The notes under the pieces were generated by a model. It made no database searches. It saw nothing but the letters and a program-made list of their open reading frames with translations, and had not been told where the DNA came from. From an uncultured Methanolobus sp. (GTDB lineage: Archaea; Halobacteriota; Methanosarcinia; Methanosarcinales; Methanosarcinaceae): a stretch of 64,000 bases of DNA. The stretch covers positions 32,001-96,000 of the forward strand of contig OY776215.1 of the NCBI GenBank assembly GCA_963675495.1, given 5' to 3'. This document shows, piece after piece, positions 1 to 64,000 of the stretch; the stretch's first letter is position 1; the number at the start of each line of letters is the position of its first letter. A program made the translations under genes and the position numbers.

Positions 1-92
1 TTTGTTTGTTTATATCCAAGCCATCCGAAGTAGAAAACCACCATTAAATAGGCAAGCACGGCTATTCCAAGAATAGGTGTACTGACAACCAT
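1..92 (-). CDS. Sodium:solute symporter (SSS family), 5' part only (runs off window start)
   Basis: Manual translation from ATG at 92: MVVSTPILGIAVLAYLMVVFYFGWLGYKQT, closely matching the N-terminus of the SSS at 36442-38037 (MSVSTPVLGVIVLIYMMIIFYLGWIGYKKT). Confidence 0.85.
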   Translation of the reverse strand, partial: MVVSTPILGIAVLAYLMVVFYFGWLGYKQT

Positions 93-208
93 CAGTTATC
101 CTCCTCTTCATCATTCCAGTGTATCAGGCCGTAGATTATACACCCAATGGCACTTACGAAACATAATACGTAAGCAATCCATATTTGCGGATCGTTTATT
201 CCTAACAT
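92..208 (-). CDS. Symporter small accessory membrane protein (38 aa)
   Basis: Not in ORF track; MLGINDPQIWIAYVLCFVSAIGCIIYGLIHWNDEEEDN*, one TM helix, GGAG RBS, stop overlaps SSS start (TGATG); paralogue at 38037-38162. Confidence 0.85.
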   Translation of the reverse strand: MLGINDPQIWIAYVLCFVSAIGCIIYGLIHWNDEEEDN

Positions 209-449
209 TTTTGCATCTCCAATAAATAGTAATGCTATTCGTTAGCATGACACATACTTTAACTTTTCGATATTATTCAGTAATGAGATGCCTTTTTTTA
301 CTGGCATAAGTTATAAATAAAAAAGATTCATAGTAGATTTAGTGTTAAAAACACTATATATTTGTAACACTACAGTGCAATACGGAAAAAACAAAACTTC
401 CAGATGGTTTACCTCTTGATGGAAAAAGGATTGCACATCTATTTTTATT

Positions 450-468
450 GCGGGTGTGAGGCACCCGC
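450..468. terminator. GC-rich hairpin downstream of the methyltransferase gene
   Basis: GCGGGTG-TGAGG-CACCCGC, 7-bp perfect stem about 20 nt past the stop at 486. Confidence 0.45.
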
Positions 469-485
469 TCCTCCCTTGTTTCTTT

Positions 486-1349
486 TTACTTCGATCTGGC
501 ACTTATAAAAACAGCCCTGCTTATCTGTTCTGTCTCAACGACAAAACCTGCATTCTCAAAATGGTCCACCCAATCCTGTATGCCTCTTTCAGTTCCATGA
601 TGATGGTCCAAAGGCTCAACTGCCAGGATCTTTCCTCCCGTCGCAAGTACTCTTTTAGCTTCAGAAAGGGCTTTTGGTATATCATCAAGATGGTGAAGCA
701 TGAAGAAACATGTTACGATCTCAAATTCTTCATCACCAAATGGAAGTTCATAAGCACTGGCGGATTTGAAATATGTATTTTTAATACCATATCCAATAGC
801 ACTCAAACGGCACTGTTCCATAGTTTTTTCCAGAAGGTCGATTCCAGTGACCTTTGATTCAGGATTCATCCTTGCCATTTGCAGTGTAACACTGCCAATC
901 CCACATCCTACATCAAGTATTGTCTTCCCCTTTGCTTGGGGAAGTGCTACTTCCATTGTCTGCTTTTTGAGTATTTCCATTTCAGCAGCAGGAAAATCTG
1001 CTTCCTGACTGTCAAAAGTAGTGTACGGTAAGATACCATATACAGAAGAGTTGTTTGCAGCAAAAAGACCTTTGAAGTATATCTTATTCTCATGCATTTT
1101 TATAAGTTCAACAACTGAAATTCCTGCATTCCTGCAGAATCTTCTGTTCCACTCTTTCCTTTTTTCAGGGAATTCCATTTTCAGGGGATCATGGACTACA
1201 ATGTAATGTGAATAATCTTCATAAAGAAGTTCTTGTGCATCTGTTTTATCCAATTCGACAATACTTACGCTTTCTTTCCAGAGTGCAAGAAGCTGCATTG
1301 TCTTTTCATCTGCAAAATTAGACACATTTCCTATAGGTTTGAGTGACAT
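486..1349 (-). CDS. Class I SAM-dependent methyltransferase with N-terminal TsaA/TrmO-like domain
   Basis: C-terminal ILDVGCGIG motif I, GIDL, ELPFGDEEFE, LHHLDD, GGKIL; N-terminal MSLKPIG...GISVVELIK...FKGL...VYGILPY resembles TrmO/YaeB; ATG at 1349 preferred over TTG at 1358. Confidence 0.75.
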   Translation of the reverse strand: MSLKPIGNVSNFADEKTMQLLALWKESVSIVELDKTDAQELLYEDYSHYIVVHDPLKMEFPEKRKEWNRRFCRNAGISVVELIKMHENKIYFKGLFAANNSSVYGILPYTTFDSQEADFPAAEMEILKKQTMEVALPQAKGKTILDVGCGIGSVTLQMARMNPESKVTGIDLLEKTMEQCRLSAIGYGIKNTYFKSASAYELPFGDEEFEIVTCFFMLHHLDDIPKALSEAKRVLATGGKILAVEPLDHHHGTERGIQDWVDHFENAGFVVETEQISRAVFISARSK

Positions 1350-1485
1350 ATCATTCAATTGTATTTTTCAGATATACTTTTAGTGGTATTGTGGATTGTC
1401 TATGATCAGGGAAATGTTGAGGTTCATTGTATTACAATATAGTTCAGATCATAAACAATATTTTAAATGAGGATTATTCATATGA

Positions 1486-2223
1486 TCAAATTACTGGCGC
1501 TTCTATCTCAATTTGCGCATTGTAATTGTAGACATCAACCTGATTGTTTATTGTTACCGGAGACATCAGGCCCTGTACATTCATCATGAATTCAGTACGG
1601 CTTTCGATGGACATGATATGGTAACTGTCCCTATCAATAAGGTACCTTATACTATATTCATTCAGACGTTCGTCTCCTTTGAGTTGCAGACCGGCTTTTT
1701 CCGCCTCCCGGAGCAATGCACTATTCTCCGGCAATGCAGTGAGAATTAAATATGAATCTGCTTTTTCCATGCTAAGATTAGTTGAATTTGCTAAAAGCAG
1801 GCTAGTTTGGGTTAACTGGTCATAGCTGTCCCATGTTTGCTGATTCAGTTTCCTTGTTTCCCATGAATCGTCACTGTTCCTTAAATAAGCATTGTCATCA
1901 ACAATTATTATATCCATTGACTCTTCCATGGATCTCAGTTTCACAGCCATCTTTTCATTCGTATAATCCACGGAGCCATTTCCTTTTATCAGGGTGAAAG
2001 ATTCACCAAGCATTGAAATGTTACTGTGGATATCGAATTGATAAGAGCCAGTATCTTTTGAAGTTTCAATAACCCTTCCTGCAAGTGCATAAGCATCGTT
2101 TATTTCCCTGTGCTCAACATAATAAAACGCAAAAATGATTAAAATGCATATGATGCCCAGAAAAATAAGTAATTGCTTATCGATTCCTTTTTTATCTGAC
2201 AATGACAATTTGATCACCTGCAT
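1486..2223 (-). CDS. Membrane-anchored exported protein, possible LppX/LprG/LolA-like beta fold
   Basis: 245 aa; basic N-terminus plus one TM helix (LLIFLGIICILIIFAFYYV); SYQFDI, GSVDY, IIIVDDNAYLR..W and terminal YNYN..IEIEAP patterns recall this family. Confidence 0.55.
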   Translation of the reverse strand: MQVIKLSLSDKKGIDKQLLIFLGIICILIIFAFYYVEHREINDAYALAGRVIETSKDTGSYQFDIHSNISMLGESFTLIKGNGSVDYTNEKMAVKLRSMEESMDIIIVDDNAYLRNSDDSWETRKLNQQTWDSYDQLTQTSLLLANSTNLSMEKADSYLILTALPENSALLREAEKAGLQLKGDERLNEYSIRYLIDRDSYHIMSIESRTEFMMNVQGLMSPVTINNQVDVYNYNAQIEIEAPVI

Positions 2224-2273
2224 TTGATATAATCATACAGTCTACTTATAACACTGGCTATTATAATGCAGAT

Positions 2274-5200
2274 CTATCTTTTTCTCTTGAAAATAACCAT
2301 GTATGATAGCAAGAGTATAATGACTACGAAAATCAGCCACATCAAATATCCAGGTACAGATTTGTTCTTAGTTAAAGGAGCTTCCTGTGGAACAGGATAT
2401 ATTTCAGTTTCTTCAGGTGGTGTCTCAATACCGGTATCAGTATCTTCCAGGACTGTTCTGAATGCCGTCAGTGGTTCTGCATCTTCCGAATCGATGATGC
2501 CATCACCGTCGGTGTCAGGATTGAATGGGTCAGTTCCCATTCTGTATTCTACTATATTGGGCAGCCCGTCCCTGTCCGAGTCAAGAGGCCCGTCGTCTTC
2601 TATATTGAGTTCTCCTGCAAGGGCAAAGCTGGAGAGATGTGAGATCCTTGCCTGTACATAACCCTCATAGTTTACCCCATATAGCTCAACGTTTTCGGTA
2701 TTTATGCTAGTATCAGAGAGTTTAGTCCACTTCTTATCTCCCGTATTCCGATAATATATGCATAGCGTATCTTCGTCAATATCACTATTATCAGATGTAT
2801 CACCATCACCATTCCTGTCCAGCTCGCTGGAACGGTAGTATATCTTGACCGAGGCACCGTTTATGATGTCGGAACTTGTGTTCTCTACATTTTCACTTAC
2901 AGTTATATCAATGTACTTGTCGAGTGCATATTCTCCGGAAGCAAGTCCTGAATTGGAAGTTAGTGAATTTCCAGAGGAACCAGACTTTTGCAGTTTGATC
3001 CATGGAGTGACATTGCTATCAAGAACTACGCCAATCTCTGAATCCGTCCTCTTTATGGAATCAACGGAATCAATAACAAAAATATCTTTATCCGCCTTGT
3101 ATTCCACCATGATGGAATTGCCTGAGGTGGTGACCTCTTTGCTCCTGAAAGCATCCAGTATCCTGCAATGATCATACATGTATGGTTCCGAGAGCATGAC
3201 AACAGTCTGTGTTGAATTCCATACACCATATCGGACTGCTATCCTGTCATAGGCCGAATCGATTATCCTTGGTAGTATATCACCATCGTCTTTGAGCACA
3301 TCGTATGTGATATTACCGGCTGTTCCATTCACTTTCTCAGGCTTTCCAAGCAGCAGGATGCAAGGCTCATCTGAATGGTTCATCAGGAGTTCATCTGCAG
3401 AATAAACAGTTATGTTGGTGTACATGCCCAATGTATCCAGAAGTTCTTCATTGTCCTCGGTCAGATCATATGCCACTGTGATATTCCTGACATTAGGGAT
3501 CAGGGAATCCATGTCCAGTGAATCATTTAGGTTATCGCCGTCGGTATCTTCCAGCAGTGGATTAGTGGTGAAATTCATTTCCTGCGAATCATTATATCCG
3601 TCCCTATCTGTGTCTGCTGAGAGTGGATTAGTATCCATCTCCAGTTCTTCAAAGTCTGTCAGTCCGTCAAAGTCCGTGTCTTTCAGCAAAGGACTTGTTC
3701 CTGTGCCATGTACCTCGTATCCGTCATCTAATCCATCCCCATCGGTATCCTGAACCAATGGATTTGAAAGGTAGTCCATTTCTAGATCGTCAAACAGGCC
3801 GTCGTCATCGGAATCCGGTTTAAGCAGGTCTGAACCGAATGTCACTTCTTCAAGATCGGTGAGACCATCATTGTCAGTATCCACCTTCAATGGATTTGAT
3901 GACAGATAGAATTCAGCCGAATCGAACAATCCATCATGATCAGTATCCGGTATCAATGAATCGCTACCAAAGAATATCTCTGTACTATCATCCAGTGCAT
4001 CCCCATCGGTATCAAAGTTTGTCAGGTTGGTACCAAGATAGTATTCTGTGAAATCATTCAGACCGTCACCGTCAGTGTCAGAACTTTCCGGATTCGAACT
4101 GCTGTTCATTGTGAGATAACATTCCGTGTGATCATCCAGTCCGTCAAAGTCACTATCCTTGAATCGTGGATCACTTGTTACATCGATTGTGTGTATCTCT
4201 GCATAATTGCCAATGTCCGTGTAATTGGTAATACTGGTATAGTTGTCAATTGTATAATTGGTGATAATGGTAACCGACCAGCCGATCTCTTCATTTATGT
4301 CAATAAGTCCATCCCTGTCTTCGTCCTTTCCAGAACTCACCCATCCAGCTCTCCTGGCAGGATAATCAAGGGTATCAATAACCCCTATAAGATTCCTGTC
4401 ATCTTCATCAGGTGCAGGCTGGGATATGTTCCAGGTCTGGTAGAAACGCAAGGCAAAGACATCCGTGCTGTTAGGGGCACTGAAGTCCAGGGTGGCAGAG
4501 CCGTAAGTCTCATTTCCAATGGCAGGTGTACCGTTGTATATTTCCTCGTGCAGCGTGGAATTATCCAGACTTACGAAGAGCCAGCATGCAGAGGCATTTC
4601 CTGTCGAGTTCTTTTTTCCGATCAGGGTATAATCGATCACCGCAGTGATGTTGGTTTCGGCATCAGTCTTTATGCTGCTGCCAAATCCGTTCAGGTCGAC
4701 ATTGCTTATGTAAGCCTTCGCTGTGAAATTCAGGTCCGTAGAATCCAGAATGCCGTTTCCGTTCGTATCCCCTGACTGAGGATTGAGTCCTTTGAGGAAT
4801 TCGTTGAGATCGCTCAGACCGTCATCGTCAGAATCATTGTTTAGAGGGCTTGACCAGACATGCTGCTCAAAGGTCTCATCGTAGAACTCAAATTCAATAT
4901 CCCATCCGCGGTGTTCTTCGAAGTCGTTCAGTCCGTCTCCATCAGTATCCCATTCAAGAGGATCATATCCATAGCGCAGTTCAAGTCCGTCCTCAAGTCC
5001 GTCACCATCGGTATCTCCGTTAACCGGAATGGTCCCATAATCGATCTCATATTTGTCGGACAGTCCATCATTGTCAGTATCCCATCTCAATTGACTGGTA
5101 CCATTGCTTAGTTCATCTGAGTTGAGAATATCATCCCCGTCAATGTCGTTGGATGAAATGGCTGTCCAAGTGTAGAAACTTTCGATGTCATCAGGCAATA

Positions 5201-8200
5201 CATCAAAGTATAGTGTTGATGGGTCTGTCTTTTTAGTACTTTCGTCACTATATTCATTGTAAACCTTCCAAAAAAGGATTAATACATATTTTTCGTAATA
5301 AATCTTGTAATCTGATCTCAACCAGAACTCAAATGGGAAGTTGATGGTAGCATCAGGATAAACCCAAAGCTTTGCCTGATATTCTGTTTCTTTAGCATTA
5401 TCACGGTAAATGGTTGTACCTTCTGTAGTAGAACTATTGCTGGAAAGCGTATGTAAAGAACTGCACTCGTATTTAGGAATAATATAACTCTTTTTTAACT
5501 TTGTATCTGAAGCACCCAGTCCTTTTGTAATAATGCCTTTGTACTGACTTTCAACACATATACCGTCACCTTCGGTCAAGCCATTATCCTTATAATCTTT
5601 TATATGAACGTCAGTACTCAACATCTTCAGGTCTGCATCTGTGATCATATTTACTCCTAAAAATTTACCTACAATCCAGTCAATAATCATGTCGGACCAG
5701 CCTTTGCCAAAAATTATCCATGTAACAAGATCAGATAATAAAATAATACCTACGATGAGCCAACCAATGACAGGTATTAAACCTATAAAATACAAAGCAA
5801 GCGTGTATATTATCTTCAGGGAAGCATACAATCCTCCCAATGCAAAGCCATAGCCATTCCAGTTTTCTTCACAGGCTATCACAATCCATGCTATGATGGC
5901 CAGCCCAATATCCAGAACCATTCCAGCAATATCTAGTGCTTCCGCCCACCTGTTAAACTTCCCTGCCCATTTCATAATGGGGGTTTTGCCAGTGGACTTT
6001 ACACCTTTCAACTGTCCGTATATCCATGTAAAATCTCCCCAAGTAGACGAGATATTCGGCACAATATTACTCAATTTAATTGCACTGTACGCAGCTTGAC
6101 CAAAAACCATTAATCCAAGACATACACCCAATGATCCTATTCCGTAATAAGATATTGTAGAGATGACATCCAAAGCTTCCTTAAAAGCGAAATCCTGTTC
6201 AGAGTTGTCTGCTTTGGCAACACCTGTTTCCCCTGTCTCCCATATGATCATCAAAGCCATTGTTGTCGCAAGTGTTTTCTCATCAAGATAATCACCCCAT
6301 TCCTGAACTGCATACAGCATGTCTTCTGAATCAACGGATTTATCGGTACTGGTATTATACCAGGTCATCTTCATGCTTTTTGTAGTAAAAAGAGGCTGAT
6401 CTGTAAGGTCAATATCAAAACTGTTTCCTGAAGCGGATATTCCAGGATTTATATCATCCATTATACTGGTACGGAAATAATCTTCAAACAGAGCAATAAC
6501 AGGAAGTATTTCATCATCAGGTAGAGAAGATAAGGCATCAGGTGTCATCTCACCTGTAATTGTTGCCAGAGCCTCGTCCTGATGGTCTGCATAACCTAAC
6601 ATGGAGTTGATTGTCATATTGTAATCATTTTGTAGTTTCCCGGGCATCTGATCAAGAGCCGTCTGGCTTCTCAAAAAAGAATATGATAGAAGAATAGCCG
6701 ATTCAACTGTGCGGTTTATATTCTCATTTTTGTCCGTTTCTTCACTGAAGAATACCCCGAAATTAGTCCCATCGTTCTCTTCAACGCTAAAACCAGTGAG
6801 CATGAAGTTCTCGTTATATTTTGCTAGGGTGGTCGACACGGATTCATATTCATGAGTAAGCAACGTAAATGATTCCCATTCCTTCCTTTCATCTCTGTTT
6901 GCAATAAGTTCATTGCCTCCACCTCCCTCTGCACAAACATATTGTCCGCTAAAGGCTTTCAAAGCTATCCTGTTATCTTCAAGGTCAAGCAGTTCAAATG
7001 TAGCCACTTCATCGATATCGGTGCTGTTTCCTATCAGTTCTCCACCATCTGTTACATAAACGTATTTACCGTTCGATGTTTTCAGCGCAACTTCATTATT
7101 ATTCAGATAAACTATCTCAAAAATCTCGTTATTCGTGACAGATATACCTCTTGCAACAAGTTCTGATGTAGTAGCATCGACAGAAACATATTGCCCTTTA
7201 TTTGCTTGTAGTGACACTCTCTTTTCCCTGTCGGTCTGTCCTTTGACAATCCATACAAGTCTTGCCTGTGTAAAAGTATCGAGTGAAGAATTCTTTGGAT
7301 AGAACATACGACCATTCAAAGCAACTATATTTCCAAAGTCTTTCACAGGAGAAAGCGATATGTAAGCTTTGTCTAATGTGGTAACTATCCCATACTCTTC
7401 AAGTGCATTCGGGTCTGATGTGATTCCACCGACAAGCTCAATCTCCCAGAGTTGTTTGTCAGTTTCCTGAGATGAGTTCTGGAATATACACGTGTCATTT
7501 GTGGAATTTATTTCCAGGCATTTTTCACTGTGTTTGGAAATAAGTTTGTAGAAACCATCGTTGCCCAGTTCCAGTTCCCAGAGCTGATTATCCTCACCTG
7601 TATAGTTTCCTACAGTAACATTTGCCATGTCATCCAGACTTGAATTGAAAACTTCAAGACATTTACTATTGTTTTTGGAGATTATCCTATAATAGTTGTC
7701 ATCGGCAGACTCCAGCTTCCATAGCTGGTAATCTTCGCCTCTGTAATTATCTGTATTAACATTCACCTCACCATCAAGACTGCCATTATGGATCTGAATG
7801 CACTCACCATTGTCAACTGAAACTATTTTACAATCAACAGGTACTGTGAGCTCAAGCATTGGTGTGACGGTGACATCATCCTGCGAACTGTTGAGGTCTT
7901 TCATCGTTGCAAGGGAATCATCAGGCCAATCCCAGCTTTGGGCAAGCAGATTCAGATGTTCCGGATTTTCAGGCCTTATCTGGAAGTTCAGGTATGTGGG
8001 ATTTCCGCTTGATTGAATGTTGAAGTCAAAGCTCTCGTTTGATGCGGACCTTGAAAATGGTGATAGATCAAGGGCATCTATCACGCCGTCATTGTCATTA
8101 TCAAGATCCCAGGCATCTACAAACCCGTCTCCATCGCTGTCCTTGGAAGTGCCATTCACAATTTCAAAATAATCGGCAAGACCATCATCATTGGAATCAG

Positions 8201-8702
8201 CTTTCAGGGGATCAAGGTCGTTGTTTATTTCAAAGAGGTCGTCCAGTTGGTCAAAATCTGAATCCGTGTTATTAATGTCAGTTCCCAGAACCAGTTCTAC
8301 AGAATCAGGGATACCGTCACCATCTTTATCTGGACCATACTTTTCCTGACTCAAATTTATATCTGAAAAATTTGTCGCAAGCGCTTTAAGTTCTGGAAAT
8401 GATTCATTATCGTTTTCGTCACTTACATTAATTGGTATCGCAGCCATTAAAGCATCAATATCTACATCAGAATCGCGCTGGTTGGCAAAGGCAATAGATT
8501 GAGCTAAAGCATTTAATGCTGAAACTTCAGAGGGCGTTATAGTCGTTGATTCAATAGAGGAATTAGAAAAATAATTATCATTAGATGCAGCTAATGCCGG
8601 ATAAGCACTTGATCCTATCAGTAGTATAATTGTGCAGAATGCAAAAAGCTGAAGAGCTTTTCCGTGATAATCATTACATATCCTGGCTATTTTAGCAGCC
8701 AT
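2274..8702 (-). CDS. Giant (2142 aa) cell-surface protein: signal peptide, DxDxDG Ca-binding repeats, ricin-B lectin, fascin-like beta-trefoil, internal hydrophobic helices, C-terminal membrane anchor
   Basis: Many D(T/S)DxDGLxDxxE repeats; QLW repeats with SxKCLE (ricin B); VALKTSNGKYV, GQYVCAEGGG and WESF (fascin); HLSSFALAG; C-terminal PGY + TM + KRKR. Confidence 0.85.
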   Translation of the reverse strand: MAAKIARICNDYHGKALQLFAFCTIILLIGSSAYPALAASNDNYFSNSSIESTTITPSEVSALNALAQSIAFANQRDSDVDIDALMAAIPINVSDENDNESFPELKALATNFSDINLSQEKYGPDKDGDGIPDSVELVLGTDINNTDSDFDQLDDLFEINNDLDPLKADSNDDGLADYFEIVNGTSKDSDGDGFVDAWDLDNDNDGVIDALDLSPFSRSASNESFDFNIQSSGNPTYLNFQIRPENPEHLNLLAQSWDWPDDSLATMKDLNSSQDDVTVTPMLELTVPVDCKIVSVDNGECIQIHNGSLDGEVNVNTDNYRGEDYQLWKLESADDNYYRIISKNNSKCLEVFNSSLDDMANVTVGNYTGEDNQLWELELGNDGFYKLISKHSEKCLEINSTNDTCIFQNSSQETDKQLWEIELVGGITSDPNALEEYGIVTTLDKAYISLSPVKDFGNIVALNGRMFYPKNSSLDTFTQARLVWIVKGQTDREKRVSLQANKGQYVSVDATTSELVARGISVTNNEIFEIVYLNNNEVALKTSNGKYVYVTDGGELIGNSTDIDEVATFELLDLEDNRIALKAFSGQYVCAEGGGGNELIANRDERKEWESFTLLTHEYESVSTTLAKYNENFMLTGFSVEENDGTNFGVFFSEETDKNENINRTVESAILLSYSFLRSQTALDQMPGKLQNDYNMTINSMLGYADHQDEALATITGEMTPDALSSLPDDEILPVIALFEDYFRTSIMDDINPGISASGNSFDIDLTDQPLFTTKSMKMTWYNTSTDKSVDSEDMLYAVQEWGDYLDEKTLATTMALMIIWETGETGVAKADNSEQDFAFKEALDVISTISYYGIGSLGVCLGLMVFGQAAYSAIKLSNIVPNISSTWGDFTWIYGQLKGVKSTGKTPIMKWAGKFNRWAEALDIAGMVLDIGLAIIAWIVIACEENWNGYGFALGGLYASLKIIYTLALYFIGLIPVIGWLIVGIILLSDLVTWIIFGKGWSDMIIDWIVGKFLGVNMITDADLKMLSTDVHIKDYKDNGLTEGDGICVESQYKGIITKGLGASDTKLKKSYIIPKYECSSLHTLSSNSSTTEGTTIYRDNAKETEYQAKLWVYPDATINFPFEFWLRSDYKIYYEKYVLILFWKVYNEYSDESTKKTDPSTLYFDVLPDDIESFYTWTAISSNDIDGDDILNSDELSNGTSQLRWDTDNDGLSDKYEIDYGTIPVNGDTDGDGLEDGLELRYGYDPLEWDTDGDGLNDFEEHRGWDIEFEFYDETFEQHVWSSPLNNDSDDDGLSDLNEFLKGLNPQSGDTNGNGILDSTDLNFTAKAYISNVDLNGFGSSIKTDAETNITAVIDYTLIGKKNSTGNASACWLFVSLDNSTLHEEIYNGTPAIGNETYGSATLDFSAPNSTDVFALRFYQTWNISQPAPDEDDRNLIGVIDTLDYPARRAGWVSSGKDEDRDGLIDINEEIGWSVTIITNYTIDNYTSITNYTDIGNYAEIHTIDVTSDPRFKDSDFDGLDDHTECYLTMNSSSNPESSDTDGDGLNDFTEYYLGTNLTNFDTDGDALDDSTEIFFGSDSLIPDTDHDGLFDSAEFYLSSNPLKVDTDNDGLTDLEEVTFGSDLLKPDSDDDGLFDDLEMDYLSNPLVQDTDGDGLDDGYEVHGTGTSPLLKDTDFDGLTDFEELEMDTNPLSADTDRDGYNDSQEMNFTTNPLLEDTDGDNLNDSLDMDSLIPNVRNITVAYDLTEDNEELLDTLGMYTNITVYSADELLMNHSDEPCILLLGKPEKVNGTAGNITYDVLKDDGDILPRIIDSAYDRIAVRYGVWNSTQTVVMLSEPYMYDHCRILDAFRSKEVTTSGNSIMVEYKADKDIFVIDSVDSIKRTDSEIGVVLDSNVTPWIKLQKSGSSGNSLTSNSGLASGEYALDKYIDITVSENVENTSSDIINGASVKIYYRSSELDRNGDGDTSDNSDIDEDTLCIYYRNTGDKKWTKLSDTSINTENVELYGVNYEGYVQARISHLSSFALAGELNIEDDGPLDSDRDGLPNIVEYRMGTDPFNPDTDGDGIIDSEDAEPLTAFRTVLEDTDTGIETPPEETEIYPVPQEAPLTKNKSVPGYLMWLIFVVIILLLSYMVIFKRKR
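3520..5150 (-). repeat. Tandem DTDxDGLxDxxE...(T/S)NP calcium-binding repeats (thrombospondin-3/binary-toxin-like) within the giant protein
   Basis: Repeated units of about 23 aa in the translation; further copies near the N-terminus (about 8065-8340) and C-terminus; boundaries approximate. Confidence 0.8.
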
Positions 8703-8950
8703 AGAGTTTAGTTCAACCCCCGTTGGAACCTTCTCAATTACTTAACATTTTAACCATCAACATATATTAACCTTCCGAAAAAGTTCGAATTGTCAATTAC
8801 ATTGTATATATATTTCAATAGAGTGGTAGTTTTGCTCGGTAGAAACCAATTTTATTTTTATCTATGCCATTAAATTTCTGCAAAAATCCGCACGAGGATA
8901 TTTTCTATAGGGTCTGTACTTTTATAGCGATAAAATGATTAACCAAGATA

Positions 8951-9005
8951 TTTCAAAAACATTTGAAACCATAATGTATAAATAGTATTTCAACATTATT
9001 TGAAA
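8951..9005 (+). promoter_or_regulatory. Twin palindromic operators flanking a TATA box (ArsR/SmtB-type repressor site inferred)
   Basis: TTTCAA-AAACAT-TTGAAA (8951-8968) and TTTCAA-CATTAT-TTGAAA (8988-9005) flank TATAAATA (8977-8984); ATG at 9008. Confidence 0.7.
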
Positions 9006-9007
9006 CA

Positions 9008-10045
9008 ATGGTATCTAATCTTACTGATCTGGCTTACATAGGTTTTGCATCAGTTCAGGAGTATCTTGCACTCCACGTACTCCTGTGCCTGATACCTGCC
9101 TTTTTCCTGGCAGGTGCAATAGCATCGCTCTTCTCGAAAGAGTCCGTCCTGAAATTCTTCGGAGCTGACGCACCGAAATATGTTTCCTATACAGTTGCCG
9201 CTGTCTCCGGCTGTCTTCTGGCCGTATGCAGTTGTACCGTACTGCCCCTTTTTGCAGGAATATACAAAAGAGGTGCCGGTATCGGTCCCGCAACAACGTT
9301 CCTGTTCTCGGCCCCGGCTATTAACATACTTGCCATAGTCTACACTGCCAAGATACTCGGCTATGACCTTGGTGTTGCAAGGGCTGTGATCGCCATAACC
9401 CTTTCAATTGTCATTGGTCTTGTAATGGCCTTCATATATGAAAGGAACAATGGTGAAAGAAAGACCATTAAAACATTCGGTGAAGAGAAACATGCTCACA
9501 CTGTATGGCTGTTCCTTTTGCTCCTGGCAATCCTCGTAACACCTGAGATCTTCCCAACATGGAACCCCATGCTCTTCATTGAGATCCCATTGATACTTAT
9601 CACAATATATGTTTCCCTCAAGTGGTTCGACAGGGATGAACTGGAGAGCTGGATGGGAGAGACATGGTTCCTTATAAAGCAGATCACACCCCTGCTAATT
9701 ATAGGTGTGTTCTTTGCAGGCATCATTGTGGAGCTTCTTCCGGCAGAATACGTTGTGAAATATGTAGGAGGTGCCAGTGCTGGTTCCTATGTTATTGCAT
9801 CCGTATCAGCAGCCCTGATGTACTTCTCCACACTCACAGAGGTTCCTATAATAAGTGCACTCACCCTTCTGGGTATGGGTAAAGGTCCGGCACTGGCAAT
9901 GCTCCTTGCAGGTCCTGCTCTTAGTCTGCCGAATATGATAGTCATAAGCAGGATAATGGGTCTGCAGAAAGGTATGACGTATATCTCACTGGTAGTTGTG
10001 ATATCTGCCATATCTGGATATGTCTTTGGTATGTATATTATGTGA
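9008..10045 (+). CDS. ArsP/DUF318-family permease
   Basis: 345 aa multi-TM; LAVCSCTVLPLF, FLFSAPAIN, YFSTLTEVPI, LLAGPALSLP motifs. Confidence 0.85.
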   Translation: MVSNLTDLAYIGFASVQEYLALHVLLCLIPAFFLAGAIASLFSKESVLKFFGADAPKYVSYTVAAVSGCLLAVCSCTVLPLFAGIYKRGAGIGPATTFLFSAPAINILAIVYTAKILGYDLGVARAVIAITLSIVIGLVMAFIYERNNGERKTIKTFGEEKHAHTVWLFLLLLAILVTPEIFPTWNPMLFIEIPLILITIYVSLKWFDRDELESWMGETWFLIKQITPLLIIGVFFAGIIVELLPAEYVVKYVGGASAGSYVIASVSAALMYFSTLTEVPIISALTLLGMGKGPALAMLLAGPALSLPNMIVISRIMGLQKGMTYISLVVVISAISGYVFGMYIM

Positions 10046-10079
10046 TCACATAATCGAATAGAAAAGGTTTAACGATAAC

Positions 10080-10769
10080 ATGAAAATACTGCTGATATCC
10101 GATATTCATGGTAATAAGGAAGCACTTGATACAGTGCTGCAAGTCCCGCATGACATGGTCATGTGTCTTGGTGACCTTGCTGACTATGGTCCCTCTCCAT
10201 CCGAATGCATAGACCACATAATGCAGCAGGGGATAGAGACTGTCCTTGGTAACCACGATGCTGCCGTAGGTTCCAGGATGGAGTGTGGCTGTGGCTACAA
10301 GTACAAGCACCTTTCAGTTGCTACTAGAGACTATACCTGGGAGAACACAACAGAGGAGCAGATGGCATTCCTTCGTCAGCTTCCATTCAGTCTTGAAAAA
10401 GAGATTGATGGACTGAAGCTGTACTTCACCCACGGAAGTCCGCGTTCGAATTACGAATACATAAAACCGGAAACATCGGAAGAAGATCTTGAGGATATGG
10501 TATCTGATATCGATGCAGATGTGTTATTCATAGGTCATTCACATGTTCCTTTTGTAAGAACGCATAAGGATATGCTGGTAATTAACCCCGGCTCGGCCGG
10601 TCAGCCACGTGATGGGGATTGGCAAGCAAGTTGTGCTGTGTTCGACACTTGCACCAAGGAAACAGAGTTCATACGCCTTGAGTATGATATGTATCGTACC
10701 TGTGCGAAGATAGAGGTTAACATGCCTAACGCTGATGAACTGACAGCTATATTAAAGAGAGGATACTGA
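10080..10769 (+). CDS. Calcineurin-like metallophosphoesterase (ars-cluster type, with CGC motif)
   Basis: DIHGN, LGDL.DYGP, GNHD, HGSP, GHSH, NPGS motifs; extra ECGCG. Confidence 0.85.
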   Translation: MKILLISDIHGNKEALDTVLQVPHDMVMCLGDLADYGPSPSECIDHIMQQGIETVLGNHDAAVGSRMECGCGYKYKHLSVATRDYTWENTTEEQMAFLRQLPFSLEKEIDGLKLYFTHGSPRSNYEYIKPETSEEDLEDMVSDIDADVLFIGHSHVPFVRTHKDMLVINPGSAGQPRDGDWQASCAVFDTCTKETEFIRLEYDMYRTCAKIEVNMPNADELTAILKRGY

Positions 10770-10813
10770 TATTCTCCTGTTAAGTTAGTTTCAAAATAAG
10801 GAGTATTTACAAA

Positions 10814-10996
10814 ATGGTGCTCATTACTGTTAAAGGTGACAAATGTACTGGCTGTGGTTCATGTGTAGATGCATGTCAGAATAACGTCCTTGAAATAAAG
10901 GATGGGATATGTTTTGCGGCAAGGCCGAGTCTATGCAAGTATTGTATTGATTGTGTGAGATCCTGCGACTTTCATGCTATAAACGTGATTATTTAA
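10814..10996 (+). CDS. 2x[4Fe-4S] ferredoxin
   Basis: CTGCGSCVDAC and CKYCIDCVRSC; AGGAG RBS. Confidence 0.85.
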   Translation: MVLITVKGDKCTGCGSCVDACQNNVLEIKDGICFAARPSLCKYCIDCVRSCDFHAINVII

Positions 10997-11013
10997 ATTA
11001 AAGAGATGAAAAT

Positions 11014-11247
11014 ATGAAAATAGAGATATTAGGTACCGGTTGTCCTAAATGCAACAAGACGAAGAAGTTCGTTGAACAGGCTGTTGAGCAAGCAGGTGTT
11101 GATGCTGAGATCGTTAAGGTTGAGGATATGGATGGTATACTTGCATATGGTGTGCTAATTACTCCTGCTGTCGTTGTAGACGGCGATGTAAAGATCGTTG
11201 GCAGGGTGCCAAAGGTAGATGAGGTTATTGAATGGATAACACAGTAA
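11014..11247 (+). CDS. MTH895-like small redox-active disulfide (thioredoxin-fold) protein
   Basis: MKIEILGTGCPKC...YGVLITPAVVVDG..G. Confidence 0.9.
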   Translation: MKIEILGTGCPKCNKTKKFVEQAVEQAGVDAEIVKVEDMDGILAYGVLITPAVVVDGDVKIVGRVPKVDEVIEWITQ

Positions 11248-11252
11248 TACCT

Positions 11253-11627
11253 ATGTCTGAGAATGCAAAGTGTTCATGTGGTGCTTCCATTGTAGGAATA
11301 TTCCCATGTGCCGGTGCGTCAAATGTCGGTCAGTTAAGCAATGCCGTTGCAGTTGAATTACATAAGCAAGGCGTTGGTAATATGATGTGTACTGTAGGGG
11401 TCGGTGGCAAAATAAACGGTCTTCTTAAGTCTGCAGAAGGCTGCGAGTCCATCATTGTAATCGATGGTTGCCCTCTTAAATGTGCAAAAGCAACAATGGA
11501 AAATGCAGGTATTCCAATTGGAAAACACATACTTCTGACTGATCTGGATATAAAAAAGAACAAGGATCTTGACCTTGACCCCACACAGGTTAAGGAATTT
11601 TTGTCTAAAGTATCGGAGCTGCTCTAA
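11253..11627 (+). CDS. DGC-domain putative zinc-binding protein
   Basis: CAGASNVGQ, MMC, IDGCPLKCA motifs; ATG at 11253 follows the thioredoxin stop. Confidence 0.85.
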   Translation: MSENAKCSCGASIVGIFPCAGASNVGQLSNAVAVELHKQGVGNMMCTVGVGGKINGLLKSAEGCESIIVIDGCPLKCAKATMENAGIPIGKHILLTDLDIKKNKDLDLDPTQVKEFLSKVSELL

Positions 11628-11650
11628 AGCAGCTTCCACTAAATATTTTC

Positions 11651-12139
11651 TTATATTTCTACGATCTCAACACCAAGTTCAGGATCAAGAAGTGCCACAG
11701 TGCGTTTACCGGTGAGAACTCCGGCAGTCTCGCCCGGATTTATCAGTAAAGTGTCATTTATTTTAGTGACACCAGCATGATGCGTATGTCCCCTGACAAC
11801 GATGTCAAAATCTCCTGATTCTGCCATGGCAATAACAGGTGGCTCATATATTCCATGGATAAGTGCAATTCTTTTTCCGTCTAGTTGCAGGTCACCGAAG
11901 TCACCACAGCATTCAGCACCAATCTCGTCGAATTTCTGCTTCAGGAGTATCCTGTCGCCATCATTGTTCCCAAAAACAAAATACATATCTGCATCCAGTT
12001 TGCTGAAAGCTGTTGCTGTGAAAGGGGAAATTATATCTCCTGCATGAAGAACAGTTTTGACCTTCTTCCTGTTGAATAACTCAACGGCAGCCTTGATGGC
12101 ATCCATGTTATCATGTGAATCACTCATAATCCCTATCAT
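11651..12139 (-). CDS. YfcE/MJ0936-family metallophosphodiesterase
   Basis: SDSHDN, HAGD, GNND, HG, GHTH, NPGE motifs. Confidence 0.9.
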   Translation of the reverse strand: MIGIMSDSHDNMDAIKAAVELFNRKKVKTVLHAGDIISPFTATAFSKLDADMYFVFGNNDGDRILLKQKFDEIGAECCGDFGDLQLDGKRIALIHGIYEPPVIAMAESGDFDIVVRGHTHHAGVTKINDTLLINPGETAGVLTGKRTVALLDPELGVEIVEI

Positions 12140-12153
12140 TTTTCTACCTCTCT

Positions 12154-12182
12154 TCTTTAAAGAAGGTGTGGACAGGATTTAT
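12154..12182 (+). repeat. 29-bp direct repeat, left copy
   Basis: TCTTTAAAGAAGGTGTGGACAGGATTTAT, identical to 22895-22923. Confidence 0.95.
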
Positions 12183-12283
12183 TCTTTCGCTAACAAATTT
12201 CCATATTTTGAAAGACATATATTTTGCTATTGATTTGCCTATATTTATGTGCAGAATTATTCATATATTTAACTTTAAAGATA

Positions 12284-12319
12284 AGATGTATTAGGAAATG
12301 AATACCTATAAATACATCT
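12284..12319. promoter_or_regulatory. Inverted repeat upstream of cbiZ
   Basis: AGATGTATT-N18-AATACATCT just downstream of a TTTAAAG TATA-like element. Confidence 0.4.
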
Positions 12320-12384
12320 CAGCTTCATCACTTAAATGGTCGATTATAAAATCAGTATGGAAACACGGGGAAGAATGATTAAAC

Positions 12385-13575
12385 ATGAGTGGAAAAATCG
12401 AATTGAACACGCCTTTAGAAAGTGATACAGCAGAACAAAAATCAATTGATGGAAATGATAAGCAATTCTTATGGCAAACTTCTACCGGTGAGCGTGTATT
12501 CCGCCATAATAATTCAATAATTATTGAATTACCATCGGGAAGAAGTACACTTACAACTTCATGGCTGAACGGTGGATACAGGGAAGACCTGAGATACATC
12601 TATAATCATCAGGTACTCCATGAGTGTGATGATTCACATGACACTGCATCTTTGGAGGGAGGGGACATATCAACTTATGCTTCAATAATCGCTGATAGAC
12701 TGGGATTGGAATCTGCATACTCCACCGGATTAATGACTGCAGCTAACATGCAAAATGTGGCAATATCAACTCATAGTTTCCGGGATTTAGAAGTAACAGC
12801 AGTCATCACAGGGGGAATAGAGATAAATGGGGGAAGAGCCGGAGACCCTGCTTCTTATTATCAGGAAGATGGACAGATCAAAATGATACCCGGTACCATA
12901 AACATTATTTTGCTCATCGGTGCCAATATCCCACACTACGCCATGGTAAATGCAGTTGTAACCGCAACTGAAGCCAAGACAGTTGCAATCCAGCAATTGA
13001 TGGCACAAAGTCAATATTCAGAAGGTATAGCCACAGGATCTGGAACCGATATGATAGCTGTCGTAGGCGATAAAACAAGTCCGATACATTTAAATGACGC
13101 TGGAAAACACTCCAAACTTGGAGAACTTATTGGAAAGTGCGTCATTGGAGCCACTCAAAAAGCACTTGCACAACAATCAGATCTTACTCCTCATTCCCAA
13201 TGTAATATGCTGGTACGTCTTGAAAGATTTGGTGTTGATGAAGATAAATACTGGAAAGCAGCTTCAGAAATGGAAGGAGAGAATCGCAAGGCTCAATTTA
13301 TAAGCGAACTAAGAATACTGGCAAAAAACCCTGGATTTGTTGCTACTACTTCATCTTTATTGCATATCGTCGATGAAATCGCATGGGGCTTGGTACCAGA
13401 AAAAGCCGGGAAACTGGCTGCATTTGCAACGATACGAGGAATTCCAGAAACACTATTAATAGAAGAATATCCTCCTTTTTCCAGGCTTCTCGATGAAAAA
13501 GATCCAATAATTGACAACTGGATACGTGTAACTGCATGGATTGCCAAAAATGGAATGTGTGGTGCACCTGAATGA
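12385..13575 (+). CDS. cbiZ: Adenosylcobinamide amidohydrolase
   Basis: TSWLNGGYR, GLMTAANM, VTAVITGG..NG.RAGDPA, GTINIIL, TATEAK, ATGSGTD, GKHSKLGELIG. Confidence 0.9.
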   Translation: MSGKIELNTPLESDTAEQKSIDGNDKQFLWQTSTGERVFRHNNSIIIELPSGRSTLTTSWLNGGYREDLRYIYNHQVLHECDDSHDTASLEGGDISTYASIIADRLGLESAYSTGLMTAANMQNVAISTHSFRDLEVTAVITGGIEINGGRAGDPASYYQEDGQIKMIPGTINIILLIGANIPHYAMVNAVVTATEAKTVAIQQLMAQSQYSEGIATGSGTDMIAVVGDKTSPIHLNDAGKHSKLGELIGKCVIGATQKALAQQSDLTPHSQCNMLVRLERFGVDEDKYWKAASEMEGENRKAQFISELRILAKNPGFVATTSSLLHIVDEIAWGLVPEKAGKLAAFATIRGIPETLLIEEYPPFSRLLDEKDPIIDNWIRVTAWIAKNGMCGAPE

Positions 13576-14015
13576 AAAAAGAAAAACCTTTTTATCTTTT
13601 CACTTTTATAAGCAGGCAATAAGCTATAAAGAAGGCTCTGTTGTTCAATGTGATCTCTCCTGGAATTGTCGCCTGATTTCCTATAGGATCTCGATAAATG
13701 AGACACAAAATTCCCACTAAAATCAAGTGCTTAAGACAAGTTTTCCATTAATTCAAGCGTTCTTTTTCATGAGTGTTTGCGGGCAGGTATAGCATGTATG
13801 TAGAAATTTTTATCCTTGTTAATTTGATTTACACCGCATGAAATTTCCAAAATATTTCTGTACATAATGAATATTACATGCTCATTTTTTTTTGTTTCTG
13901 TTAGGACGTTTTCTCTGGATTCTCATCATAATGGATAACATATGTAAATATAACACAATGCTTTTATACACATATCTAATTAGTTATTCTCTAAAGTGCT
14001 AACAAGGAAATTACC

Positions 14016-15092
14016 ATGCTAAAAAGAATTCCTATTATTCTGGTCGTTACATTTCTGTTGCTTGTATCAAATGTTCAAGCATCAGACAACAATACAGTGG
14101 AATACCCAATAACCATCACCGATTTATCAGGTGCCAAGATTACGATTGAAAAGGAACCAAGGCGTATTGTATCACTGATGCCAAGTATAACTGAAATATT
14201 ATTCACAGTTGGTGCCGGAGACAAAATGGTTGGGGGTACTGAAGATGACATGTATCCACCCGAAGCCATCAACCTAACTAAAGTTGGAAGGTACACTACC
14301 ATCAATTATGAAACGGTTGCACAACTTGAACCTGATCTAGTAATACTTGATGAAGCAAATGGGGAGGAAACGATCAAACGTCTTGAAGAGCTTGATATAC
14401 AAACCATAATCATCAATCCAAAAACAATAGATGAGATCATAGAAAGTGTCCTCATTTTAGGAACGGTCACGAATAACGGAGAAACCGCACAGGATATAGC
14501 CGATGATATGAGGCAGATCGTCAATGAAGTAAAAGAAAGTACCAGCGACATACCTGATGAAAATAAACCCAAAGTTCTTTATATAGTATGGGATAATCCG
14601 ATGTATGCGGCAGGAGCAAATACTTACCCGAATGACCTGATTTCCATGGCCGGAGGAAAGAATATTGTTGAAGCAAGTGACTGGCCAATCATTAACATCG
14701 AAAATGTCGTTGATGCCAATCCACAAATAATAATATGTTCCGGAATGGGAGGACTATCCTATCAAATAATGAACAATACAAAAAACAACGAAGCACTTGA
14801 AACAATAGATGCAATCAAAAATGATCGGGTGTATCCAATTCATGATCCTAACCTCATAGAGCTATCCGGTCCCAGGATAGTTCAAGGACTCGAAGAACTA
14901 AATCTATACATGGGGTCCAGATGGGAACAAAAAGATTATAAAATCCTGACCAATGCCAGTCAGACACAGGCAGATACTACAGACGGTGGAGCTGAAGATA
15001 ATGGAAAGACAGCTGCACAAGCACCTGGCTTTGAAGTTTTTTGTGCGAGCTGCATGTTGATTCTTGGATTTATTGTACATAAGCGATACTAA
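14016..15092 (+). CDS. btuF: BtuF-like cobalamin/Fe-siderophore ABC substrate-binding protein with PGF-CTERM anchor
   Basis: YPITITD, EPRRIVSLMPSITEILF, LEPDLVI, GPRIVQGLEEL; C-terminal APGF + TM + HKRY; follows cbiZ. Confidence 0.8.
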   Translation: MLKRIPIILVVTFLLLVSNVQASDNNTVEYPITITDLSGAKITIEKEPRRIVSLMPSITEILFTVGAGDKMVGGTEDDMYPPEAINLTKVGRYTTINYETVAQLEPDLVILDEANGEETIKRLEELDIQTIIINPKTIDEIIESVLILGTVTNNGETAQDIADDMRQIVNEVKESTSDIPDENKPKVLYIVWDNPMYAAGANTYPNDLISMAGGKNIVEASDWPIINIENVVDANPQIIICSGMGGLSYQIMNNTKNNEALETIDAIKNDRVYPIHDPNLIELSGPRIVQGLEELNLYMGSRWEQKDYKILTNASQTQADTTDGGAEDNGKTAAQAPGFEVFCASCMLILGFIVHKRY

Positions 15093-15120
15093 TACAGATT
15101 CAATATAAGGAATATTAAAA

Positions 15121-16284
15121 ATGCCTAAGTTAAATGGTTCCGTAAAAAGTTTGATATTTGCATTAGTTGCAATCCTTTTGGTCGTATTGGTTAGCAATAC
15201 TGCTATTGGAACCACTTATATACCGTCACTTCTGACAGCAAAGATAATCTACATAAACCTGCTTGAATTGATCGAAGAGACAATATCATGGGTAGCGTCA
15301 CTTACAGGTAATTCTCTCGAACTTTCTGATATTTTCAACAGGATTGCACCTGATCGCACATGGACCGATGGTCAGGAAATGATTATTGTAGGAATTCGGC
15401 TACCTCGCGTACTACTCGCTGCACTTGTGGGAGCAGCACTTGCTACTGCCGGGTGTACTATGCAAGGACTGCTGAAGAACCCACTTGCAGACCCTTATAT
15501 TATAGGAATGTCTTCCGGTGCAGCCCTTGGTGCAGCCATTGGTTTTACACTACTTTTACCAACGCAGTTGCTATCATTTATTGTTGCCACGATTACAATT
15601 TTCATCGTGTATAACATATCAAAAATTGGCGGAAAGGTTCCAGTAGATACACTACTTCTTGCAGGCATAGCAGTTGGTTTCTTCTTATCAGCACTGACCT
15701 CATTTTTCCTTTTTTTCTCGGAATCACTTCACCAGATAATCTACTGGATGATGGGAGGATTCTGGAATGCAAGCTGGGATAAAGTGAAAATTACAATGAT
15801 CATAGTGTTTGCAGGGATTGGATTATCCTATCGACACTCCTGGAACCTGAACGTTATGTTGCTGGGAGAAGAACAAGCTCAGTCCCTTGGAGTAAACATT
15901 GAAAGTGTAAAAAAGCAAATATTGTTGCTTTCTGCATTGATCACTGCTGCAGCAGTGTCTGTTAGTGGTATTATAGGATTTGTTGGCCTTATCATTCCTC
16001 ACATAATGCGCAACATCGTAGGACCGGATCATAGAAGCCTTTTGCCTGCTTCAACTTTGATGGGAGCTATTTTTTTGGTGATATCAGATACTTTTGCACG
16101 GACATTTCCTACCAAGATGCAGATGGTATTGGAGTCAAATGACATTCTGTTGTTTCAGTTAATACTTGAAAGGGTTGGATCCTTACAGGGAGTGGATCTT
16201 CCAGTAGGCATAATTACCGCTCTTTTTGGAGCTCCTTTTTTTATCTACCTTCTAAGAAAAAGGAGGAAAAGCATCTATGCTTGA
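15121..16284 (+). CDS. btuC: FecCD/BtuC-family ABC permease
   Basis: IRLPRVLLA, QGLLKNPLADPY, GEEQAQSLG, GIIGFVGLIIPH, LPVGIITALFGAPFF. Confidence 0.85.
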   Translation: MPKLNGSVKSLIFALVAILLVVLVSNTAIGTTYIPSLLTAKIIYINLLELIEETISWVASLTGNSLELSDIFNRIAPDRTWTDGQEMIIVGIRLPRVLLAALVGAALATAGCTMQGLLKNPLADPYIIGMSSGAALGAAIGFTLLLPTQLLSFIVATITIFIVYNISKIGGKVPVDTLLLAGIAVGFFLSALTSFFLFFSESLHQIIYWMMGGFWNASWDKVKITMIIVFAGIGLSYRHSWNLNVMLLGEEQAQSLGVNIESVKKQILLLSALITAAAVSVSGIIGFVGLIIPHIMRNIVGPDHRSLLPASTLMGAIFLVISDTFARTFPTKMQMVLESNDILLFQLILERVGSLQGVDLPVGIITALFGAPFFIYLLRKRRKSIYA

Positions 16285-17128
16285 AGCAAATGGTCTTGTC
16301 GTCAGCTACGGTAATCGTCAAATACTCAATGAAGTGGATCTCCATGCAGAACAAGGACAATTCGTTGGCATCATTGGTCCAAATGGTTCAGGTAAGACTA
16401 CCTTGGTAAAGACAATTAACAGGATCATAAAACCAAATGCTGGGGAAATAATAATCGATGGGCGATGTATTGATACGATGAATAACATTGAGATTGCAAA
16501 GAATATTGCCATGGTATCCCAGGTGATATCCATTAACTTCGAGTTTACTGTAGAAGATGTTGTCTTAATGGGTCGTACCCCATACATTAAAAGTGGTGAA
16601 ACACACGAAGATCTTGTAATTGTGCAGGATGCAATGGAAAGGACTAAAATACTTCATCTAAAAAATAGGTTTGTTACACAGCTAAGTGGTGGAGAATTAC
16701 AAAAAGTAATAATTGCCCGTGCACTTGCTCAAAATCCAAAAATACTGCTTCTGGATGAACCAACTTCTCACCTGGACATCACCAACCAGATAGACATATT
16801 GAATCTCGTAAAAGACGCTTCCAGAAAAGGAATGCTTGTCATAGCAGTCATGCATGATCTTAATCTTGCTGCATATTATTGTGACAAACTTTGCCTTATC
16901 CGGGATGGTGATGTAATATCAACCGGGACTCCTGGGGAAGTTCTGACACCGTCCAACATAAAGACCACATATAACATTGACGTGGAGGTTATCAACAATC
17001 AGATCACGAATTCTCTTTATGTCATACCTCTGTTGGAACCACTTGATAAAAACCCCGGCTTTTGCAAAGCGATAGAATGTTCGCATTCGTCTGCAGAATA
17101 TTTGTCATCAAACTCCACTCAGTTATGA
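16277..17128 (+). CDS. btuD: ABC ATPase, FecE/BtuD type
   Basis: GPNGSGKT, LSGGE, LLLDEPTSHLD, MHDLNLA; overlaps the permease stop. Confidence 0.85.
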   Translation: MLEANGLVVSYGNRQILNEVDLHAEQGQFVGIIGPNGSGKTTLVKTINRIIKPNAGEIIIDGRCIDTMNNIEIAKNIAMVSQVISINFEFTVEDVVLMGRTPYIKSGETHEDLVIVQDAMERTKILHLKNRFVTQLSGGELQKVIIARALAQNPKILLLDEPTSHLDITNQIDILNLVKDASRKGMLVIAVMHDLNLAAYYCDKLCLIRDGDVISTGTPGEVLTPSNIKTTYNIDVEVINNQITNSLYVIPLLEPLDKNPGFCKAIECSHSSAEYLSSNSTQL

Positions 17129-17168
17129 GTTTTTTCAACTTAATTGTCTCTGGTTATAATCTTGTATG

Positions 17169-17205
17169 TTATCTAAAACTATCTCATTATTTGTCATTTA
17201 GATAA
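17169..17205. promoter_or_regulatory. Inverted repeat between btuD and the DUF4430 gene (operator or terminator)
   Basis: TTATCTAAA-N19-TTTAGATAA, with outer GGTTAT/ATAACC arms. Confidence 0.35.
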
Positions 17206-17295
17206 TAAACATAACCAAATAGTGAACTTTATATGTAATTAATTTTAATGCTTGTTAATTAATTCATAATATGTCACATATAAAGAGGTATATAC

Positions 17296-18888
17296 ATGAT
17301 AAAAAAGATATGGGGTATAAGTTTACTTATTTTAGTTTCCTTGATGGTGATGCCATCACTGGCTGGAGCTGAAGCTACAGTCATCTGGGATGGGGAAGTT
17401 GATCTTAACGGAGGTATTTTTGACTACATTCCTGCATCAAACCAGTCTGCAAGTTATGAATGGTCAAGCCTAACGGATCTTGGTGCCCTTCAGACCGCAT
17501 CAGAAGCTGGTGGCTTTGAGATCAATTCAAGCGATCTTCATGCTGAATACGGTTCATTCTTCATCAACAGTATCGATGGAACCTCCAATGAAGAAAATTA
17601 CACATGGAGTATTCTGATAAACGATGAAACTGTATGGAATGGTTTGGGTCTTAACGAACTGAACGATGGAGATAAAGTTACATTTTACTATTTGGAGTGG
17701 GTTGTGGATGATGCAGGAAACTACGTAGCAGATGTAGAGAATGCTACACAGATGGTGAACATTAAAGTAAATGATGCAACTGTCATCTGGGATGGAGAAG
17801 TTGACCTTAACGGAGGTATTTTTGACTACACTCCTGCAGCAAATCCATCTGCAAGTTATGAATGGAAAAGCCTTACCGATCTTGGTGCCCTTCAGGCCGC
17901 ATCCGAAGCTGGTGGTTTTGGGATAAGTACAAGCGATTATCAGGCTGAATACGAATCATTCTATATCAACAGTATTGATGGAATAGCCAATGAAGAAGCA
18001 GGAGGATATTCATGGTCTATTCTGATAAACGATGAAACCACATGGAATGGTCTGGGTCGTAACAGCTTGAACGATGGAGATTCCGTTACATTCTGCTATG
18101 TTATGTGGATTGAAGAAAGTCCAGGGAACTGGGTAGCAGATGTGGACAATGCTGCACATATCGTGAGTGTTAAGGTAAATGATGTAACTGTCATCTGGGA
18201 TGGTGAAGTTGACCTTGAGGACGATACTTTTGATTACATCCCTGCATCAAATCTATCTGCCAGTTATGAATTGTCAAGCCTAACAGATCTCGGTGCCCTT
18301 CAGGATGCATCCGAAAAAGGTGACTTTGAGTTCGCTGCAAGTGATGATTATTATGCGACCTATGGTTCATTCTACATCACCAGTATTAATGGAATTGCCA
18401 ACGAGGGCAACTATTCGTGGTGTATTCAGATAAACGATGAGTTTACTACCTCCGGTTTAGGTGCTAACGACCTGAGCGACGGGGATACCGTGACCTTCTA
18501 CTATGCTGAATATGATGAAAATTGGGTGCAAGATATAGAGAATGCTTCATACAAGGTGAATATAGATGCCTCTGTAGCTCCTGAAAGTGAGGACGAAAGC
18601 AGTTCAAGTTCAAGCAGCAGCTCTAGGAGTTCAAGCAGTAGTAGTGGAATAGCTAGATCAACTGCTGTAGAAACTGTTGAAGAAGAGGAAACAAATGTTT
18701 CTGAAGAACCAGATACAGTATATTCAGTGATTGACGAAGAACCCGAAGAAGAACCAGAATCAATAGACCCAACTAAGATGTCTGTTGAATCTAATGTCGA
18801 TAGTGCAGCATCCCCTGGATTTGAAGCAGTATTTGCAGTAGCCGGATTCCTGCTTTCCGCTATTTTCCTTGCAAAAAGGAGAATGTAA
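17296..18888 (+). CDS. Surface protein with three tandem DUF4430 (transcobalamin C-terminal-like) domains, Ser/acidic linker and PGF-CTERM
   Basis: Three units of about 135 aa: VIWDGEVDL...LTDLGALQ.AS...YGSF.I.SI.G..N....W.I.IND....GL....L.DGD.VTF.Y; ends SPGF + TM + KRRM. Confidence 0.8.
   Translation: MIKKIWGISLLILVSLMVMPSLAGAEATVIWDGEVDLNGGIFDYIPASNQSASYEWSSLTDLGALQTASEAGGFEINSSDLHAEYGSFFINSIDGTSNEENYTWSILINDETVWNGLGLNELNDGDKVTFYYLEWVVDDAGNYVADVENATQMVNIKVNDATVIWDGEVDLNGGIFDYTPAANPSASYEWKSLTDLGALQAASEAGGFGISTSDYQAEYESFYINSIDGIANEEAGGYSWSILINDETTWNGLGRNSLNDGDSVTFCYVMWIEESPGNWVADVDNAAHIVSVKVNDVTVIWDGEVDLEDDTFDYIPASNLSASYELSSLTDLGALQDASEKGDFEFAASDDYYATYGSFYITSINGIANEGNYSWCIQINDEFTTSGLGANDLSDGDTVTFYYAEYDENWVQDIENASYKVNIDASVAPESEDESSSSSSSSSRSSSSSSGIARSTAVETVEEEETNVSEEPDTVYSVIDEEPEEEPESIDPTKMSVESNVDSAASPGFEAVFAVAGFLLSAIFLAKRRM
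17374..18570 (+). repeat. Three intragenic tandem repeats of about 400 bp
   Basis: Units start at about 17374, 17776 and 18184, each containing GTCATCTGGGATGG.GAAGTTGA. Confidence 0.85.
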
Positions 18889-18981
18889 TTAGTCTGCATA
18901 AAAAATGAAAATGTGTCGAAAAGCCAATAAAGAGCTTTACGACACCTTTTTTAAATTTTAATACAGGTTTAAGGTAGCAAA

Positions 18982-20334
18982 ATGGCTGGACAAAAAACAG
19001 TATTCTTATTTTTTTTGAGTGTAGTGCTATTCTTTTGTATCTTGTCAAGTGTTGTATGTGCTTCTGATTGGACCCAGTTTCAGAAAGATAAAATTAATTC
19101 CGGTGTTACAATAGATGAAGCACCTATATCTGACCCGATGACTGGAAATTCATTGTCATGGGAAAGGGAATTATCAACGGGTATCGACATTGCACCTATA
19201 GTTAATGGAAACTTCGTGTACGTGGCAACCGGTGGCAACAAAGTGTATGCTATCGATAAAAATACAGGGGACATTTCCTGGGAAAAATCTTCAAGTGGTA
19301 GTGGCTTTCTTCTTGCAAATATCGCTTACGGAAAAGGCATGATATTTGTTCCAACTAAAGATGGAAGTATGTTTGCTTTTGATGCAGAGACAGGAGTTGA
19401 AATGTGGAATGTCACGGTATCTACTAATCAACTGAATACGCCTATAACATACGATAATAATCGGATATTTTTTGGGGATTGCATAACTGGTGGCAGTAGT
19501 TCGTCAAACGATGGGATATACTATTGCTATGATGTGGAAGATGGTACCGAAGTCTGGAGTCGTGATTCTACCAGCAGTGGAGGTTACTACTGGGCAGGTG
19601 CAGCTGTGAAGGGGGATTATCTGATCTACGGTGATGACAGTTCGCATCTGGTCTCAGTTGAAAAAGATACGGGTAATACTATTGATGAACTTGATGTCTC
19701 TTCAGTTTTTAGTGTTAACGCAAAGGAGATTCGTTCTTCCATTGTTTTTAGCAATGACAAATTGTATTTTACATCAAAAGGTGGATATTGTTTTGCCCTT
19801 GGATTTAATGATAGCAGTGGTATGTTTGACAAAGCGAATGCTTACAATGGTTACATAGGCCCAAGTGTATCAACACCAGCTATCTATAATGAAAAGGTCT
19901 ATGCTGGAAGTGCCGGAGCTTTATCCTGTTTAAATGCAGCCGATTTAACAGACATCTGGATTTTTGCGGTATCTGGTGATGTAAAATCCTCTCCTGCTTT
20001 ATCGAAACGATATGATACAGGAAATGGGACCGTCTATATCTATTTTACAACAAATACTGAAGATGGGATGGTCTACTGCCTTAAAGATTACAATGGGAAC
20101 ATCGATCCTGTAGTACAATGGTCATATGGTGAATCGGGAAAAACAGACTGGTCTCTTGCAGGTGTAGCATTATCTGATGGATGGATATATTACGGCACTG
20201 ATACAGGTTATTTTTTTGGTTTAACAAACAAAGAAGCAGTATATGAAAACGATGGGAGTAGTAACAGCGATTCCGCAAACATCTTTTTCGTACTGGAGAA
20301 GCTTGTGGAAAAAATTTTGTTATTTTTGAGATAA
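18982..20334 (+). CDS. Secreted PQQ-like/BamB-type beta-propeller protein
   Basis: Signal peptide; DWTQFQKD..NSG; repeated AFDAETG..W, STPA, SSPA blades; ends in an amphipathic tail, no PGF. Confidence 0.8.
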   Translation: MAGQKTVFLFFLSVVLFFCILSSVVCASDWTQFQKDKINSGVTIDEAPISDPMTGNSLSWERELSTGIDIAPIVNGNFVYVATGGNKVYAIDKNTGDISWEKSSSGSGFLLANIAYGKGMIFVPTKDGSMFAFDAETGVEMWNVTVSTNQLNTPITYDNNRIFFGDCITGGSSSSNDGIYYCYDVEDGTEVWSRDSTSSGGYYWAGAAVKGDYLIYGDDSSHLVSVEKDTGNTIDELDVSSVFSVNAKEIRSSIVFSNDKLYFTSKGGYCFALGFNDSSGMFDKANAYNGYIGPSVSTPAIYNEKVYAGSAGALSCLNAADLTDIWIFAVSGDVKSSPALSKRYDTGNGTVYIYFTTNTEDGMVYCLKDYNGNIDPVVQWSYGESGKTDWSLAGVALSDGWIYYGTDTGYFFGLTNKEAVYENDGSSNSDSANIFFVLEKLVEKILLFLR

Positions 20335-20389
20335 AATTCTAATTAGAACTAAGTGAAGGCAGATGATTTGTATCAGGGATGAATGTATA

Positions 20390-22801
20390 ATGAACAAAAA
20401 GAGAATATCCAACAAAGCATTCATAGTTTTTTCATTTTTTATATTTTTAATTTCAATATCAACGGTTGCTACATCGTCCGATTGGTCCCAGTTCCAATCT
20501 GACTGTGAACATACTGCATTAACAGAAGATCCGGCAATTAGGGATGATCCTGAGCTTTTATGGAGCATTAGCACCTCAATATCTGAAGAAAATGGTATCA
20601 GTGCCCCACCTATAATTGCAGATGATCTTGTGTATATTTATACAACAAATGGTTCTATATGGGCCTTTAATAAACACAATGGGAATCTGGTCTGGAGAAA
20701 CAAAACAACAGAAGGAAGCAGACTTCAATCATCTACACCTGCCTATGGTAATGGAAAGATCTTTGTTGCCAGTAATAGTGGAGATATCTTTGCATTCAAT
20801 GGGTCGACAGGTGAAAAACTCTGGAATGAACGTGTAACTGACAGCAATTTTGAATGTCCAATTACTTATTCCGATAATATGTTATACATAGGGGAGGGAC
20901 TCGAAGGTGGGGTTGCTACCAAATATTACTACTGCTACGATGAGAATGGACAGCAGCTCTGGAAATATGCCAATGAGCGATCTGTAGGTTTTTTGTGGAA
21001 TGGTGCGTGCATTGTAGGAGATTTTGTTATTTATTCAACACATGAAGGTAAACTGGTGAGCCTGGATAAAGAAACCGGAGAACTTGTGGATGAGATTGAC
21101 CTTTCTTCTGATGTACTTGATTTTGCAAAGGACGACCCTGGAATGTTCCGTTCATCTGTAACATATAGCGATGGATTTGTGTATACAAGTTCAGAAAGAG
21201 GTCAGTCTTTAGGATATGTCTGGAAGATCGGATACGATGAAGGAAAGTTCCTCAATGATGGCTGGTGTACACAGAATGGTTTCAGCACATCAACACCAGC
21301 TATTTACGAGGGGAAAGTCTATGTTGGCCAGGGTGAACATGGTTACACAGGTAATCTCACATGTCTGGACGATTCTACCGGAGAGATTCTGTGGTCTTAT
21401 TTTATTGATGCAGGTGTAAAGTCATCTCCAGTTCTTGCAGTGGATGGAGATACGACGTATATTTATTTCACAGGAGCAAAAGACAACGGATCGCTTTATT
21501 GTCTGGCAGATGATGGTTCTCTTGCTTGGAAATATAATCCACATGATGATGGTTATATATTACAGGGTGCTGCACTATCTGATGGAAAAGTTTACTTTGG
21601 GACGGACAGTGGAGATCTCTATTGTATACAGGAAAATGTCCCGGAAGGGTGGGAGCAGTTCCATAAAGATGCTCAGAATAGCGGATTCTCTCCTTCTGAT
21701 GCTCCTGATACGAACAACACATTGTGGATCAGTGAAGATATAGGAGCAGTAAAGGGTTCATCACCTGTTAGTACCAACGGGAAAGTTTACGTGAACTGTG
21801 GTGATTACGTTAGTTCTTTAGATCAGTATACTGGTGAATTTTTGCAAAACCACAGTAGAGGTAGTACTAAATATAAATCAATAGCTTCTCCTGCCTACCA
21901 TAATGGTAGTGTATGGTGTGGTTTGCCAGATTCGGTTAACAGCGGCACAACAGTAGCAGACGGAAAATTATTCGAGGGTGAGTGGGATGGTAACTATTAC
22001 TGCTTTGATGAATTGACCGGAGTGGAGTTCTGGAATTTTAGTACTAATGGGAATGCACAGGCAACACCTGCGTATGAAGAAGGCAGGGTATATTTCACAA
22101 GCTGGGAATATGGGCAGACATATGGAGGGTATGTCTATTGCGTTGATTCAAATACAGGAAGCTTGATCTGGAATCAAAGTGAAATAATGTATAACTGCTG
22201 TGGTTCTCCAACGATTTATGGTAATACTGTTTATTTGACGTCCTTCAATTTTTATGGTGATGGTGAGATTTACGCAGTAAACAAGAACAATGGTTCCATT
22301 CTATGGAATAGGTCGATACTTCGGACGGATTCAACACCAGCTGTGGGATATGGCAACGTCTATGTTTGCGGAGGATGTTATGGGTATAGTGATCTGCAGA
22401 CATACTGTTTTGATGCAACTACTGGAAATCTCAAATGGAATACGACTTCTGGTGATGGAATTGGGGGATGGCTCTGTTCGCCTGCTGTTGCAGATGAAAA
22501 GGTATTTGTAGGCACTGCTTTTGATACAGATGATGATTATACTGGACTTAATGGTACGTGTGCTTTGGACGCATTCACAGGGGAATTGATCTGGAATTCT
22601 AAATATGGAGGCTCATCTCCAGCTGTTTTGGATGGAATGTTATTTACTATTGCAGATGGCAGAGTCTATGCTTTTGGTGATGAAGTAACTGCAGGTAAAT
22701 CAAATGAGAAATCACCTGGATTTGAATCTTCCATTGCAGTATCAGGATTGCTGATATCAGTCATTTATGTGTTGAGGAGGAAAAGGAACGAAAAGGGTTA
22801 A
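20390..22801 (+). CDS. Tandem double PQQ-like beta-propeller surface protein with PGF-CTERM
   Basis: Two propellers starting DWSQFQ and GWEQFH; many STPA/SSPA blades; ends SPGF + TM + RRKR; ATG at 20390 preferred. Confidence 0.8.
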   Translation: MNKKRISNKAFIVFSFFIFLISISTVATSSDWSQFQSDCEHTALTEDPAIRDDPELLWSISTSISEENGISAPPIIADDLVYIYTTNGSIWAFNKHNGNLVWRNKTTEGSRLQSSTPAYGNGKIFVASNSGDIFAFNGSTGEKLWNERVTDSNFECPITYSDNMLYIGEGLEGGVATKYYYCYDENGQQLWKYANERSVGFLWNGACIVGDFVIYSTHEGKLVSLDKETGELVDEIDLSSDVLDFAKDDPGMFRSSVTYSDGFVYTSSERGQSLGYVWKIGYDEGKFLNDGWCTQNGFSTSTPAIYEGKVYVGQGEHGYTGNLTCLDDSTGEILWSYFIDAGVKSSPVLAVDGDTTYIYFTGAKDNGSLYCLADDGSLAWKYNPHDDGYILQGAALSDGKVYFGTDSGDLYCIQENVPEGWEQFHKDAQNSGFSPSDAPDTNNTLWISEDIGAVKGSSPVSTNGKVYVNCGDYVSSLDQYTGEFLQNHSRGSTKYKSIASPAYHNGSVWCGLPDSVNSGTTVADGKLFEGEWDGNYYCFDELTGVEFWNFSTNGNAQATPAYEEGRVYFTSWEYGQTYGGYVYCVDSNTGSLIWNQSEIMYNCCGSPTIYGNTVYLTSFNFYGDGEIYAVNKNNGSILWNRSILRTDSTPAVGYGNVYVCGGCYGYSDLQTYCFDATTGNLKWNTTSGDGIGGWLCSPAVADEKVFVGTAFDTDDDYTGLNGTCALDAFTGELIWNSKYGGSSPAVLDGMLFTIADGRVYAFGDEVTAGKSNEKSPGFESSIAVSGLLISVIYVLRRKRNEKG

Positions 22802-22894
22802 ATTATTTTAAGGTGCAGGCGCCAAAATCCAGGCTTCCTGTATCCAGTTCCTCAATAATAATATCAGCGAAACATCCCTTACAGACCCTTTTCC

Positions 22895-22923
22895 TCTTTA
22901 AAGAAGGTGTGGACAGGATTTAT
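22895..22923 (+). repeat. 29-bp direct repeat, right copy
   Basis: Identical to 12154-12182. Confidence 0.95.
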
Positions 22924-22951
22924 GCTTTTTCAGAAGGTTGCATAAATGTCT

Positions 22952-24223
22952 TCACATTAATCTTTCACGCCTGCAAAGTAAAAGGATGAACATTGATATA
23001 CATAGAAGTAGTGAGCTATTCTGTGCAAGTTTTAATGAATCTGTATCTGTTGAAGATGAAATGGAGTTCTTTGAAAACTGGTCATTTTCTTTTTCATTTT
23101 CTTCCTGCGGAGTCACATCGTTGTCATTTTTCCTATCTGAAAGAGTTTCATTTATTGTAGTTTCAGATTGTACATCTGCAGTGATGGCAAATGGTGAGAA
23201 CCCAGGGGTTGTTGCTTCAAAGGTGATATAATCTTCACTCTCTCCAGTCATCTCAGTTTCAAGTGTTTCCCATTTTCCTTCATGGTACCTTTTCAGGTGT
23301 ATATTAGTTATTTCAACATCATTTTCCAGAATCCATTCTTTAAGGACTTCAAAAGATATTTTCATATCCTCCATATTATTTTCATTGGAATAGCCTTCTT
23401 TCCCAATCCATATATTGATGTTCTTGTAAATAATACCGTCTGGTTTTTCAGAGACCGTTGAAGATACATTTTTGAGCACTTCGATGGTGCTTGCTATAAA
23501 CCCTGCATTCTTCAATGATCTGTAACTAATGGAACTGATGGGATTTGCATTCTCGTCAAATAGATAAACGACTTCTGAGTCTCCGATAACATAGAGTTTC
23601 TCTATTTCCTTAATGCCAATATTCTCAATATTTTCGTCGGTATTGCCTCCCCCACCCCCAGCACCTGAGCTGGCAGTGGCTTCTTGAATTAAAGAGGATG
23701 AAACTTCGAGAATATTGACCTGCGCGTTCTGGATAGTTATAGGGACAATTTTTCCTTCAGAATCGCTTAACATCACATTGGAAAGACTAATAACGGTATT
23801 TCCTGTGTTATTGCTTGTAGTGAATGTGATATGGACAAAGTTTCCGGGGGTACTTATCTCAACCTGGCCAAGTGTTACGGCAAACAAACCGTTGATTTTT
23901 CCTTGTTGATTATCAACTGTTCCTCCAATAAAAATGGACATGGATTCTCCCTGTTCAAAGAATCCTTCATCACCGACATTATTTGCAGAGATCATATTAT
24001 TGTCAAATGAAATGTCCATTTGTGCACCGGCAATAGCTTGATCTGGTTCTATATTGATGTAGATATCGATATTCTGGTTTGCATATACTTCCTGAGTGGA
24101 TGGTGATATGCTAACAACGGAATCTGCCGATGCGGTCAGAATACAAGAATATACAAGTGTTAATACCAGGAAAAACAGCATTCTTTTCCTGTAAATATCT
24201 GATGGAATTTTTATTGTGTTCAT
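22952..24223 (-). CDS. Cohesin-domain + PGF-pre-PGF surface protein
   Basis: Signal peptide; VSISPS...IAGAQMDISFD...G.F..ITF......ISLSNV.LSD (cohesin); Gly linker; YKNINIWIG...FEA.TPGFSPFAIT (PGF-pre-PGF); C-terminal TM + basic tail. Confidence 0.8.
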   Translation of the reverse strand: MNTIKIPSDIYRKRMLFFLVLTLVYSCILTASADSVVSISPSTQEVYANQNIDIYINIEPDQAIAGAQMDISFDNNMISANNVGDEGFFEQGESMSIFIGGTVDNQQGKINGLFAVTLGQVEISTPGNFVHITFTTSNNTGNTVISLSNVMLSDSEGKIVPITIQNAQVNILEVSSSLIQEATASSGAGGGGGNTDENIENIGIKEIEKLYVIGDSEVVYLFDENANPISSISYRSLKNAGFIASTIEVLKNVSSTVSEKPDGIIYKNINIWIGKEGYSNENNMEDMKISFEVLKEWILENDVEITNIHLKRYHEGKWETLETEMTGESEDYITFEATTPGFSPFAITADVQSETTINETLSDRKNDNDVTPQEENEKENDQFSKNSISSSTDTDSLKLAQNSSLLLCISMFILLLCRRERLM

Positions 24224-24650
24224 CCTCACACCCAACAATTATTTAAAAACTGTATAATACCATATATATTTAAAGTTTGTTATTTTAATCAGGGTGCTTT
24301 AGCATTAAGGATTCTGACTAAACAGGAGCCGTTAAAATAAGTTAAAAAATTATCATTGCCAGTTTGCTGGTCAGTTAGGTTTAATTTTGTTATGGCCGCT
24401 GCTCTTCTAAAACAGTACTATTGCTGTCGAAAAGATGAACATGCTTATATATTGCATATATATATCAATATATTAATATAGTCTGTCTTGGAGCTAGCTA
24501 TTATTCACTGCATATTAAACGCTACTTTATGAAAACTGTTCCTAAATGATGTGCACTAATAGAAATTCAATAACTGTTTTCTGCAGGCGTGATTAGGGAA
24601 AAGGAACTAAAAACAAATCAAAGAAGCCGATTTGATGAAGGTAATTTACT

Positions 24651-26822
24651 ATGGGTAAAAAAACGGAATCCGAAAAGATAAAAAATAAATTTGCCCTTTC
24701 CAATAGCAGTACATCTTCAAATTTAATTCTCTGGAAATTATTAGTGCCTTTGGTGCTTGCTGCAGTAATTTTGATTGCTGTTTTCTCGGGTATTTTTTGG
24801 TGGCAGCAGAACCAGAAAATGGAGGATCATATCCAGCTAACGACAATTTTTGTTACTGAAGAATACAATCATTCACTACAAGAACAGTCGATCACATTGG
24901 TTGAGGAAATGAATTGGATTCTCAAGAACGAAAAAGTTGAAAAAGCATTTGAAAAACGCGATGTTGAACAACTAATGGCTTCTTCCCAGAATATGTACGG
25001 GAGGCTTTCTTCAGTACACAATGTAACTCAGGTTTGCTTCCAGGGACCTGATCGTGTGAACCTCTTGCGTGTTCCTAATCCTGAATACAAAGGTGGCTTT
25101 ATTGATCGTTTTACTATTCGTGAAGCTGAAAGAACAGGAAATGTTGCTAGTGGAGTTGAATTAGGGTCAATGGGTACTTTGACACTGCGCATAGTAAAAC
25201 CAATATACAGAAATGAGACACTGATCGGGTATCTGGATTTAGGTAAAGAGATAGAAGACATCCTAGACTCAGTTGCTTACAAATCCGATTCAGAAATAGC
25301 TGTTCTTATCTACAAAGACAAACTTGATAGTGCTACGTGGGAAAGCGGTGTGCAAAGGCATGGTAAAGATGGTAATTGGAGTCTTTATCCCACACAAGTT
25401 TTGATTTACAGCACTATGCTGCTTCCTGATGAAATAGATGATATCATTAAAAATGAAAAAATGGCCAATGGTCAAATATCGCCGGAAATCGAGAGTAATG
25501 GTCAAATATGGCATTTTGCATTAGTTCCGTTGATGGATGCATCAGATGATGAAGTGGGCTACATGATCATAATGAAGGATGTCACTGACGATAAAATGGT
25601 ATTTGCTACCAACTTAAAAGTTATTGTCATCGGATCCCTTACAATTTTTGGAATATTGTTCATCTTCTATTTTATTATATTAAATAAAACTGATAAGTGC
25701 ATACTAGCAAATAAAAAAGAACTCATGGATAGTGAGGAGAAATTCAGAAATATTTTTGAAGGTGCTGTTGAAGGTATAAATGTGTCAGATGTTTCCACCG
25801 GAAAGTTCAGATATGCTAATCCGGCACTATGCCGGATGCTGGGGTATGCAGAAGAAGAATTAATGCAGCTAAAAACAATTGACATTCATCCACAGAATGA
25901 TCTGGAACAAACCCTGTCTGAATTAGAAGTCCGGAAAAAAGGTGAAAAAATCTTATTAACAAATATTTCATGTCTGCGTAAAGATGGGGCGTCTATCTAT
26001 GTAGATATAAGTGTTTTTCATGCCATGATAGATGGAAAACAATGTACGGTGGGATTTTACACTGATGTCACCGATCTTAAAAAAATAGAGGAAGAAATGC
26101 GAGCTGTTAAGCTTGCTAAGCTTGCAGCAGAGGAATCAAATCGGGTTAAGGGTGAATTCCTTGCAAACATGAGCCATGAACTAAGGACTCCACTTAACTC
26201 TATTATAGGTTTTTCTGATATGCTTCGAATTAAAAGCTTTGGCAGCCTTAACGAGAAACAATCTAAATTTGTTGGCAACATTTCAAACAGTGGAAAACAT
26301 TTGCTTGAGCTTATCAACGACATACTCGATCTTTCCAAAGTAGAGGCTGGAAAAATGAAGCTGCATTGTGAGGAAGTCGATATTTTTTCGGTATTTAAAG
26401 AAGTGAAAGATATACTTGATCCAATGGCTTCTAAAAAGAATATCACATTGGAATATACTGTTGATAAGCAACTTTCAACTATTCATGCGGATAAAATTAA
26501 ACTAAAACAGACACTCTTCAATCTTGTAAACAACGCAATCAAATTCACCGATCTACAAGGCAGCGTAAGTTTTAGTGCAAGCGCCAAGGATGATATGCTA
26601 TATGTTGAGGTCGTAGATACCGGAATTGGAATCTCAGAAGACAATTTAAAAAATCTGTTCAAGCCTTTCACACAATTGGATTCGTCCACTTCAAAAGTGC
26701 ATCAAGGTACTGGGCTTGGTCTTTCCCTTGTTAAGAAGTTCGTCGAACTCCATGGAGGCAATGTGTGGGTAACAAGTAAACCGGGGGAAGGAAGCACATT
26801 CACTTTCTCCATCCCCTATTAA
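24651..26822 (+). CDS. Membrane sensor histidine kinase (Cache-like extracellular domain, PAS, HisKA, HATPase)
   Basis: Two TMs; EEKFRNIFE PAS start; FLANMSHELRTPL; NLVNNAIKFT, DTGIGI, FKPFTQ, GTGLGL. Confidence 0.92.
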   Translation: MGKKTESEKIKNKFALSNSSTSSNLILWKLLVPLVLAAVILIAVFSGIFWWQQNQKMEDHIQLTTIFVTEEYNHSLQEQSITLVEEMNWILKNEKVEKAFEKRDVEQLMASSQNMYGRLSSVHNVTQVCFQGPDRVNLLRVPNPEYKGGFIDRFTIREAERTGNVASGVELGSMGTLTLRIVKPIYRNETLIGYLDLGKEIEDILDSVAYKSDSEIAVLIYKDKLDSATWESGVQRHGKDGNWSLYPTQVLIYSTMLLPDEIDDIIKNEKMANGQISPEIESNGQIWHFALVPLMDASDDEVGYMIIMKDVTDDKMVFATNLKVIVIGSLTIFGILFIFYFIILNKTDKCILANKKELMDSEEKFRNIFEGAVEGINVSDVSTGKFRYANPALCRMLGYAEEELMQLKTIDIHPQNDLEQTLSELEVRKKGEKILLTNISCLRKDGASIYVDISVFHAMIDGKQCTVGFYTDVTDLKKIEEEMRAVKLAKLAAEESNRVKGEFLANMSHELRTPLNSIIGFSDMLRIKSFGSLNEKQSKFVGNISNSGKHLLELINDILDLSKVEAGKMKLHCEEVDIFSVFKEVKDILDPMASKKNITLEYTVDKQLSTIHADKIKLKQTLFNLVNNAIKFTDLQGSVSFSASAKDDMLYVEVVDTGIGISEDNLKNLFKPFTQLDSSTSKVHQGTGLGLSLVKKFVELHGGNVWVTSKPGEGSTFTFSIPY

Positions 26823-26906
26823 AAGAACCAGAATTGACTTGTTGAAAATTGACTAAAAACAAATTCATTAATAGTTAGTGTTTTGATCAAGTATTTTATT
26901 TATGTT

Positions 26907-27440
26907 TTAGTTTCCACGAAGATATTTTTCCCGTGTCAACAGAAAATACTTTGCATTTTTTTCATCGTTTTTAATAGTGCCCTGATATTCCATTCCTACT
27001 CTCTTTGCCAGATTCATTGATGCAACATTCTCAGGAGCACAGTAAATGGATATTCTGTTGACGCCATGAACCAATATCATATATTCGATCATCTTTTCAA
27101 CTGCTTCGGTGGCATATCCATTGCCTCGAAACTCAGGTTCAAGGGCATAATATATTTGTGTATCAGCAGTGAATTCCATTTTCGCAAAACCACATGAACC
27201 AATTACTTTGCCTTCGTCCTTCTTGCAGATAGCCATTGCAAAGAATGGTTCATCAGTGCTGTATGATTGTATGATCATGTCAAGAAATGCTTTAGTTTCT
27301 TCAAAGCTTCGGTGAAGGGGCATGTCAGTGGAACTGGTTATTTCCTCGTTGTTGAAAAAAAGATGTAATCCTTCAAGATCTTCTTCCACATACCTTCTGA
27401 TTATCAATCTTTCCGTATCTACAGATTGTGGGATCTTCAT
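26907..27440 (-). CDS. GNAT (RimJ/RimL-type) N-acetyltransferase
   Basis: TERLIIR, IGSCG, FRGNGYATEA, NVASMNLAKRVG. Confidence 0.85.
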   Translation of the reverse strand: MKIPQSVDTERLIIRRYVEEDLEGLHLFFNNEEITSSTDMPLHRSFEETKAFLDMIIQSYSTDEPFFAMAICKKDEGKVIGSCGFAKMEFTADTQIYYALEPEFRGNGYATEAVEKMIEYMILVHGVNRISIYCAPENVASMNLAKRVGMEYQGTIKNDEKNAKYFLLTREKYLRGN

Positions 27441-27520
27441 GGATTGATATTTCTCCGACTGGTACAAAAAAGTTTTGAATCAACTATGGCATTTGTCTTT
27501 CAATCAATTATGAACCGAAC

Positions 27521-28228
27521 TCAAACCAATCCGGAGATCCGCAGGAAATTACTGAATAGTTTCTTCCCATTGTTGCTGTATTCCTCTGCAATTAATTCAA
27601 AGTCATTTGCCAATGTTTTTCTGTCCATTTCCTTTAGTTCAGGATCGTTTTCAAGCCAAATTGTGAACATTGCAGGTGTTAGTTCAAAGTGTCCCTGTAT
27701 CCCATAGGCGTTTTTGCTTACTTTTACTATCTGGTGTTTGCAGTACTTTCCGGTAGCTAACAATTGCATTTTTTCGTTTATCTTTACTGTTTCACCGTGT
27801 AAATGGAATATCTTCAAAGGATTTTCGAGATTATTGAACAGCGGGTCATCTAAATGATTTTCTTCAATATCAACTGAATAATAGTTACCTTCCTCACCTT
27901 TGAATCCTATCTCTTTGACATTATTCGCATGTACCGAACCCCCACATGCCTTAACAAGTACCTGCATGCCAAGACAGATGCCAAGATAGGGTATACCTGA
28001 ATCAATTGCCTGTTTTACCATTTTCATTTCCTGAATCATCATACTGGTTGTATCGTTTGCACTGTCCGGTCCACCAAAGACGATGACAGCAGAATAGTTT
28101 TCCGGAGAGGGGATTTTGTCCCCGGCTTCAAGGTCGATAATATCATACGAAATCCTTTTTTCAATTAAAATATCTTCAAGTATTCCGGGTCCTTCTCTTG
28201 AAATGTTCTTTACGATCAGCAGGTCCAT
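27521..28228 (-). CDS. Stand-alone class I glutamine amidotransferase
   Basis: EGPG, GGPDSAND, LGICLGMQ nucleophile elbow, QGHFE. Confidence 0.88.
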   Translation of the reverse strand: MDLLIVKNISREGPGILEDILIEKRISYDIIDLEAGDKIPSPENYSAVIVFGGPDSANDTTSMMIQEMKMVKQAIDSGIPYLGICLGMQVLVKACGGSVHANNVKEIGFKGEEGNYYSVDIEENHLDDPLFNNLENPLKIFHLHGETVKINEKMQLLATGKYCKHQIVKVSKNAYGIQGHFELTPAMFTIWLENDPELKEMDRKTLANDFELIAEEYSNNGKKLFSNFLRISGLV

Positions 28229-28633
28229 GGCTTCCTATATCTGGTTTGTAAAATAAATTATTTATGCGTAAAATTCATCGATTATAATGCTATATTGCAT
28301 AAAATGGGCAAAGATAAAAAAGGTTCCAACAGACAGGATTCCCGAATATGTTTTTGAAAGGGTAACTTTCGCATTCCATTTTTGATAATTACGGGAATCC
28401 TGGCTTGCTGGATTTCGTTTTTGGGCAAATTATGGTACCACCACGAACCATTATTTACCAAATCACCAACCAACCTTACCACACTGATAATAGTTTATCC
28501 GTAACTTTTTTCTGTATGGCTAAACTTAATAATTGTTCATCAGCAATCCATACTATTTAAATACATCGTTTGTGGAGTGTATGCTAATTCTCATAATTAT
28601 GATATGTGCTTCACTTTCACGTTTCATTTCAAT

Positions 28634-29164
28634 TTAGAACTTAGAAACCTGTTTTTCCAGCATACTAGAATAAAAATAATATGCATTCTCATTGAAACAT
28701 ATAAGCCTGATATCTTCCAGTGAGCTTTCTGAATTGAGATATTCAAGTATAGTGCTAACAGCAAGCCATGATGCCTTATCTACCGGAAAACCATAGGCTC
28801 CAATGCTGATTCCAGGAAAAGCAATGCTTTTAACATCATGTTCCTCAGCCAGGATTAGTGAATTCCTGTATGCGTCAGCAAGAAGTTGTTCTTCCCTGAA
28901 ATGTCCTCCTTTCCATACAGGACCAACGGTGTGTATAACCCACTTTGCAGGAAGATCGTACCCTTTTGTGATTCTGGCTTCTCCTGTCAGACATCCTCCG
29001 AGGGTGCGACATTCCTCCAGAAGTTGTGGACCTGCAGCATAATGGATGGCTCCGTCCACTCCGCCTCCTCCAAGGAGGGAGTTATTTGCTGCATTTACGA
29101 TGGCATCGACTTTTTGTTCAACGATATCGCCCATAATCACACTAATAGTCTCAGAAATATCCAT
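28634..29164 (-). CDS. Macrodomain O-acetyl-ADP-ribose deacetylase (YmdB type)
   Basis: GDI, DAIVNAANNSLLGGGGVDGAIH, VIHTVGPVW, AFPGISIGAYGFP; ATG at 29164 behind GAGG RBS. Confidence 0.9.
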   Translation of the reverse strand: MDISETISVIMGDIVEQKVDAIVNAANNSLLGGGGVDGAIHYAAGPQLLEECRTLGGCLTGEARITKGYDLPAKWVIHTVGPVWKGGHFREEQLLADAYRNSLILAEEHDVKSIAFPGISIGAYGFPVDKASWLAVSTILEYLNSESSLEDIRLICFNENAYYFYSSMLEKQVSKF

Positions 29165-29498
29165 ATTAGTTCCTCTTCTTATAAGAATCATTAAATTGCA
29201 TGTCCGAATTATTCTTATCTTTGTCGTATGATATATTTTATTCACAGCCTTCAATATACTAAGTCACAGACAACTCTAAAATTCAAGTAAATAAGTGACA
29301 TACCAAAATAGTTCGGTAATTAAGAAAAAACAGTCATATAGCTTAAAAAACGGATACTTACACATGTTTTCACTCAGAAGTAATGACTAAAAGAAAACAT
29401 GATCTGATTTTGTTTTTCCTTGCAAAAAAGCAAAATTTGCAATTGCTCACGATAATTTTATATTAAATATAATACAATTTATTTTAAGGGGTATAAAA

Positions 29499-29873
29499 GT
29501 GGGCATTAAAAATTCATTTCCAATTACAATAACAGATCAACTAGAGTTGTGTAAGAATTTCTATACGGAATATTTTGAGTTCGAAGTGATTTTTGAAGCG
29601 GAATGGTATATCCAGCTTAGACATATATCCGGGATAGAAATTGCATTTATGTTACCTGATTTAGAAAATCAACCAGATTTTTTACATGAACAATTCTCTG
29701 GTAAGGGAGTTATACTTTCCTTTGAGGTTGATGATGCTAAGGTTGAGTATGATAAGTTAAAAGAATTAGGAGCTCCGGTAATTTATCATTTGAAGGGTGA
29801 AGAATGGGGACAAAAACATTTCATGGTAACTGATCCTGCAGGTATGATTGTTGATGTTGTTCAACAGTTATGA
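29499..29873 (+). CDS. VOC/glyoxalase family protein
   Basis: FYTEYFEFE, LSFEVDD, EEWGQKHF..TDP.G. Confidence 0.85.
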   Translation: MGIKNSFPITITDQLELCKNFYTEYFEFEVIFEAEWYIQLRHISGIEIAFMLPDLENQPDFLHEQFSGKGVILSFEVDDAKVEYDKLKELGAPVIYHLKGEEWGQKHFMVTDPAGMIVDVVQQL

Positions 29874-30071
29874 TTTTATTCTAAATATCTGTAGATGATA
29901 ATATGCAAAAAGATTGAGTATATACTAATGGTTTGCCAGAAACCTTGTTGTTTTATTTTTCTTGGATATTAAGCATTTATACAGAGCAGAAAATATATCA
30001 TAATAACTGTATCTTACATTTGGTATCTAGGGTTCAGTATTTTCAGATTTAAAGTCACAGTAGGTAGATCC

Positions 30072-31556
30072 ATGGATGAAGTCACAGAAAAAATCCTTTC
30101 CCTTTTCAGGGAAGTGAGCAGCGTCCCCAGACCGTCAGGTCAGGAAGAGAAAATAGCCACGTGGCTGAAAGAATGGGCATTATCAAAGGGTTTTAGCTTA
30201 AAGTTCGATAGCGTCAATAATGTAGTTATTGGGGTTCCGGCTTCAAAAGGATATGAAAATCTGCCTGCGATAGTTATTCAGGGACACATGGATATGGTAT
30301 GTGAAAAAGCATGTGGATGCAACCACGACTTTACAAAAGACCCAATTGTACCCGTTATCGAAGGTGACTGGCTAAAAGCACAAGGAACGACTCTTGGAGC
30401 AGATAATGGAATAGCACTTGCCATTGCTCTGGCTCTGGTAGAAGATACTGGTGTAAGCCATCCACCGCTTGAGTTGCTTTTCACTGTTGATGAAGAGACT
30501 GGTCTTACCGGAGCTAATGCCCTGATGCCGGACTTCATAACAGGTAAGTTACTCCTGAATGTGGATTCGGAAGATGAGGGTGTTTTTACCGTTGGCTGCG
30601 CAGGTGGACTGAACTCAACTGTCAGGATGCCACTGGAGTATTCAGCAGTGCCGGAAGATGGCTTGCTTTTCAGGTTGGTGGTGAGTGGGCTTTCCGGAGG
30701 GCATTCCGGTGTAGATATTCATGAAAAAAGAGCAAATGCCAATAAATTACTAGCAGAGGTCTTGCAGGAACTTATTGACGATGCGGATATCATGCTTCTG
30801 GATATAATAGGTGGTTCTGCACATAATGCAATTCCACGACATGCGGAAGCGATCATTGCTCTTACACCTGATTCCATGGAGACTGTTCTTTCTACAATAT
30901 CTGCATTTGAAAAAAGAATGAAAGCTGAGTATACGGGTCATGAGCCTTCTCTTTCAGTGATTCTTGAGGAATACGTGTCCGAAATGTACACTAAGGCACT
31001 AACTGATTGTTTTGCTCGTAAGGTTCTGGGTATTCTACTGTCTTTGCCACATGGGGTTGCTTCCATATCTCCGGCAATTCCCGGTCTCGTTGAAACTTCA
31101 AATAACCTGGCGACTGTTAATATAGAAGATGATGAGCTGGTAATAGTATCAAGCCAGCGCAGTTCAGTTGACTCGGGACTTGCCGTGATCACTGAAAAGG
31201 TTACCTCAGTTGCTGACGAATACGGGGCAAATTGTTCACATGGTTCTGGTTATCCGGCGTGGCAACCTGATATGTCTTCACAGCTTCTCCAACGATGTAG
31301 GGAAGTATATTTCTCAGTGTTTGGTAAATACGCGCGTATCGAGGCTATACATGCAGGTCTGGAATGCGCTGTTATCGGTTCCAAATACAAAGATATGGAT
31401 ATGATATCCTTCGGTCCTACCATAAAGAATCCGCATTCACCTGATGAACGGCTATATATTCCATCAGTTAGGAAAGTATGGGACTTTATGGTTGCCTTGC
31501 TTGCTTCATTTAAAGATGAGAAAAGCACAGTTCTCGGAAAACAGAAGGAGGCATGA
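30072..31556 (+). CDS. pepD: Aminoacyl-histidine dipeptidase (M20C)
   Basis: PRPSG.E, QGHMDMVCEK, TTLGADNG, TVDEETG, NVDSED, GGHSG.DIH, IHAGLEC, HSPDE. Confidence 0.92.
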   Translation: MDEVTEKILSLFREVSSVPRPSGQEEKIATWLKEWALSKGFSLKFDSVNNVVIGVPASKGYENLPAIVIQGHMDMVCEKACGCNHDFTKDPIVPVIEGDWLKAQGTTLGADNGIALAIALALVEDTGVSHPPLELLFTVDEETGLTGANALMPDFITGKLLLNVDSEDEGVFTVGCAGGLNSTVRMPLEYSAVPEDGLLFRLVVSGLSGGHSGVDIHEKRANANKLLAEVLQELIDDADIMLLDIIGGSAHNAIPRHAEAIIALTPDSMETVLSTISAFEKRMKAEYTGHEPSLSVILEEYVSEMYTKALTDCFARKVLGILLSLPHGVASISPAIPGLVETSNNLATVNIEDDELVIVSSQRSSVDSGLAVITEKVTSVADEYGANCSHGSGYPAWQPDMSSQLLQRCREVYFSVFGKYARIEAIHAGLECAVIGSKYKDMDMISFGPTIKNPHSPDERLYIPSVRKVWDFMVALLASFKDEKSTVLGKQKEA

Positions 31557-31586
31557 TTATAATCTATTAGACACAATATTATTTAC

Positions 31587-32555
31587 ATGAGAAAATTTCC
31601 AAAGCCCATTGTTCTTGTAAGCAGGTGTCTTGAGTTTGATAGCGTGCGATATAACGGTCAAGTTGTTCCTTCTCAAATAGTGCGTGATATGATACCTTTT
31701 GTAGATTTCATCAAAGTATGCCCGGAAGTTGAGATTGGACTGGGGGTTCCGAGGGATACTTTGAGGATCATTAAGCAAGATGGTGAGTATCGGCTCGTCC
31801 AGCCGAAAACAGGTGAAGACCTAACTGAAAAGATGAATACTTTTACGATTAAGTTCCTTGACGAGCTTGGAGATATGGACGGTTTCATATTCAAAGGTCT
31901 TTCTCCAAGTATGGGAATCGATGACGTAAAGATCTACTCAGGTGTAAGCATGGCTCCGGTTATTGGAAAAAGTGCAGGTCTGTTTACTGGGGAGGTTATT
32001 GCCAGATACCCGGGGTATCCTATCGAAGAGAATGAGAGATTGCGTAATAACCGTATACGTCATCATTTTCTAACTTATTTATACACCTTTGCGACTTTTA
32101 GACAGGTGAAAAAAGAATCTTCTCTTGAAGGCTTGCTTAAGTTTCACAAAAACAATCGTTTTCTTTTCATGAGCTACAATACTGAAATTCTGGCAGAAAT
32201 GTCAGAATTACTGGGCTCAGGGAAAGATGTCAGACAGTTGTTCAATGAATATGAATCTTTGTTAAAACAGTTAATGAGAAAGCCCGGTTCATTGGATTTG
32301 AAAATGGATACTGCAAGGAATATGTTTTCTATGTTTGAAGATACAACCCCGTCAGAGCGTTCTTTTTTTGAAAACATGCTTGGGCGTTTTAGCAATAACA
32401 GTATAAGTGAAGATTCTGTCATTGAATTATTGAGAATGTTCGCATCTCGTTCTCAGGGCGAAGATGCTTATGAGGATACATTCCTGTATCCGTATCCTGA
32501 AGAACTCAAAGCACTGGTCGATGAGAAAAGAGAAAAAGACTATTGGGATAAGTAA
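31587..32555 (+). CDS. DUF523 + DUF1722 (YbgA-like) protein
   Basis: VSRCL...VRYNG, VCPEVEIGLGVPR, FKGLSPSMG, EENERL, FH..N.F..M. Confidence 0.85.
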   Translation: MRKFPKPIVLVSRCLEFDSVRYNGQVVPSQIVRDMIPFVDFIKVCPEVEIGLGVPRDTLRIIKQDGEYRLVQPKTGEDLTEKMNTFTIKFLDELGDMDGFIFKGLSPSMGIDDVKIYSGVSMAPVIGKSAGLFTGEVIARYPGYPIEENERLRNNRIRHHFLTYLYTFATFRQVKKESSLEGLLKFHKNNRFLFMSYNTEILAEMSELLGSGKDVRQLFNEYESLLKQLMRKPGSLDLKMDTARNMFSMFEDTTPSERSFFENMLGRFSNNSISEDSVIELLRMFASRSQGEDAYEDTFLYPYPEELKALVDEKREKDYWDK

Positions 32556-32597
32556 TTTAAGTTACCGTTTGTTTTTTATGTTTATTTTTATGGTGAT

Positions 32598-33707
32598 ATG
32601 ATGCATAGGTTTGAGGCAGAGATTAGTTATTGTATAGATTGTAAAAAATGCTGGGATGTCTGCCCTGTGAACATGGTTACCGAAGGTAACCGCTTCACTC
32701 CACAGGGAAAGATTGAGAGTCTTGCAAAGATCGTTGCAGGTGAGGAGCTTACAAAGGATGAAATGGACAACATCTATCTTTCCACAAGATGTGGGGCATG
32801 TGATGATGTCTGCCCTGTGAACATTCCTATCACAGATATCATTCAGTATGAAAGAGAACTGCTTGCAAAGCAGGAAAGAGAGCCTGCAAAGACCACAGCT
32901 ATCTCGCGGAACATAATCGAGAACAACAGCCCTGGAAGTATGGACCCGGCAACAAGGTTTGATTGGGTAACAGATGACCTTGACCTTGCTGAAAGCTCTG
33001 ATGTTGCATACATGGCAGGCTGCTGGGTGGCACATAGCCAGCCTGACATTGCCAGAGCAACCATTCGTTTGCTCAATCATGCGGGAATAAGACCGATGAT
33101 ACTGAAGGAAGAGAAATGTTGCGGGCTTTTCCTCATCGACAACGGACACCTTGAGCAGGCGGCTGAGCATGCAAAGAAATTCGTTGATTATATTGAATCT
33201 CTTGGAGTAAAGAAACTTGTAGCCTCTTGTCCGGGTTGTTATCTGGTCCTAAGCCATGATTATCCTAAACTTTATCGTGAGCTTAACTTTGAGGTTGAGC
33301 ATTCTCTTAACATCTTTAAAGATTTGATCGCAGATGGCACGCTCAAACCCCAAAATCTCGATATGACCGTTTCCGTAAGGGATGCCTGTCCTTTGAGATA
33401 TTCAAAAGATGTTCCACGCAGTATACTTGCAAGCATGGGTGTGGAAGTGAAGGAAATCTTTGACGGCAAACAGGTATGCTGTGGAGGGCCTGCCGGTCTT
33501 AAACCAAATTTCCCGGAAATTGCGGCTGATATTGCCATGATGTCGGTAGACAGTTACAAGGATAAGACTGGTCTGCTGGTTTCGTATTGTCCTTTCTGCA
33601 TGCACCATATGGGAGGCGTGTGCAAGTCAAAGGATGAAGAGCTGAAAATGAAGGATGTTTCAGTGTTGCTGGCGGAAAGTGTGCTTGGTGATAGTTCCGG
33701 TCGTTAG
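32598..33707 (+). CDS. HdrD/GlpC-like Fe-S oxidoreductase (ferredoxin domain + two CCG domains)
   Basis: CIDCKKCWDVCP, STRCGACDDVCP, EKCCG, SCPGC, VCCGG, YCPFC. Confidence 0.85.
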   Translation: MMHRFEAEISYCIDCKKCWDVCPVNMVTEGNRFTPQGKIESLAKIVAGEELTKDEMDNIYLSTRCGACDDVCPVNIPITDIIQYERELLAKQEREPAKTTAISRNIIENNSPGSMDPATRFDWVTDDLDLAESSDVAYMAGCWVAHSQPDIARATIRLLNHAGIRPMILKEEKCCGLFLIDNGHLEQAAEHAKKFVDYIESLGVKKLVASCPGCYLVLSHDYPKLYRELNFEVEHSLNIFKDLIADGTLKPQNLDMTVSVRDACPLRYSKDVPRSILASMGVEVKEIFDGKQVCCGGPAGLKPNFPEIAADIAMMSVDSYKDKTGLLVSYCPFCMHHMGGVCKSKDEELKMKDVSVLLAESVLGDSSGR

Positions 33708-33734
33708 CTTAGTAAGAACAGTTTTTCTATCTAA

Positions 33735-33767
33735 AAAAGCAGTAATGCTGCTTTTATTACTTTTTTT
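33735..33767 (+). terminator. Hairpin plus T-tract terminator
   Basis: AAAAGCAG-TAATG-CTGCTTTT followed by T7 at 33761-33767. Confidence 0.6.
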
Positions 33768-33971
33768 ATCAATTTTCATATTGAATAGAGATATCTATAT
33801 AATACATTAGTTGTATAAAAAAGATAATATATTAATCTCATATCTTTTGTAAAATACCACGTATGGAGGGAATATTTTTGGACACTCATCAAATAGTTTT
33901 ATTCTCATTTTCTAATGTAAATGTACAGCCGTCGAGCACATCAACAAAAGCCAGTTGCAGGAGGTTCTGAT

Positions 33972-36389
33972 ATGAAATATATCCTCCTCGCGATTGCATT
34001 ACTAGCTATATTTGCATCACCTGTAAATGCAACATCCTACGTCGAAGCGACCAACGTGACTGGTTTTACAGGAGGTTTTAATCCTTTGGATGACGGTTAC
34101 GCAGGACCTTTAGAGATAGGTTTTGATTTTCCATTTTATGGAGTTAACCAAACAAATTTTAATGTAAGTACTAACGGATTTATTACATTTACTGATTCTG
34201 TGTATGATTATCAAAATGTGAACCTGACAAGCCGGACTGGAGGTGTTTCACTCCCTTCTGTTTTCCCATTTTGGGATGATCTACTTATAAATGCAAACGG
34301 TTATATTGTATATAAGGCAATTGCCGCTGGAGAATCTGGTAATCCTTATGGCACTGATGTGCTGGTAATACAATGGACTAACTGTGAATTTTATGGTGAA
34401 TCTCTGGCTATGGGTACTTTTCAGGTTCATCTGATATCCGATGGTAATATAACATTCAATTATAATGACTTGCTCTCAGATGATAGGTCATATGGTACGA
34501 GCGCTACTATTGGTATGCAGGAAAGTGGAACTAGTGCGAATTATACGCAATATTCTTCTTTTACCGATGCTGGCATCAGAAGCGGTGATGCAATAAGTTT
34601 TGCATATGATGGAAGCAATTACACCACTTCAGGTGCAAGCACGGATGATTTCTGGAATATGGTACTCTATAAGAATGGCAGTGTATTACCGCCTACCAAA
34701 CCCTATAACCCAGATCCATCACTTGGCGCTACAACATCCACCAGTCCGACTATAAGCTGGAGTTGTGAAAACGCAACCAACTACACTGTCAGGGTTTCAG
34801 TAAATGCTGACTTGAGCAGTCCATCATCTAATGATACTACGGAGTCATCACTAGCTCTTTCAAGTCTGTCTGAAAATACAACATATTATTGGCATGTGAT
34901 TGCCAGTAATGCCGGAGGGGAAACTCACTCTGATCTGTGGAAATTTACTACGGGCTCTGTTCCAGTTGCTAACTTCAGTTCCAATGTTACATCAGGAGCT
35001 ATTCCTCTTGCCGTAAATTTCACCGATTTATCTACTAATGCTCCTGCATCATGGTTATGGAATTTCGGTGATGGTAACACTTCAAGTTCTCAGAATCCAA
35101 CACATATTTACGTTACTCCGGGTACCTATAATGTAAGTCTGAATGCAACAAATTGCAATGGAAGCAATATCAACACTCAGGTGGCTTACATAACTGCTGC
35201 TTTTGCACCAGTTTCAAATTTCACGTCTAATGTCACATCTGGTGCTGTTCCACTTTCTGTAAACTTTACTGATCAGTCTACGAACACTCCCACTTCATGG
35301 CTATGGAACTTCGGTGATGGAAATACTTCAACAGACCAGAATCCGACACACACTTATGTTGCAGCAGGTAACTACAACGTTAGCCTCAATGCAACAAACG
35401 TTGGTGGAACTAACCTTGTAACTCAGACTGCCTATATTACTACCGCAGTTGCTCCAGTTTCAAACTTTACAGTAGATCTTACTTCAGGAGTAGCATCACT
35501 TGCTGTTTCTTTTACCGACTTCTCTACTAACACTCCCACATCATGGGCATGGGACTTCGGTGACGGTAGCACTTCGACAGATAAGAATGCGACACACATC
35601 TATGCGACTGCAGGCACCTATACCGTTAGTCTGAATGCAAGCAATGTTGGCGGCAGTAATGTCAGCATTCAGGTAAATTATATCACTGTAACTGCCGCAA
35701 GCTCAAGTAGTTCCAGTTCCTCAAGTTCAGGAACTCGTGCATCTGTCAGTCAGGGTCAGGATCCTGCAATAGTATCAAGTTCTGCTTCCTCTGTGATACG
35801 TGTCACAGGCGGTTCTGAAGTTAACTATGATTTCTCAGACAGTGGCACTCCGGTTCTTGGTGTCAGCTTTGATGCACAGGATGACAAAGGTCTTGTTGTT
35901 GCTAAGGTTCAGGTTCTTTCAGATGCACCTGAGGGCGTATCTTCACAGTCCGGTAATTGTTATCAGATGATGAGTATTGATGTTGGAAGTGAGGGTACCA
36001 TCAGCTCAGGAACTGCTGACAACATCATGATTCGCTTCAAGGTGAACAAGCAGTGGATAAAAGAGAACAACATAGATGTTTCCACCATCCATATGACCAG
36101 ATATCATGCTGAGCAGTGGAATAATCTGCCAACTTATCAGGAAAGAGAAGAAGGCGAGTACATCTATTTCTATGCTGAAACACCAGGATTCTCTATCTTC
36201 AATGTCGTAGGAGACACGATAAGTGAAACTTCTGAAGAACTAGTAAAAGCTTCAGCACCGATAGTTGAAGAAATGACTGAACCGGTTGAAGAAGAAGAGA
36301 CAAAAGACACTCCTGGTTTCACTGCTATTGCAGGAATTGTGTTTGTTTCACTTGCTTTGCTTGTGAGCAGGAAACAGAAGTCTGAGTAA
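33972..36389 (+). CDS. Surface adhesin-like protein: NIDO-like domain, FN3-like domain, 3x PKD, PGF-pre-PGF, PGF-CTERM
   Basis: IGFDFPFYG...VSTNGFITF...FPFWDDL...TFQV.L; three FTD.STN.P.SW.W.FGDG PKD units; YAETPGFS; TPGF + TM; ATG at 33972 behind GGAGG. Confidence 0.85.
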   Translation: MKYILLAIALLAIFASPVNATSYVEATNVTGFTGGFNPLDDGYAGPLEIGFDFPFYGVNQTNFNVSTNGFITFTDSVYDYQNVNLTSRTGGVSLPSVFPFWDDLLINANGYIVYKAIAAGESGNPYGTDVLVIQWTNCEFYGESLAMGTFQVHLISDGNITFNYNDLLSDDRSYGTSATIGMQESGTSANYTQYSSFTDAGIRSGDAISFAYDGSNYTTSGASTDDFWNMVLYKNGSVLPPTKPYNPDPSLGATTSTSPTISWSCENATNYTVRVSVNADLSSPSSNDTTESSLALSSLSENTTYYWHVIASNAGGETHSDLWKFTTGSVPVANFSSNVTSGAIPLAVNFTDLSTNAPASWLWNFGDGNTSSSQNPTHIYVTPGTYNVSLNATNCNGSNINTQVAYITAAFAPVSNFTSNVTSGAVPLSVNFTDQSTNTPTSWLWNFGDGNTSTDQNPTHTYVAAGNYNVSLNATNVGGTNLVTQTAYITTAVAPVSNFTVDLTSGVASLAVSFTDFSTNTPTSWAWDFGDGSTSTDKNATHIYATAGTYTVSLNASNVGGSNVSIQVNYITVTAASSSSSSSSSSGTRASVSQGQDPAIVSSSASSVIRVTGGSEVNYDFSDSGTPVLGVSFDAQDDKGLVVAKVQVLSDAPEGVSSQSGNCYQMMSIDVGSEGTISSGTADNIMIRFKVNKQWIKENNIDVSTIHMTRYHAEQWNNLPTYQEREEGEYIYFYAETPGFSIFNVVGDTISETSEELVKASAPIVEEMTEPVEEEETKDTPGFTAIAGIVFVSLALLVSRKQKSE

Positions 36390-36415
36390 GTCTGACCCAA
36401 AATTGAAAAAAAACA

Positions 36416-36436
36416 AACGGGGAATTAATCCCCGTT
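36416..36436. terminator. Hairpin between convergent genes (likely bidirectional terminator)
   Basis: AACGGGGA-ATTAA-TCCCCGTT with A-tract on the left side. Confidence 0.65.
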
Positions 36437-36441
36437 ATATT

Positions 36442-38037
36442 CTATTTTGATAATTTCTTAAAGCATGCATCAATGTGTTCCTGCGAGTCTGGTTTTGTTA
36501 GCAGGCTTACTACCACAGCAACGATTATTGCCAGTGGAGTTGCGATAAGTATCGGATCAATAACGGTCCATGTACCTGTCAGGATGGTGTCAACACCAAA
36601 TATCGCTTTACTTATTCCAAGAGGAACAGCTTCTGATTTATGCACAAAAGCAAGCCAGAACAAGCTTGCAAAAGTTCCCACAAGCATACTGGCCGTTGCT
36701 CCCTGTCTGTTCATGCGCTTCCAGAACAGTGCACCTGCATACATTGGCAGGAATGCTGCTGCACAAAGCCCAAAGAAGATTGCTGTGGCTCTTGCAATGA
36801 TGCTTATTGGAAGTACATATGCTAGTATTACGCTTGCAATGATGGTTATTGCAATACCTGCACGGGTAATGTTAATGCTCTGTCCAAGCTCTCCTTTTTT
36901 TATATACTGGCGATAAAAATCATGTCCTATAGCTGTTCCCATGGTATGGAACTGGGAACTTAATGTGGACATTGCAGCTGCTAGCAATGCAAGCATAAAG
37001 AGTATAACAAAGACATCAGGCATGGCACTGTTAATGTATTCAGGAATTATAAGGTCTGTATTTCCCTGAGCTGCAACGACAGCGATCACGCCTTTTGTCT
37101 TCATGAAATAGACATTTGATAGTGCACCTACGGTGAATGCAACTCCTGTCATCATGAGAATGAAAGGTCCGCCAACAAGAACAGCCCTGTTAAGTGCCCG
37201 GGTATCTTTTACGGTCATGAATCTCACTGCAAGCTGGGGCTGTGCAAGCACACCAATTCCGACTCCAAGTGTCAGTGTTGAAATAAGCGTCCACCAGATA
37301 GGCGAGCCGAATGTTGGCATTGAAGTCCATCCCAGATGCCCTCCTGCTGCAAGACTTGCAGGTACCAGGTCATTCATAGCAGTAAGTGCAGAGTGTGCTG
37401 CAGTGATACCTCCAAGTTTGTCATATGTCAGGAAAAGCAATACTGCCATTCCCAGGAACATAAGCCCTCCCTGGAGGGCATCGGTGTACATGACCGCGAT
37501 GAGTCCGCCAGTAATAACGTAGGCTGCAACTATTATAGTAAGGATGAAGACTGCAACATCATAATCTATATTGAGTGTTGTTTCAACAAATCTTGCTCCT
37601 CCGATAAGTACGATACCTGCGTAAAGCGGCATGAACGTACCGATCAAAGCACCAGAGAATCCCTGTATGAATCTGGAGTTGAATCTTCGTCCAAGAAGTT
37701 CGGGGAATGTGACAGCTTCGAGTTTTGCCCCCATGCGTCTTGTCCTTGAGCCAAAAACAACAAAGGCAATGAAGATACCTACAACTATGGTCATGACAGC
37801 CAGCCAGAGCAATCCCATTCCAAGAGCACCGGCAGCTCCTCCAAAACCGACTATGGCTGAGGTACTTATGAATGTTGCACCATAGGACAATGCAAGGATA
37901 TATGGATGGATCTGTCTCCCTGCAACCATATAATCTTCGGTTTCCTTTGTTTTCTTATACCCTATCCATCCAAGATAAAAAATGATCATCATATAGATCA
38001 ATACAATAACTCCAAGTACTGGTGTACTTACAGACAT
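36442..38037 (-). CDS. Sodium:solute symporter (SSS) family protein
   Basis: DYMVAGR, SYGATFISTS, TFPELLGRRF, GGLIAVMYTD..QG, QPQLAVRF, AAAMSTLSSQ; ATG at 38037 overlaps upstream stop (TAATG). Confidence 0.92.
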   Translation of the reverse strand: MSVSTPVLGVIVLIYMMIIFYLGWIGYKKTKETEDYMVAGRQIHPYILALSYGATFISTSAIVGFGGAAGALGMGLLWLAVMTIVVGIFIAFVVFGSRTRRMGAKLEAVTFPELLGRRFNSRFIQGFSGALIGTFMPLYAGIVLIGGARFVETTLNIDYDVAVFILTIIVAAYVITGGLIAVMYTDALQGGLMFLGMAVLLFLTYDKLGGITAAHSALTAMNDLVPASLAAGGHLGWTSMPTFGSPIWWTLISTLTLGVGIGVLAQPQLAVRFMTVKDTRALNRAVLVGGPFILMMTGVAFTVGALSNVYFMKTKGVIAVVAAQGNTDLIIPEYINSAMPDVFVILFMLALLAAAMSTLSSQFHTMGTAIGHDFYRQYIKKGELGQSINITRAGIAITIIASVILAYVLPISIIARATAIFFGLCAAAFLPMYAGALFWKRMNRQGATASMLVGTFASLFWLAFVHKSEAVPLGISKAIFGVDTILTGTWTVIDPILIATPLAIIVAVVVSLLTKPDSQEHIDACFKKLSK

Positions 38038-38162
38038 TAACACACCTCATCCTGAGCATCTTCTTCGTTCCACTTAAAAGCACCATAGATTATGCAACCG
38101 ATGGCACTGATAAAGCAAAGAATGTATGCTATCCATATCTGGGGATCATCTATACCAAGCAT
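38037..38162 (-). CDS. Symporter small accessory membrane protein (41 aa)
   Basis: Not in ORF track; MLGIDDPQIWIAYILCFISAIGCIIYGAFKWNEEDAQDEVC*, GAGGAG RBS, paralogue of 92-208. Confidence 0.85.
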   Translation of the reverse strand: MLGIDDPQIWIAYILCFISAIGCIIYGAFKWNEEDAQDEVC

Positions 38163-38504
38163 TTTTCTTAATCTCCTCATTATTTGTGGTAAGTAATATC
38201 ACTATAAATCGTGGCAATTGCTATTCTAAACTACTATTTAAATCTGTTTAGTTGAATTTATAATAGATTCAACTTTGGCTTATGTGCTGGTAGAGATTTA
38301 AAAAAAAGGAAAAAAATAGAGCAAATGCACTAATCCTTGTATGATTTTAAAGAATTTGATATTGATGTGGAATGTATTGAAGATAAAAGATGTGTTGATT
38401 TTGCCGGTGGAAACTGTGCATGATGATTTGGGATGATATGAATGGATGTTTTAATCTTATATTTCAAGGAATCAGAATAAGACTAAATTGGACAAAGCTT
38501 ATCT

Positions 38505-38858
38505 TCAAATGTAATATTTAACGTAGAATCTGTAAAAAACTCTTATTTCGTCTAATTCTTTAGCTTCAACTTGAAAATCACTTTTATTTTCATTTGCAAC
38601 ATATGTCAGGTCGTTGAAGACTACTTCACAGTTAATGTTCTCAGGGAGTTGCGATTTGAAGCTGTCACATTTTGCTATGATTTCATGCAGCATTTTTTCT
38701 GTTTCAAGTGGCTCAAAGATTTTGTCATTGATAGGTGCGTAGACAACCTCTGTTGTCAATTTTTCCCTTCCTTCCAAATTCATCCAGAAACCGTTGACAT
38801 GTGCACCATCAATCATGTAATCCTTGATTTCGAAACTCTTGCTTATCACATTCTTCAA
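38505..38858 (-). CDS. Hypothetical protein (117 aa)
   Basis: TTG start with AGGTG RBS, protein-like composition, fills the gap between the two SSS units. Confidence 0.55.
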   Translation of the reverse strand: MKNVISKSFEIKDYMIDGAHVNGFWMNLEGREKLTTEVVYAPINDKIFEPLETEKMLHEIIAKCDSFKSQLPENINCEVVFNDLTYVANENKSDFQVEAKELDEIRVFYRFYVKYYI

Positions 38859-39027
38859 TTTGGAACACCTTTTGTTTTTATTTATATTGATTATTTAAAT
38901 CTGTTTTCATGAATTGGTTTCGAACCAAAGTAAAAATCTTACAAATCTTGAGAAGATGCTTGAATAAAAAAGAAATGGTTTTGAAGGTTATTTTCAGCAC
39001 CTGTTCAAAAGCCAAGTATTTTACTTC

Positions 39028-40440
39028 TTATTCACTTTCTGTCACAGAAGCCGGTCGTGGACTTGCCAGGCTTCCTCCCAGATATGCAACGGTACCAAAG
39101 ATCAAGCCGATGAACACCGGGTGGATGAGTGGATTGCCAAAGAGTTGCCAGAGCACCACTGAACCGAAACTTGCCACCAGGCTGGCGACAAATCCTGTTG
39201 CTGTACCACGGTCCCAGTAAAGTCCGAAAATAAGCGGTATGAAGACACAGCATGCGATAACACCCATGCTTGCGGACACCAGAGGTACTATCATCTGTGG
39301 CACATCCATTGCAAAGAATGCTGAGACTATAATGATAATAACTCCTACTATCCTTGTCATACGAAGCACCACATTATCAGGAGTTGCCGGACGCAGGTAC
39401 TTCAGGATATCTGAAGTAAGGGCTGTTGTCGTGACCAGTACAATAGCACTCATTGTTGACATGGCAGCAGAGATAGCAGCTAGCAGTACGATGCTATCAA
39501 ATCCACGGGGCAACAGTGATGTTGCTAAAAATGGTATCAAACCATCCGGATTAGTCATGAACGGAGCTAATTGCTCTGAGCTGAACACTCCGTGTGCCAA
39601 AACTCCCAGAGAGAAGATACATAGAGCGTAAATGGTGATGGATATTGGTCCATAGATGCCTGCAAAGCGTACTACTCTCCTGTCTTTGGCAGAGAACAAC
39701 ATAATCAGTAGATCGGGCAATGCCAGAAGGCCAAGACTTATGGAAAATGCCATTCCAAAGGTCTTTTGCCATGGAACTGCAGCTCCACTCATACTCAATA
39801 TGTCAGCAGGGACCATATCCCATATTGCCATTCCGCCACCACTTGAAATAAGTCCTGTGTATAGCAACACTGCACCCACAAGCATGATAAGTCCCTGCAG
39901 GAAACTGATCCAGATGATCGCAGGTAGTCCTCCAATAACATAGTAGAGAGCCACGATGATAACAGCTATGAGGAGACCTTGCACATATGTTACTCCAAGC
40001 AGACCCTGGAAAAGGTTGGCACAACCTTTGAAGATAGCAACCAGATATACTGTGTACATCAACAACATGATAGCTGCAAGCAGGACCTTACCTTTCTGTG
40101 AATTGTACCTGCGTTCCAGTAGTTGTGGAACGGTCTTGGCATCGTACTTCTGTGAGAACATCCATATTTTGGGTGCAATGATGAATGCAAGACAGGCAAA
40201 TGCCACGTGGAAGAAAACTCCCCAGATGACCCATGGAAGGCCGGCAATGAGTCCATATCCTCCGCCTCCAAGGAAAGAAGCGGCGCTGAAATACGCAGCC
40301 ATATATGCAATCCCTATTACCGCAGGATGCATCACATTGCGGTCTGATACAGCAAATCCTGAAAAGGTCCCCTGCTTTAGTTTCAGGGAAAGCAAAAGTA
40401 TCCCAATTATGTATAATACCAGAAGAATATGATTAAGCAT
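39028..40440 (-). CDS. Sodium:solute symporter (SSS) family protein, divergent paralogue
   Basis: YFSAASFLG, TVPQLLERRY, YYVIGGL, SAAMSTMS, GLYW; many TM helices. Confidence 0.9.
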   Translation of the reverse strand: MLNHILLVLYIIGILLLSLKLKQGTFSGFAVSDRNVMHPAVIGIAYMAAYFSAASFLGGGGYGLIAGLPWVIWGVFFHVAFACLAFIIAPKIWMFSQKYDAKTVPQLLERRYNSQKGKVLLAAIMLLMYTVYLVAIFKGCANLFQGLLGVTYVQGLLIAVIIVALYYVIGGLPAIIWISFLQGLIMLVGAVLLYTGLISSGGGMAIWDMVPADILSMSGAAVPWQKTFGMAFSISLGLLALPDLLIMLFSAKDRRVVRFAGIYGPISITIYALCIFSLGVLAHGVFSSEQLAPFMTNPDGLIPFLATSLLPRGFDSIVLLAAISAAMSTMSAIVLVTTTALTSDILKYLRPATPDNVVLRMTRIVGVIIIIVSAFFAMDVPQMIVPLVSASMGVIACCVFIPLIFGLYWDRGTATGFVASLVASFGSVVLWQLFGNPLIHPVFIGLIFGTVAYLGGSLASPRPASVTESE

Positions 40441-40441
40441 G

Positions 40442-40531
40442 TTAGCGCCTCAATATGAAATAGAATGTTGTGGCCAGCATGATCACGATAGCGATTATAA
40501 GATAAATGTAAGGTAAGGGCATTAGGACCAT
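40442..40531 (-). CDS. Putative 29-aa single-TM microprotein upstream of the SSS gene
   Basis: Not in ORF track; MVLMPLPYIYLIIAIVIMLATTFYFILRR*, purine-rich RBS, stop 1 nt before the SSS ATG. Confidence 0.6.
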   Translation of the reverse strand: MVLMPLPYIYLIIAIVIMLATTFYFILRR

Positions 40532-40902
40532 CTCTTCCTTTCCATGATTTCGTTTTTGTTAATTATTGTTTTTAGACTGCTATAGGTCAATACCAATTAT
40601 GACTTCCTCCTCAAAAGGATATATCTATACTATAATGCTCGAGGATGTACAGTAACATTTAAAAAGGTTTTTGTTCGACCTCAGTTCTATAGCCTGCTAT
40701 TATTCAACTTACCAAAACAGTGTCATTAACTGTGATTTGCTGGTCTTTCCCGAACTAAAAAGTAATGACAAAACATTTATATTTCATCAAATAAGTGCAT
40801 AGGTCAGCATCAATGTATGAATATATGCAATGTTTCACGTTTCGGATGTGAATATATTGTTTGATTTTCTTTTAATCATATCCATTTATCTATTCAAGAG
40901 GA

Positions 40903-42792
40903 ATGATATTGACCAGTAAACGCATATTAATGGGTAACGAAGCAATTGCTTTCGGAGCCATCAAAGCTGGTGTCCAGATAGCAAGTGGCTATCCAGGTAC
41001 CCCTTCAACCGAGGTTATGGAGACAATTGCTTCTCATGCAAAAGAGTATGGTATCTATGCCGAATGGGCTACTAATGAGAAAGTAGCACTTGAGACCGCC
41101 GTAGGAGCTGCATATTCAGGTGCAAATGCCATGGTAACCATGAAACAGGTTGGGCTGAACGTGGCTTCTGATCCTTTAATGAGTCTTTCGTACATAGGGG
41201 TTAAAGGTTCACTGGTAATTGTTGTTTCAGATGATCCTGGTCCACATTCATCCCAGACCGAACAGGATACCAGGGTATTTGGTCATTTTGCAAACATACC
41301 TGTACTGGATCCTGCAACGCCACAGGAAGCCTATGATATGACAAAACTGGCTTTTAAATTATCACACGAGATGGAAACTCCTGTTATACTCAGGACCACA
41401 ACCCGTGTATCTCACGGCTGTTCCGATGTGCTGATAGAGGACTTATCGCCGGTTTCCAGAGATATGGAAGGATTTGTGAAAGACACAAGATGGACCATAT
41501 TCCCAAAACTAACGGCACAGAGGCACCCTCTGCTGGAAGAGCTTCAGATCACTATGTCAGACCGTTTCTCTGAATACTTTGCAGATAACTCTTTTAATTC
41601 AGTATCAAAAGGCAGCAGCAAAATAGGAATTGCAGCTTCGGGTGTTTCATATCTTTACGCAAAGGAAGCTATAAGTAATTATGCTGGCACATTTTCAGTA
41701 TTCAAAGCAGGAACTGTGTATCCTTTCCCTGAAAAGGCAGCCCTTGAATTCCTCAAAAATATTAATGACCTGATAGTTGTAGAGGAGCTGGACCCCTATC
41801 TTGAGGAGCAGTTCCTGCAAGTGGCAGGCAAATATCATCTTAACGTCAATATACATGGGAAGAAAGACGGTTCTTTCCCAGTCAGTGGGGAGTACGACGT
41901 TGATGTTGTTATAGACGGTATGAACAGGGTACTGGAAAGTATCAATAGTGGCATTTCTCCGCTTACTCACTCAGAACCTGCAATAGAGCAGAATGATATT
42001 CCTCCTTTGCCTGTGAGAGCTCCCACGTTGTGTGCTGGTTGCATGCACAGGACTGTCTTCTATGCGTTCAAAAAAGCCGCCGGCAAATTACGTTCACAGA
42101 AAGGTGTAGAATCCATATTTTCCGGTGATATCGGCTGTTACACACTGGGTAATGCCAAACCTCTTGAAATGGTCAATACCTGTCTCTGTATGGGTGCCGG
42201 TATCAGCATCGCTGCCGGTCTGTCCCAGACACAGGAATACAGGGGTGGTCTGAAGGCAAAGCAGGTATCCTTCATAGGCGATTCTACCTTTTTCCACTCG
42301 GGGATTGCTGCTGTTATCAGTGCAGTATATAACAATGCTGACATTACCATTGCAGTCCTTGACAACCGTACAACTGCCATGACAGGACATCAGCCCCATC
42401 CTGGTATAGGTCTAACAGCTCTTGGATCTCCTGCAAAGATCATCGATATAGCAGAGGTTCTCAAAAGTTGCGGGGTAGGTATGGTCAAAACAATAGAGAT
42501 CGATTCCCTTGATGAGTGCATGAATATAGCCACTGAGGCCATGGAGTTTGAAGGTCCTTCAGCCGTTGTGTTCAAAGGAAACTGTGTTGCTATCTGCAAG
42601 GGACAGGGACAGTATCTCGTGGATGAGGACAAATGTACAGGTTGCAGGCTCTGTATATCCCAGTTGGGATGTCCTGCCATTTTTTCAATATCTTCGGGTT
42701 TGCCTGTCATTCAGGACACCTGTAGTGGATGTGGTCTGTGTGCAGAGATATGTCCGTCAGATGCTATTGTCCTGAAGGAGGTCTTACAATGA
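40903..42792 (+). CDS. iorA: Indolepyruvate:ferredoxin oxidoreductase alpha subunit
   Basis: MGNEAIA.GA, YPGTPSTE, NEKVALE, MKQVGLNVA, SSQTEQD, GDIGCY, IGDSTFFHSG, DNRTTAMTG.QP, C-terminal ferredoxin. Confidence 0.95.
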   Translation: MILTSKRILMGNEAIAFGAIKAGVQIASGYPGTPSTEVMETIASHAKEYGIYAEWATNEKVALETAVGAAYSGANAMVTMKQVGLNVASDPLMSLSYIGVKGSLVIVVSDDPGPHSSQTEQDTRVFGHFANIPVLDPATPQEAYDMTKLAFKLSHEMETPVILRTTTRVSHGCSDVLIEDLSPVSRDMEGFVKDTRWTIFPKLTAQRHPLLEELQITMSDRFSEYFADNSFNSVSKGSSKIGIAASGVSYLYAKEAISNYAGTFSVFKAGTVYPFPEKAALEFLKNINDLIVVEELDPYLEEQFLQVAGKYHLNVNIHGKKDGSFPVSGEYDVDVVIDGMNRVLESINSGISPLTHSEPAIEQNDIPPLPVRAPTLCAGCMHRTVFYAFKKAAGKLRSQKGVESIFSGDIGCYTLGNAKPLEMVNTCLCMGAGISIAAGLSQTQEYRGGLKAKQVSFIGDSTFFHSGIAAVISAVYNNADITIAVLDNRTTAMTGHQPHPGIGLTALGSPAKIIDIAEVLKSCGVGMVKTIEIDSLDECMNIATEAMEFEGPSAVVFKGNCVAICKGQGQYLVDEDKCTGCRLCISQLGCPAIFSISSGLPVIQDTCSGCGLCAEICPSDAIVLKEVLQ

Positions 42793-43400
42793 AATTCGAT
42801 ATTCTTATTGCAGGTGTCGGTGGTCAGGGTGTCGTACTTGCCTCCCGTTTACTTGCCACCGCTGCCATGGATGCCGGTTTGCATGTAGCCACAGCTGAGA
42901 CAATAGGTATGGCTCAGAGAGAAGGATCAGTTACAAGTCATGTGAGGATCGGGGACAATGTATGTGGTTCACTTATCCCTCAGGGAAGTGCCGATCTTTT
43001 GATAGGGCTTGAACCAGGCGAAGCTGCCCGCAACCTTCGTTTTTTATGCAAAGGTGCCAGTATTGTGGTCAATGAGCATGCAATAATGCCATCGACTCAG
43101 GGTAGTGAAGTATATGATCCAAATCAGATGCTCGATTTTCTGAAGAGTAACTGTCCGGAAATAATATCTGCTGATTTCACCGGTCTTGCAAAAAATGCGG
43201 GAACATACAGGGCAGCTAATGTATCTATGATAGCGGCCGCTGCAGGTGCCGGTCTTTTACCTTTCTCAGTGGAATATCTGTGGAATGTGCTTGAAAAGAT
43301 GATTCCGGAAAAATACAGGGATGTTAATCGTAGGGCATATGACATGGCAATTGAAAGTGTTCCAAAGACAAAAAGAGAAATTCCTTCCGTGGATCAATGA
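42789..43400 (+). CDS. iorB: Indolepyruvate:ferredoxin oxidoreductase beta subunit
   Basis: GVGGQG, ETIGMAQREGSV.SHVR; ATGA overlap with iorA. Confidence 0.93.
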   Translation: MKFDILIAGVGGQGVVLASRLLATAAMDAGLHVATAETIGMAQREGSVTSHVRIGDNVCGSLIPQGSADLLIGLEPGEAARNLRFLCKGASIVVNEHAIMPSTQGSEVYDPNQMLDFLKSNCPEIISADFTGLAKNAGTYRAANVSMIAAAAGAGLLPFSVEYLWNVLEKMIPEKYRDVNRRAYDMAIESVPKTKREIPSVDQ

Positions 43401-43417
43401 TGGCAGGAGTGAGATGA

Positions 43418-44752
43418 ATGTGTGATAGTCATGAAATTGATGGTTTAAAGAACGTGGTTCCTGTAAGTGAATGTGAAACTGAAAGTTGTTGCACACATTC
43501 TGGTCTATCCGATGAAGAAAGAACGACCAAGCTAAGACAGCTTCTTCAAAGGGTTGCAAAGGGAAGTCCTTTCTACAAGCGAAAATACTCAGAGACTGGT
43601 GTTGATATCAATGCTATAAAGACTCTCGAGGATATCAGCAAACTCCCACTAACTACCAAGGAAGAGCTAAGAGATGCCTATCCTCTTGGTCTTCAGGCTG
43701 TACCGGATAAAGAGATTGTGAGGATACATTCATCTTCAGGTACAACCGGAAGTCCTGTCATAATCCCATATACCAAAAGAGATGTGGAGGTATGGGCAGA
43801 GATGATGATGCGCTGCTACCAGATGGCAGGGCTTACGAATACGGACAGGATACAGATAACACCCGGATACGGATTATGGACCGCAGGCATAGGTTTCCAG
43901 GCAGGTGCAGAGCTTCTGGGAGCCATGGCAGTTCCAATGGGTCCGGGAAATACGGAAAAACAGCTTCAGATGATGCTTGATTTGAAGTCCACAGTTCTTG
44001 GCAGCACTTCCTCATATGCTCTCCTGCTTGCAGAGGAGATTAGTAAAAGGGGTCTTAAGGACAGTATCAAATTGAAGGTTGGTATCATCGGCTCTGAGCG
44101 CTGGAGTCCTAAGATGAGAGCACGCATCGAGGACGAGCTTGGCATCGAGACTTTTGATATCTTCGGTCTCACCGAAGTATACGGACCTGGCATTGCTCTT
44201 GATTGCCCTATGCATGATGGTCTGCATTACTGGTCAGACCACCTGTTCTTTGAGATAATAGACCCCGTTACAGGAGAGAGCCTGCCAGATGGTACTCTTG
44301 GAGAGCTTGTGATAACCACGCTGACCAAGGAAGGTGCTCCACTTATACGTTACAGGACAAGAGACCTCACACGCATCATACCCGAACCATGCAAATGTGG
44401 AAGTCCTTTCCCACGCATAGACCGCCTGCTCGGACGTACTGATGACCGCATCAAGATAAAAGGTGTAAATGTTTACCCCGGCCAGATAGAAGATGTCATA
44501 CACAGAGTGGAAGGTGTGAGCAGTGAGTATCAGATAGTCCTTGAAAGGGCTGCCGGAAGGGATACCATGCTTTTCAAGGTCGAGGTCGAAAATGCAGATG
44601 ATCCGCAGACCAACACGAAAAAAGCAAAGTTAATGAACAAAGCATTCCAGGATTTCATAGGTATCAGCGTTGACGTAGAATGTGTTGGAATTGGAGCATT
44701 GCCACGTAGTGAGAAAAAGAGTAAGAGAGTTATTGATAACAGGGAAATGTGA
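43418..44752 (+). CDS. paaK: Phenylacetate--CoA ligase family protein
   Basis: RIHSSSGTTG, YGLWTAG.G, FGLTEVYGPG, PLIRYRT.D, GRTDD..KIKGVNVYP. Confidence 0.9.
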   Translation: MCDSHEIDGLKNVVPVSECETESCCTHSGLSDEERTTKLRQLLQRVAKGSPFYKRKYSETGVDINAIKTLEDISKLPLTTKEELRDAYPLGLQAVPDKEIVRIHSSSGTTGSPVIIPYTKRDVEVWAEMMMRCYQMAGLTNTDRIQITPGYGLWTAGIGFQAGAELLGAMAVPMGPGNTEKQLQMMLDLKSTVLGSTSSYALLLAEEISKRGLKDSIKLKVGIIGSERWSPKMRARIEDELGIETFDIFGLTEVYGPGIALDCPMHDGLHYWSDHLFFEIIDPVTGESLPDGTLGELVITTLTKEGAPLIRYRTRDLTRIIPEPCKCGSPFPRIDRLLGRTDDRIKIKGVNVYPGQIEDVIHRVEGVSSEYQIVLERAAGRDTMLFKVEVENADDPQTNTKKAKLMNKAFQDFIGISVDVECVGIGALPRSEKKSKRVIDNREM

Positions 44753-45001
44753 AATACGTCATTTCACTCAATGACTTTAGTTTCCATTCTCATTCTTTTC
44801 TGATACATAGAGCCGATGAACAGGAAACAGATTTATATCATAGGCTCAAAACCCTTTATATGTAGTTCTATAATCAGCTACGTGGGGTGGCTGCTATATC
44901 AGATCTTAGAATTTATAATCAGGGTCTATATAATTAGGATTCGTAAGGGGATTGTTTGATATCAGAATGATGTTTCCTCATGACCTTGGTGGGGATAATG
45001 A

Positions 45002-45646
45002 ATGGATATAAATATTACAAATACACTGGAAATGCCAATATGGTGGCCGGATTATATATCTGTTGGAATTTTCTTTTTTGTTCTGGGTGTCACAGGTGCT
45101 GCAATAATAGTTTATCTTGGCAGATGGGATGAGTTCATGGAAAATACTGCTCGTATACTGGAGCTCGATGAACATATCAAGTGCTTAAAATCGAAACAAT
45201 CAAAAGCAATAGATGATACTGATAAAGAACGTCTATGGCAGGAAATGATGAAACAACAGGAGGAACTGAATAAGGAAAAAGGTTTCATCCGAAATATGGG
45301 GATTGTAATCTATCTTTTTGTCGGGGGTACAGTTGCAAGCATTATGGCCAATAGTATGCTTGAAGCAGTTGCAATTGGTGCAGGCTGGACTGGTCTCATA
45401 GGTGCCTTTGGAATCAAAAAAAATGCTGACGAACGGATGAAACGAGCTGATAAGGATGCTTCTCAAGATGCTCGTACTGCTGACATGATTACTAAGAAAC
45501 ATGAGAAAATTAATAAGGAGCACGAGGAAAAGACCATAGAAGCATATTCTGATGGATATGCAGATGCCATAGAGACAGCTGCTAGGGTTATGGACATTGA
45601 TAGCAAGGACCTGACAGAGAAAATAATTAAGAGTTTAGAGGTATGA
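45002..45646 (+). CDS. Hypothetical membrane protein with coiled-coil segments (214 aa)
   Basis: GGTGGGG RBS; about three hydrophobic segments separated by charged helical regions. Confidence 0.7.
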   Translation: MDINITNTLEMPIWWPDYISVGIFFFVLGVTGAAIIVYLGRWDEFMENTARILELDEHIKCLKSKQSKAIDDTDKERLWQEMMKQQEELNKEKGFIRNMGIVIYLFVGGTVASIMANSMLEAVAIGAGWTGLIGAFGIKKNADERMKRADKDASQDARTADMITKKHEKINKEHEEKTIEAYSDGYADAIETAARVMDIDSKDLTEKIIKSLEV

Positions 45647-45786
45647 TGATGGAAGAGAGAGAAACACTCAAAAAAATTGTGAAACAAAAAGCTATGCTAT
45701 ACAAGGAAGATTGGGCTCTGGAAGAGGATGATGAGATTAAGCAGGCGCTAAGTTCACTTAAGAAAAGGGCACAGAAAAAATATTAA
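45643..45786 (+). CDS. Small charged hypothetical protein (up to 47 aa)
   Basis: Not in ORF track; MMMEERETLKKIVKQKAMLYKEDWALEEDDEIKQALSSLKKRAQKKY*; GAGGT RBS and ATGA overlap with the upstream gene. Confidence 0.55.
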   Translation: MMMEERETLKKIVKQKAMLYKEDWALEEDDEIKQALSSLKKRAQKKY

Positions 45787-45854
45787 CTAGTTTTCTCCTG
45801 TCTGCACTGTTTTTCGTATAATGATGTCGAATCCGGTTGAAAGAGGATTTCACA

Positions 45855-48038
45855 TCATTCTTTATCCACCAACACGGCATTGGTAATAACAACCTTTGCG
45901 GTGTACTCATCCCGCTCGATGACTTCCATTTCCCGAATCTCTATCTTTTTATTGTACATGGGTCCGTCCGTTACGAAACTTTCGAACTCACCACCTTCTC
46001 CTGCGACATTGAGACCGATCTTTTCGTTGAGCTTGACAAGTTTTTCGATGTCCTTTTTCTCAATATTACGTCCCACCCAGCTCTTGTTCAGGCCGTAGGC
46101 TGCAACACTGCTGAATATGAACTCAAACCCAATGTCTAAAAGCTGGTACATCTCTTTTTCCTGGTCGATATGCCAGAGAGGGGAGAATGCTTTTAGTCCC
46201 AGTTCGTCGCATACTTTTTCTATCCTTTCACGCTGGTAGTTGGAATACAGGGCGCCGGTGATGATTCCTTCTATGCCGAACTCGTTTTTGGCACGAATTA
46301 TGGCATTCTTCATGTCATCGAGTTCCTTCTCTTTTTCGCCTTTTGTTAGTTCTTCAATCAGTGGCATTCCCATGGCTTCTGCCTGCAGGCGTGCAAGATC
46401 AATGTTAGGAGTGTGGAACATGTATGAGTCTTGGTTCTGGCTCTTTATCGTTATAAGGCACTCGATGGAATAGTTCTGCTGCTGCATTACGTGCATGGCA
46501 TAATTGCTGTCTTTACCTGAACTGAAAAGCACGCCGAGTTTAAGGTTTGGCTGGTCATAGAAATGCTTCAGGTATTCGGTCTTTGTTTGGTATCCGCCTT
46601 TCTTTGCAAGTTTGCCTATGGCCTTGTCAAATCGACTTCCATATTGAGCTGCCTGTTTTCTGCGCTGGCTGACCTGAGCGGGAACCCCAATCTCCTCAGC
46701 AAGCAGGCGTAATATTAGCTTGTTCTGCTCATCGTTGATCTTGTACTGCGGTGGTATCTTCAGACAATAGTCTACAAATCTCTTATCAAGATATGGCACA
46801 CGCAACTCAATGTTGTTGTTCATAGAAACAACATCATCGCGGTAGGTGTTTTTCTCGTAGATTTTCAAAACGTCGGCGTAGCAGTCCCGGCTAATGTCTG
46901 TGGAACGTTTGTGGCGGTCGTAGCCTGCAAAGACCTCATCAGCTCCTGACCCGGAGAACATGACCCTGATACCATCCTCCTTAGCAGCCACACATGCTGC
47001 ATACATAGTAAGTGCCACTCCTACTTTTGGTACATTTGTGTCTTCCACAAGAGGAACCACATCTTTCAGGTAGGTTTCCACCTCATCCAGTCCTATGCTT
47101 TTGACCTTCAGGTCAAGTCCAAGCTCTTTAGCCATCATTTGTGAATATTCAACATCAGGCGGAAGTTGTACTTCGGAAAGGCCTGCGGTATAGCAGGTAA
47201 AATCTATTCCCGGTTTTTTCCCCATCATTTTACACATGTACGCAATGATGGTGGAGTCCAGCCCGCCGGAAAAGAGAATACCGAACTTCTCATCAGGCAT
47301 GCGTATGGAAACAGCATTTTCCATAAGCTCTTTCATGTGTTTTTCTACTTCCTCAATGCTACCTTCATGTTGAGGAGTTATGGAAAAGAATTCCCGGTTG
47401 TACTTTTCAATACTATCTTTTCCTATATGGTAGGCAAGAATTTCTCTGGGGTTGAGTTCTTTGATATCTTTAAATCCTGTTCTTGCAAGTGCCTTTTTTT
47501 CAGAGGCGAATGCAAATACTTTAGAGCTGCTATACCAGAGTGGTTTGATACCTACTATATCCCTTGCAAGATACACAGTGTCATCCAGCCAGTAGGCAAG
47601 CGCATAGACGCCTGTAATTTCACGTAGTATCTGGTCGATTACCTGCATGATGCCATTTTGGGAAGCTGCATTATTTCCTGCATCAAAGACCTGCTTCTCG
47701 ATGAGCTTTATCAGCAGATCCGTATCATTATCTGCCTTTAGATCATATTTTTCTGCGAGTTCTTTCCAGTTGTATATCTCGCAGTTCGCAACTATCTTTC
47801 CAGTATATACGATTGGCTGAAGTACAAAATTAACCATTGAGTGCAATCGATGTCCCAAAGCATTCCTCTTTGAAATCTCAGGATCGAACTCAAGAGAAGT
47901 TACATTCTCTGCAAGGTAAAGTTCGCTCTCAGTGGTAATCCCTATACCATCAAGCCCCCGGTTCTTTGTAATTTCAAGGGCTTGTAAGGTATGTTCCATC
48001 GCGTTGTCGTTATTAAAAAAACCTGTAATTGAGCACAT
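45855..48038 (-). CDS. Fusion of asparagine synthetase B-like (Ntn glutaminase + synthetase) and diphthine--ammonia ligase (Dph6)
   Basis: MCSITG, NRG.DG, LGHRL, NCEIYN, RD.VGIKPL, LFSGGLDS, SGSGADE.FAGY, RVPYLD; then LFSSGKDS, SYMFH, GALYSNYQ, PLW, GEGGEFES.V.D.P. Confidence 0.88.
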   Translation of the reverse strand: MCSITGFFNNDNAMEHTLQALEITKNRGLDGIGITTESELYLAENVTSLEFDPEISKRNALGHRLHSMVNFVLQPIVYTGKIVANCEIYNWKELAEKYDLKADNDTDLLIKLIEKQVFDAGNNAASQNGIMQVIDQILREITGVYALAYWLDDTVYLARDIVGIKPLWYSSSKVFAFASEKKALARTGFKDIKELNPREILAYHIGKDSIEKYNREFFSITPQHEGSIEEVEKHMKELMENAVSIRMPDEKFGILFSGGLDSTIIAYMCKMMGKKPGIDFTCYTAGLSEVQLPPDVEYSQMMAKELGLDLKVKSIGLDEVETYLKDVVPLVEDTNVPKVGVALTMYAACVAAKEDGIRVMFSGSGADEVFAGYDRHKRSTDISRDCYADVLKIYEKNTYRDDVVSMNNNIELRVPYLDKRFVDYCLKIPPQYKINDEQNKLILRLLAEEIGVPAQVSQRRKQAAQYGSRFDKAIGKLAKKGGYQTKTEYLKHFYDQPNLKLGVLFSSGKDSNYAMHVMQQQNYSIECLITIKSQNQDSYMFHTPNIDLARLQAEAMGMPLIEELTKGEKEKELDDMKNAIIRAKNEFGIEGIITGALYSNYQRERIEKVCDELGLKAFSPLWHIDQEKEMYQLLDIGFEFIFSSVAAYGLNKSWVGRNIEKKDIEKLVKLNEKIGLNVAGEGGEFESFVTDGPMYNKKIEIREMEVIERDEYTAKVVITNAVLVDKE

Positions 48039-48188
48039 AGTTCCAGTTGATAATAGTATTTTTAGTTCAGAAAAGCGTTCCAGTCTGATAAAGGCTTTGA
48101 GTACTTAGCAATAAATAGCCTCGAAATACAGGCTCTGTAGAAATCCTTATTTTAACAAAAAATAACCTTGAGATAATCATAAGCTTTT

Positions 48189-48215
48189 CCCCTCTCCCCC
48201 AAACCCCCTCACCCC
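48189..48215 (-). other. Canonical G-quadruplex-forming motif
   Basis: Minus strand GGGG-TGA-GGGGG-TTT-GGGGG-AGA-GGGG in an AT-rich intergenic region. Confidence 0.7.
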
Positions 48216-48331
48216 TTTTTTTTTCATTACAGGAGTCCCTATAGTAAACGTATTCTCATCTTCATTTCATTTAATGTAAAACGAGACAAGTAAAAAAAGA
48301 AAAAAAGGATATAAATTTAAAAATGATGTGC

Positions 48332-48718
48332 TCAGGGTTTGCATTCAAGAGCAATACGTTCTTCCGGCTTTAAGGAAACGTAGAATCTTAGTATGTCTTC
48401 CGGATTCATATCTACTCCGAGATTGTATCCATTTGCCCTGCCTGTCCGTAGAAACCTTTCTTCCTTTTCATGCTTTCTGAGCATCAAAGCTTGAACTTCT
48501 TCATCTCTAAGTTTTGACATATCTACTTTCCTAAGAAGACCTATGAGCAAGAAGTTATTTTCAATACGTTCGTAAATGCTTTCTTTATTGTTCTCAACCT
48601 TCTTTTCAGGTTCGAACAGGTAGGCAGTCTCACCATTAGAATCCTTATATGCCAGCGATATTTTTTTGAGTACCAGTTTTCCATTTTCGGATACCAGAAT
48701 AGTGCGCTCAGTCTTCAT
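48332..48718 (-). CDS. Hypothetical protein (128 aa)
   Basis: GAGG RBS, charged globular composition, T-tract terminator downstream. Confidence 0.7.
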   Translation of the reverse strand: MKTERTILVSENGKLVLKKISLAYKDSNGETAYLFEPEKKVENNKESIYERIENNFLLIGLLRKVDMSKLRDEEVQALMLRKHEKEERFLRTGRANGYNLGVDMNPEDILRFYVSLKPEERIALECKP

Positions 48719-48992
48719 TTCATTGCCTCTGTTTGTTTTTTGCAGAATTCAGGTCCACAGATATTTCATGCAAATCATGAGATTGTACTATCATTTTACA
48801 ATCTGTTGTGTTTGTTCTACTATTGCTGTTTTCTCAATTTACTATTTAATTATTTCTACACTTTGATATCGAATGAGCATCATCATTATGAGATATGGTT
48901 TTTTTGATGTCTTCATTTTTACTTTAGGGTATACAAAATATGAAATAGAAAGACCTTCAAAAGGCTTAGTGAAATCACAGGAACTAAATCAT

Positions 48993-49580
48993 ATGTTCAA
49001 TAAATTAAAGAATACTGTCAGAGTATCGATATTGCCCTTTGTAAGGTGGGTACCATTAAGTCCTAATTCACTTACCATTATAGGTCTGCTCATAAGTGTC
49101 TGGGCGGCAGTTACATTTGCTACAGGTGATCTTTTAGGCGGCGCCCTGTTAATACTTCTCAGCGGGTTTTTTGATATGATAGATGGTGCTGTTGCAAGGG
49201 CAAAAGGTTGCATGACAGCTTTTGGTGCAGTGCTTGATTCCGTCTGTGACCGCTATGCTGATGCTATTATTTTTGTAGGTATAATCTATGGAGCTATAGC
49301 AGGCAATATTCTACAGACCACTGTCCTTTCAGTTCCCTTATGGATCTGGGTTGTATTCGCTATAATTGGTTCCTACCTTGTGAGCTATGTACGTTCAAGA
49401 GCGGAAGCTGCAGGTGTTGGGTCCATGAGTATCGGTGTAGCTGAGAGGCCGGAGAGAATGATGATACTTGTGGCAGGCTCTCTGAGTGGTTATCTGGGAG
49501 AGTCTATAGTTATTATTGTAATTCTTACTCACATAACAATGATTCAGCGTCTGTTATATGCAAAAAGGTCACTTGAGTGA
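48993..49580 (+). CDS. CDP-alcohol phosphatidyltransferase (archaetidylinositol-phosphate synthase/PgsA-like)
   Basis: SPNSLT, D.IDGAVAR....T.FGA.LDS.CDRY.D, SYVRSRAE, ERPER; ATG at 48993 preferred. Confidence 0.88.
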   Translation: MFNKLKNTVRVSILPFVRWVPLSPNSLTIIGLLISVWAAVTFATGDLLGGALLILLSGFFDMIDGAVARAKGCMTAFGAVLDSVCDRYADAIIFVGIIYGAIAGNILQTTVLSVPLWIWVVFAIIGSYLVSYVRSRAEAAGVGSMSIGVAERPERMMILVAGSLSGYLGESIVIIVILTHITMIQRLLYAKRSLE

Positions 49581-49686
49581 GAAGATTATATCTGCAATGC
49601 AAAGGTTATAATAGCAGACGTTATTATTTATGCCTGAGTTTATCTTATAATAATATAAATCATCAAATGAGAGATGAGGATTCTAA

Positions 49687-49938
49687 ATGCAATATCAAGC
49701 AGATGTAACCATTGAACTTAAAAGCGGTATGCTTGACCCTGAAGGTACAACCATCGAAAGGGCACTTGAACACCTGGGATATAAGACCGAGAGTGTGAGA
49801 ACAGCAAAAAAATATACTATCGATCTTCAGGCAGAGAATATCCATGCTGCAAGGGAGACTGTCGAGGAAATGTGCCAAAAATTAATCGCAAATCCTATTA
49901 TCCATAATTATGCCATATCAGTGAGGGAATTGCAATGA
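49687..49938 (+). CDS. purS: Phosphoribosylformylglycinamidine synthase subunit PurS
   Basis: LK.GMLDPEG.TI..AL, MC.KLIANP.IH.Y. Confidence 0.95.
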   Translation: MQYQADVTIELKSGMLDPEGTTIERALEHLGYKTESVRTAKKYTIDLQAENIHAARETVEEMCQKLIANPIIHNYAISVRELQ

Positions 49939-50630
49939 GTATAGGTATTGTACAGTTTGGTGGCAGCAATTGTGACCTTGACGTGCTGCATATCCTGAAG
50001 GATGTTCTCGGAGTTGACGCTGAACTTGTATGGTACAAGGAAGAAAATCTGGAACGTTTTGAAGGAATAGTCATCCCGGGAGGTTTCTCATACGGTGATT
50101 ACCTCAGAGCAGGTGCCATTGCTGCACGTACTCCTATTATGAACTCGGTCAAGGCACTTGCAGAATCAGGCAAACCTGTAATAGGTATCTGTAATGGCTT
50201 TCAGGTTCTAACAGAATCCGGACTTCTGGAAGGTGCACTTACAACCAATGCTTATCCAAAGTTCAGATGCGAGCCTACTTTCCTCAGAGTTGAGACAACA
50301 GACTCCCCTTTCACCTCAAAATTCAAGAAAGGAGATGTGGTCAGTATTCCTATTGCTCACATGGAAGGTAATTTCTACGCAGATGAATCCACACTTTCAA
50401 GTCTTGAGGACAACGGTCAGGTGGCCTTCAGGTACGTGGACAAGGATGGCAAGGTGATCGAGGAGGCTAATCCTAACGGTTCACAGGAAAATATCGCAGG
50501 TATTGTGAGTTCAAAAAAGAACGTTCTTGGTATGATGCCACATCCTGAAAGGGCATCCGAGGAAATTCTAGGCTCAAAGGACGGACTAAAAATACTTGAA
50601 TCAATGGTGGAGTTCATCTCCAACAAATGA
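49935..50630 (+). CDS. purQ: Phosphoribosylformylglycinamidine synthase subunit PurQ
   Basis: F.GSNCD, PGGFSYGDYLRAG, GICNGFQ, PIAH.EG, NPNGS, GMMPHPER. Confidence 0.96.
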   Translation: MSIGIVQFGGSNCDLDVLHILKDVLGVDAELVWYKEENLERFEGIVIPGGFSYGDYLRAGAIAARTPIMNSVKALAESGKPVIGICNGFQVLTESGLLEGALTTNAYPKFRCEPTFLRVETTDSPFTSKFKKGDVVSIPIAHMEGNFYADESTLSSLEDNGQVAFRYVDKDGKVIEEANPNGSQENIAGIVSSKKNVLGMMPHPERASEEILGSKDGLKILESMVEFISNK

Positions 50631-50671
50631 TCCTTTTACTGTTCCTTTTTTTCTTCTTTTTTTGTTTCCAT

Positions 50672-51325
50672 CTATTTTTCTTCTTTCATCAAATTCTCTA
50701 CGGTTTTCCAGGAATGTCTAACAAAATCAGGTAGTTCCTCATTTTCTTTGTACCAGTCTGCAAGGAATTTTTTTGTCTTAGGATCTGAAGGATAGCCACT
50801 GCCAAAATCCGCACCGATATCTTTTTTGAGTTCTTCTATCAACTCGTCCCTGCGTACCTTGGCTACGATCGATGCAGCAGAAACAACAGGATATGTGGCA
50901 TCAGCTTTATGTTTTGAGATTATGGACAGAGTCTCAGATCTTTCCGGACAGTTCTTTTTGTACTCTTCAAGAAGTCTTCTCCCAAATCGATCCTCATTTA
51001 CATCAGCTGCATCCACATAGGCTTTTTCAGGATGGAGTTGTCCAAGGACCTTTGAAAAAGCAACGACCATTATGTCATTCATACTCATGAGTTTTCGAAG
51101 CTCGTCTATCTGATTGGCCGATATCTCGAAGACAAATACCTTTTCCGAGTATTTTTCTATCTGCCTGGCAAGCTGGGGTCTCTTTTTTGGACTTATCTTT
51201 TTTGAGTCTGCAACACCAAGATTTTTCAATGTGTTTGTTTTGTCCTCGTCCAGTAGTACTCCTCCAACACACATAGGTCCTATGACCGGTCCTTTCCCTG
51301 CTTCATCTATTCCAGCTATCTTCAT
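50672..51325 (-). CDS. rnhB: Ribonuclease HII
   Basis: GIDEAGKGPVIGPM, DSKK, HKAD..YPVVSAASIVAKV.RD, GSGYPSDP; alternative start at 51370. Confidence 0.95.
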   Translation of the reverse strand: MKIAGIDEAGKGPVIGPMCVGGVLLDEDKTNTLKNLGVADSKKISPKKRPQLARQIEKYSEKVFVFEISANQIDELRKLMSMNDIMVVAFSKVLGQLHPEKAYVDAADVNEDRFGRRLLEEYKKNCPERSETLSIISKHKADATYPVVSAASIVAKVRRDELIEELKKDIGADFGSGYPSDPKTKKFLADWYKENEELPDFVRHSWKTVENLMKEEK

Positions 51326-51391
51326 GATATCTTCCTGAGAGCCACTATCGATATCAATGTCGGTAATCATAAAAAAGTATTTGCCACAGGT

Positions 51392-53575
51392 TCAGATGAA
51401 CAATGTAAATATTGAATATCCTATGGCTATCATAATTGTGGAGTGTTTAAGTCCGGATAATACACTGCCTTCTCCCATTGCACCTGCCATAAGTCCGGAA
51501 CTGAGTCCCTGAAGAATGGATGCATGTTTGAAAAGGCGTGTATAGTAGTCAAGGTCAAAGTTTCCAAGGAATCCTCCTGCATCTGAACCTGACGATGCCA
51601 TTTGTTGTCCTGCTTCTGCCATTTCTGTCAGGAATGTAGTGGAGATGACGTATATGACACCAACAAAGACCATGAACGATATGTAAATAATGACGATATA
51701 GATCATCATGCTCATGGTTCGTTCTCTTTTCATATCCTGTTCAGAAGATGCATCTCTTGCAGCTACTAAAAGTACTTCTCCGATGTCACCACTGGACTCG
51801 TTAGCTTTTGTTATGAGTGAAAGGGATCTTGTGACCACTTGCGTTCTTAAACGGTTTGCAAATCTGACGAGTCCATCATTTATCTCAAGTCCCCAGAAGA
51901 TATCATGCCATATTTTTTTTATTTCCTTGCTCAATGAGTCTGTGTCTGATTTCGCCATGAGCCTGATGGCATCCCTGAGGGTCATACCCGTTTCATTGGT
52001 ACTGGCAAGCTTCTTAAGAAAATCAGGAAAACCATTCTCAAGTTTCTTTTTCCTTCTGGCTTTTATTTCATGGAATATTGAAAGTGGTATTATGACCAGA
52101 AATAGTGCAAAAACCAATTTATCATCAATAAAGTCAACGAGCATTACAGGATCGCGAAGGCTATTCATATTCATTAACAGTGGTACAAGAACAACAAGCA
52201 AAGCAAGTGGTATTGTAACCACGAGTGTTGCCAACGGATTATGAAACATCGGTGCCAACGGATTTTTCAATAGGTTTTTCAACGCCAGTGATTTTTTTGA
52301 CTTGATGAACCCTTCAAAGCAACTTCTTTCACGGACCTTTTCGTCTGTTTCATCAACTAGTTCCTCGTTCTCGTCAAACATTTGTTCAAGATATTTGGGA
52401 ACATTTGGTATTCCATGATCCAGTGTCTCAGTGGTTGGAAGTAGTTTTGGTTCGCCCAATTCTGTGGGTGTGATAATGCTGATCATCACTACAAACATCA
52501 ATGAACCAACAGGAAGAACCGCATAAATGATGGCAGATACCATGGTCGTTGTTCCTGACCCCATAACTGCCATCATAACACCCATGATGATAATAAATAG
52601 AGGACCAGCTACAAACGCAGTAACGTATGATTCTGCCAGAAGTCCAAGTGTTTCAAGGAAGCCTTTCTGGTCAACCTCTGCTTTTATCAGATATTGCTCG
52701 GATTTATCACGGAAGTAATTTGGAATATTACCACCACTGTCGATGACCGTCAGGAGATTGTATATAAGGTCCTGGAATCTGTCAGATGGCGTGATTTCGG
52801 AAGCATTGGAAAGTGCCGTTCTAAGATCATGACCAAAATAATCCATATCTCTGACAATGGAGTCCACTTCTTTTGATACTTCTCCATATGTATCTTCTGA
52901 GCTTGCAATGGCCCTGAAGATATCAATGATATTCATCCCTCCCTTGCTAAGTGCATACATAAATGTAACAGCATAGGGAAGTTGCATGTCTATCTTTCCT
53001 TTTCTTTCACTTGCCTGGAAGCTAGGGAATAGCATGAAAAGGGCATAGACCAGCCCGCTCATTCCTACCATGAAAATGATGGTTATGAAGAAGCCAAGGA
53101 ATATTTCCTTGTATTCAAGAAGTGCGGCCAGTCGGGGGTTGAAAGTAAGGTTTGTTATTTGATCTGGCAGGCCTACCAGTATAATGGCTGTGTATGTAAG
53201 GAAGAGACCAATAATAACACCAGCTATTCCTGCAACAATAGAATAAAAAATGGCATTTGATATATACATCTCATGTGAGATGGGTATACGTGCCTGATTC
53301 AACTGTTTTTGAAGGTTCTGATAATTTGCTTTTCTGGCTTTGATTTTGTCTCCTATCAGTACAAAAGGAATCCTTTTCAATATATTGAAATAAAGAGTTG
53401 CTTTTTTGGTATAATGGTCAATATCAAACTTTCTTTTAAGCTTTTTGGATTTTGTTTTCTGGTTTATGGCAGTCTTTTCATCTTCTGGTTCCTGAAGGCC
53501 TGGAGATTCTACTAGAATGATATCGTCCTGACCATTTTCTATCAGATTCTCAGAAGTTTTTTTAATTGCTGTCAA
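51392..53575 (-). CDS. Type II secretion F-family/PilC-TadC-like membrane platform protein (two T2SF domains)
   Basis: LPYAVTFMYALS.GG, G.DL..AL......PS, FPDFLKKLAS..ETG.TL..A, SGLKH. Confidence 0.9.
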   Translation of the reverse strand: MTAIKKTSENLIENGQDDIILVESPGLQEPEDEKTAINQKTKSKKLKRKFDIDHYTKKATLYFNILKRIPFVLIGDKIKARKANYQNLQKQLNQARIPISHEMYISNAIFYSIVAGIAGVIIGLFLTYTAIILVGLPDQITNLTFNPRLAALLEYKEIFLGFFITIIFMVGMSGLVYALFMLFPSFQASERKGKIDMQLPYAVTFMYALSKGGMNIIDIFRAIASSEDTYGEVSKEVDSIVRDMDYFGHDLRTALSNASEITPSDRFQDLIYNLLTVIDSGGNIPNYFRDKSEQYLIKAEVDQKGFLETLGLLAESYVTAFVAGPLFIIIMGVMMAVMGSGTTTMVSAIIYAVLPVGSLMFVVMISIITPTELGEPKLLPTTETLDHGIPNVPKYLEQMFDENEELVDETDEKVRERSCFEGFIKSKKSLALKNLLKNPLAPMFHNPLATLVVTIPLALLVVLVPLLMNMNSLRDPVMLVDFIDDKLVFALFLVIIPLSIFHEIKARRKKKLENGFPDFLKKLASTNETGMTLRDAIRLMAKSDTDSLSKEIKKIWHDIFWGLEINDGLVRFANRLRTQVVTRSLSLITKANESSGDIGEVLLVAARDASSEQDMKRERTMSMMIYIVIIYISFMVFVGVIYVISTTFLTEMAEAGQQMASSGSDAGGFLGNFDLDYYTRLFKHASILQGLSSGLMAGAMGEGSVLSGLKHSTIMIAIGYSIFTLFI

Positions 53576-53591
53576 ATTATCCCACCAGTAA

Positions 53592-55799
53592 TTATGCCAG
53601 TTTCAATTTCTTCAGTACTTTTTCCGGTGTTGACTGGTAAGCGTTAATTATGTCCGATATTTCCTGGAAGTCAGTAATATTATTATTTACCATGTACTCC
53701 AGAACCAACCGGCGATAGTATAATTCCTGATTAACTTTGTCCTGTCCCCAACCCCGCCTCATTTTTATGTCGAAAAGGGCTTTTGATTCGCCTGTACGGA
53801 TGAACCTGTCGGATTCAGAATCCCAGACAAAGATATCATTTGTCCTGATATTCCTTGTATTCGGATCGATATCAACGATCTCCACCAGCTTGATATTTCT
53901 CCTGACACGTTTACCTTTGGTATATGTCTGGGACTGTATGCTCATAATATCAAGTGCCTGTATCATGGTACGAGGGACACTGATTGGTGGATTTTCCAGC
54001 CTGTGAATTGCAGATGCTACTGAGTCAGCGTGCATGGTTGAGAATGTTGTGTGTCCGGTGGACATTGCCTGGAAAAGAGTGAGAGCTTCCTTACCTCTGA
54101 CTTCGCCCACAAGCAGGAATTCCGGTCTCTGTCGAAGTGCAGCCTTCAGCAGGTCATACATGTCGACAGCCCCTCTTTCATCTGCTGTGAACGAATCTCT
54201 TGTGATACTTGGTATCCAGTTTGGATGGGGCAGTTTGAGTTCTCTTGTATCTTCGAGGGTAATTACCTTGGCTTTTTCAGGAATGAACAATGAAACCGCA
54301 TTAAGTGAGGAAGTCTTTCCTGATGCAGTACCTCCTGCATAGATCAAACTCTTATTGTTCTCAATGCACAACCACAGGTAAGCCATTGATTCTGATGAAA
54401 AAGTACCCCATTTAACAAGATCAACAGGAGTGATAGGTGTGTCACTGAATTTACGGATAGTAAAAGTACTACCATGGGCAGTCACACTTGTTCCAAGTGT
54501 CATCTGTATCCTTGACCCGTCAGGCATGGTTGCATCGATCATCGGTTCTGCAACAGAGATATGTTTCCCGCTTCTCTGTGCCATCTGTATGATGAAAGAG
54601 TTGAGTGCATCTTCTTCATAAACAACATTTGTTGGAATGTTCTGATGTGCCCTGTGGTATAAGAAAATAGGTACGTCATGGCCATTACCTGACACATCTT
54701 CTATGGAATCATCTTTCATCAAGGCATCTATCTTGCCGAATCTGACAAAGTCTCTTTTAATGTAGTACGAGATCTTTTCAAGCATGGGGGGTGTGATCTC
54801 TATAGTGTAATCCTGTATGATCGACCGGATCTTTGATTCAAGAACATTTTCCTTGTTTTGATTATCTTCATCGATATCTTCAACAAGTAGTACATCTCGC
54901 AGTCGGTCCTTTATTTCAAGAAGGAAAATATGTTCGAATTCAGTAAGTTCCGGCTCAACTATATAATAAAGATGATTATTTTTGTCTTCATTGTACAGTA
55001 TAACAATGAAAGCATATGGTTCATTTACCCAATAACGTTCGATTTCCTGATAACTTTCAAGACCTTTGAATTCTGCAATAGGGCCATGTATTTCAGAGTC
55101 ATAAGGCTCTACTTCAATTTCTGTTCTTTTGAAAAGGCTTTTTATTTTACCAACAAAGTTTAGTTTAGCTGCTTTTTCGCCTTGTTCTTCTTCATTGCAC
55201 TCAGCAAGCTCAGGATCAATCTCATCTACTTCTTCTAATGCTTCTTTTAATATTGTATCTGTTTGTGTTTCTTCTTCAAAAGAAATAGATATTTTTGTTT
55301 CTTTTTCTTTAACGATAGGCTCTAAGGGTTTGTCTTCTTCTAATGATATTAGATTGTCTTTTTTTACACTGAAATTTGTATTATTTTGAGGTCTGAAGTT
55401 AGGTGATCTTGGAAGTAATATTCCGATTTCCTCATCTTCTATATCTTCATCCCCTATACCGTCTTCAGTCAAAGAACATTGGTCTTGAAATTTTTTTTCA
55501 GAATCTGGATTGTTTTCTTTTTTATCAAGGATGTGTGCAAAATCCTTTTCGAAATTCTCTTCTGATTCTTTCAAATTTGATATTTTTTTTAGAATATCCA
55601 CAGTATCAATTTCCCCATCGGATGCTTCATTAGAATGCAATTCATCATCCTGTATAGCATCATTTTTATCCCCATTTTCTTTTATCGCAGGATCTTCATT
55701 TTGCGGCATTTTATGATCTGATGTTTCCTCTTGATTGTTAGTTTTATTTCCATTGTCAGAATTGTTTTTTTCAGAAATGTTTAATTGGGCATCAGTCAT
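53592..55799 (-). CDS. Type II/IV secretion (archaeal PilB/FlaI-like) ATPase with long acidic N-terminal extension
   Basis: YWVNEPY, DATMPDGSRIQ, GGTASGKT, LEDTRE, ALRQRPE..LVGEVRG.EA, TGH...STMHA; ATG at 55799 behind GGTGA. Confidence 0.92.
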   Translation of the reverse strand: MTDAQLNISEKNNSDNGNKTNNQEETSDHKMPQNEDPAIKENGDKNDAIQDDELHSNEASDGEIDTVDILKKISNLKESEENFEKDFAHILDKKENNPDSEKKFQDQCSLTEDGIGDEDIEDEEIGILLPRSPNFRPQNNTNFSVKKDNLISLEEDKPLEPIVKEKETKISISFEEETQTDTILKEALEEVDEIDPELAECNEEEQGEKAAKLNFVGKIKSLFKRTEIEVEPYDSEIHGPIAEFKGLESYQEIERYWVNEPYAFIVILYNEDKNNHLYYIVEPELTEFEHIFLLEIKDRLRDVLLVEDIDEDNQNKENVLESKIRSIIQDYTIEITPPMLEKISYYIKRDFVRFGKIDALMKDDSIEDVSGNGHDVPIFLYHRAHQNIPTNVVYEEDALNSFIIQMAQRSGKHISVAEPMIDATMPDGSRIQMTLGTSVTAHGSTFTIRKFSDTPITPVDLVKWGTFSSESMAYLWLCIENNKSLIYAGGTASGKTSSLNAVSLFIPEKAKVITLEDTRELKLPHPNWIPSITRDSFTADERGAVDMYDLLKAALRQRPEFLLVGEVRGKEALTLFQAMSTGHTTFSTMHADSVASAIHRLENPPISVPRTMIQALDIMSIQSQTYTKGKRVRRNIKLVEIVDIDPNTRNIRTNDIFVWDSESDRFIRTGESKALFDIKMRRGWGQDKVNQELYYRRLVLEYMVNNNITDFQEISDIINAYQSTPEKVLKKLKLA

Positions 55800-56082
55800 T
55801 TTTTCACCATTTGATGCATGAATAAGATCATTATGAAATAATAATAAATTCATAATATATCTAATTATTAAATTCATATTATATTTATGATGGCTGTTAA
55901 GGGTATTGACCAGATGCATGTTTTTACTTGTAGCTTAAATCTGGTACGTCTTGTTCTCTTTATTATTTATATTAAGCTACATATATATGTGCATTGATAT
56001 AAACCTAATGTCCGCAAAAAATATTATAAGAACATAATTATATTCATTATTTTAACATGCATGTACAAATCTATTAGATTTC

Positions 56083-56994
56083 ATGAGTTTTAATGTACAT
56101 GCCATTGGTTCCCGATTTACACACAATAACAGTATTCTAAAGCTTGCAGGTATGCTATGGAACGAAATAGTCTTTGGTGGTCATTTGTTTGCCACAGGTT
56201 CTGTTTCTGTAATAATGGCATGTGCCACGATTTTTATGGTTCCGATAAGTTGGGATATTTTATTTGTGTCGTATCTATTGTTCTATGCAATTTATTTGTA
56301 CGATTATTCAGCAGGTGCTTCTTCAGATGAACTTACAAATGAGGGCCGAGCCCGGTATTTTCAATGCAAGAGCAAAAGTAAATTCATAGTTACTATAGTA
56401 TCTGCTATTCTGTTTCTGGTTCTTTTTACATTTACAAATGCAGTTACAACTCTTATTGGGCTGAGCATTCTGACATTCGGTCTTCTTTATGGCAGTCACT
56501 TCAAGAAACTGACAAAAAAGATACCTGCTTTCAAGAATATTTTTGTTTCTCTGGTCTGGTCTTTCATGGCACTTTTTTTGTTCGTCTATTATTCTCTTCC
56601 CATAACATATGGTGCTCTGATGCTTGCACTTTTTGTATTCATAAGAATGATGAACATACAGATCCTCTTTGATGTAAGGGATGTAGAAGGGGATATTGCA
56701 GATGGTCTTTTGACAATTCCCGCTTTGTTTGGGGAAAGAACGTATCCTTCCATTTTGCGTTTGATCAATTTAGTATCAATCGTTTTTGTCATTGCATGCG
56801 TAATTTTTGGCTTGCTTCCGTTCTTTACACTGGCCATCATGCCCATGTTCTACTATGCTGTCACTTATATTAATAAAGTAATAGAATCAAAGAAAAATTA
56901 TTCCTCTTACGTCTTTGCAGCATGTGAACCCATCATGTGGGCATTGCTTATCTTCGCAGGAAGGTCTATTGCTATGTTCAATATCATGGCTTGA
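56083..56994 (+). CDS. UbiA-family prenyltransferase
   Basis: Multi-TM; YLYDY....SDELTN and FDVRDVEGD...GL.TIP motifs; K.IP.FKN. Confidence 0.8.
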   Translation: MSFNVHAIGSRFTHNNSILKLAGMLWNEIVFGGHLFATGSVSVIMACATIFMVPISWDILFVSYLLFYAIYLYDYSAGASSDELTNEGRARYFQCKSKSKFIVTIVSAILFLVLFTFTNAVTTLIGLSILTFGLLYGSHFKKLTKKIPAFKNIFVSLVWSFMALFLFVYYSLPITYGALMLALFVFIRMMNIQILFDVRDVEGDIADGLLTIPALFGERTYPSILRLINLVSIVFVIACVIFGLLPFFTLAIMPMFYYAVTYINKVIESKKNYSSYVFAACEPIMWALLIFAGRSIAMFNIMA

Positions 56995-57120
56995 GGAATA
57001 GTTCTATTTCAGAGTTGTTACTTCTGAATCTGCATTTAAACAAAAACATTAAATGGAAAGCTGGATATGTTCTGCTAGATTATAGCTGGAAGTAACCAGG
57101 GAAGGAAAGAGGAAAACCCG

Positions 57121-58740
57121 ATGCCGATCATAACCTTACCATATAATGACCTTGAAGAATTGACAGGAACAGACAAGGATACTATAATTAAGCGCGTGCC
57201 TATGATAGGTGCAGATATCGAGCGCATAGAAAAAGAGTCCATAGATATCGAGTTCTTCCCTGACCGCCCGGACCTTTATAGTGTCGAAGGCGTTGCACGT
57301 GCACTGCGCGGTTTTCTGGACATTGAATCCGGTTTTTGTGACTATGAGGTAAAACCATACACTGTTGAGATCACAAAGGACAAGGACATTGATTCTGTCC
57401 GCCCGATATTTGGTTGTGCTATTGTCAGGGGTGTCAATTTCAGTTCCAGTGCCATAAAGACCCTTATGGACCTTCAGGAGTCCCTTCACTGGGGACTTGG
57501 GCGTGACCGTAAAAAAGTGTCCATAGGTGTTCATGACCTTTCAAAGGTCCAGGCTCCTTTCCGCTATGTTGCAGCAGACCCTGAGTTCAGTTTCGTTCCT
57601 CTTGACTTCACAGAACCAATGTCAATGAAGGAAATACTTGAGAAGCATCCAAAAGGCACACGTTTTGCGCATATACTTGATGAGTTTGATAAGTATCCTC
57701 TAATACTTGATGCTAATGACAATGTTCTTTCATTCCCACCGATAATTAACGGTACTCTCACGATGGTTACTGAGGAAACCACTGATCTTCTGGTCGATGT
57801 TACCGGTTTGAGCAATGAGGTCTACACTGCACTCAATATTGTGACAACCGCACTTGCAGAGCGTGGCGGCCAGATCGAGTACGTGAAAGTGGTGAATGCC
57901 GATGGCACAGAATCCATTCCGCTGGACCTAAGTCCTGCAAAAAAGGTACTGAGCAGATCCGAGATCGATGGGCTCATTGGTATGGAACTTCCTGTTGCTG
58001 AGATAATAAAACAGCTTAACAGAATGGGATTTGGTGCAAAGGAGCTTGAAAATGACCGTATTGGGGTCATGGTTCCCCGTTACCGTGCTGATATCCTGGA
58101 TAATTCTGACATCATTGAGGATATAGCAGTTGGATATGGTTTTGATAAGATACCTGCAGTATTTCCAATGAATGCAACTGTAGGCAAGTCCCACAGTATA
58201 TCTGACATAAGTTCTGATATGCGTGAAATAATGACAGGACTTGGTTATTTACAGGTAATGCCGTTCACTCTCACAAGCGAGAAGGTTCATTTCGAATGGA
58301 TGTGCAGGGAAAAGACAGATGATGTTACATATGTCTTGCATCCGATAAGTGAAGACCAGACCATGGTCAGGACGACCATATTGCCAAACCTGATCGAAAT
58401 TCTTTCCATGAACCAGCACAGGGAACTGCCACAACGTATTTTTGAAGCTGGTGATGTTGTGATCAATGGTAATAATGGTCTGCATCTTGCAGCTGTTTCC
58501 ATAAGTCCACAAGCAAATTTCACGGAAATAAGGGAACTTGTGGATGCCCTGATGCGTGAGCGCCTTGTGGAATACGAAATAGTTGAATCAGAGGATCCTG
58601 CTTTTATGGAAGGCAGAAGGGCTGATATTATCGTTAATGGAAAGAAGATAGGTGTCATGGGAGAACTGTTCCCGCAGGTAATAGTCAATTTTGGCCTTGG
58701 ACAACCTATTGTAGGATTTGAGATCGATCTGATGAATTGA
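57121..58740 (+). CDS. pheT: Phenylalanine--tRNA ligase beta subunit (archaeal type)
   Basis: [40 protein letters not shown]...DIIED.A..YG, P..FE.G.V. Confidence 0.96.
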
Positions 58741-58783
58741 TCTTCAATACTTTTTTATTGTATTTAGAATTAGAAAAATTGAA

Positions 58784-58880
58784 CGGGCCCGCCGCGATTC
58801 GAACACGAGTCAATGGGTATCTTCGGACATTTTATGTCACATCGAAGCCCATTAGGATATCCTGGCTACCCTACGAGCCC
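58784..58880 (-). tRNA. tRNA-Arg(TCG) with a 23-nt intron at 37/38 (58819-58841)
   Basis: Acceptor GGGCTCG/CGGGCCC, anticodon stem ATGGG/CCCAT, loop CT-TCG-A^A, TTCGAAT T-loop; CTTC/GAAG helix with 3-nt bulges (BHB); CCA not encoded. Confidence 0.93.
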
Positions 58881-58921
58881 GCAAGGCAACTACTGATTGC
58901 TGTAGCCTGTATTAAAGGTTT

Positions 58922-59674
58922 CTATAATAAAAGTCCTGATATAATTCTTAATGCTATTGTCAGGAGCACGATTCCAAACGTCTTTTGAAGTGTTTCTGCC
59001 TTTATTTTACCATGCATCAGGTGAGAACCCAGCTGTGCTCCCAAAAATGATGCTATCACCACAGCAGCCACCATGTATGTGTCAGGATTCCAGGAAGAGG
59101 CATGTGCCAGAAATGCGGACAGGGATGTAAAAAGTACTATAAATCCGGAACTTGCTGCAGCTCGCTTTATAGTAAATCCGAATATCAGTAGTAAAGGTAC
59201 GATAAATGTGCCACCGCCAATTCCAAGCATGCCGGATATGATTCCTATAATTAATCCGCAGACACCTATCAGCACATATCTTTTTTCCCCTTTGATCTGT
59301 TTTCCGTGATACAAGGTTCGGATTCTGGAAAAGATCATCTCTTCCCCAACGATTAGCATAAGCAGTGCAAACATAAAGAGCAGAAGATTCACAGGTACTA
59401 TTATTGTAAAATATGCTCCTATCAGTGCTCCTATCATCGAGGCAACTATGAAAGGGATCGTTATTTTGAAATCCACCATCTGTTTTCTAATGTATGTGAT
59501 GGCTGCCGATCCTGAGGTGATGGTGTTAAGAAGCAGTGCAATGGTTACCGAAGAGATAAAATCTCCACTTATCCAGTAAAAGAAAGGCACGTAGAATATT
59601 GCTCCACCAAGTCCGATCATTGAGAAAAGCGAAGACGCACAAAAAACGACAAGTGCAAGAACTATAGTTTCCAT
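58922..59674 (-). CDS. TauE/SafE (TSUP) sulfite exporter family protein
   Basis: GLGGAIFYVP and GMLGIGGGTFIVP repeats; multi-TM. Confidence 0.88.
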   Translation of the reverse strand: METIVLALVVFCASSLFSMIGLGGAIFYVPFFYWISGDFISSVTIALLLNTITSGSAAITYIRKQMVDFKITIPFIVASMIGALIGAYFTIIVPVNLLLFMFALLMLIVGEEMIFSRIRTLYHGKQIKGEKRYVLIGVCGLIIGIISGMLGIGGGTFIVPLLLIFGFTIKRAAASSGFIVLFTSLSAFLAHASSWNPDTYMVAAVVIASFLGAQLGSHLMHGKIKAETLQKTFGIVLLTIALRIISGLLL

Positions 59675-59711
59675 TTATCAGCAATCCGCAAAATTAGTCA
59701 TTTTTTGTATG

Positions 59712-60410
59712 TCACTTGGGCTTGACATACTTATCCTTGAACATCTTTATTTTTTCTTTTCCACCAACAACAGCAACAACATCACCCTTCAATACTACTG
59801 TGGATGGCAGTATGTCTGTAATGATTTTTCCATCTCTTTCAATTCCTATTATGGTGCATGCCAGTTTATTTCTCAGGTCGATGTCTGCGACACTTTTATT
59901 TGCAAGCTCTTTATCGCTGGTGACTGTGTGTTTCTCAATGTCTATGCCTTCATATAACATGATATCTTCATTCATTTTTTTACATGTTGCATCAAGGAGG
60001 CAACGCGATGTCATTTTTCCAAGCATCTGGCCGGCAACGATTGGGAGCGCTGCAACATAATCCGCACCAGCTTTGTAGATCTTATCAATTGATTTATAGG
60101 AATTTGCCCGTGCTATAATGGTGGATTTTGGATTTAATCCCCGGGTGATGAGTGTAGCAAACATGACATCAGTATCGTCATTCAGGGATATGATAACTGT
60201 AGTTGCATTTGGAATGCCTGCCTGTATAAGGATTTCTTCTTCTGTTGCATTACCCACGACATAGTTATAGTCTACATTTTCAAAAATGTGGACATTAGAA
60301 TCCACAACAGTGAATGTTATCTTGGCATATTTGAGAGTTTCCACTACACGCCTGCCAACATCCCCACATCCAAGTACTACAAGATGTCCTTTGTCAGTTG
60401 CATTTTCCAT
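59712..60410 (-). CDS. TrkA-like RCK (N+C) regulatory protein
   Basis: HLVVLGCGDVG, GNAT....L..AGI, IIARAN, AGADYV, IIGIERDG. Confidence 0.88.
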   Translation of the reverse strand: MENATDKGHLVVLGCGDVGRRVVETLKYAKITFTVVDSNVHIFENVDYNYVVGNATEEEILIQAGIPNATTVIISLNDDTDVMFATLITRGLNPKSTIIARANSYKSIDKIYKAGADYVAALPIVAGQMLGKMTSRCLLDATCKKMNEDIMLYEGIDIEKHTVTSDKELANKSVADIDLRNKLACTIIGIERDGKIITDILPSTVVLKGDVVAVVGGKEKIKMFKDKYVKPK

Positions 60411-60415
60411 TCATG

Positions 60416-61426
60416 TTACTCCATGTGTTGTGTCAGTTTCTTCAGACGGGATAATTGCTCACTTGAACCTGTTGCAAGCAGAACAGAATCGTCCTTTATT
60501 ATTTCATCCGATTTGATAATAAAGGTCAAGCTTCCACCTTTCCACATCCCCACAACATTAGCGCCGGTTTTTTCCCGAATGGCTGCATTTTTCATGTTTT
60601 TTCCTACAAGGGGGCTTTTTGGGTATATGGGCAATTCCACAATGCTAACACCCTCAAAGAACTCTATGGCTCCCGTCAGCCTGTTAACAAAAGGATCAGT
60701 TGCTTTCCTTCCTATGAACCTCCCAAACATTTCCTTTGGAGAAACAACACTGGTGGCACCGGCATATTTAAGGTATTTTTTATTGGACCTGTCTTCAACT
60801 ATGGCTATTATATTAAGATCGCTGATGTTACGGGCTGTCAACACAATATTTGCATTCAATTCATCTGAGCGGTTTGCAATCAGGAAATGCGCATCTTTGA
60901 TATTTGCATTTTTTAAAGTATCTTCTTCGTATACAGGGCCAAATATGGTATGAATATTTTTTTTGAGCAGATCTTTTATCAGCTCCGAATCTTCTTCTAT
61001 AAGAATATATGGAACATTATTCTCATTCAATTCCTCAATAAGTGTTTCTATAAGCCTGTTATAACCACAGATTATTATATGGTCCTTAAGTTTTTTTGAA
61101 GATTTGGTAGGTATATTGGAATGGATCACCTTTTCCATCCAGGTAATTATCAGGGTGAAAAGTATTCCGAAAACAAGAGGTATTCCTGATAACTGTACAA
61201 AGACTGAGAATATTTTACCCAGATGTGAGGTTACAACAATGTCTCCATATCCTACAGTAGTAAGGGTTGAGACTACCCAGTAAAAAGCATCGTAAAAGTT
61301 TACGTATGTGGTCTGACCTTCATAGATCATTATCCTCATAAAAAGAAGCATGTAGAATAGTATGATGGCAAGAGCTCCAGTGACTGATTTTAACAAGGTC
61401 ATATGCCAGAGGTGCTCGTTTTTCAC
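60416..61426 (-). CDS. 2-TM potassium channel with RCK domain (MthK/Kch-like)
   Basis: FYW...TLTTVGYGD selectivity filter; HIIICGY; AGATSVVSP; TrkA-C. Confidence 0.92.
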   Translation of the reverse strand: MKNEHLWHMTLLKSVTGALAIILFYMLLFMRIMIYEGQTTYVNFYDAFYWVVSTLTTVGYGDIVVTSHLGKIFSVFVQLSGIPLVFGILFTLIITWMEKVIHSNIPTKSSKKLKDHIIICGYNRLIETLIEELNENNVPYILIEEDSELIKDLLKKNIHTIFGPVYEEDTLKNANIKDAHFLIANRSDELNANIVLTARNISDLNIIAIVEDRSNKKYLKYAGATSVVSPKEMFGRFIGRKATDPFVNRLTGAIEFFEGVSIVELPIYPKSPLVGKNMKNAAIREKTGANVVGMWKGGSLTFIIKSDEIIKDDSVLLATGSSEQLSRLKKLTQHME

Positions 61427-61478
61427 CGATTTCTCACCTTTCGATCTTAGCTTCTTTTTATTGAGTTACGTTATGTGG

Positions 61479-63227
61479 TCAGAATCCATGTACGATGTAT
61501 GGTCCAAATATCATGAACAGGAATGACAGAAGTATCAGCATTGCAAAGGTTGCAGCTATCAGTGCAGATACATGCTCTGCCTTTTCTTCATTACCTGTTA
61601 TCCTGAACACGAATGCGTTCATGTAGTCCCTGAATACGTGTCCACCATCAAGTGGAACAGCAGGCAGGCAGTTGAAAAGTCCTACATAGAAATTCAGCCA
61701 TCCAATCCACAGAAGGGCATTTGCAAGCCAGAATACGCCTATTCCAAAAGGTTCAGCCCAGCCGATAGGTTCATAGAACTGTGCAAGTGTTCCACTGAAA
61801 CCCGGGAATCCTTCTCCTGCAAAACCAATGATCGGCAGTCCCAGAAGTACTAGCCATCCTGCAATACCTGTTAGCATTTGAGGTATGCTCTTAAAGAGGT
61901 CAAGGTAAGCAGTGGCGGGGAATTCTCCCACAGCGATCCCAAGGGATGTTTCGACCTGACCGTCCACGCTCGTAACGACACCCAAAAAGCCTTTGTTCTC
62001 AACATCAGGGTGTTCTGTCAGGGTGACATTATATTTTGTTGTCCCTTCCAGATCTTCTGCTCCAAGTTCAACAATGACTTCCTGCCCTGGTTCACTGTTA
62101 TTCATTATGGTCCTGAAATCAGTGTATGAGCGTATTGGGCTATCATCTATATACAGAATGTTCATGCCTGCTTCAAGTCCTGCCGCAGAAGCTGGTGAAT
62201 CATCAACTATGCTCTGTATCTGTATGCCCGCCGGTTCAATGTCTGCGTCTATGACCTCGGCTCCATAGCTGGATATTACCCGGTCGGATGCCGCATAGAC
62301 TGTAACTTTTGTTCCTGTTTCAAGCCCGTCAAGATATTGCAGCATATCATTGACATTGCTTATTTGAGTGTCATCTATCTGCGTGATGACCATGTTCTCC
62401 CGAATGCCGGCTGCATAAGCAGGACTTCCTTCCTGTACATTTACGACCATGGTATCTCCGAGTGGAGAAAGTGATCCAAGTACCGGGCCAAAAAGGAGAC
62501 TGAATGCGAGAAGCGCAACAACAAAGTTCGCCATTACACCTGCTGCAAGAATACGTGCTCTTTGCTTGCGGCTTGCAATTTTCTCATCACTCTTGATGAC
62601 TTTAGTGACGACTTTCTTCTCTTCGTCATCGCCGATGTCTATTCCAAGCCTGCGATCACCGTATGGATCATCTGCTTCATTGTATTCTTCTTCCTTTTTG
62701 CCGAAAAGTTCCTCTTCATCCGGTTCAGCAAAACCTCCGATAGGAACGACTGCAAGCAGGATTCCCATGGATTTTACCCTTATGTCCTCAACGCGGCAGA
62801 GTATGGCATGTGAGAACTCATGTACTATAAGAGTAACAACAAGTGCAATTATTCCCCACGTAAGTGGTATGAATTCGTTGACGCCGGGTATGAGGAAAAT
62901 GTTTCTTGCCTCGTTGAATTTACTTGGCTCCGGCATTGAATTACTTCCAATGGAAGCTATCATTGCAATGTCGGACAATATGATAACAAGAAACATTGCT
63001 ATCATTCCAATGAACATCAGTCTGATGCCTATGTCTGCATAGACTCTCCATGCTTTCTTTGGAACTGCAAGTTTGTCCAGAAGTTTCAACCCGTGTGTTG
63101 TCCTTATCATAAGGACAGGTCCGTAAGTGCTGATATTATACTTTTTCAATATTCCTTTCCTGTCAAGCATTATTACGGCTATCCAGTAAAGAAAAAAGAG
63201 TGTTAATGCAATATTTGTTCCGTCCAA
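61479..63227 (-). CDS. Site-2 protease (M50) with two PDZ domains
   Basis: HEFSH, PIGGFAEPD, AGVMANF, two SPA..AG PDZ units, NCLPAVPLDGGH. Confidence 0.93.
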   Translation of the reverse strand: MDGTNIALTLFFLYWIAVIMLDRKGILKKYNISTYGPVLMIRTTHGLKLLDKLAVPKKAWRVYADIGIRLMFIGMIAMFLVIILSDIAMIASIGSNSMPEPSKFNEARNIFLIPGVNEFIPLTWGIIALVVTLIVHEFSHAILCRVEDIRVKSMGILLAVVPIGGFAEPDEEELFGKKEEEYNEADDPYGDRRLGIDIGDDEEKKVVTKVIKSDEKIASRKQRARILAAGVMANFVVALLAFSLLFGPVLGSLSPLGDTMVVNVQEGSPAYAAGIRENMVITQIDDTQISNVNDMLQYLDGLETGTKVTVYAASDRVISSYGAEVIDADIEPAGIQIQSIVDDSPASAAGLEAGMNILYIDDSPIRSYTDFRTIMNNSEPGQEVIVELGAEDLEGTTKYNVTLTEHPDVENKGFLGVVTSVDGQVETSLGIAVGEFPATAYLDLFKSIPQMLTGIAGWLVLLGLPIIGFAGEGFPGFSGTLAQFYEPIGWAEPFGIGVFWLANALLWIGWLNFYVGLFNCLPAVPLDGGHVFRDYMNAFVFRITGNEEKAEHVSALIAATFAMLILLSFLFMIFGPYIVHGF

Positions 63228-63692
63228 AAAAACTCTCCGGCATTAGTGTTATTCGAATATGGTTCTAATTCTTTTTATAAGGTATATATGTTTGTCACTT
63301 TATACCTTGCAGAATAATATACTTTTTCAAGTTGGGTATGGGTAAATGAATTGTGTATTTATATATACTAAGTAAATATAATAAAATAATGGGATAAATT
63401 TATATATGTCATTTTTCAAATGTACTACTAGACGTTTGTCTGCTTTCCATCCCTTTCTCAAGGGTTAATGTAAGGATGATATATGAAACGTTTGACAGGC
63501 TTTCAGGGCTGTCTTCAGTTGTCAGTTATTCACTTGCATAAAAGGATAAGTATAAAAACAATAAAGGAAATATAGCAATTACAGAAATCCAAAACGTCGA
63601 TAAACGTTGATACATGGTTACAGTAATATTCGAGCAACAACTGAAAACCATAACACTATACCGAAATGTAACATATCCGTGAGGGGATGAAT

Positions 63693-64000
63693 GTGCAATC
63701 AATAGTTCAGGAAGCATTAAAACACACAGAGAAAGAGAAAGAGTACCGCCAGTCAATCGCAGTTAATGACCAGTTCAGTGACATCCTTGGCCAGCCCAGG
63801 ATCATGATCGTTGGATGTGGTGGTGCAGGTAATAACACTATTAACAGACTTTACAACATGGGCATCGAAGGTGCTGAAACAGTGGCAATAAACACTGACA
63901 AGCAACACCTCGATCTTATCCGTGCTGACAAGAAGATCCTTGTGGGTAAGACGCTCACCCGTGGTCTTGGTGCCGGAGGTTATCCGGAAATTGGTGCCAA
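63693..64000 (+). CDS. ftsZ: Cell division protein FtsZ (FtsZ2-like), 5' part
   Basis: Not in ORF track (no stop in window); [10 protein letters not shown]...[19 protein letters not shown]...AINTD.QHL...[10 protein letters not shown]; GTG start behind GAGGGG. Confidence 0.95.

Follow-up and report, generated by a model that had tools for sequence, protein, structure and literature searches.

A candidate corrinoid salvage locus with a predicted surface-anchored capture module in an uncultured Methanolobus species

Introduction

Which ligand is handled by a gene cluster that places a BtuFCD-type importer and a CbiZ beside surface proteins of the DUF4430 and propeller families is the question raised by a locus of an uncultured Methanolobus sp. 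The cluster occupies positions 12385-22801 of the window, by which we mean the whole 64,000-nucleotide stretch analyzed (contig OY776215.1, positions 32,001 to 96,000), and comprises seven genes, all on the + strand: cbiZ, btuF, btuC, btuD, a triple-DUF4430 gene, and two PQQ_2 propeller genes. We suggest, with a probability of about 0.5, that the locus serves the salvage of corrinoids (cobamide or cobinamide) by means of a BtuFCD-type importer and a predicted surface-anchored capture module. The original Halobacterium study reportedly described the salvage of cobinamide through CbiZ and BtuFCD. In the accessible part of PMC3541065, CbiZ and a BtuFCD-type importer form the archaeal cobinamide salvage route of Halobacterium and Methanosarcina mazei, which re-enters the pathway at CbiB. 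The same two components are encoded in the window, where the CbiZ is a second, locus-specific one and a surface module is added.

Results and discussion

The earlier note had described seven co-oriented genes with three propellers in total, and a domain search confirmed them at the same coordinates together with the domain calls, those of DUF4430 and PQQ_2 included. By eye, T-runs are seen 3' of the stop codons of cbiZ and btuD and TATA-like boxes upstream of btuF and the DUF4430 gene, from which we infer that the cluster probably consists of three transcription units. A gene for a cohesin protein is a neighbor of the cluster within the window.

The DUF4430 protein and its fold

The gene at 17296..18888 (+) encodes a DUF4430/SLBB surface protein with a signal peptide, three tandem repeats (17371-17772, 17773-18183, and 18184-18588; DUF4430 score of 99.7 bits, cut-off 23.8), and an acidic and Ser-rich linker leading to a PGF-CTERM (18814-18882; 24.1 bits against a cut-off of 18.8). 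The repeats, called diverged in the earlier note, are mutually 61-73% identical and are therefore recent duplicates without strong divergence. With this identity, and with repeat numbers of 1 to 7 among the DUF4430 proteins at the loci retrieved (2-6 for the Prop-linked relatives nearest to the protein of the window), the proposal that each repeat prefers a different cobamide finds no support; the varying count looks more like a matter of valency or reach than of specificity. A search of the whole 2.87-Mb genome found no extracellular DUF4430 gene and no propellers of the same type outside the cluster, and the two families are not generic in this genome.

The model of repeat 3 (pLDDT 95.8) superimposes on the beta domains of haptocorrin, transcobalamin, and intrinsic factor with Z scores of 10.3-11.6 and an rmsd of 1.6-2.0 over 88-89 residues. 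The only other strong structural match is 3u7z (Z 9.6), and the next-ranked match drops to Z 4.8. The solved ligand complexes among these fold matches are all cobalamin complexes. A profile of 84 DUF4430 repeats matches the haptocorrin sequence weakly (E 0.037), and the invariant Trp of the DUF4430 family aligns with a haptocorrin Trp. The modeled repeat thus has the transcobalamin beta-domain fold, as the resemblance to a B12-binding domain pointed out in the earlier note would predict. According to the available portions of the respective papers, the transcobalamin beta domain needs no partner to bind cyanocobalamin and cobinamide (PMC5599065) and is the first part of the protein to meet the ligand (PMC11107200). 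Compared with the mammalian carriers, to which it shows an identity of 16-19%, the DUF4430 protein is membrane anchored, has three tandem repeats, each with about 30 extra N-terminal residues, and lacks the alpha/alpha-toroid domain. One query of this genome found no alpha/alpha-toroid partner encoded elsewhere.

Surface anchoring appears to extend beyond this protein. Prop2 ends in a PGF-CTERM-like tail (22715-22783; SPGFESS...RRKR) scoring 18.6 bits, slightly below the cut-off of 18.8, and BtuF ends in another (APGFEVF...HKRY, about 15021-15089), which is of the same kind in its orthologues. Prop1 is without an anchor and, at 450 aa, falls about 175-225 aa short of the length of its orthologues (625-675 aa); these have a C-terminal region containing ...TPGFSPF..., which we take to be of the PGF-pre-PGF type, and three of the four also carry a PGF-CTERM-like tail. 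Given these tails and an archaeosortase A encoded in the genome (TIGR04125, 265.9 bits), it is likely that the surface proteins are archaeosortase substrates, as previously suggested.

The propellers

Prop1 (18982..20334, +; PQQ_2, E 3.1e-28) is a secreted single propeller, and Prop2 (20363..22801, +; PQQ_2, E 1.5e-59 in six stretches) has a signal peptide and two propellers at about 20471-21640 and 21650-22687. Prop1 is 76% identical to the 625-aa orthologue of locus L077, and Prop2 is 83% identical over 810 aa to a Methanococcoides orthologue. The Prop1 model (pLDDT 93.8, 33 strands) is eight-bladed, and its best Foldseek matches are Cake8, BamB, YxaL, and tetrathionate hydrolase, with PQQ or lanthanide alcohol dehydrogenases also among the matches. 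One might instead read the propellers as secreted enzymes that have nothing to do with transport, for example quinoprotein-like dehydrogenases or proteins resembling tetrathionate hydrolase, a view consistent with these enzyme folds and with partial matches to PF01011 (PQQ). However, the PQQ-enzyme matches are partial (NCBIfam 59.5-109.9 bits against a cut-off of 480), the folds that match best, those of BamB, YxaL, and designed propellers, belong to proteins that are not enzymes, and such a role would not account for propellers being constantly paired and fused with DUF4430 and CobN, so that we regard an enzymatic role as very improbable.

BtuG was absent from the 50 best Foldseek matches, and the modeled propeller is of the eight-bladed BamB/PQQ type and not BtuG-like. 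The parallel to BtuG drawn in the earlier note is therefore at most functional. In the part of PMC13616437 available, Bacteroides thetaiotaomicron encodes several surface-tethered binders (beta-propellers and small domains) beside the importer; some are fused to each other (BtuGH), and some carry PKD domains. The BtuB-BtuG relay with BtuH, BtuJ, and BtuK resembles the archaeal cluster in having several surface binders beside an importer and PKD domains in some homologues, but the two are not homologous. The seven blades of BtuG and BtuK and the different folds of BtuH and BtuJ contrast with the eight-bladed, BamB-like archaeal propellers and with an SLBB/DUF4430 domain as the predicted binder; the Bacteroides proteins are lipoproteins feeding a TonB-dependent outer-membrane transporter, whereas the archaeal system has PGF-CTERM anchors, an anchored BtuF, and one membrane.

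The importer and the second CbiZ

The substrate-binding protein BtuF (14016..15092, +; Peripla_BP_2, E 2.2e-39; signal peptide) has as its closest solved structure 5ysc, a "Vitamin B12-binding protein" (E 8.6e-28), followed in rank by iron and heme binders, and is 68-71% identical to its orthologues. The type II permease BtuC (15121..16284, +; FecCD, E 1.1e-86) is 84-86% identical to the orthologues in L077, L071, and L116, and its top NCBIfam match is the vitamin B12 permease BtuC (PRK09535; 347 bits, cut-off 461). The ATPase BtuD (16277..17128, +; ABC_tran, E 8.5e-34), 83-89% identical to its orthologues, best matches the corrinoid ABC transporter ATPase (PRK09536; 275.5 bits, cut-off 537). 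BtuF, BtuC, and BtuD each stay below the NCBIfam equivalog cut-offs, which speaks against the corrinoid reading; the importer family is clear, and the genomic context points to a corrinoid substrate.

The first gene, cbiZ2 (12385..13575, +; 396 aa; PF01955, E 7.1e-58), encodes a member of the adenosylcobinamide amidohydrolase family, which makes the same activity probable here. Its CbiZ domain spans residues 49-256, and the domain search matched no family to the C-terminal extension of about 140 aa. It is the second CbiZ paralogue of the genome and is 61% identical to the other (G000, 1908049-1909179). Orthologues with 65-80% identity occur in eight relatives of the same genus, each adjoining a Peripla_BP_2/FecCD importer. 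In one of these (G024), btuF (70.5%), btuC (85.8%), btuD (82.8%), and cbiZ2 (74.5%) stand in one row adjoining cbiC and a tetrapyrrole methylase. cbiZ2 is present in 6/6 same-genus relatives with a propeller-type cassette (a DUF4430 gene plus propeller genes) and in 2/27 without one, but this co-occurrence may reflect one ancestral gain, as related genomes are not independent. A cbiZ adjoining the cassette was found in this window alone and at none of the other 37 cassette loci. In five contiguous same-genus assemblies, the cbiZ2 cluster is on the same contig as the nearest cassette gene, from abutting (directly so in G021) to about 25 kb away, and cbiZ2 lies about 15-45 kb from the DUF4430 gene.

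Genomic association in other archaea

The survey covered 37 DUF4430 loci with propellers, from 16 genera. Orthologues of the window's btuFCD share the fetched stretch with DUF4430 and propeller genes at six loci in five other genomes (four Methanococcoides and G090) of two other genera, with identities of 63-85% for BtuC and 69-89% for BtuD. The two gene sets are colinear in L077 and L099, which are two retrievals of one contig. They are divergently arranged in L071 and L097, and other genes stand between them in L039, L043, and L061. A Btu-type importer, CobN, CbiK, or ExbB/DUF2162 is found in the fetched stretch at 18 of the 37 loci (14 genera), compared with 0/19 fasciclin-DUF4430 loci and with a rough chance estimate of about 5% for a random 20-kb stretch of this genome. 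The association with btu, cbiZ, and cobN that the earlier note had proposed to look for is thus present: btuFCD accompanies the cassette in other genera, CobN is linked or fused to it in other lineages, and within the genus cbiZ2, which is linked to btuFCD, occurs together with the cassette.

It is also conceivable that the DUF4430 and propeller genes form a general surface or adhesion cassette, of the S-layer or pili, and that btuFCD and cbiZ are near it through island structure or chance. Same-genus cassettes have as neighbors four tandem archaeal (type IV) pilin genes and genes for surface proteins of the PKD, CARDB, and NosD beta-helix kinds; some cassette homologues carry dockerin domains, and a cohesin protein is encoded next to the cluster; the propellers share their fold with the scaffold protein BamB; promoters within the cluster appear, by eye, to be separate; and no importer or chelatase was found in the fetched stretch at 19/37 loci, many of which are short contigs. 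However, the linkage to orthologous btuFCD persists through three gene arrangements and two other genera, the importer and chelatase genes are enriched as described above, propeller and DUF4430 are joined in natural fusions, also with CobN, and a gene for an alpha/alpha-toroid, which corresponds to the alpha domain of transcobalamin, is in the fetched stretch at 7/37 loci. We therefore consider an adhesion cassette unlikely.

Rather unlikely, in our view, is the same capture architecture, feeding the importer, with another tetrapyrrole or a metal complex as ligand and cbiZ as a neighbor of separate function. Candidates for this ligand would be heme, a nickel tetrapyrrole like F430 or one of its precursors, a corrinoid without metal, and a metallophore for cobalt or nickel. 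Such a ligand would fit the class I chelatase CobN at 8/37 cassette loci, the recurrence of CbiK and ExbB/DUF2162/DUF2149, and the CobN proteins, predicted to be secreted, that the cassette adjoins or is fused to in other lineages. It would also fit the same-genus cbiZ2 clusters, which contain an ArsR-type HTH gene, cbiZ2, ChlI/ChlD, Peripla_BP_2, FecCD, an ABC ATPase, nitrogenase-like proteins including reductases, CbiK, and CobN, as well as a nicotianamine-synthase-like gene near the L077 cassette, cbiM/cbiQ near that of L099, and the likeness of BtuF to heme and iron binders. The hmu heme-uptake operon of Porphyromonas and Bacteroides reportedly combines genes for a surface binding protein, an importer, and the CobN-like HmuS, much as the CobN-linked versions of the cassette do, while the window cluster itself is without CobN. 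An extracellular location is predicted for the archaeal CobN fusions, and we know of no report of such a location for HmuS. A split transcobalamin-like pair of L. sakei (Lsa1839/1840) is linked to heme uptake in the accessible text of a preprint (10.1101/864751), and the part of PMC1796856 at hand suggests that, since B12 is synthesized by these archaea, the versions found in them may recognize some other metabolite. The genome studied here encodes CbiD, in keeping with that premise. Against another ligand, two genomes link cbiZ2 to precisely this btuFCD, and G024 links it to cbiC as well, the fold matches with solved ligands are cobalamin complexes, the top solved relative of BtuF is a B12 binder, and cytoplasmic HTH-DUF4430 regulators (16 loci) adjoin the cobalt uptake genes cbiMNQO at seven loci and CbiZ at four.

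Proposed path and relation to earlier predictions

Under the corrinoid salvage reading, the tandem DUF4430 domains, carried by a long acidic linker and anchored through PGF-CTERM and archaeosortase A, would bind corrinoids outside the cell, a ligand suggested by their fold. The three eight-bladed propellers may assist the DUF4430 protein as co-receptors or as scaffolds, a role suggested by their strict co-occurrence with DUF4430 and by the natural fusions. The ligand would be handed to the PGF-anchored BtuF and imported via BtuCD, the extra CbiZ would remove the aminopropanol or nucleotide loop, and incomplete or foreign corrinoids, once trimmed, would rejoin the organism's own pathway at CbiB, which, like CbiD, is encoded in the genome. 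Since the organism has its own de novo corrinoid synthesis as well, the capture system would spare or supplement synthesis and not replace it.

The concept itself is not entirely new, as the available text of PMC1796856 (Burroughs et al. 2007) predicted the scavenging of B12 or a precursor for extracellular SLBB/DUF4430 proteins. In the literature searched, we found no account of the conserved triad that includes two propeller genes, nor of a BtuFCD with PGF anchor, of a dedicated CbiZ paralogue, or of the CobN fusions. As far as the accessible portions of these sources go, the SLBB proteins of Burroughs et al. and Lsa1839/1840 share with the archaeal cluster the domain family, the extracellular site, and genes beside an importer, but their operons contain ECF/CbiOQ-type transporters in place of BtuFCD. 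One Clostridium fusion of SLBB to a beta-propeller and the ArsR-HTH fusions of Methanosarcina are already recorded in the same part of PMC1796856.

Gene content and surface signals of the cluster

Anaerobic communities are shaped by cobamide exchange, and methylotrophic methanogens are heavily dependent on corrinoids. In the Methanolobus genome, seven plus-strand genes at 12385-22801 (cbiZ2, btuF, btuC, btuD, a DUF4430 gene, prop1, and prop2) are best read, with a probability of about 0.5, as a corrinoid salvage importer equipped with a surface capture module, corrinoid being the presumed ligand. The ORFs lie exactly where the earlier note had placed them, and its domain calls were reproduced by Pfam: CbiZ (E 7.1e-58), Peripla_BP_2 for the btuF product (E 2.2e-39), FecCD for the btuC product (E 1.1e-86), ABC_tran for the btuD product (E 8.5e-34), DUF4430, and PQQ_2. 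The DUF4430 protein (530 aa) matches DUF4430 in three stretches (99.7 bits; cut-off, 23.8) and has a PGF-CTERM signal (24.1 bits; cut-off, 18.8). Prop1 (450 aa, 18982-20334, +) has one PQQ_2 propeller, and Prop2 (812 aa), encoded after a gap of 28 bp, has two, followed by a PGF-CTERM-like tail whose motif is visible at a score (18.6 bits) just below the 18.8 cut-off.

Signal-peptide-like N termini are found on all four noncytoplasmic proteins of the cluster. The C terminus of BtuF, as read from the sequence, consists of APGF, a hydrophobic helix, and a basic tail, and archaeosortase A (ArtA) is encoded elsewhere in the genome (265.9 bits against a cut-off of 75); the PGF motif, helix, tail, and processing enzyme that define an ArtA substrate are all present. 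The surface proteins had been described as archaeosortase substrates, which agrees with the predicted C-terminal tails of the DUF4430 protein, Prop2, and BtuF but not with Prop1, which has no such tail. Prop1 is shorter than its orthologues (450 versus 625 to 675 aa) and lacks their C-terminal region of about 175 to 225 aa, which we take to be of the PGF-pre-PGF type; three of the four orthologues compared end in a PGF-CTERM-like tail.

The genome, a single contig of 2.87 Mb in which the window covers positions 32001-96000, has no other extracellular DUF4430 gene and no other propellers of this type. The DUF4430 and propeller genes therefore form a specific cassette rather than a copy of an abundant surface family. 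One contig among runs X1 and X4, possibly of the source DNA, covers the whole region without differences, and X4 contigs cover the cluster region in short pieces. By eye, there are oligo-T runs after the stop codons of cbiZ and btuD and TATA-like boxes ahead of btuF and the DUF4430 gene, which makes three transcription units likely. When the sequences upstream of cbiZ2, btuF, prop1, the DUF4430 and HTH-DUF4430 genes, and the second cbiZ were compared, no exact 11-mer was shared among them, and the window has no Rfam match at gathering thresholds.

Predicted folds of the DUF4430 repeats and propellers

The three DUF4430 repeats, of about 135 aa each, share 73%, 64%, and 62% identity, and an HMM built from them detected 114 copies in the proteins of the fetched loci, with one to seven copies per protein. 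An alignment of 84 repeats (A1) has one invariant Trp and nearly invariant Leu, Tyr, Asn, and Asp positions. When the DUF4430 protein was compared with solved structures by plain sequence, no meaningful match came up; the A1 profile reached haptocorrin weakly (E 0.037), with the invariant Trp aligned to a haptocorrin Trp. An AlphaFold2 model of a repeat on A1 has a pLDDT of 95.8 and a pTM of 0.90, and the top Foldseek ranks for it are transcobalamin, intrinsic factor, 3u7z, and haptocorrin (E from 2e-3). In VIA-align, the beta domains of haptocorrin, transcobalamin, and intrinsic factor align at Z 10.3 to 11.6 (rmsd 1.6 to 2.0 Å, 88 to 89 residues) and 3u7z at Z 9.6, against Z 4.8 for the next unrelated chain. 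The model thus has the beta-grasp fold of the transcobalamin beta domain, the resemblance that the earlier note had proposed.

The isolated transcobalamin beta domain is reported to bind cyanocobalamin and cobinamide unaided (PMC5599065), and closure of the alpha domain is described as following an initial contact of the ligand with the beta domain (PMC11107200). The family was defined in 2007 as a transcobalamin-like clade of SLBB beta-grasp domains, its members including extracellular archaeal proteins, one Clostridium propeller fusion, and Methanosarcina ArsR-HTH fusions; that study predicts scavenging of B12 or its precursors, with the caution that B12-making archaea might scavenge something else (PMC1796856). 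On the corrinoid reading, the DUF4430/propeller module would catch a corrinoid outside the cell, the propellers having a presumed share in this, and would hand it to BtuF.

Prop1 was aligned with 54 homologous propellers (A2); its model has a pLDDT of 93.8 and 33 strands. The best fold matches are the designed protein Cake8 (TMt 0.86), BamB, YxaL, tetrathionate hydrolase, and PQQ/lanthanide alcohol dehydrogenases, the first three of which are eight-bladed. No BtuG chain is among the best 50 structural matches. Bacteroides BtuG and BtuK, in contrast, are described as seven-bladed (PMC13616437), so that the analogy with BtuG drawn in the earlier note can extend to the role at most and not to the fold. 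With its 33 strands, its Pfam assignment to PQQ_2, and no BtuG in the top 50, Prop1 was not assigned to the BtuG-type propeller family.

The dehydrogenases and the hydrolase among the fold matches would suit propellers that are enzymes. The PQQ-dependent dehydrogenase model TIGR03075 has a cut-off of 480 bits, whereas the propeller proteins score 59.5 and 109.9; PF01011 matches only one or two repeats in them, and we regard an enzymatic role as very improbable. Another proposal is a composite corrinoid receptor outside the cell, built from eight-bladed propellers and DUF4430 domains, in which the propeller replaces the alpha/alpha-toroid half of transcobalamin. This is quite doubtful; if true, the cluster would be the first in archaea to parallel the B12-capture relays of Bacteroides and mammals. 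A complex prediction for Prop1 with DUF4430 repeat 3 (alignments A2 and A1) gave a score of 0.00, which carries no weight either way on binding.

The importer, CbiZ, and corrinoid metabolism

The genes for the binding protein, FecCD permease, and ABC ATPase are adjacent or overlapping and form a BtuFCD gene set. B12-type NCBIfam models are the top or near-top matches for all three proteins, and BtuC and BtuD are matched best by the archaeal models for B12 and corrinoids; the scores stay below the equivalog cut-offs (BtuF, 104.4 versus 234; BtuC, 347.2 versus 461; ATPase, 275.5 versus 537). The nearest solved relative of BtuF is 5ysc, named "Vitamin B12-binding protein" (E 8.6e-28), followed by iron and heme binders; E. 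coli BtuF is found at about 1e-17.

CbiZ2, the product of the window's cbiZ paralogue, belongs to the Pfam family CbiZ (PF01955), which it matches with 196.2 bits against a cut-off of 27 over residues 49 to 256 and profile positions 2 to 190 of 191; a sequence search returned no solved relative. The bifunctional CbiS (CbiZ plus alpha-ribazole phosphatase, NF038002) was discarded as an assignment, at 67.7 bits against 250 and with only profile positions 3 to 265 of 335 covered. CbiD and CbiB are also encoded, so the organism very probably makes corrinoids de novo and has a step that accepts the product of CbiZ. If CbiZ2 is active, its product would enter at the CbiB step, in line with the salvage route as summarized in PMC3541065.

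The genome has two CbiZ genes with 61% mutual identity, and the copy distant from the cluster shares synteny with the lone CbiZ gene found in most relatives. Of 33 same-genus relatives, 8 have an orthologue of cbiZ2 (65 to 80% identity), as do two genomes from another genus. All six same-genus relatives with a propeller-type DUF4430 cassette have cbiZ2, compared with 2 of the 27 without it (G024 and G137); because related genomes are not independent, this co-occurrence may represent a single gain.

Conservation of the two junctions

In G024, the gene order is btuF-btuC-btuD-cbiZ2, with BtuF, BtuC, and BtuD identities of 70.5%, 85.8%, and 82.8% to the window; the genes adjoin cbiC and a tetrapyrrole methylase, and the cassette is absent. 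For the six genes btuF to prop2, the nearest relatives come from another genus, Methanococcoides, whose cultivated members also have orthologues. A Methanococcoides locus (L077, on the same 193,641-base contig as L099) has the gene order of the window, with identities of 71% (BtuF), 85% (BtuC), 89% (BtuD), 47% (DUF4430 protein, here with two repeats), 76% (Prop1), and 83% (Prop2). The btuFCD genes and the cassette diverge in L071 and L097; in L039, the cassette is followed by a glycosyltransferase gene and then btuF; and in a third genus (G090; L043 and L061), orthologous btu genes lie a few genes from the cassette. The association with corrinoid genes elsewhere that the earlier note had asked for is thus found, btuFCD being linked to the cassette in other genera and cbiZ2 to btuFCD in G024. 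The arrangements in G024, Methanococcoides, and G090 indicate that the cbiZ2-btuFCD and btuFCD-cassette junctions are each conserved independently, and the window combines both in the most compact form among the loci examined. Within a few kilobases of the Methanococcoides cassette there are also a nicotianamine-synthase-like gene (L077:778-1641, +) and cbiM/cbiQ genes (L077/L099).

Alternatively, the cassette might be a module of general use at the surface or in adhesion that lies beside the importer incidentally. Pilin, PKD, and NosD neighbors in the window's genus fit this explanation, as do the 19 of 37 propeller-class loci (see below) with no importer or chelatase gene in the fetched stretch. 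The linkage between importer and cassette, however, survives rearrangement, which is the strongest argument for their functional coupling, and we consider the adhesion module unlikely.

In other same-genus relatives, cbiZ2 heads a cluster with genes for an ArsR-type HTH protein, Peripla_BP_2, FecCD, an ABC ATPase, CbiK, and CobN, together with a NifH::NifD-like fusion (737 aa) and a NifD-like protein (about 430 aa), and in some genomes ChlI-/ChlD-like AAA+ proteins (L113:8305-17889; L111 plus L112; L106 plus L009; L109; L120; L117). Its importer proteins are about 30% identical to those of the window. We read it as a salvage or remodeling cluster that includes a nitrogenase-like reductase. The cluster directly abuts the DUF4430 gene in G021 (L009 plus L106). 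In G019, G135, G009, and G006, its near end lies about 10 to 25 kb from the nearest cassette gene on the same contig, and the distance from cbiZ2 to the DUF4430 gene is about 28 to 45 kb, with pilus-assembly and pilin genes between.

DUF4430 neighborhoods across the class

At E ≤ 1e-5, 69 of the class's 268 genomes, from 25 of 44 genera, have DUF4430. We fetched 93 stretches centered on the matches, each up to 20 kb and many shortened by contig ends, and labeled the ORFs by blastp and phmmer against window and locus proteins followed by Pfam checks. The loci comprise 37 of the propeller class (16 genera), 19 with fasciclin-DUF4430 proteins, 16 with ArsR-HTH-DUF4430 proteins, and 21 other or uninformative ones. 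In the propeller class, BtuF/C/D-type genes occur at nine loci, CobN at eight, and ExbB/DUF2162/DUF2149 at four; 18 of 37 loci (14 genera) have at least one importer, chelatase, or ExbB-type gene. By rough arithmetic from gene coordinates, about 5% of random 20-kb stretches of the window's genome would include one. The cassette is thus associated more widely with tetrapyrrole and metal genes; CbiZ was found in none of the 37 fetched stretches.

A prenyltransferase/squalene-cyclase-like alpha/alpha-toroid gene, with the fold of the transcobalamin alpha domain, is present at 7 of the 37 propeller-class loci. In another family of the class, it directly adjoins the DUF4430 gene (L034:10717-11754, −, beside L034:9523-10545, −), and both occur in the same stretch in L026, L027, L029, L031, L074, and L075. 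In this pairing, the two domains that transcobalamin combines are split between separate genes.

None of the 19 fasciclin-class loci has an importer, CobN, ExbB-type, toroid, or CbiZ gene, nor is there a propeller near their DUF4430 genes. These surface proteins of 600 to 1700 aa (L084:8520-11048, −, and 18 further loci) occur in two Methanosarcina-like genera (g23 and g16) in a different conserved context of MscS channels, CorA, and DUF432, and are a separate subfamily whose role may differ. The ArsR-HTH proteins with a C-terminal DUF4430 (about 170 to 190 aa, cytoplasmic) lie directly beside the cobalt-transporter genes cbiMNQO (7 of 16 loci; L049:9661-13412, L019, L054, L056, L060, L072, and L095) or two genes from the housekeeping cbiZ (4 of 16; L017, L020, L021, and L023). 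The arrangement with the housekeeping CbiZ is also found in the window's own genome (1908-1911 kb; HTH-DUF4430 gene, 1910346-1910891). These proteins, a class already predicted in PMC1796856, are candidate corrinoid- or cobalt-sensing regulators.

Fusions of the cassette domains to CobN

Five loci in five genera encode fusions of a propeller to CobN/Mg-chelatase, of 1897 to 1942 aa: L011:1686-7424 (−), L018:4088-9781 (−), L067:5753-11476 (−), L074:8397-14225 (+), and L083:1874-7651 (−). A DUF4430 repeat lies between propeller and CobN in four of them (L011, L067, L074, and L083) and was not detected in L018. All five end in a hydrophobic helix and basic tail, and four have an obvious N-terminal signal sequence. 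The L074 fusion begins with an implausible Arg-rich stretch, and residues 92 to 110 form a hydrophobic segment, so its start codon was probably miscalled; it is followed by DUF2162, ExbB, and DUF2149 genes. The CobN of L037 (1559 aa, L037:1115-5794, −) has the same termini as the fusions, and the stand-alone CobN proteins of L009, L025, and L034 have neither signal sequence, C-terminal helix, nor basic tail. The CobN of the fusions is therefore predicted to be extracellular and membrane anchored. Its fusion to both cassette domains ties the cassette to tetrapyrroles as a class. If secreted as predicted, these fusions of sister lineages would point to extracellular tetrapyrrole binding and even to metal insertion or removal. 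In the window's own genome, a DUF2162 gene, an ExbB-like gene, and four tandem CobN paralogues make up one cluster at 961332-985434, far from the window.

The ligand could be another tetrapyrrole or a metal complex, as the CobN, CbiK, nitrogenase-like, and ExbB contexts and a report on heme in Lactobacillus sakei (10.1101/864751) would allow. The nearest solved relative of BtuF is a B12 binder, however, and cbiZ2 is linked to btuFCD here and in G024; we regard a different ligand as rather unlikely and keep corrinoid as the preferred one.

To our knowledge, extracellular corrinoid capture is known experimentally only from animals and gut Bacteroidota. Our searches of open-access papers and bioRxiv yielded no account, experimental or genomic, of an archaeal system for extracellular corrinoid capture, of the DUF4430-propeller cassette, or of secreted CobN fusions. 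The earlier note knew of no experimental description in archaea, which holds for this literature, but a prediction at the domain level has existed since 2007 (PMC1796856). Given that prediction and the well-studied Bacteroides relay, the cluster is not a new category. Its four small secreted proteins, defined importer, and dedicated CbiZ paralogue make it a compact, testable candidate. Its confirmation would mean that corrinoid producers also compete for or recycle external corrinoids and that the transcobalamin beta-domain fold is a B12 catcher across the domains of life, and it would provide a functional handle on many propeller/CobN surface proteins of Methanosarcinales and their ANME relatives.

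Other features of the window

A gene convergent to prop2 (22952-24238, −) encodes a surface protein with cohesin and PGF-pre-PGF, and DUF4430 and propeller proteins at L011:7516-9886 have dockerin domains at their ends, which hints that some lineages assemble such surface modules through cohesin-dockerin pairs. The window also encodes a 2142-aa protein with matches to ricin-B lectin, fascin-like, and bacterial TSP3 repeats (2274-8702, −) and a fusion of glutamine amidotransferase, asparagine synthase, and DUF71 of the diphthamide-synthase type (45855-48038, −), an architecture discussed in PMC3541065.
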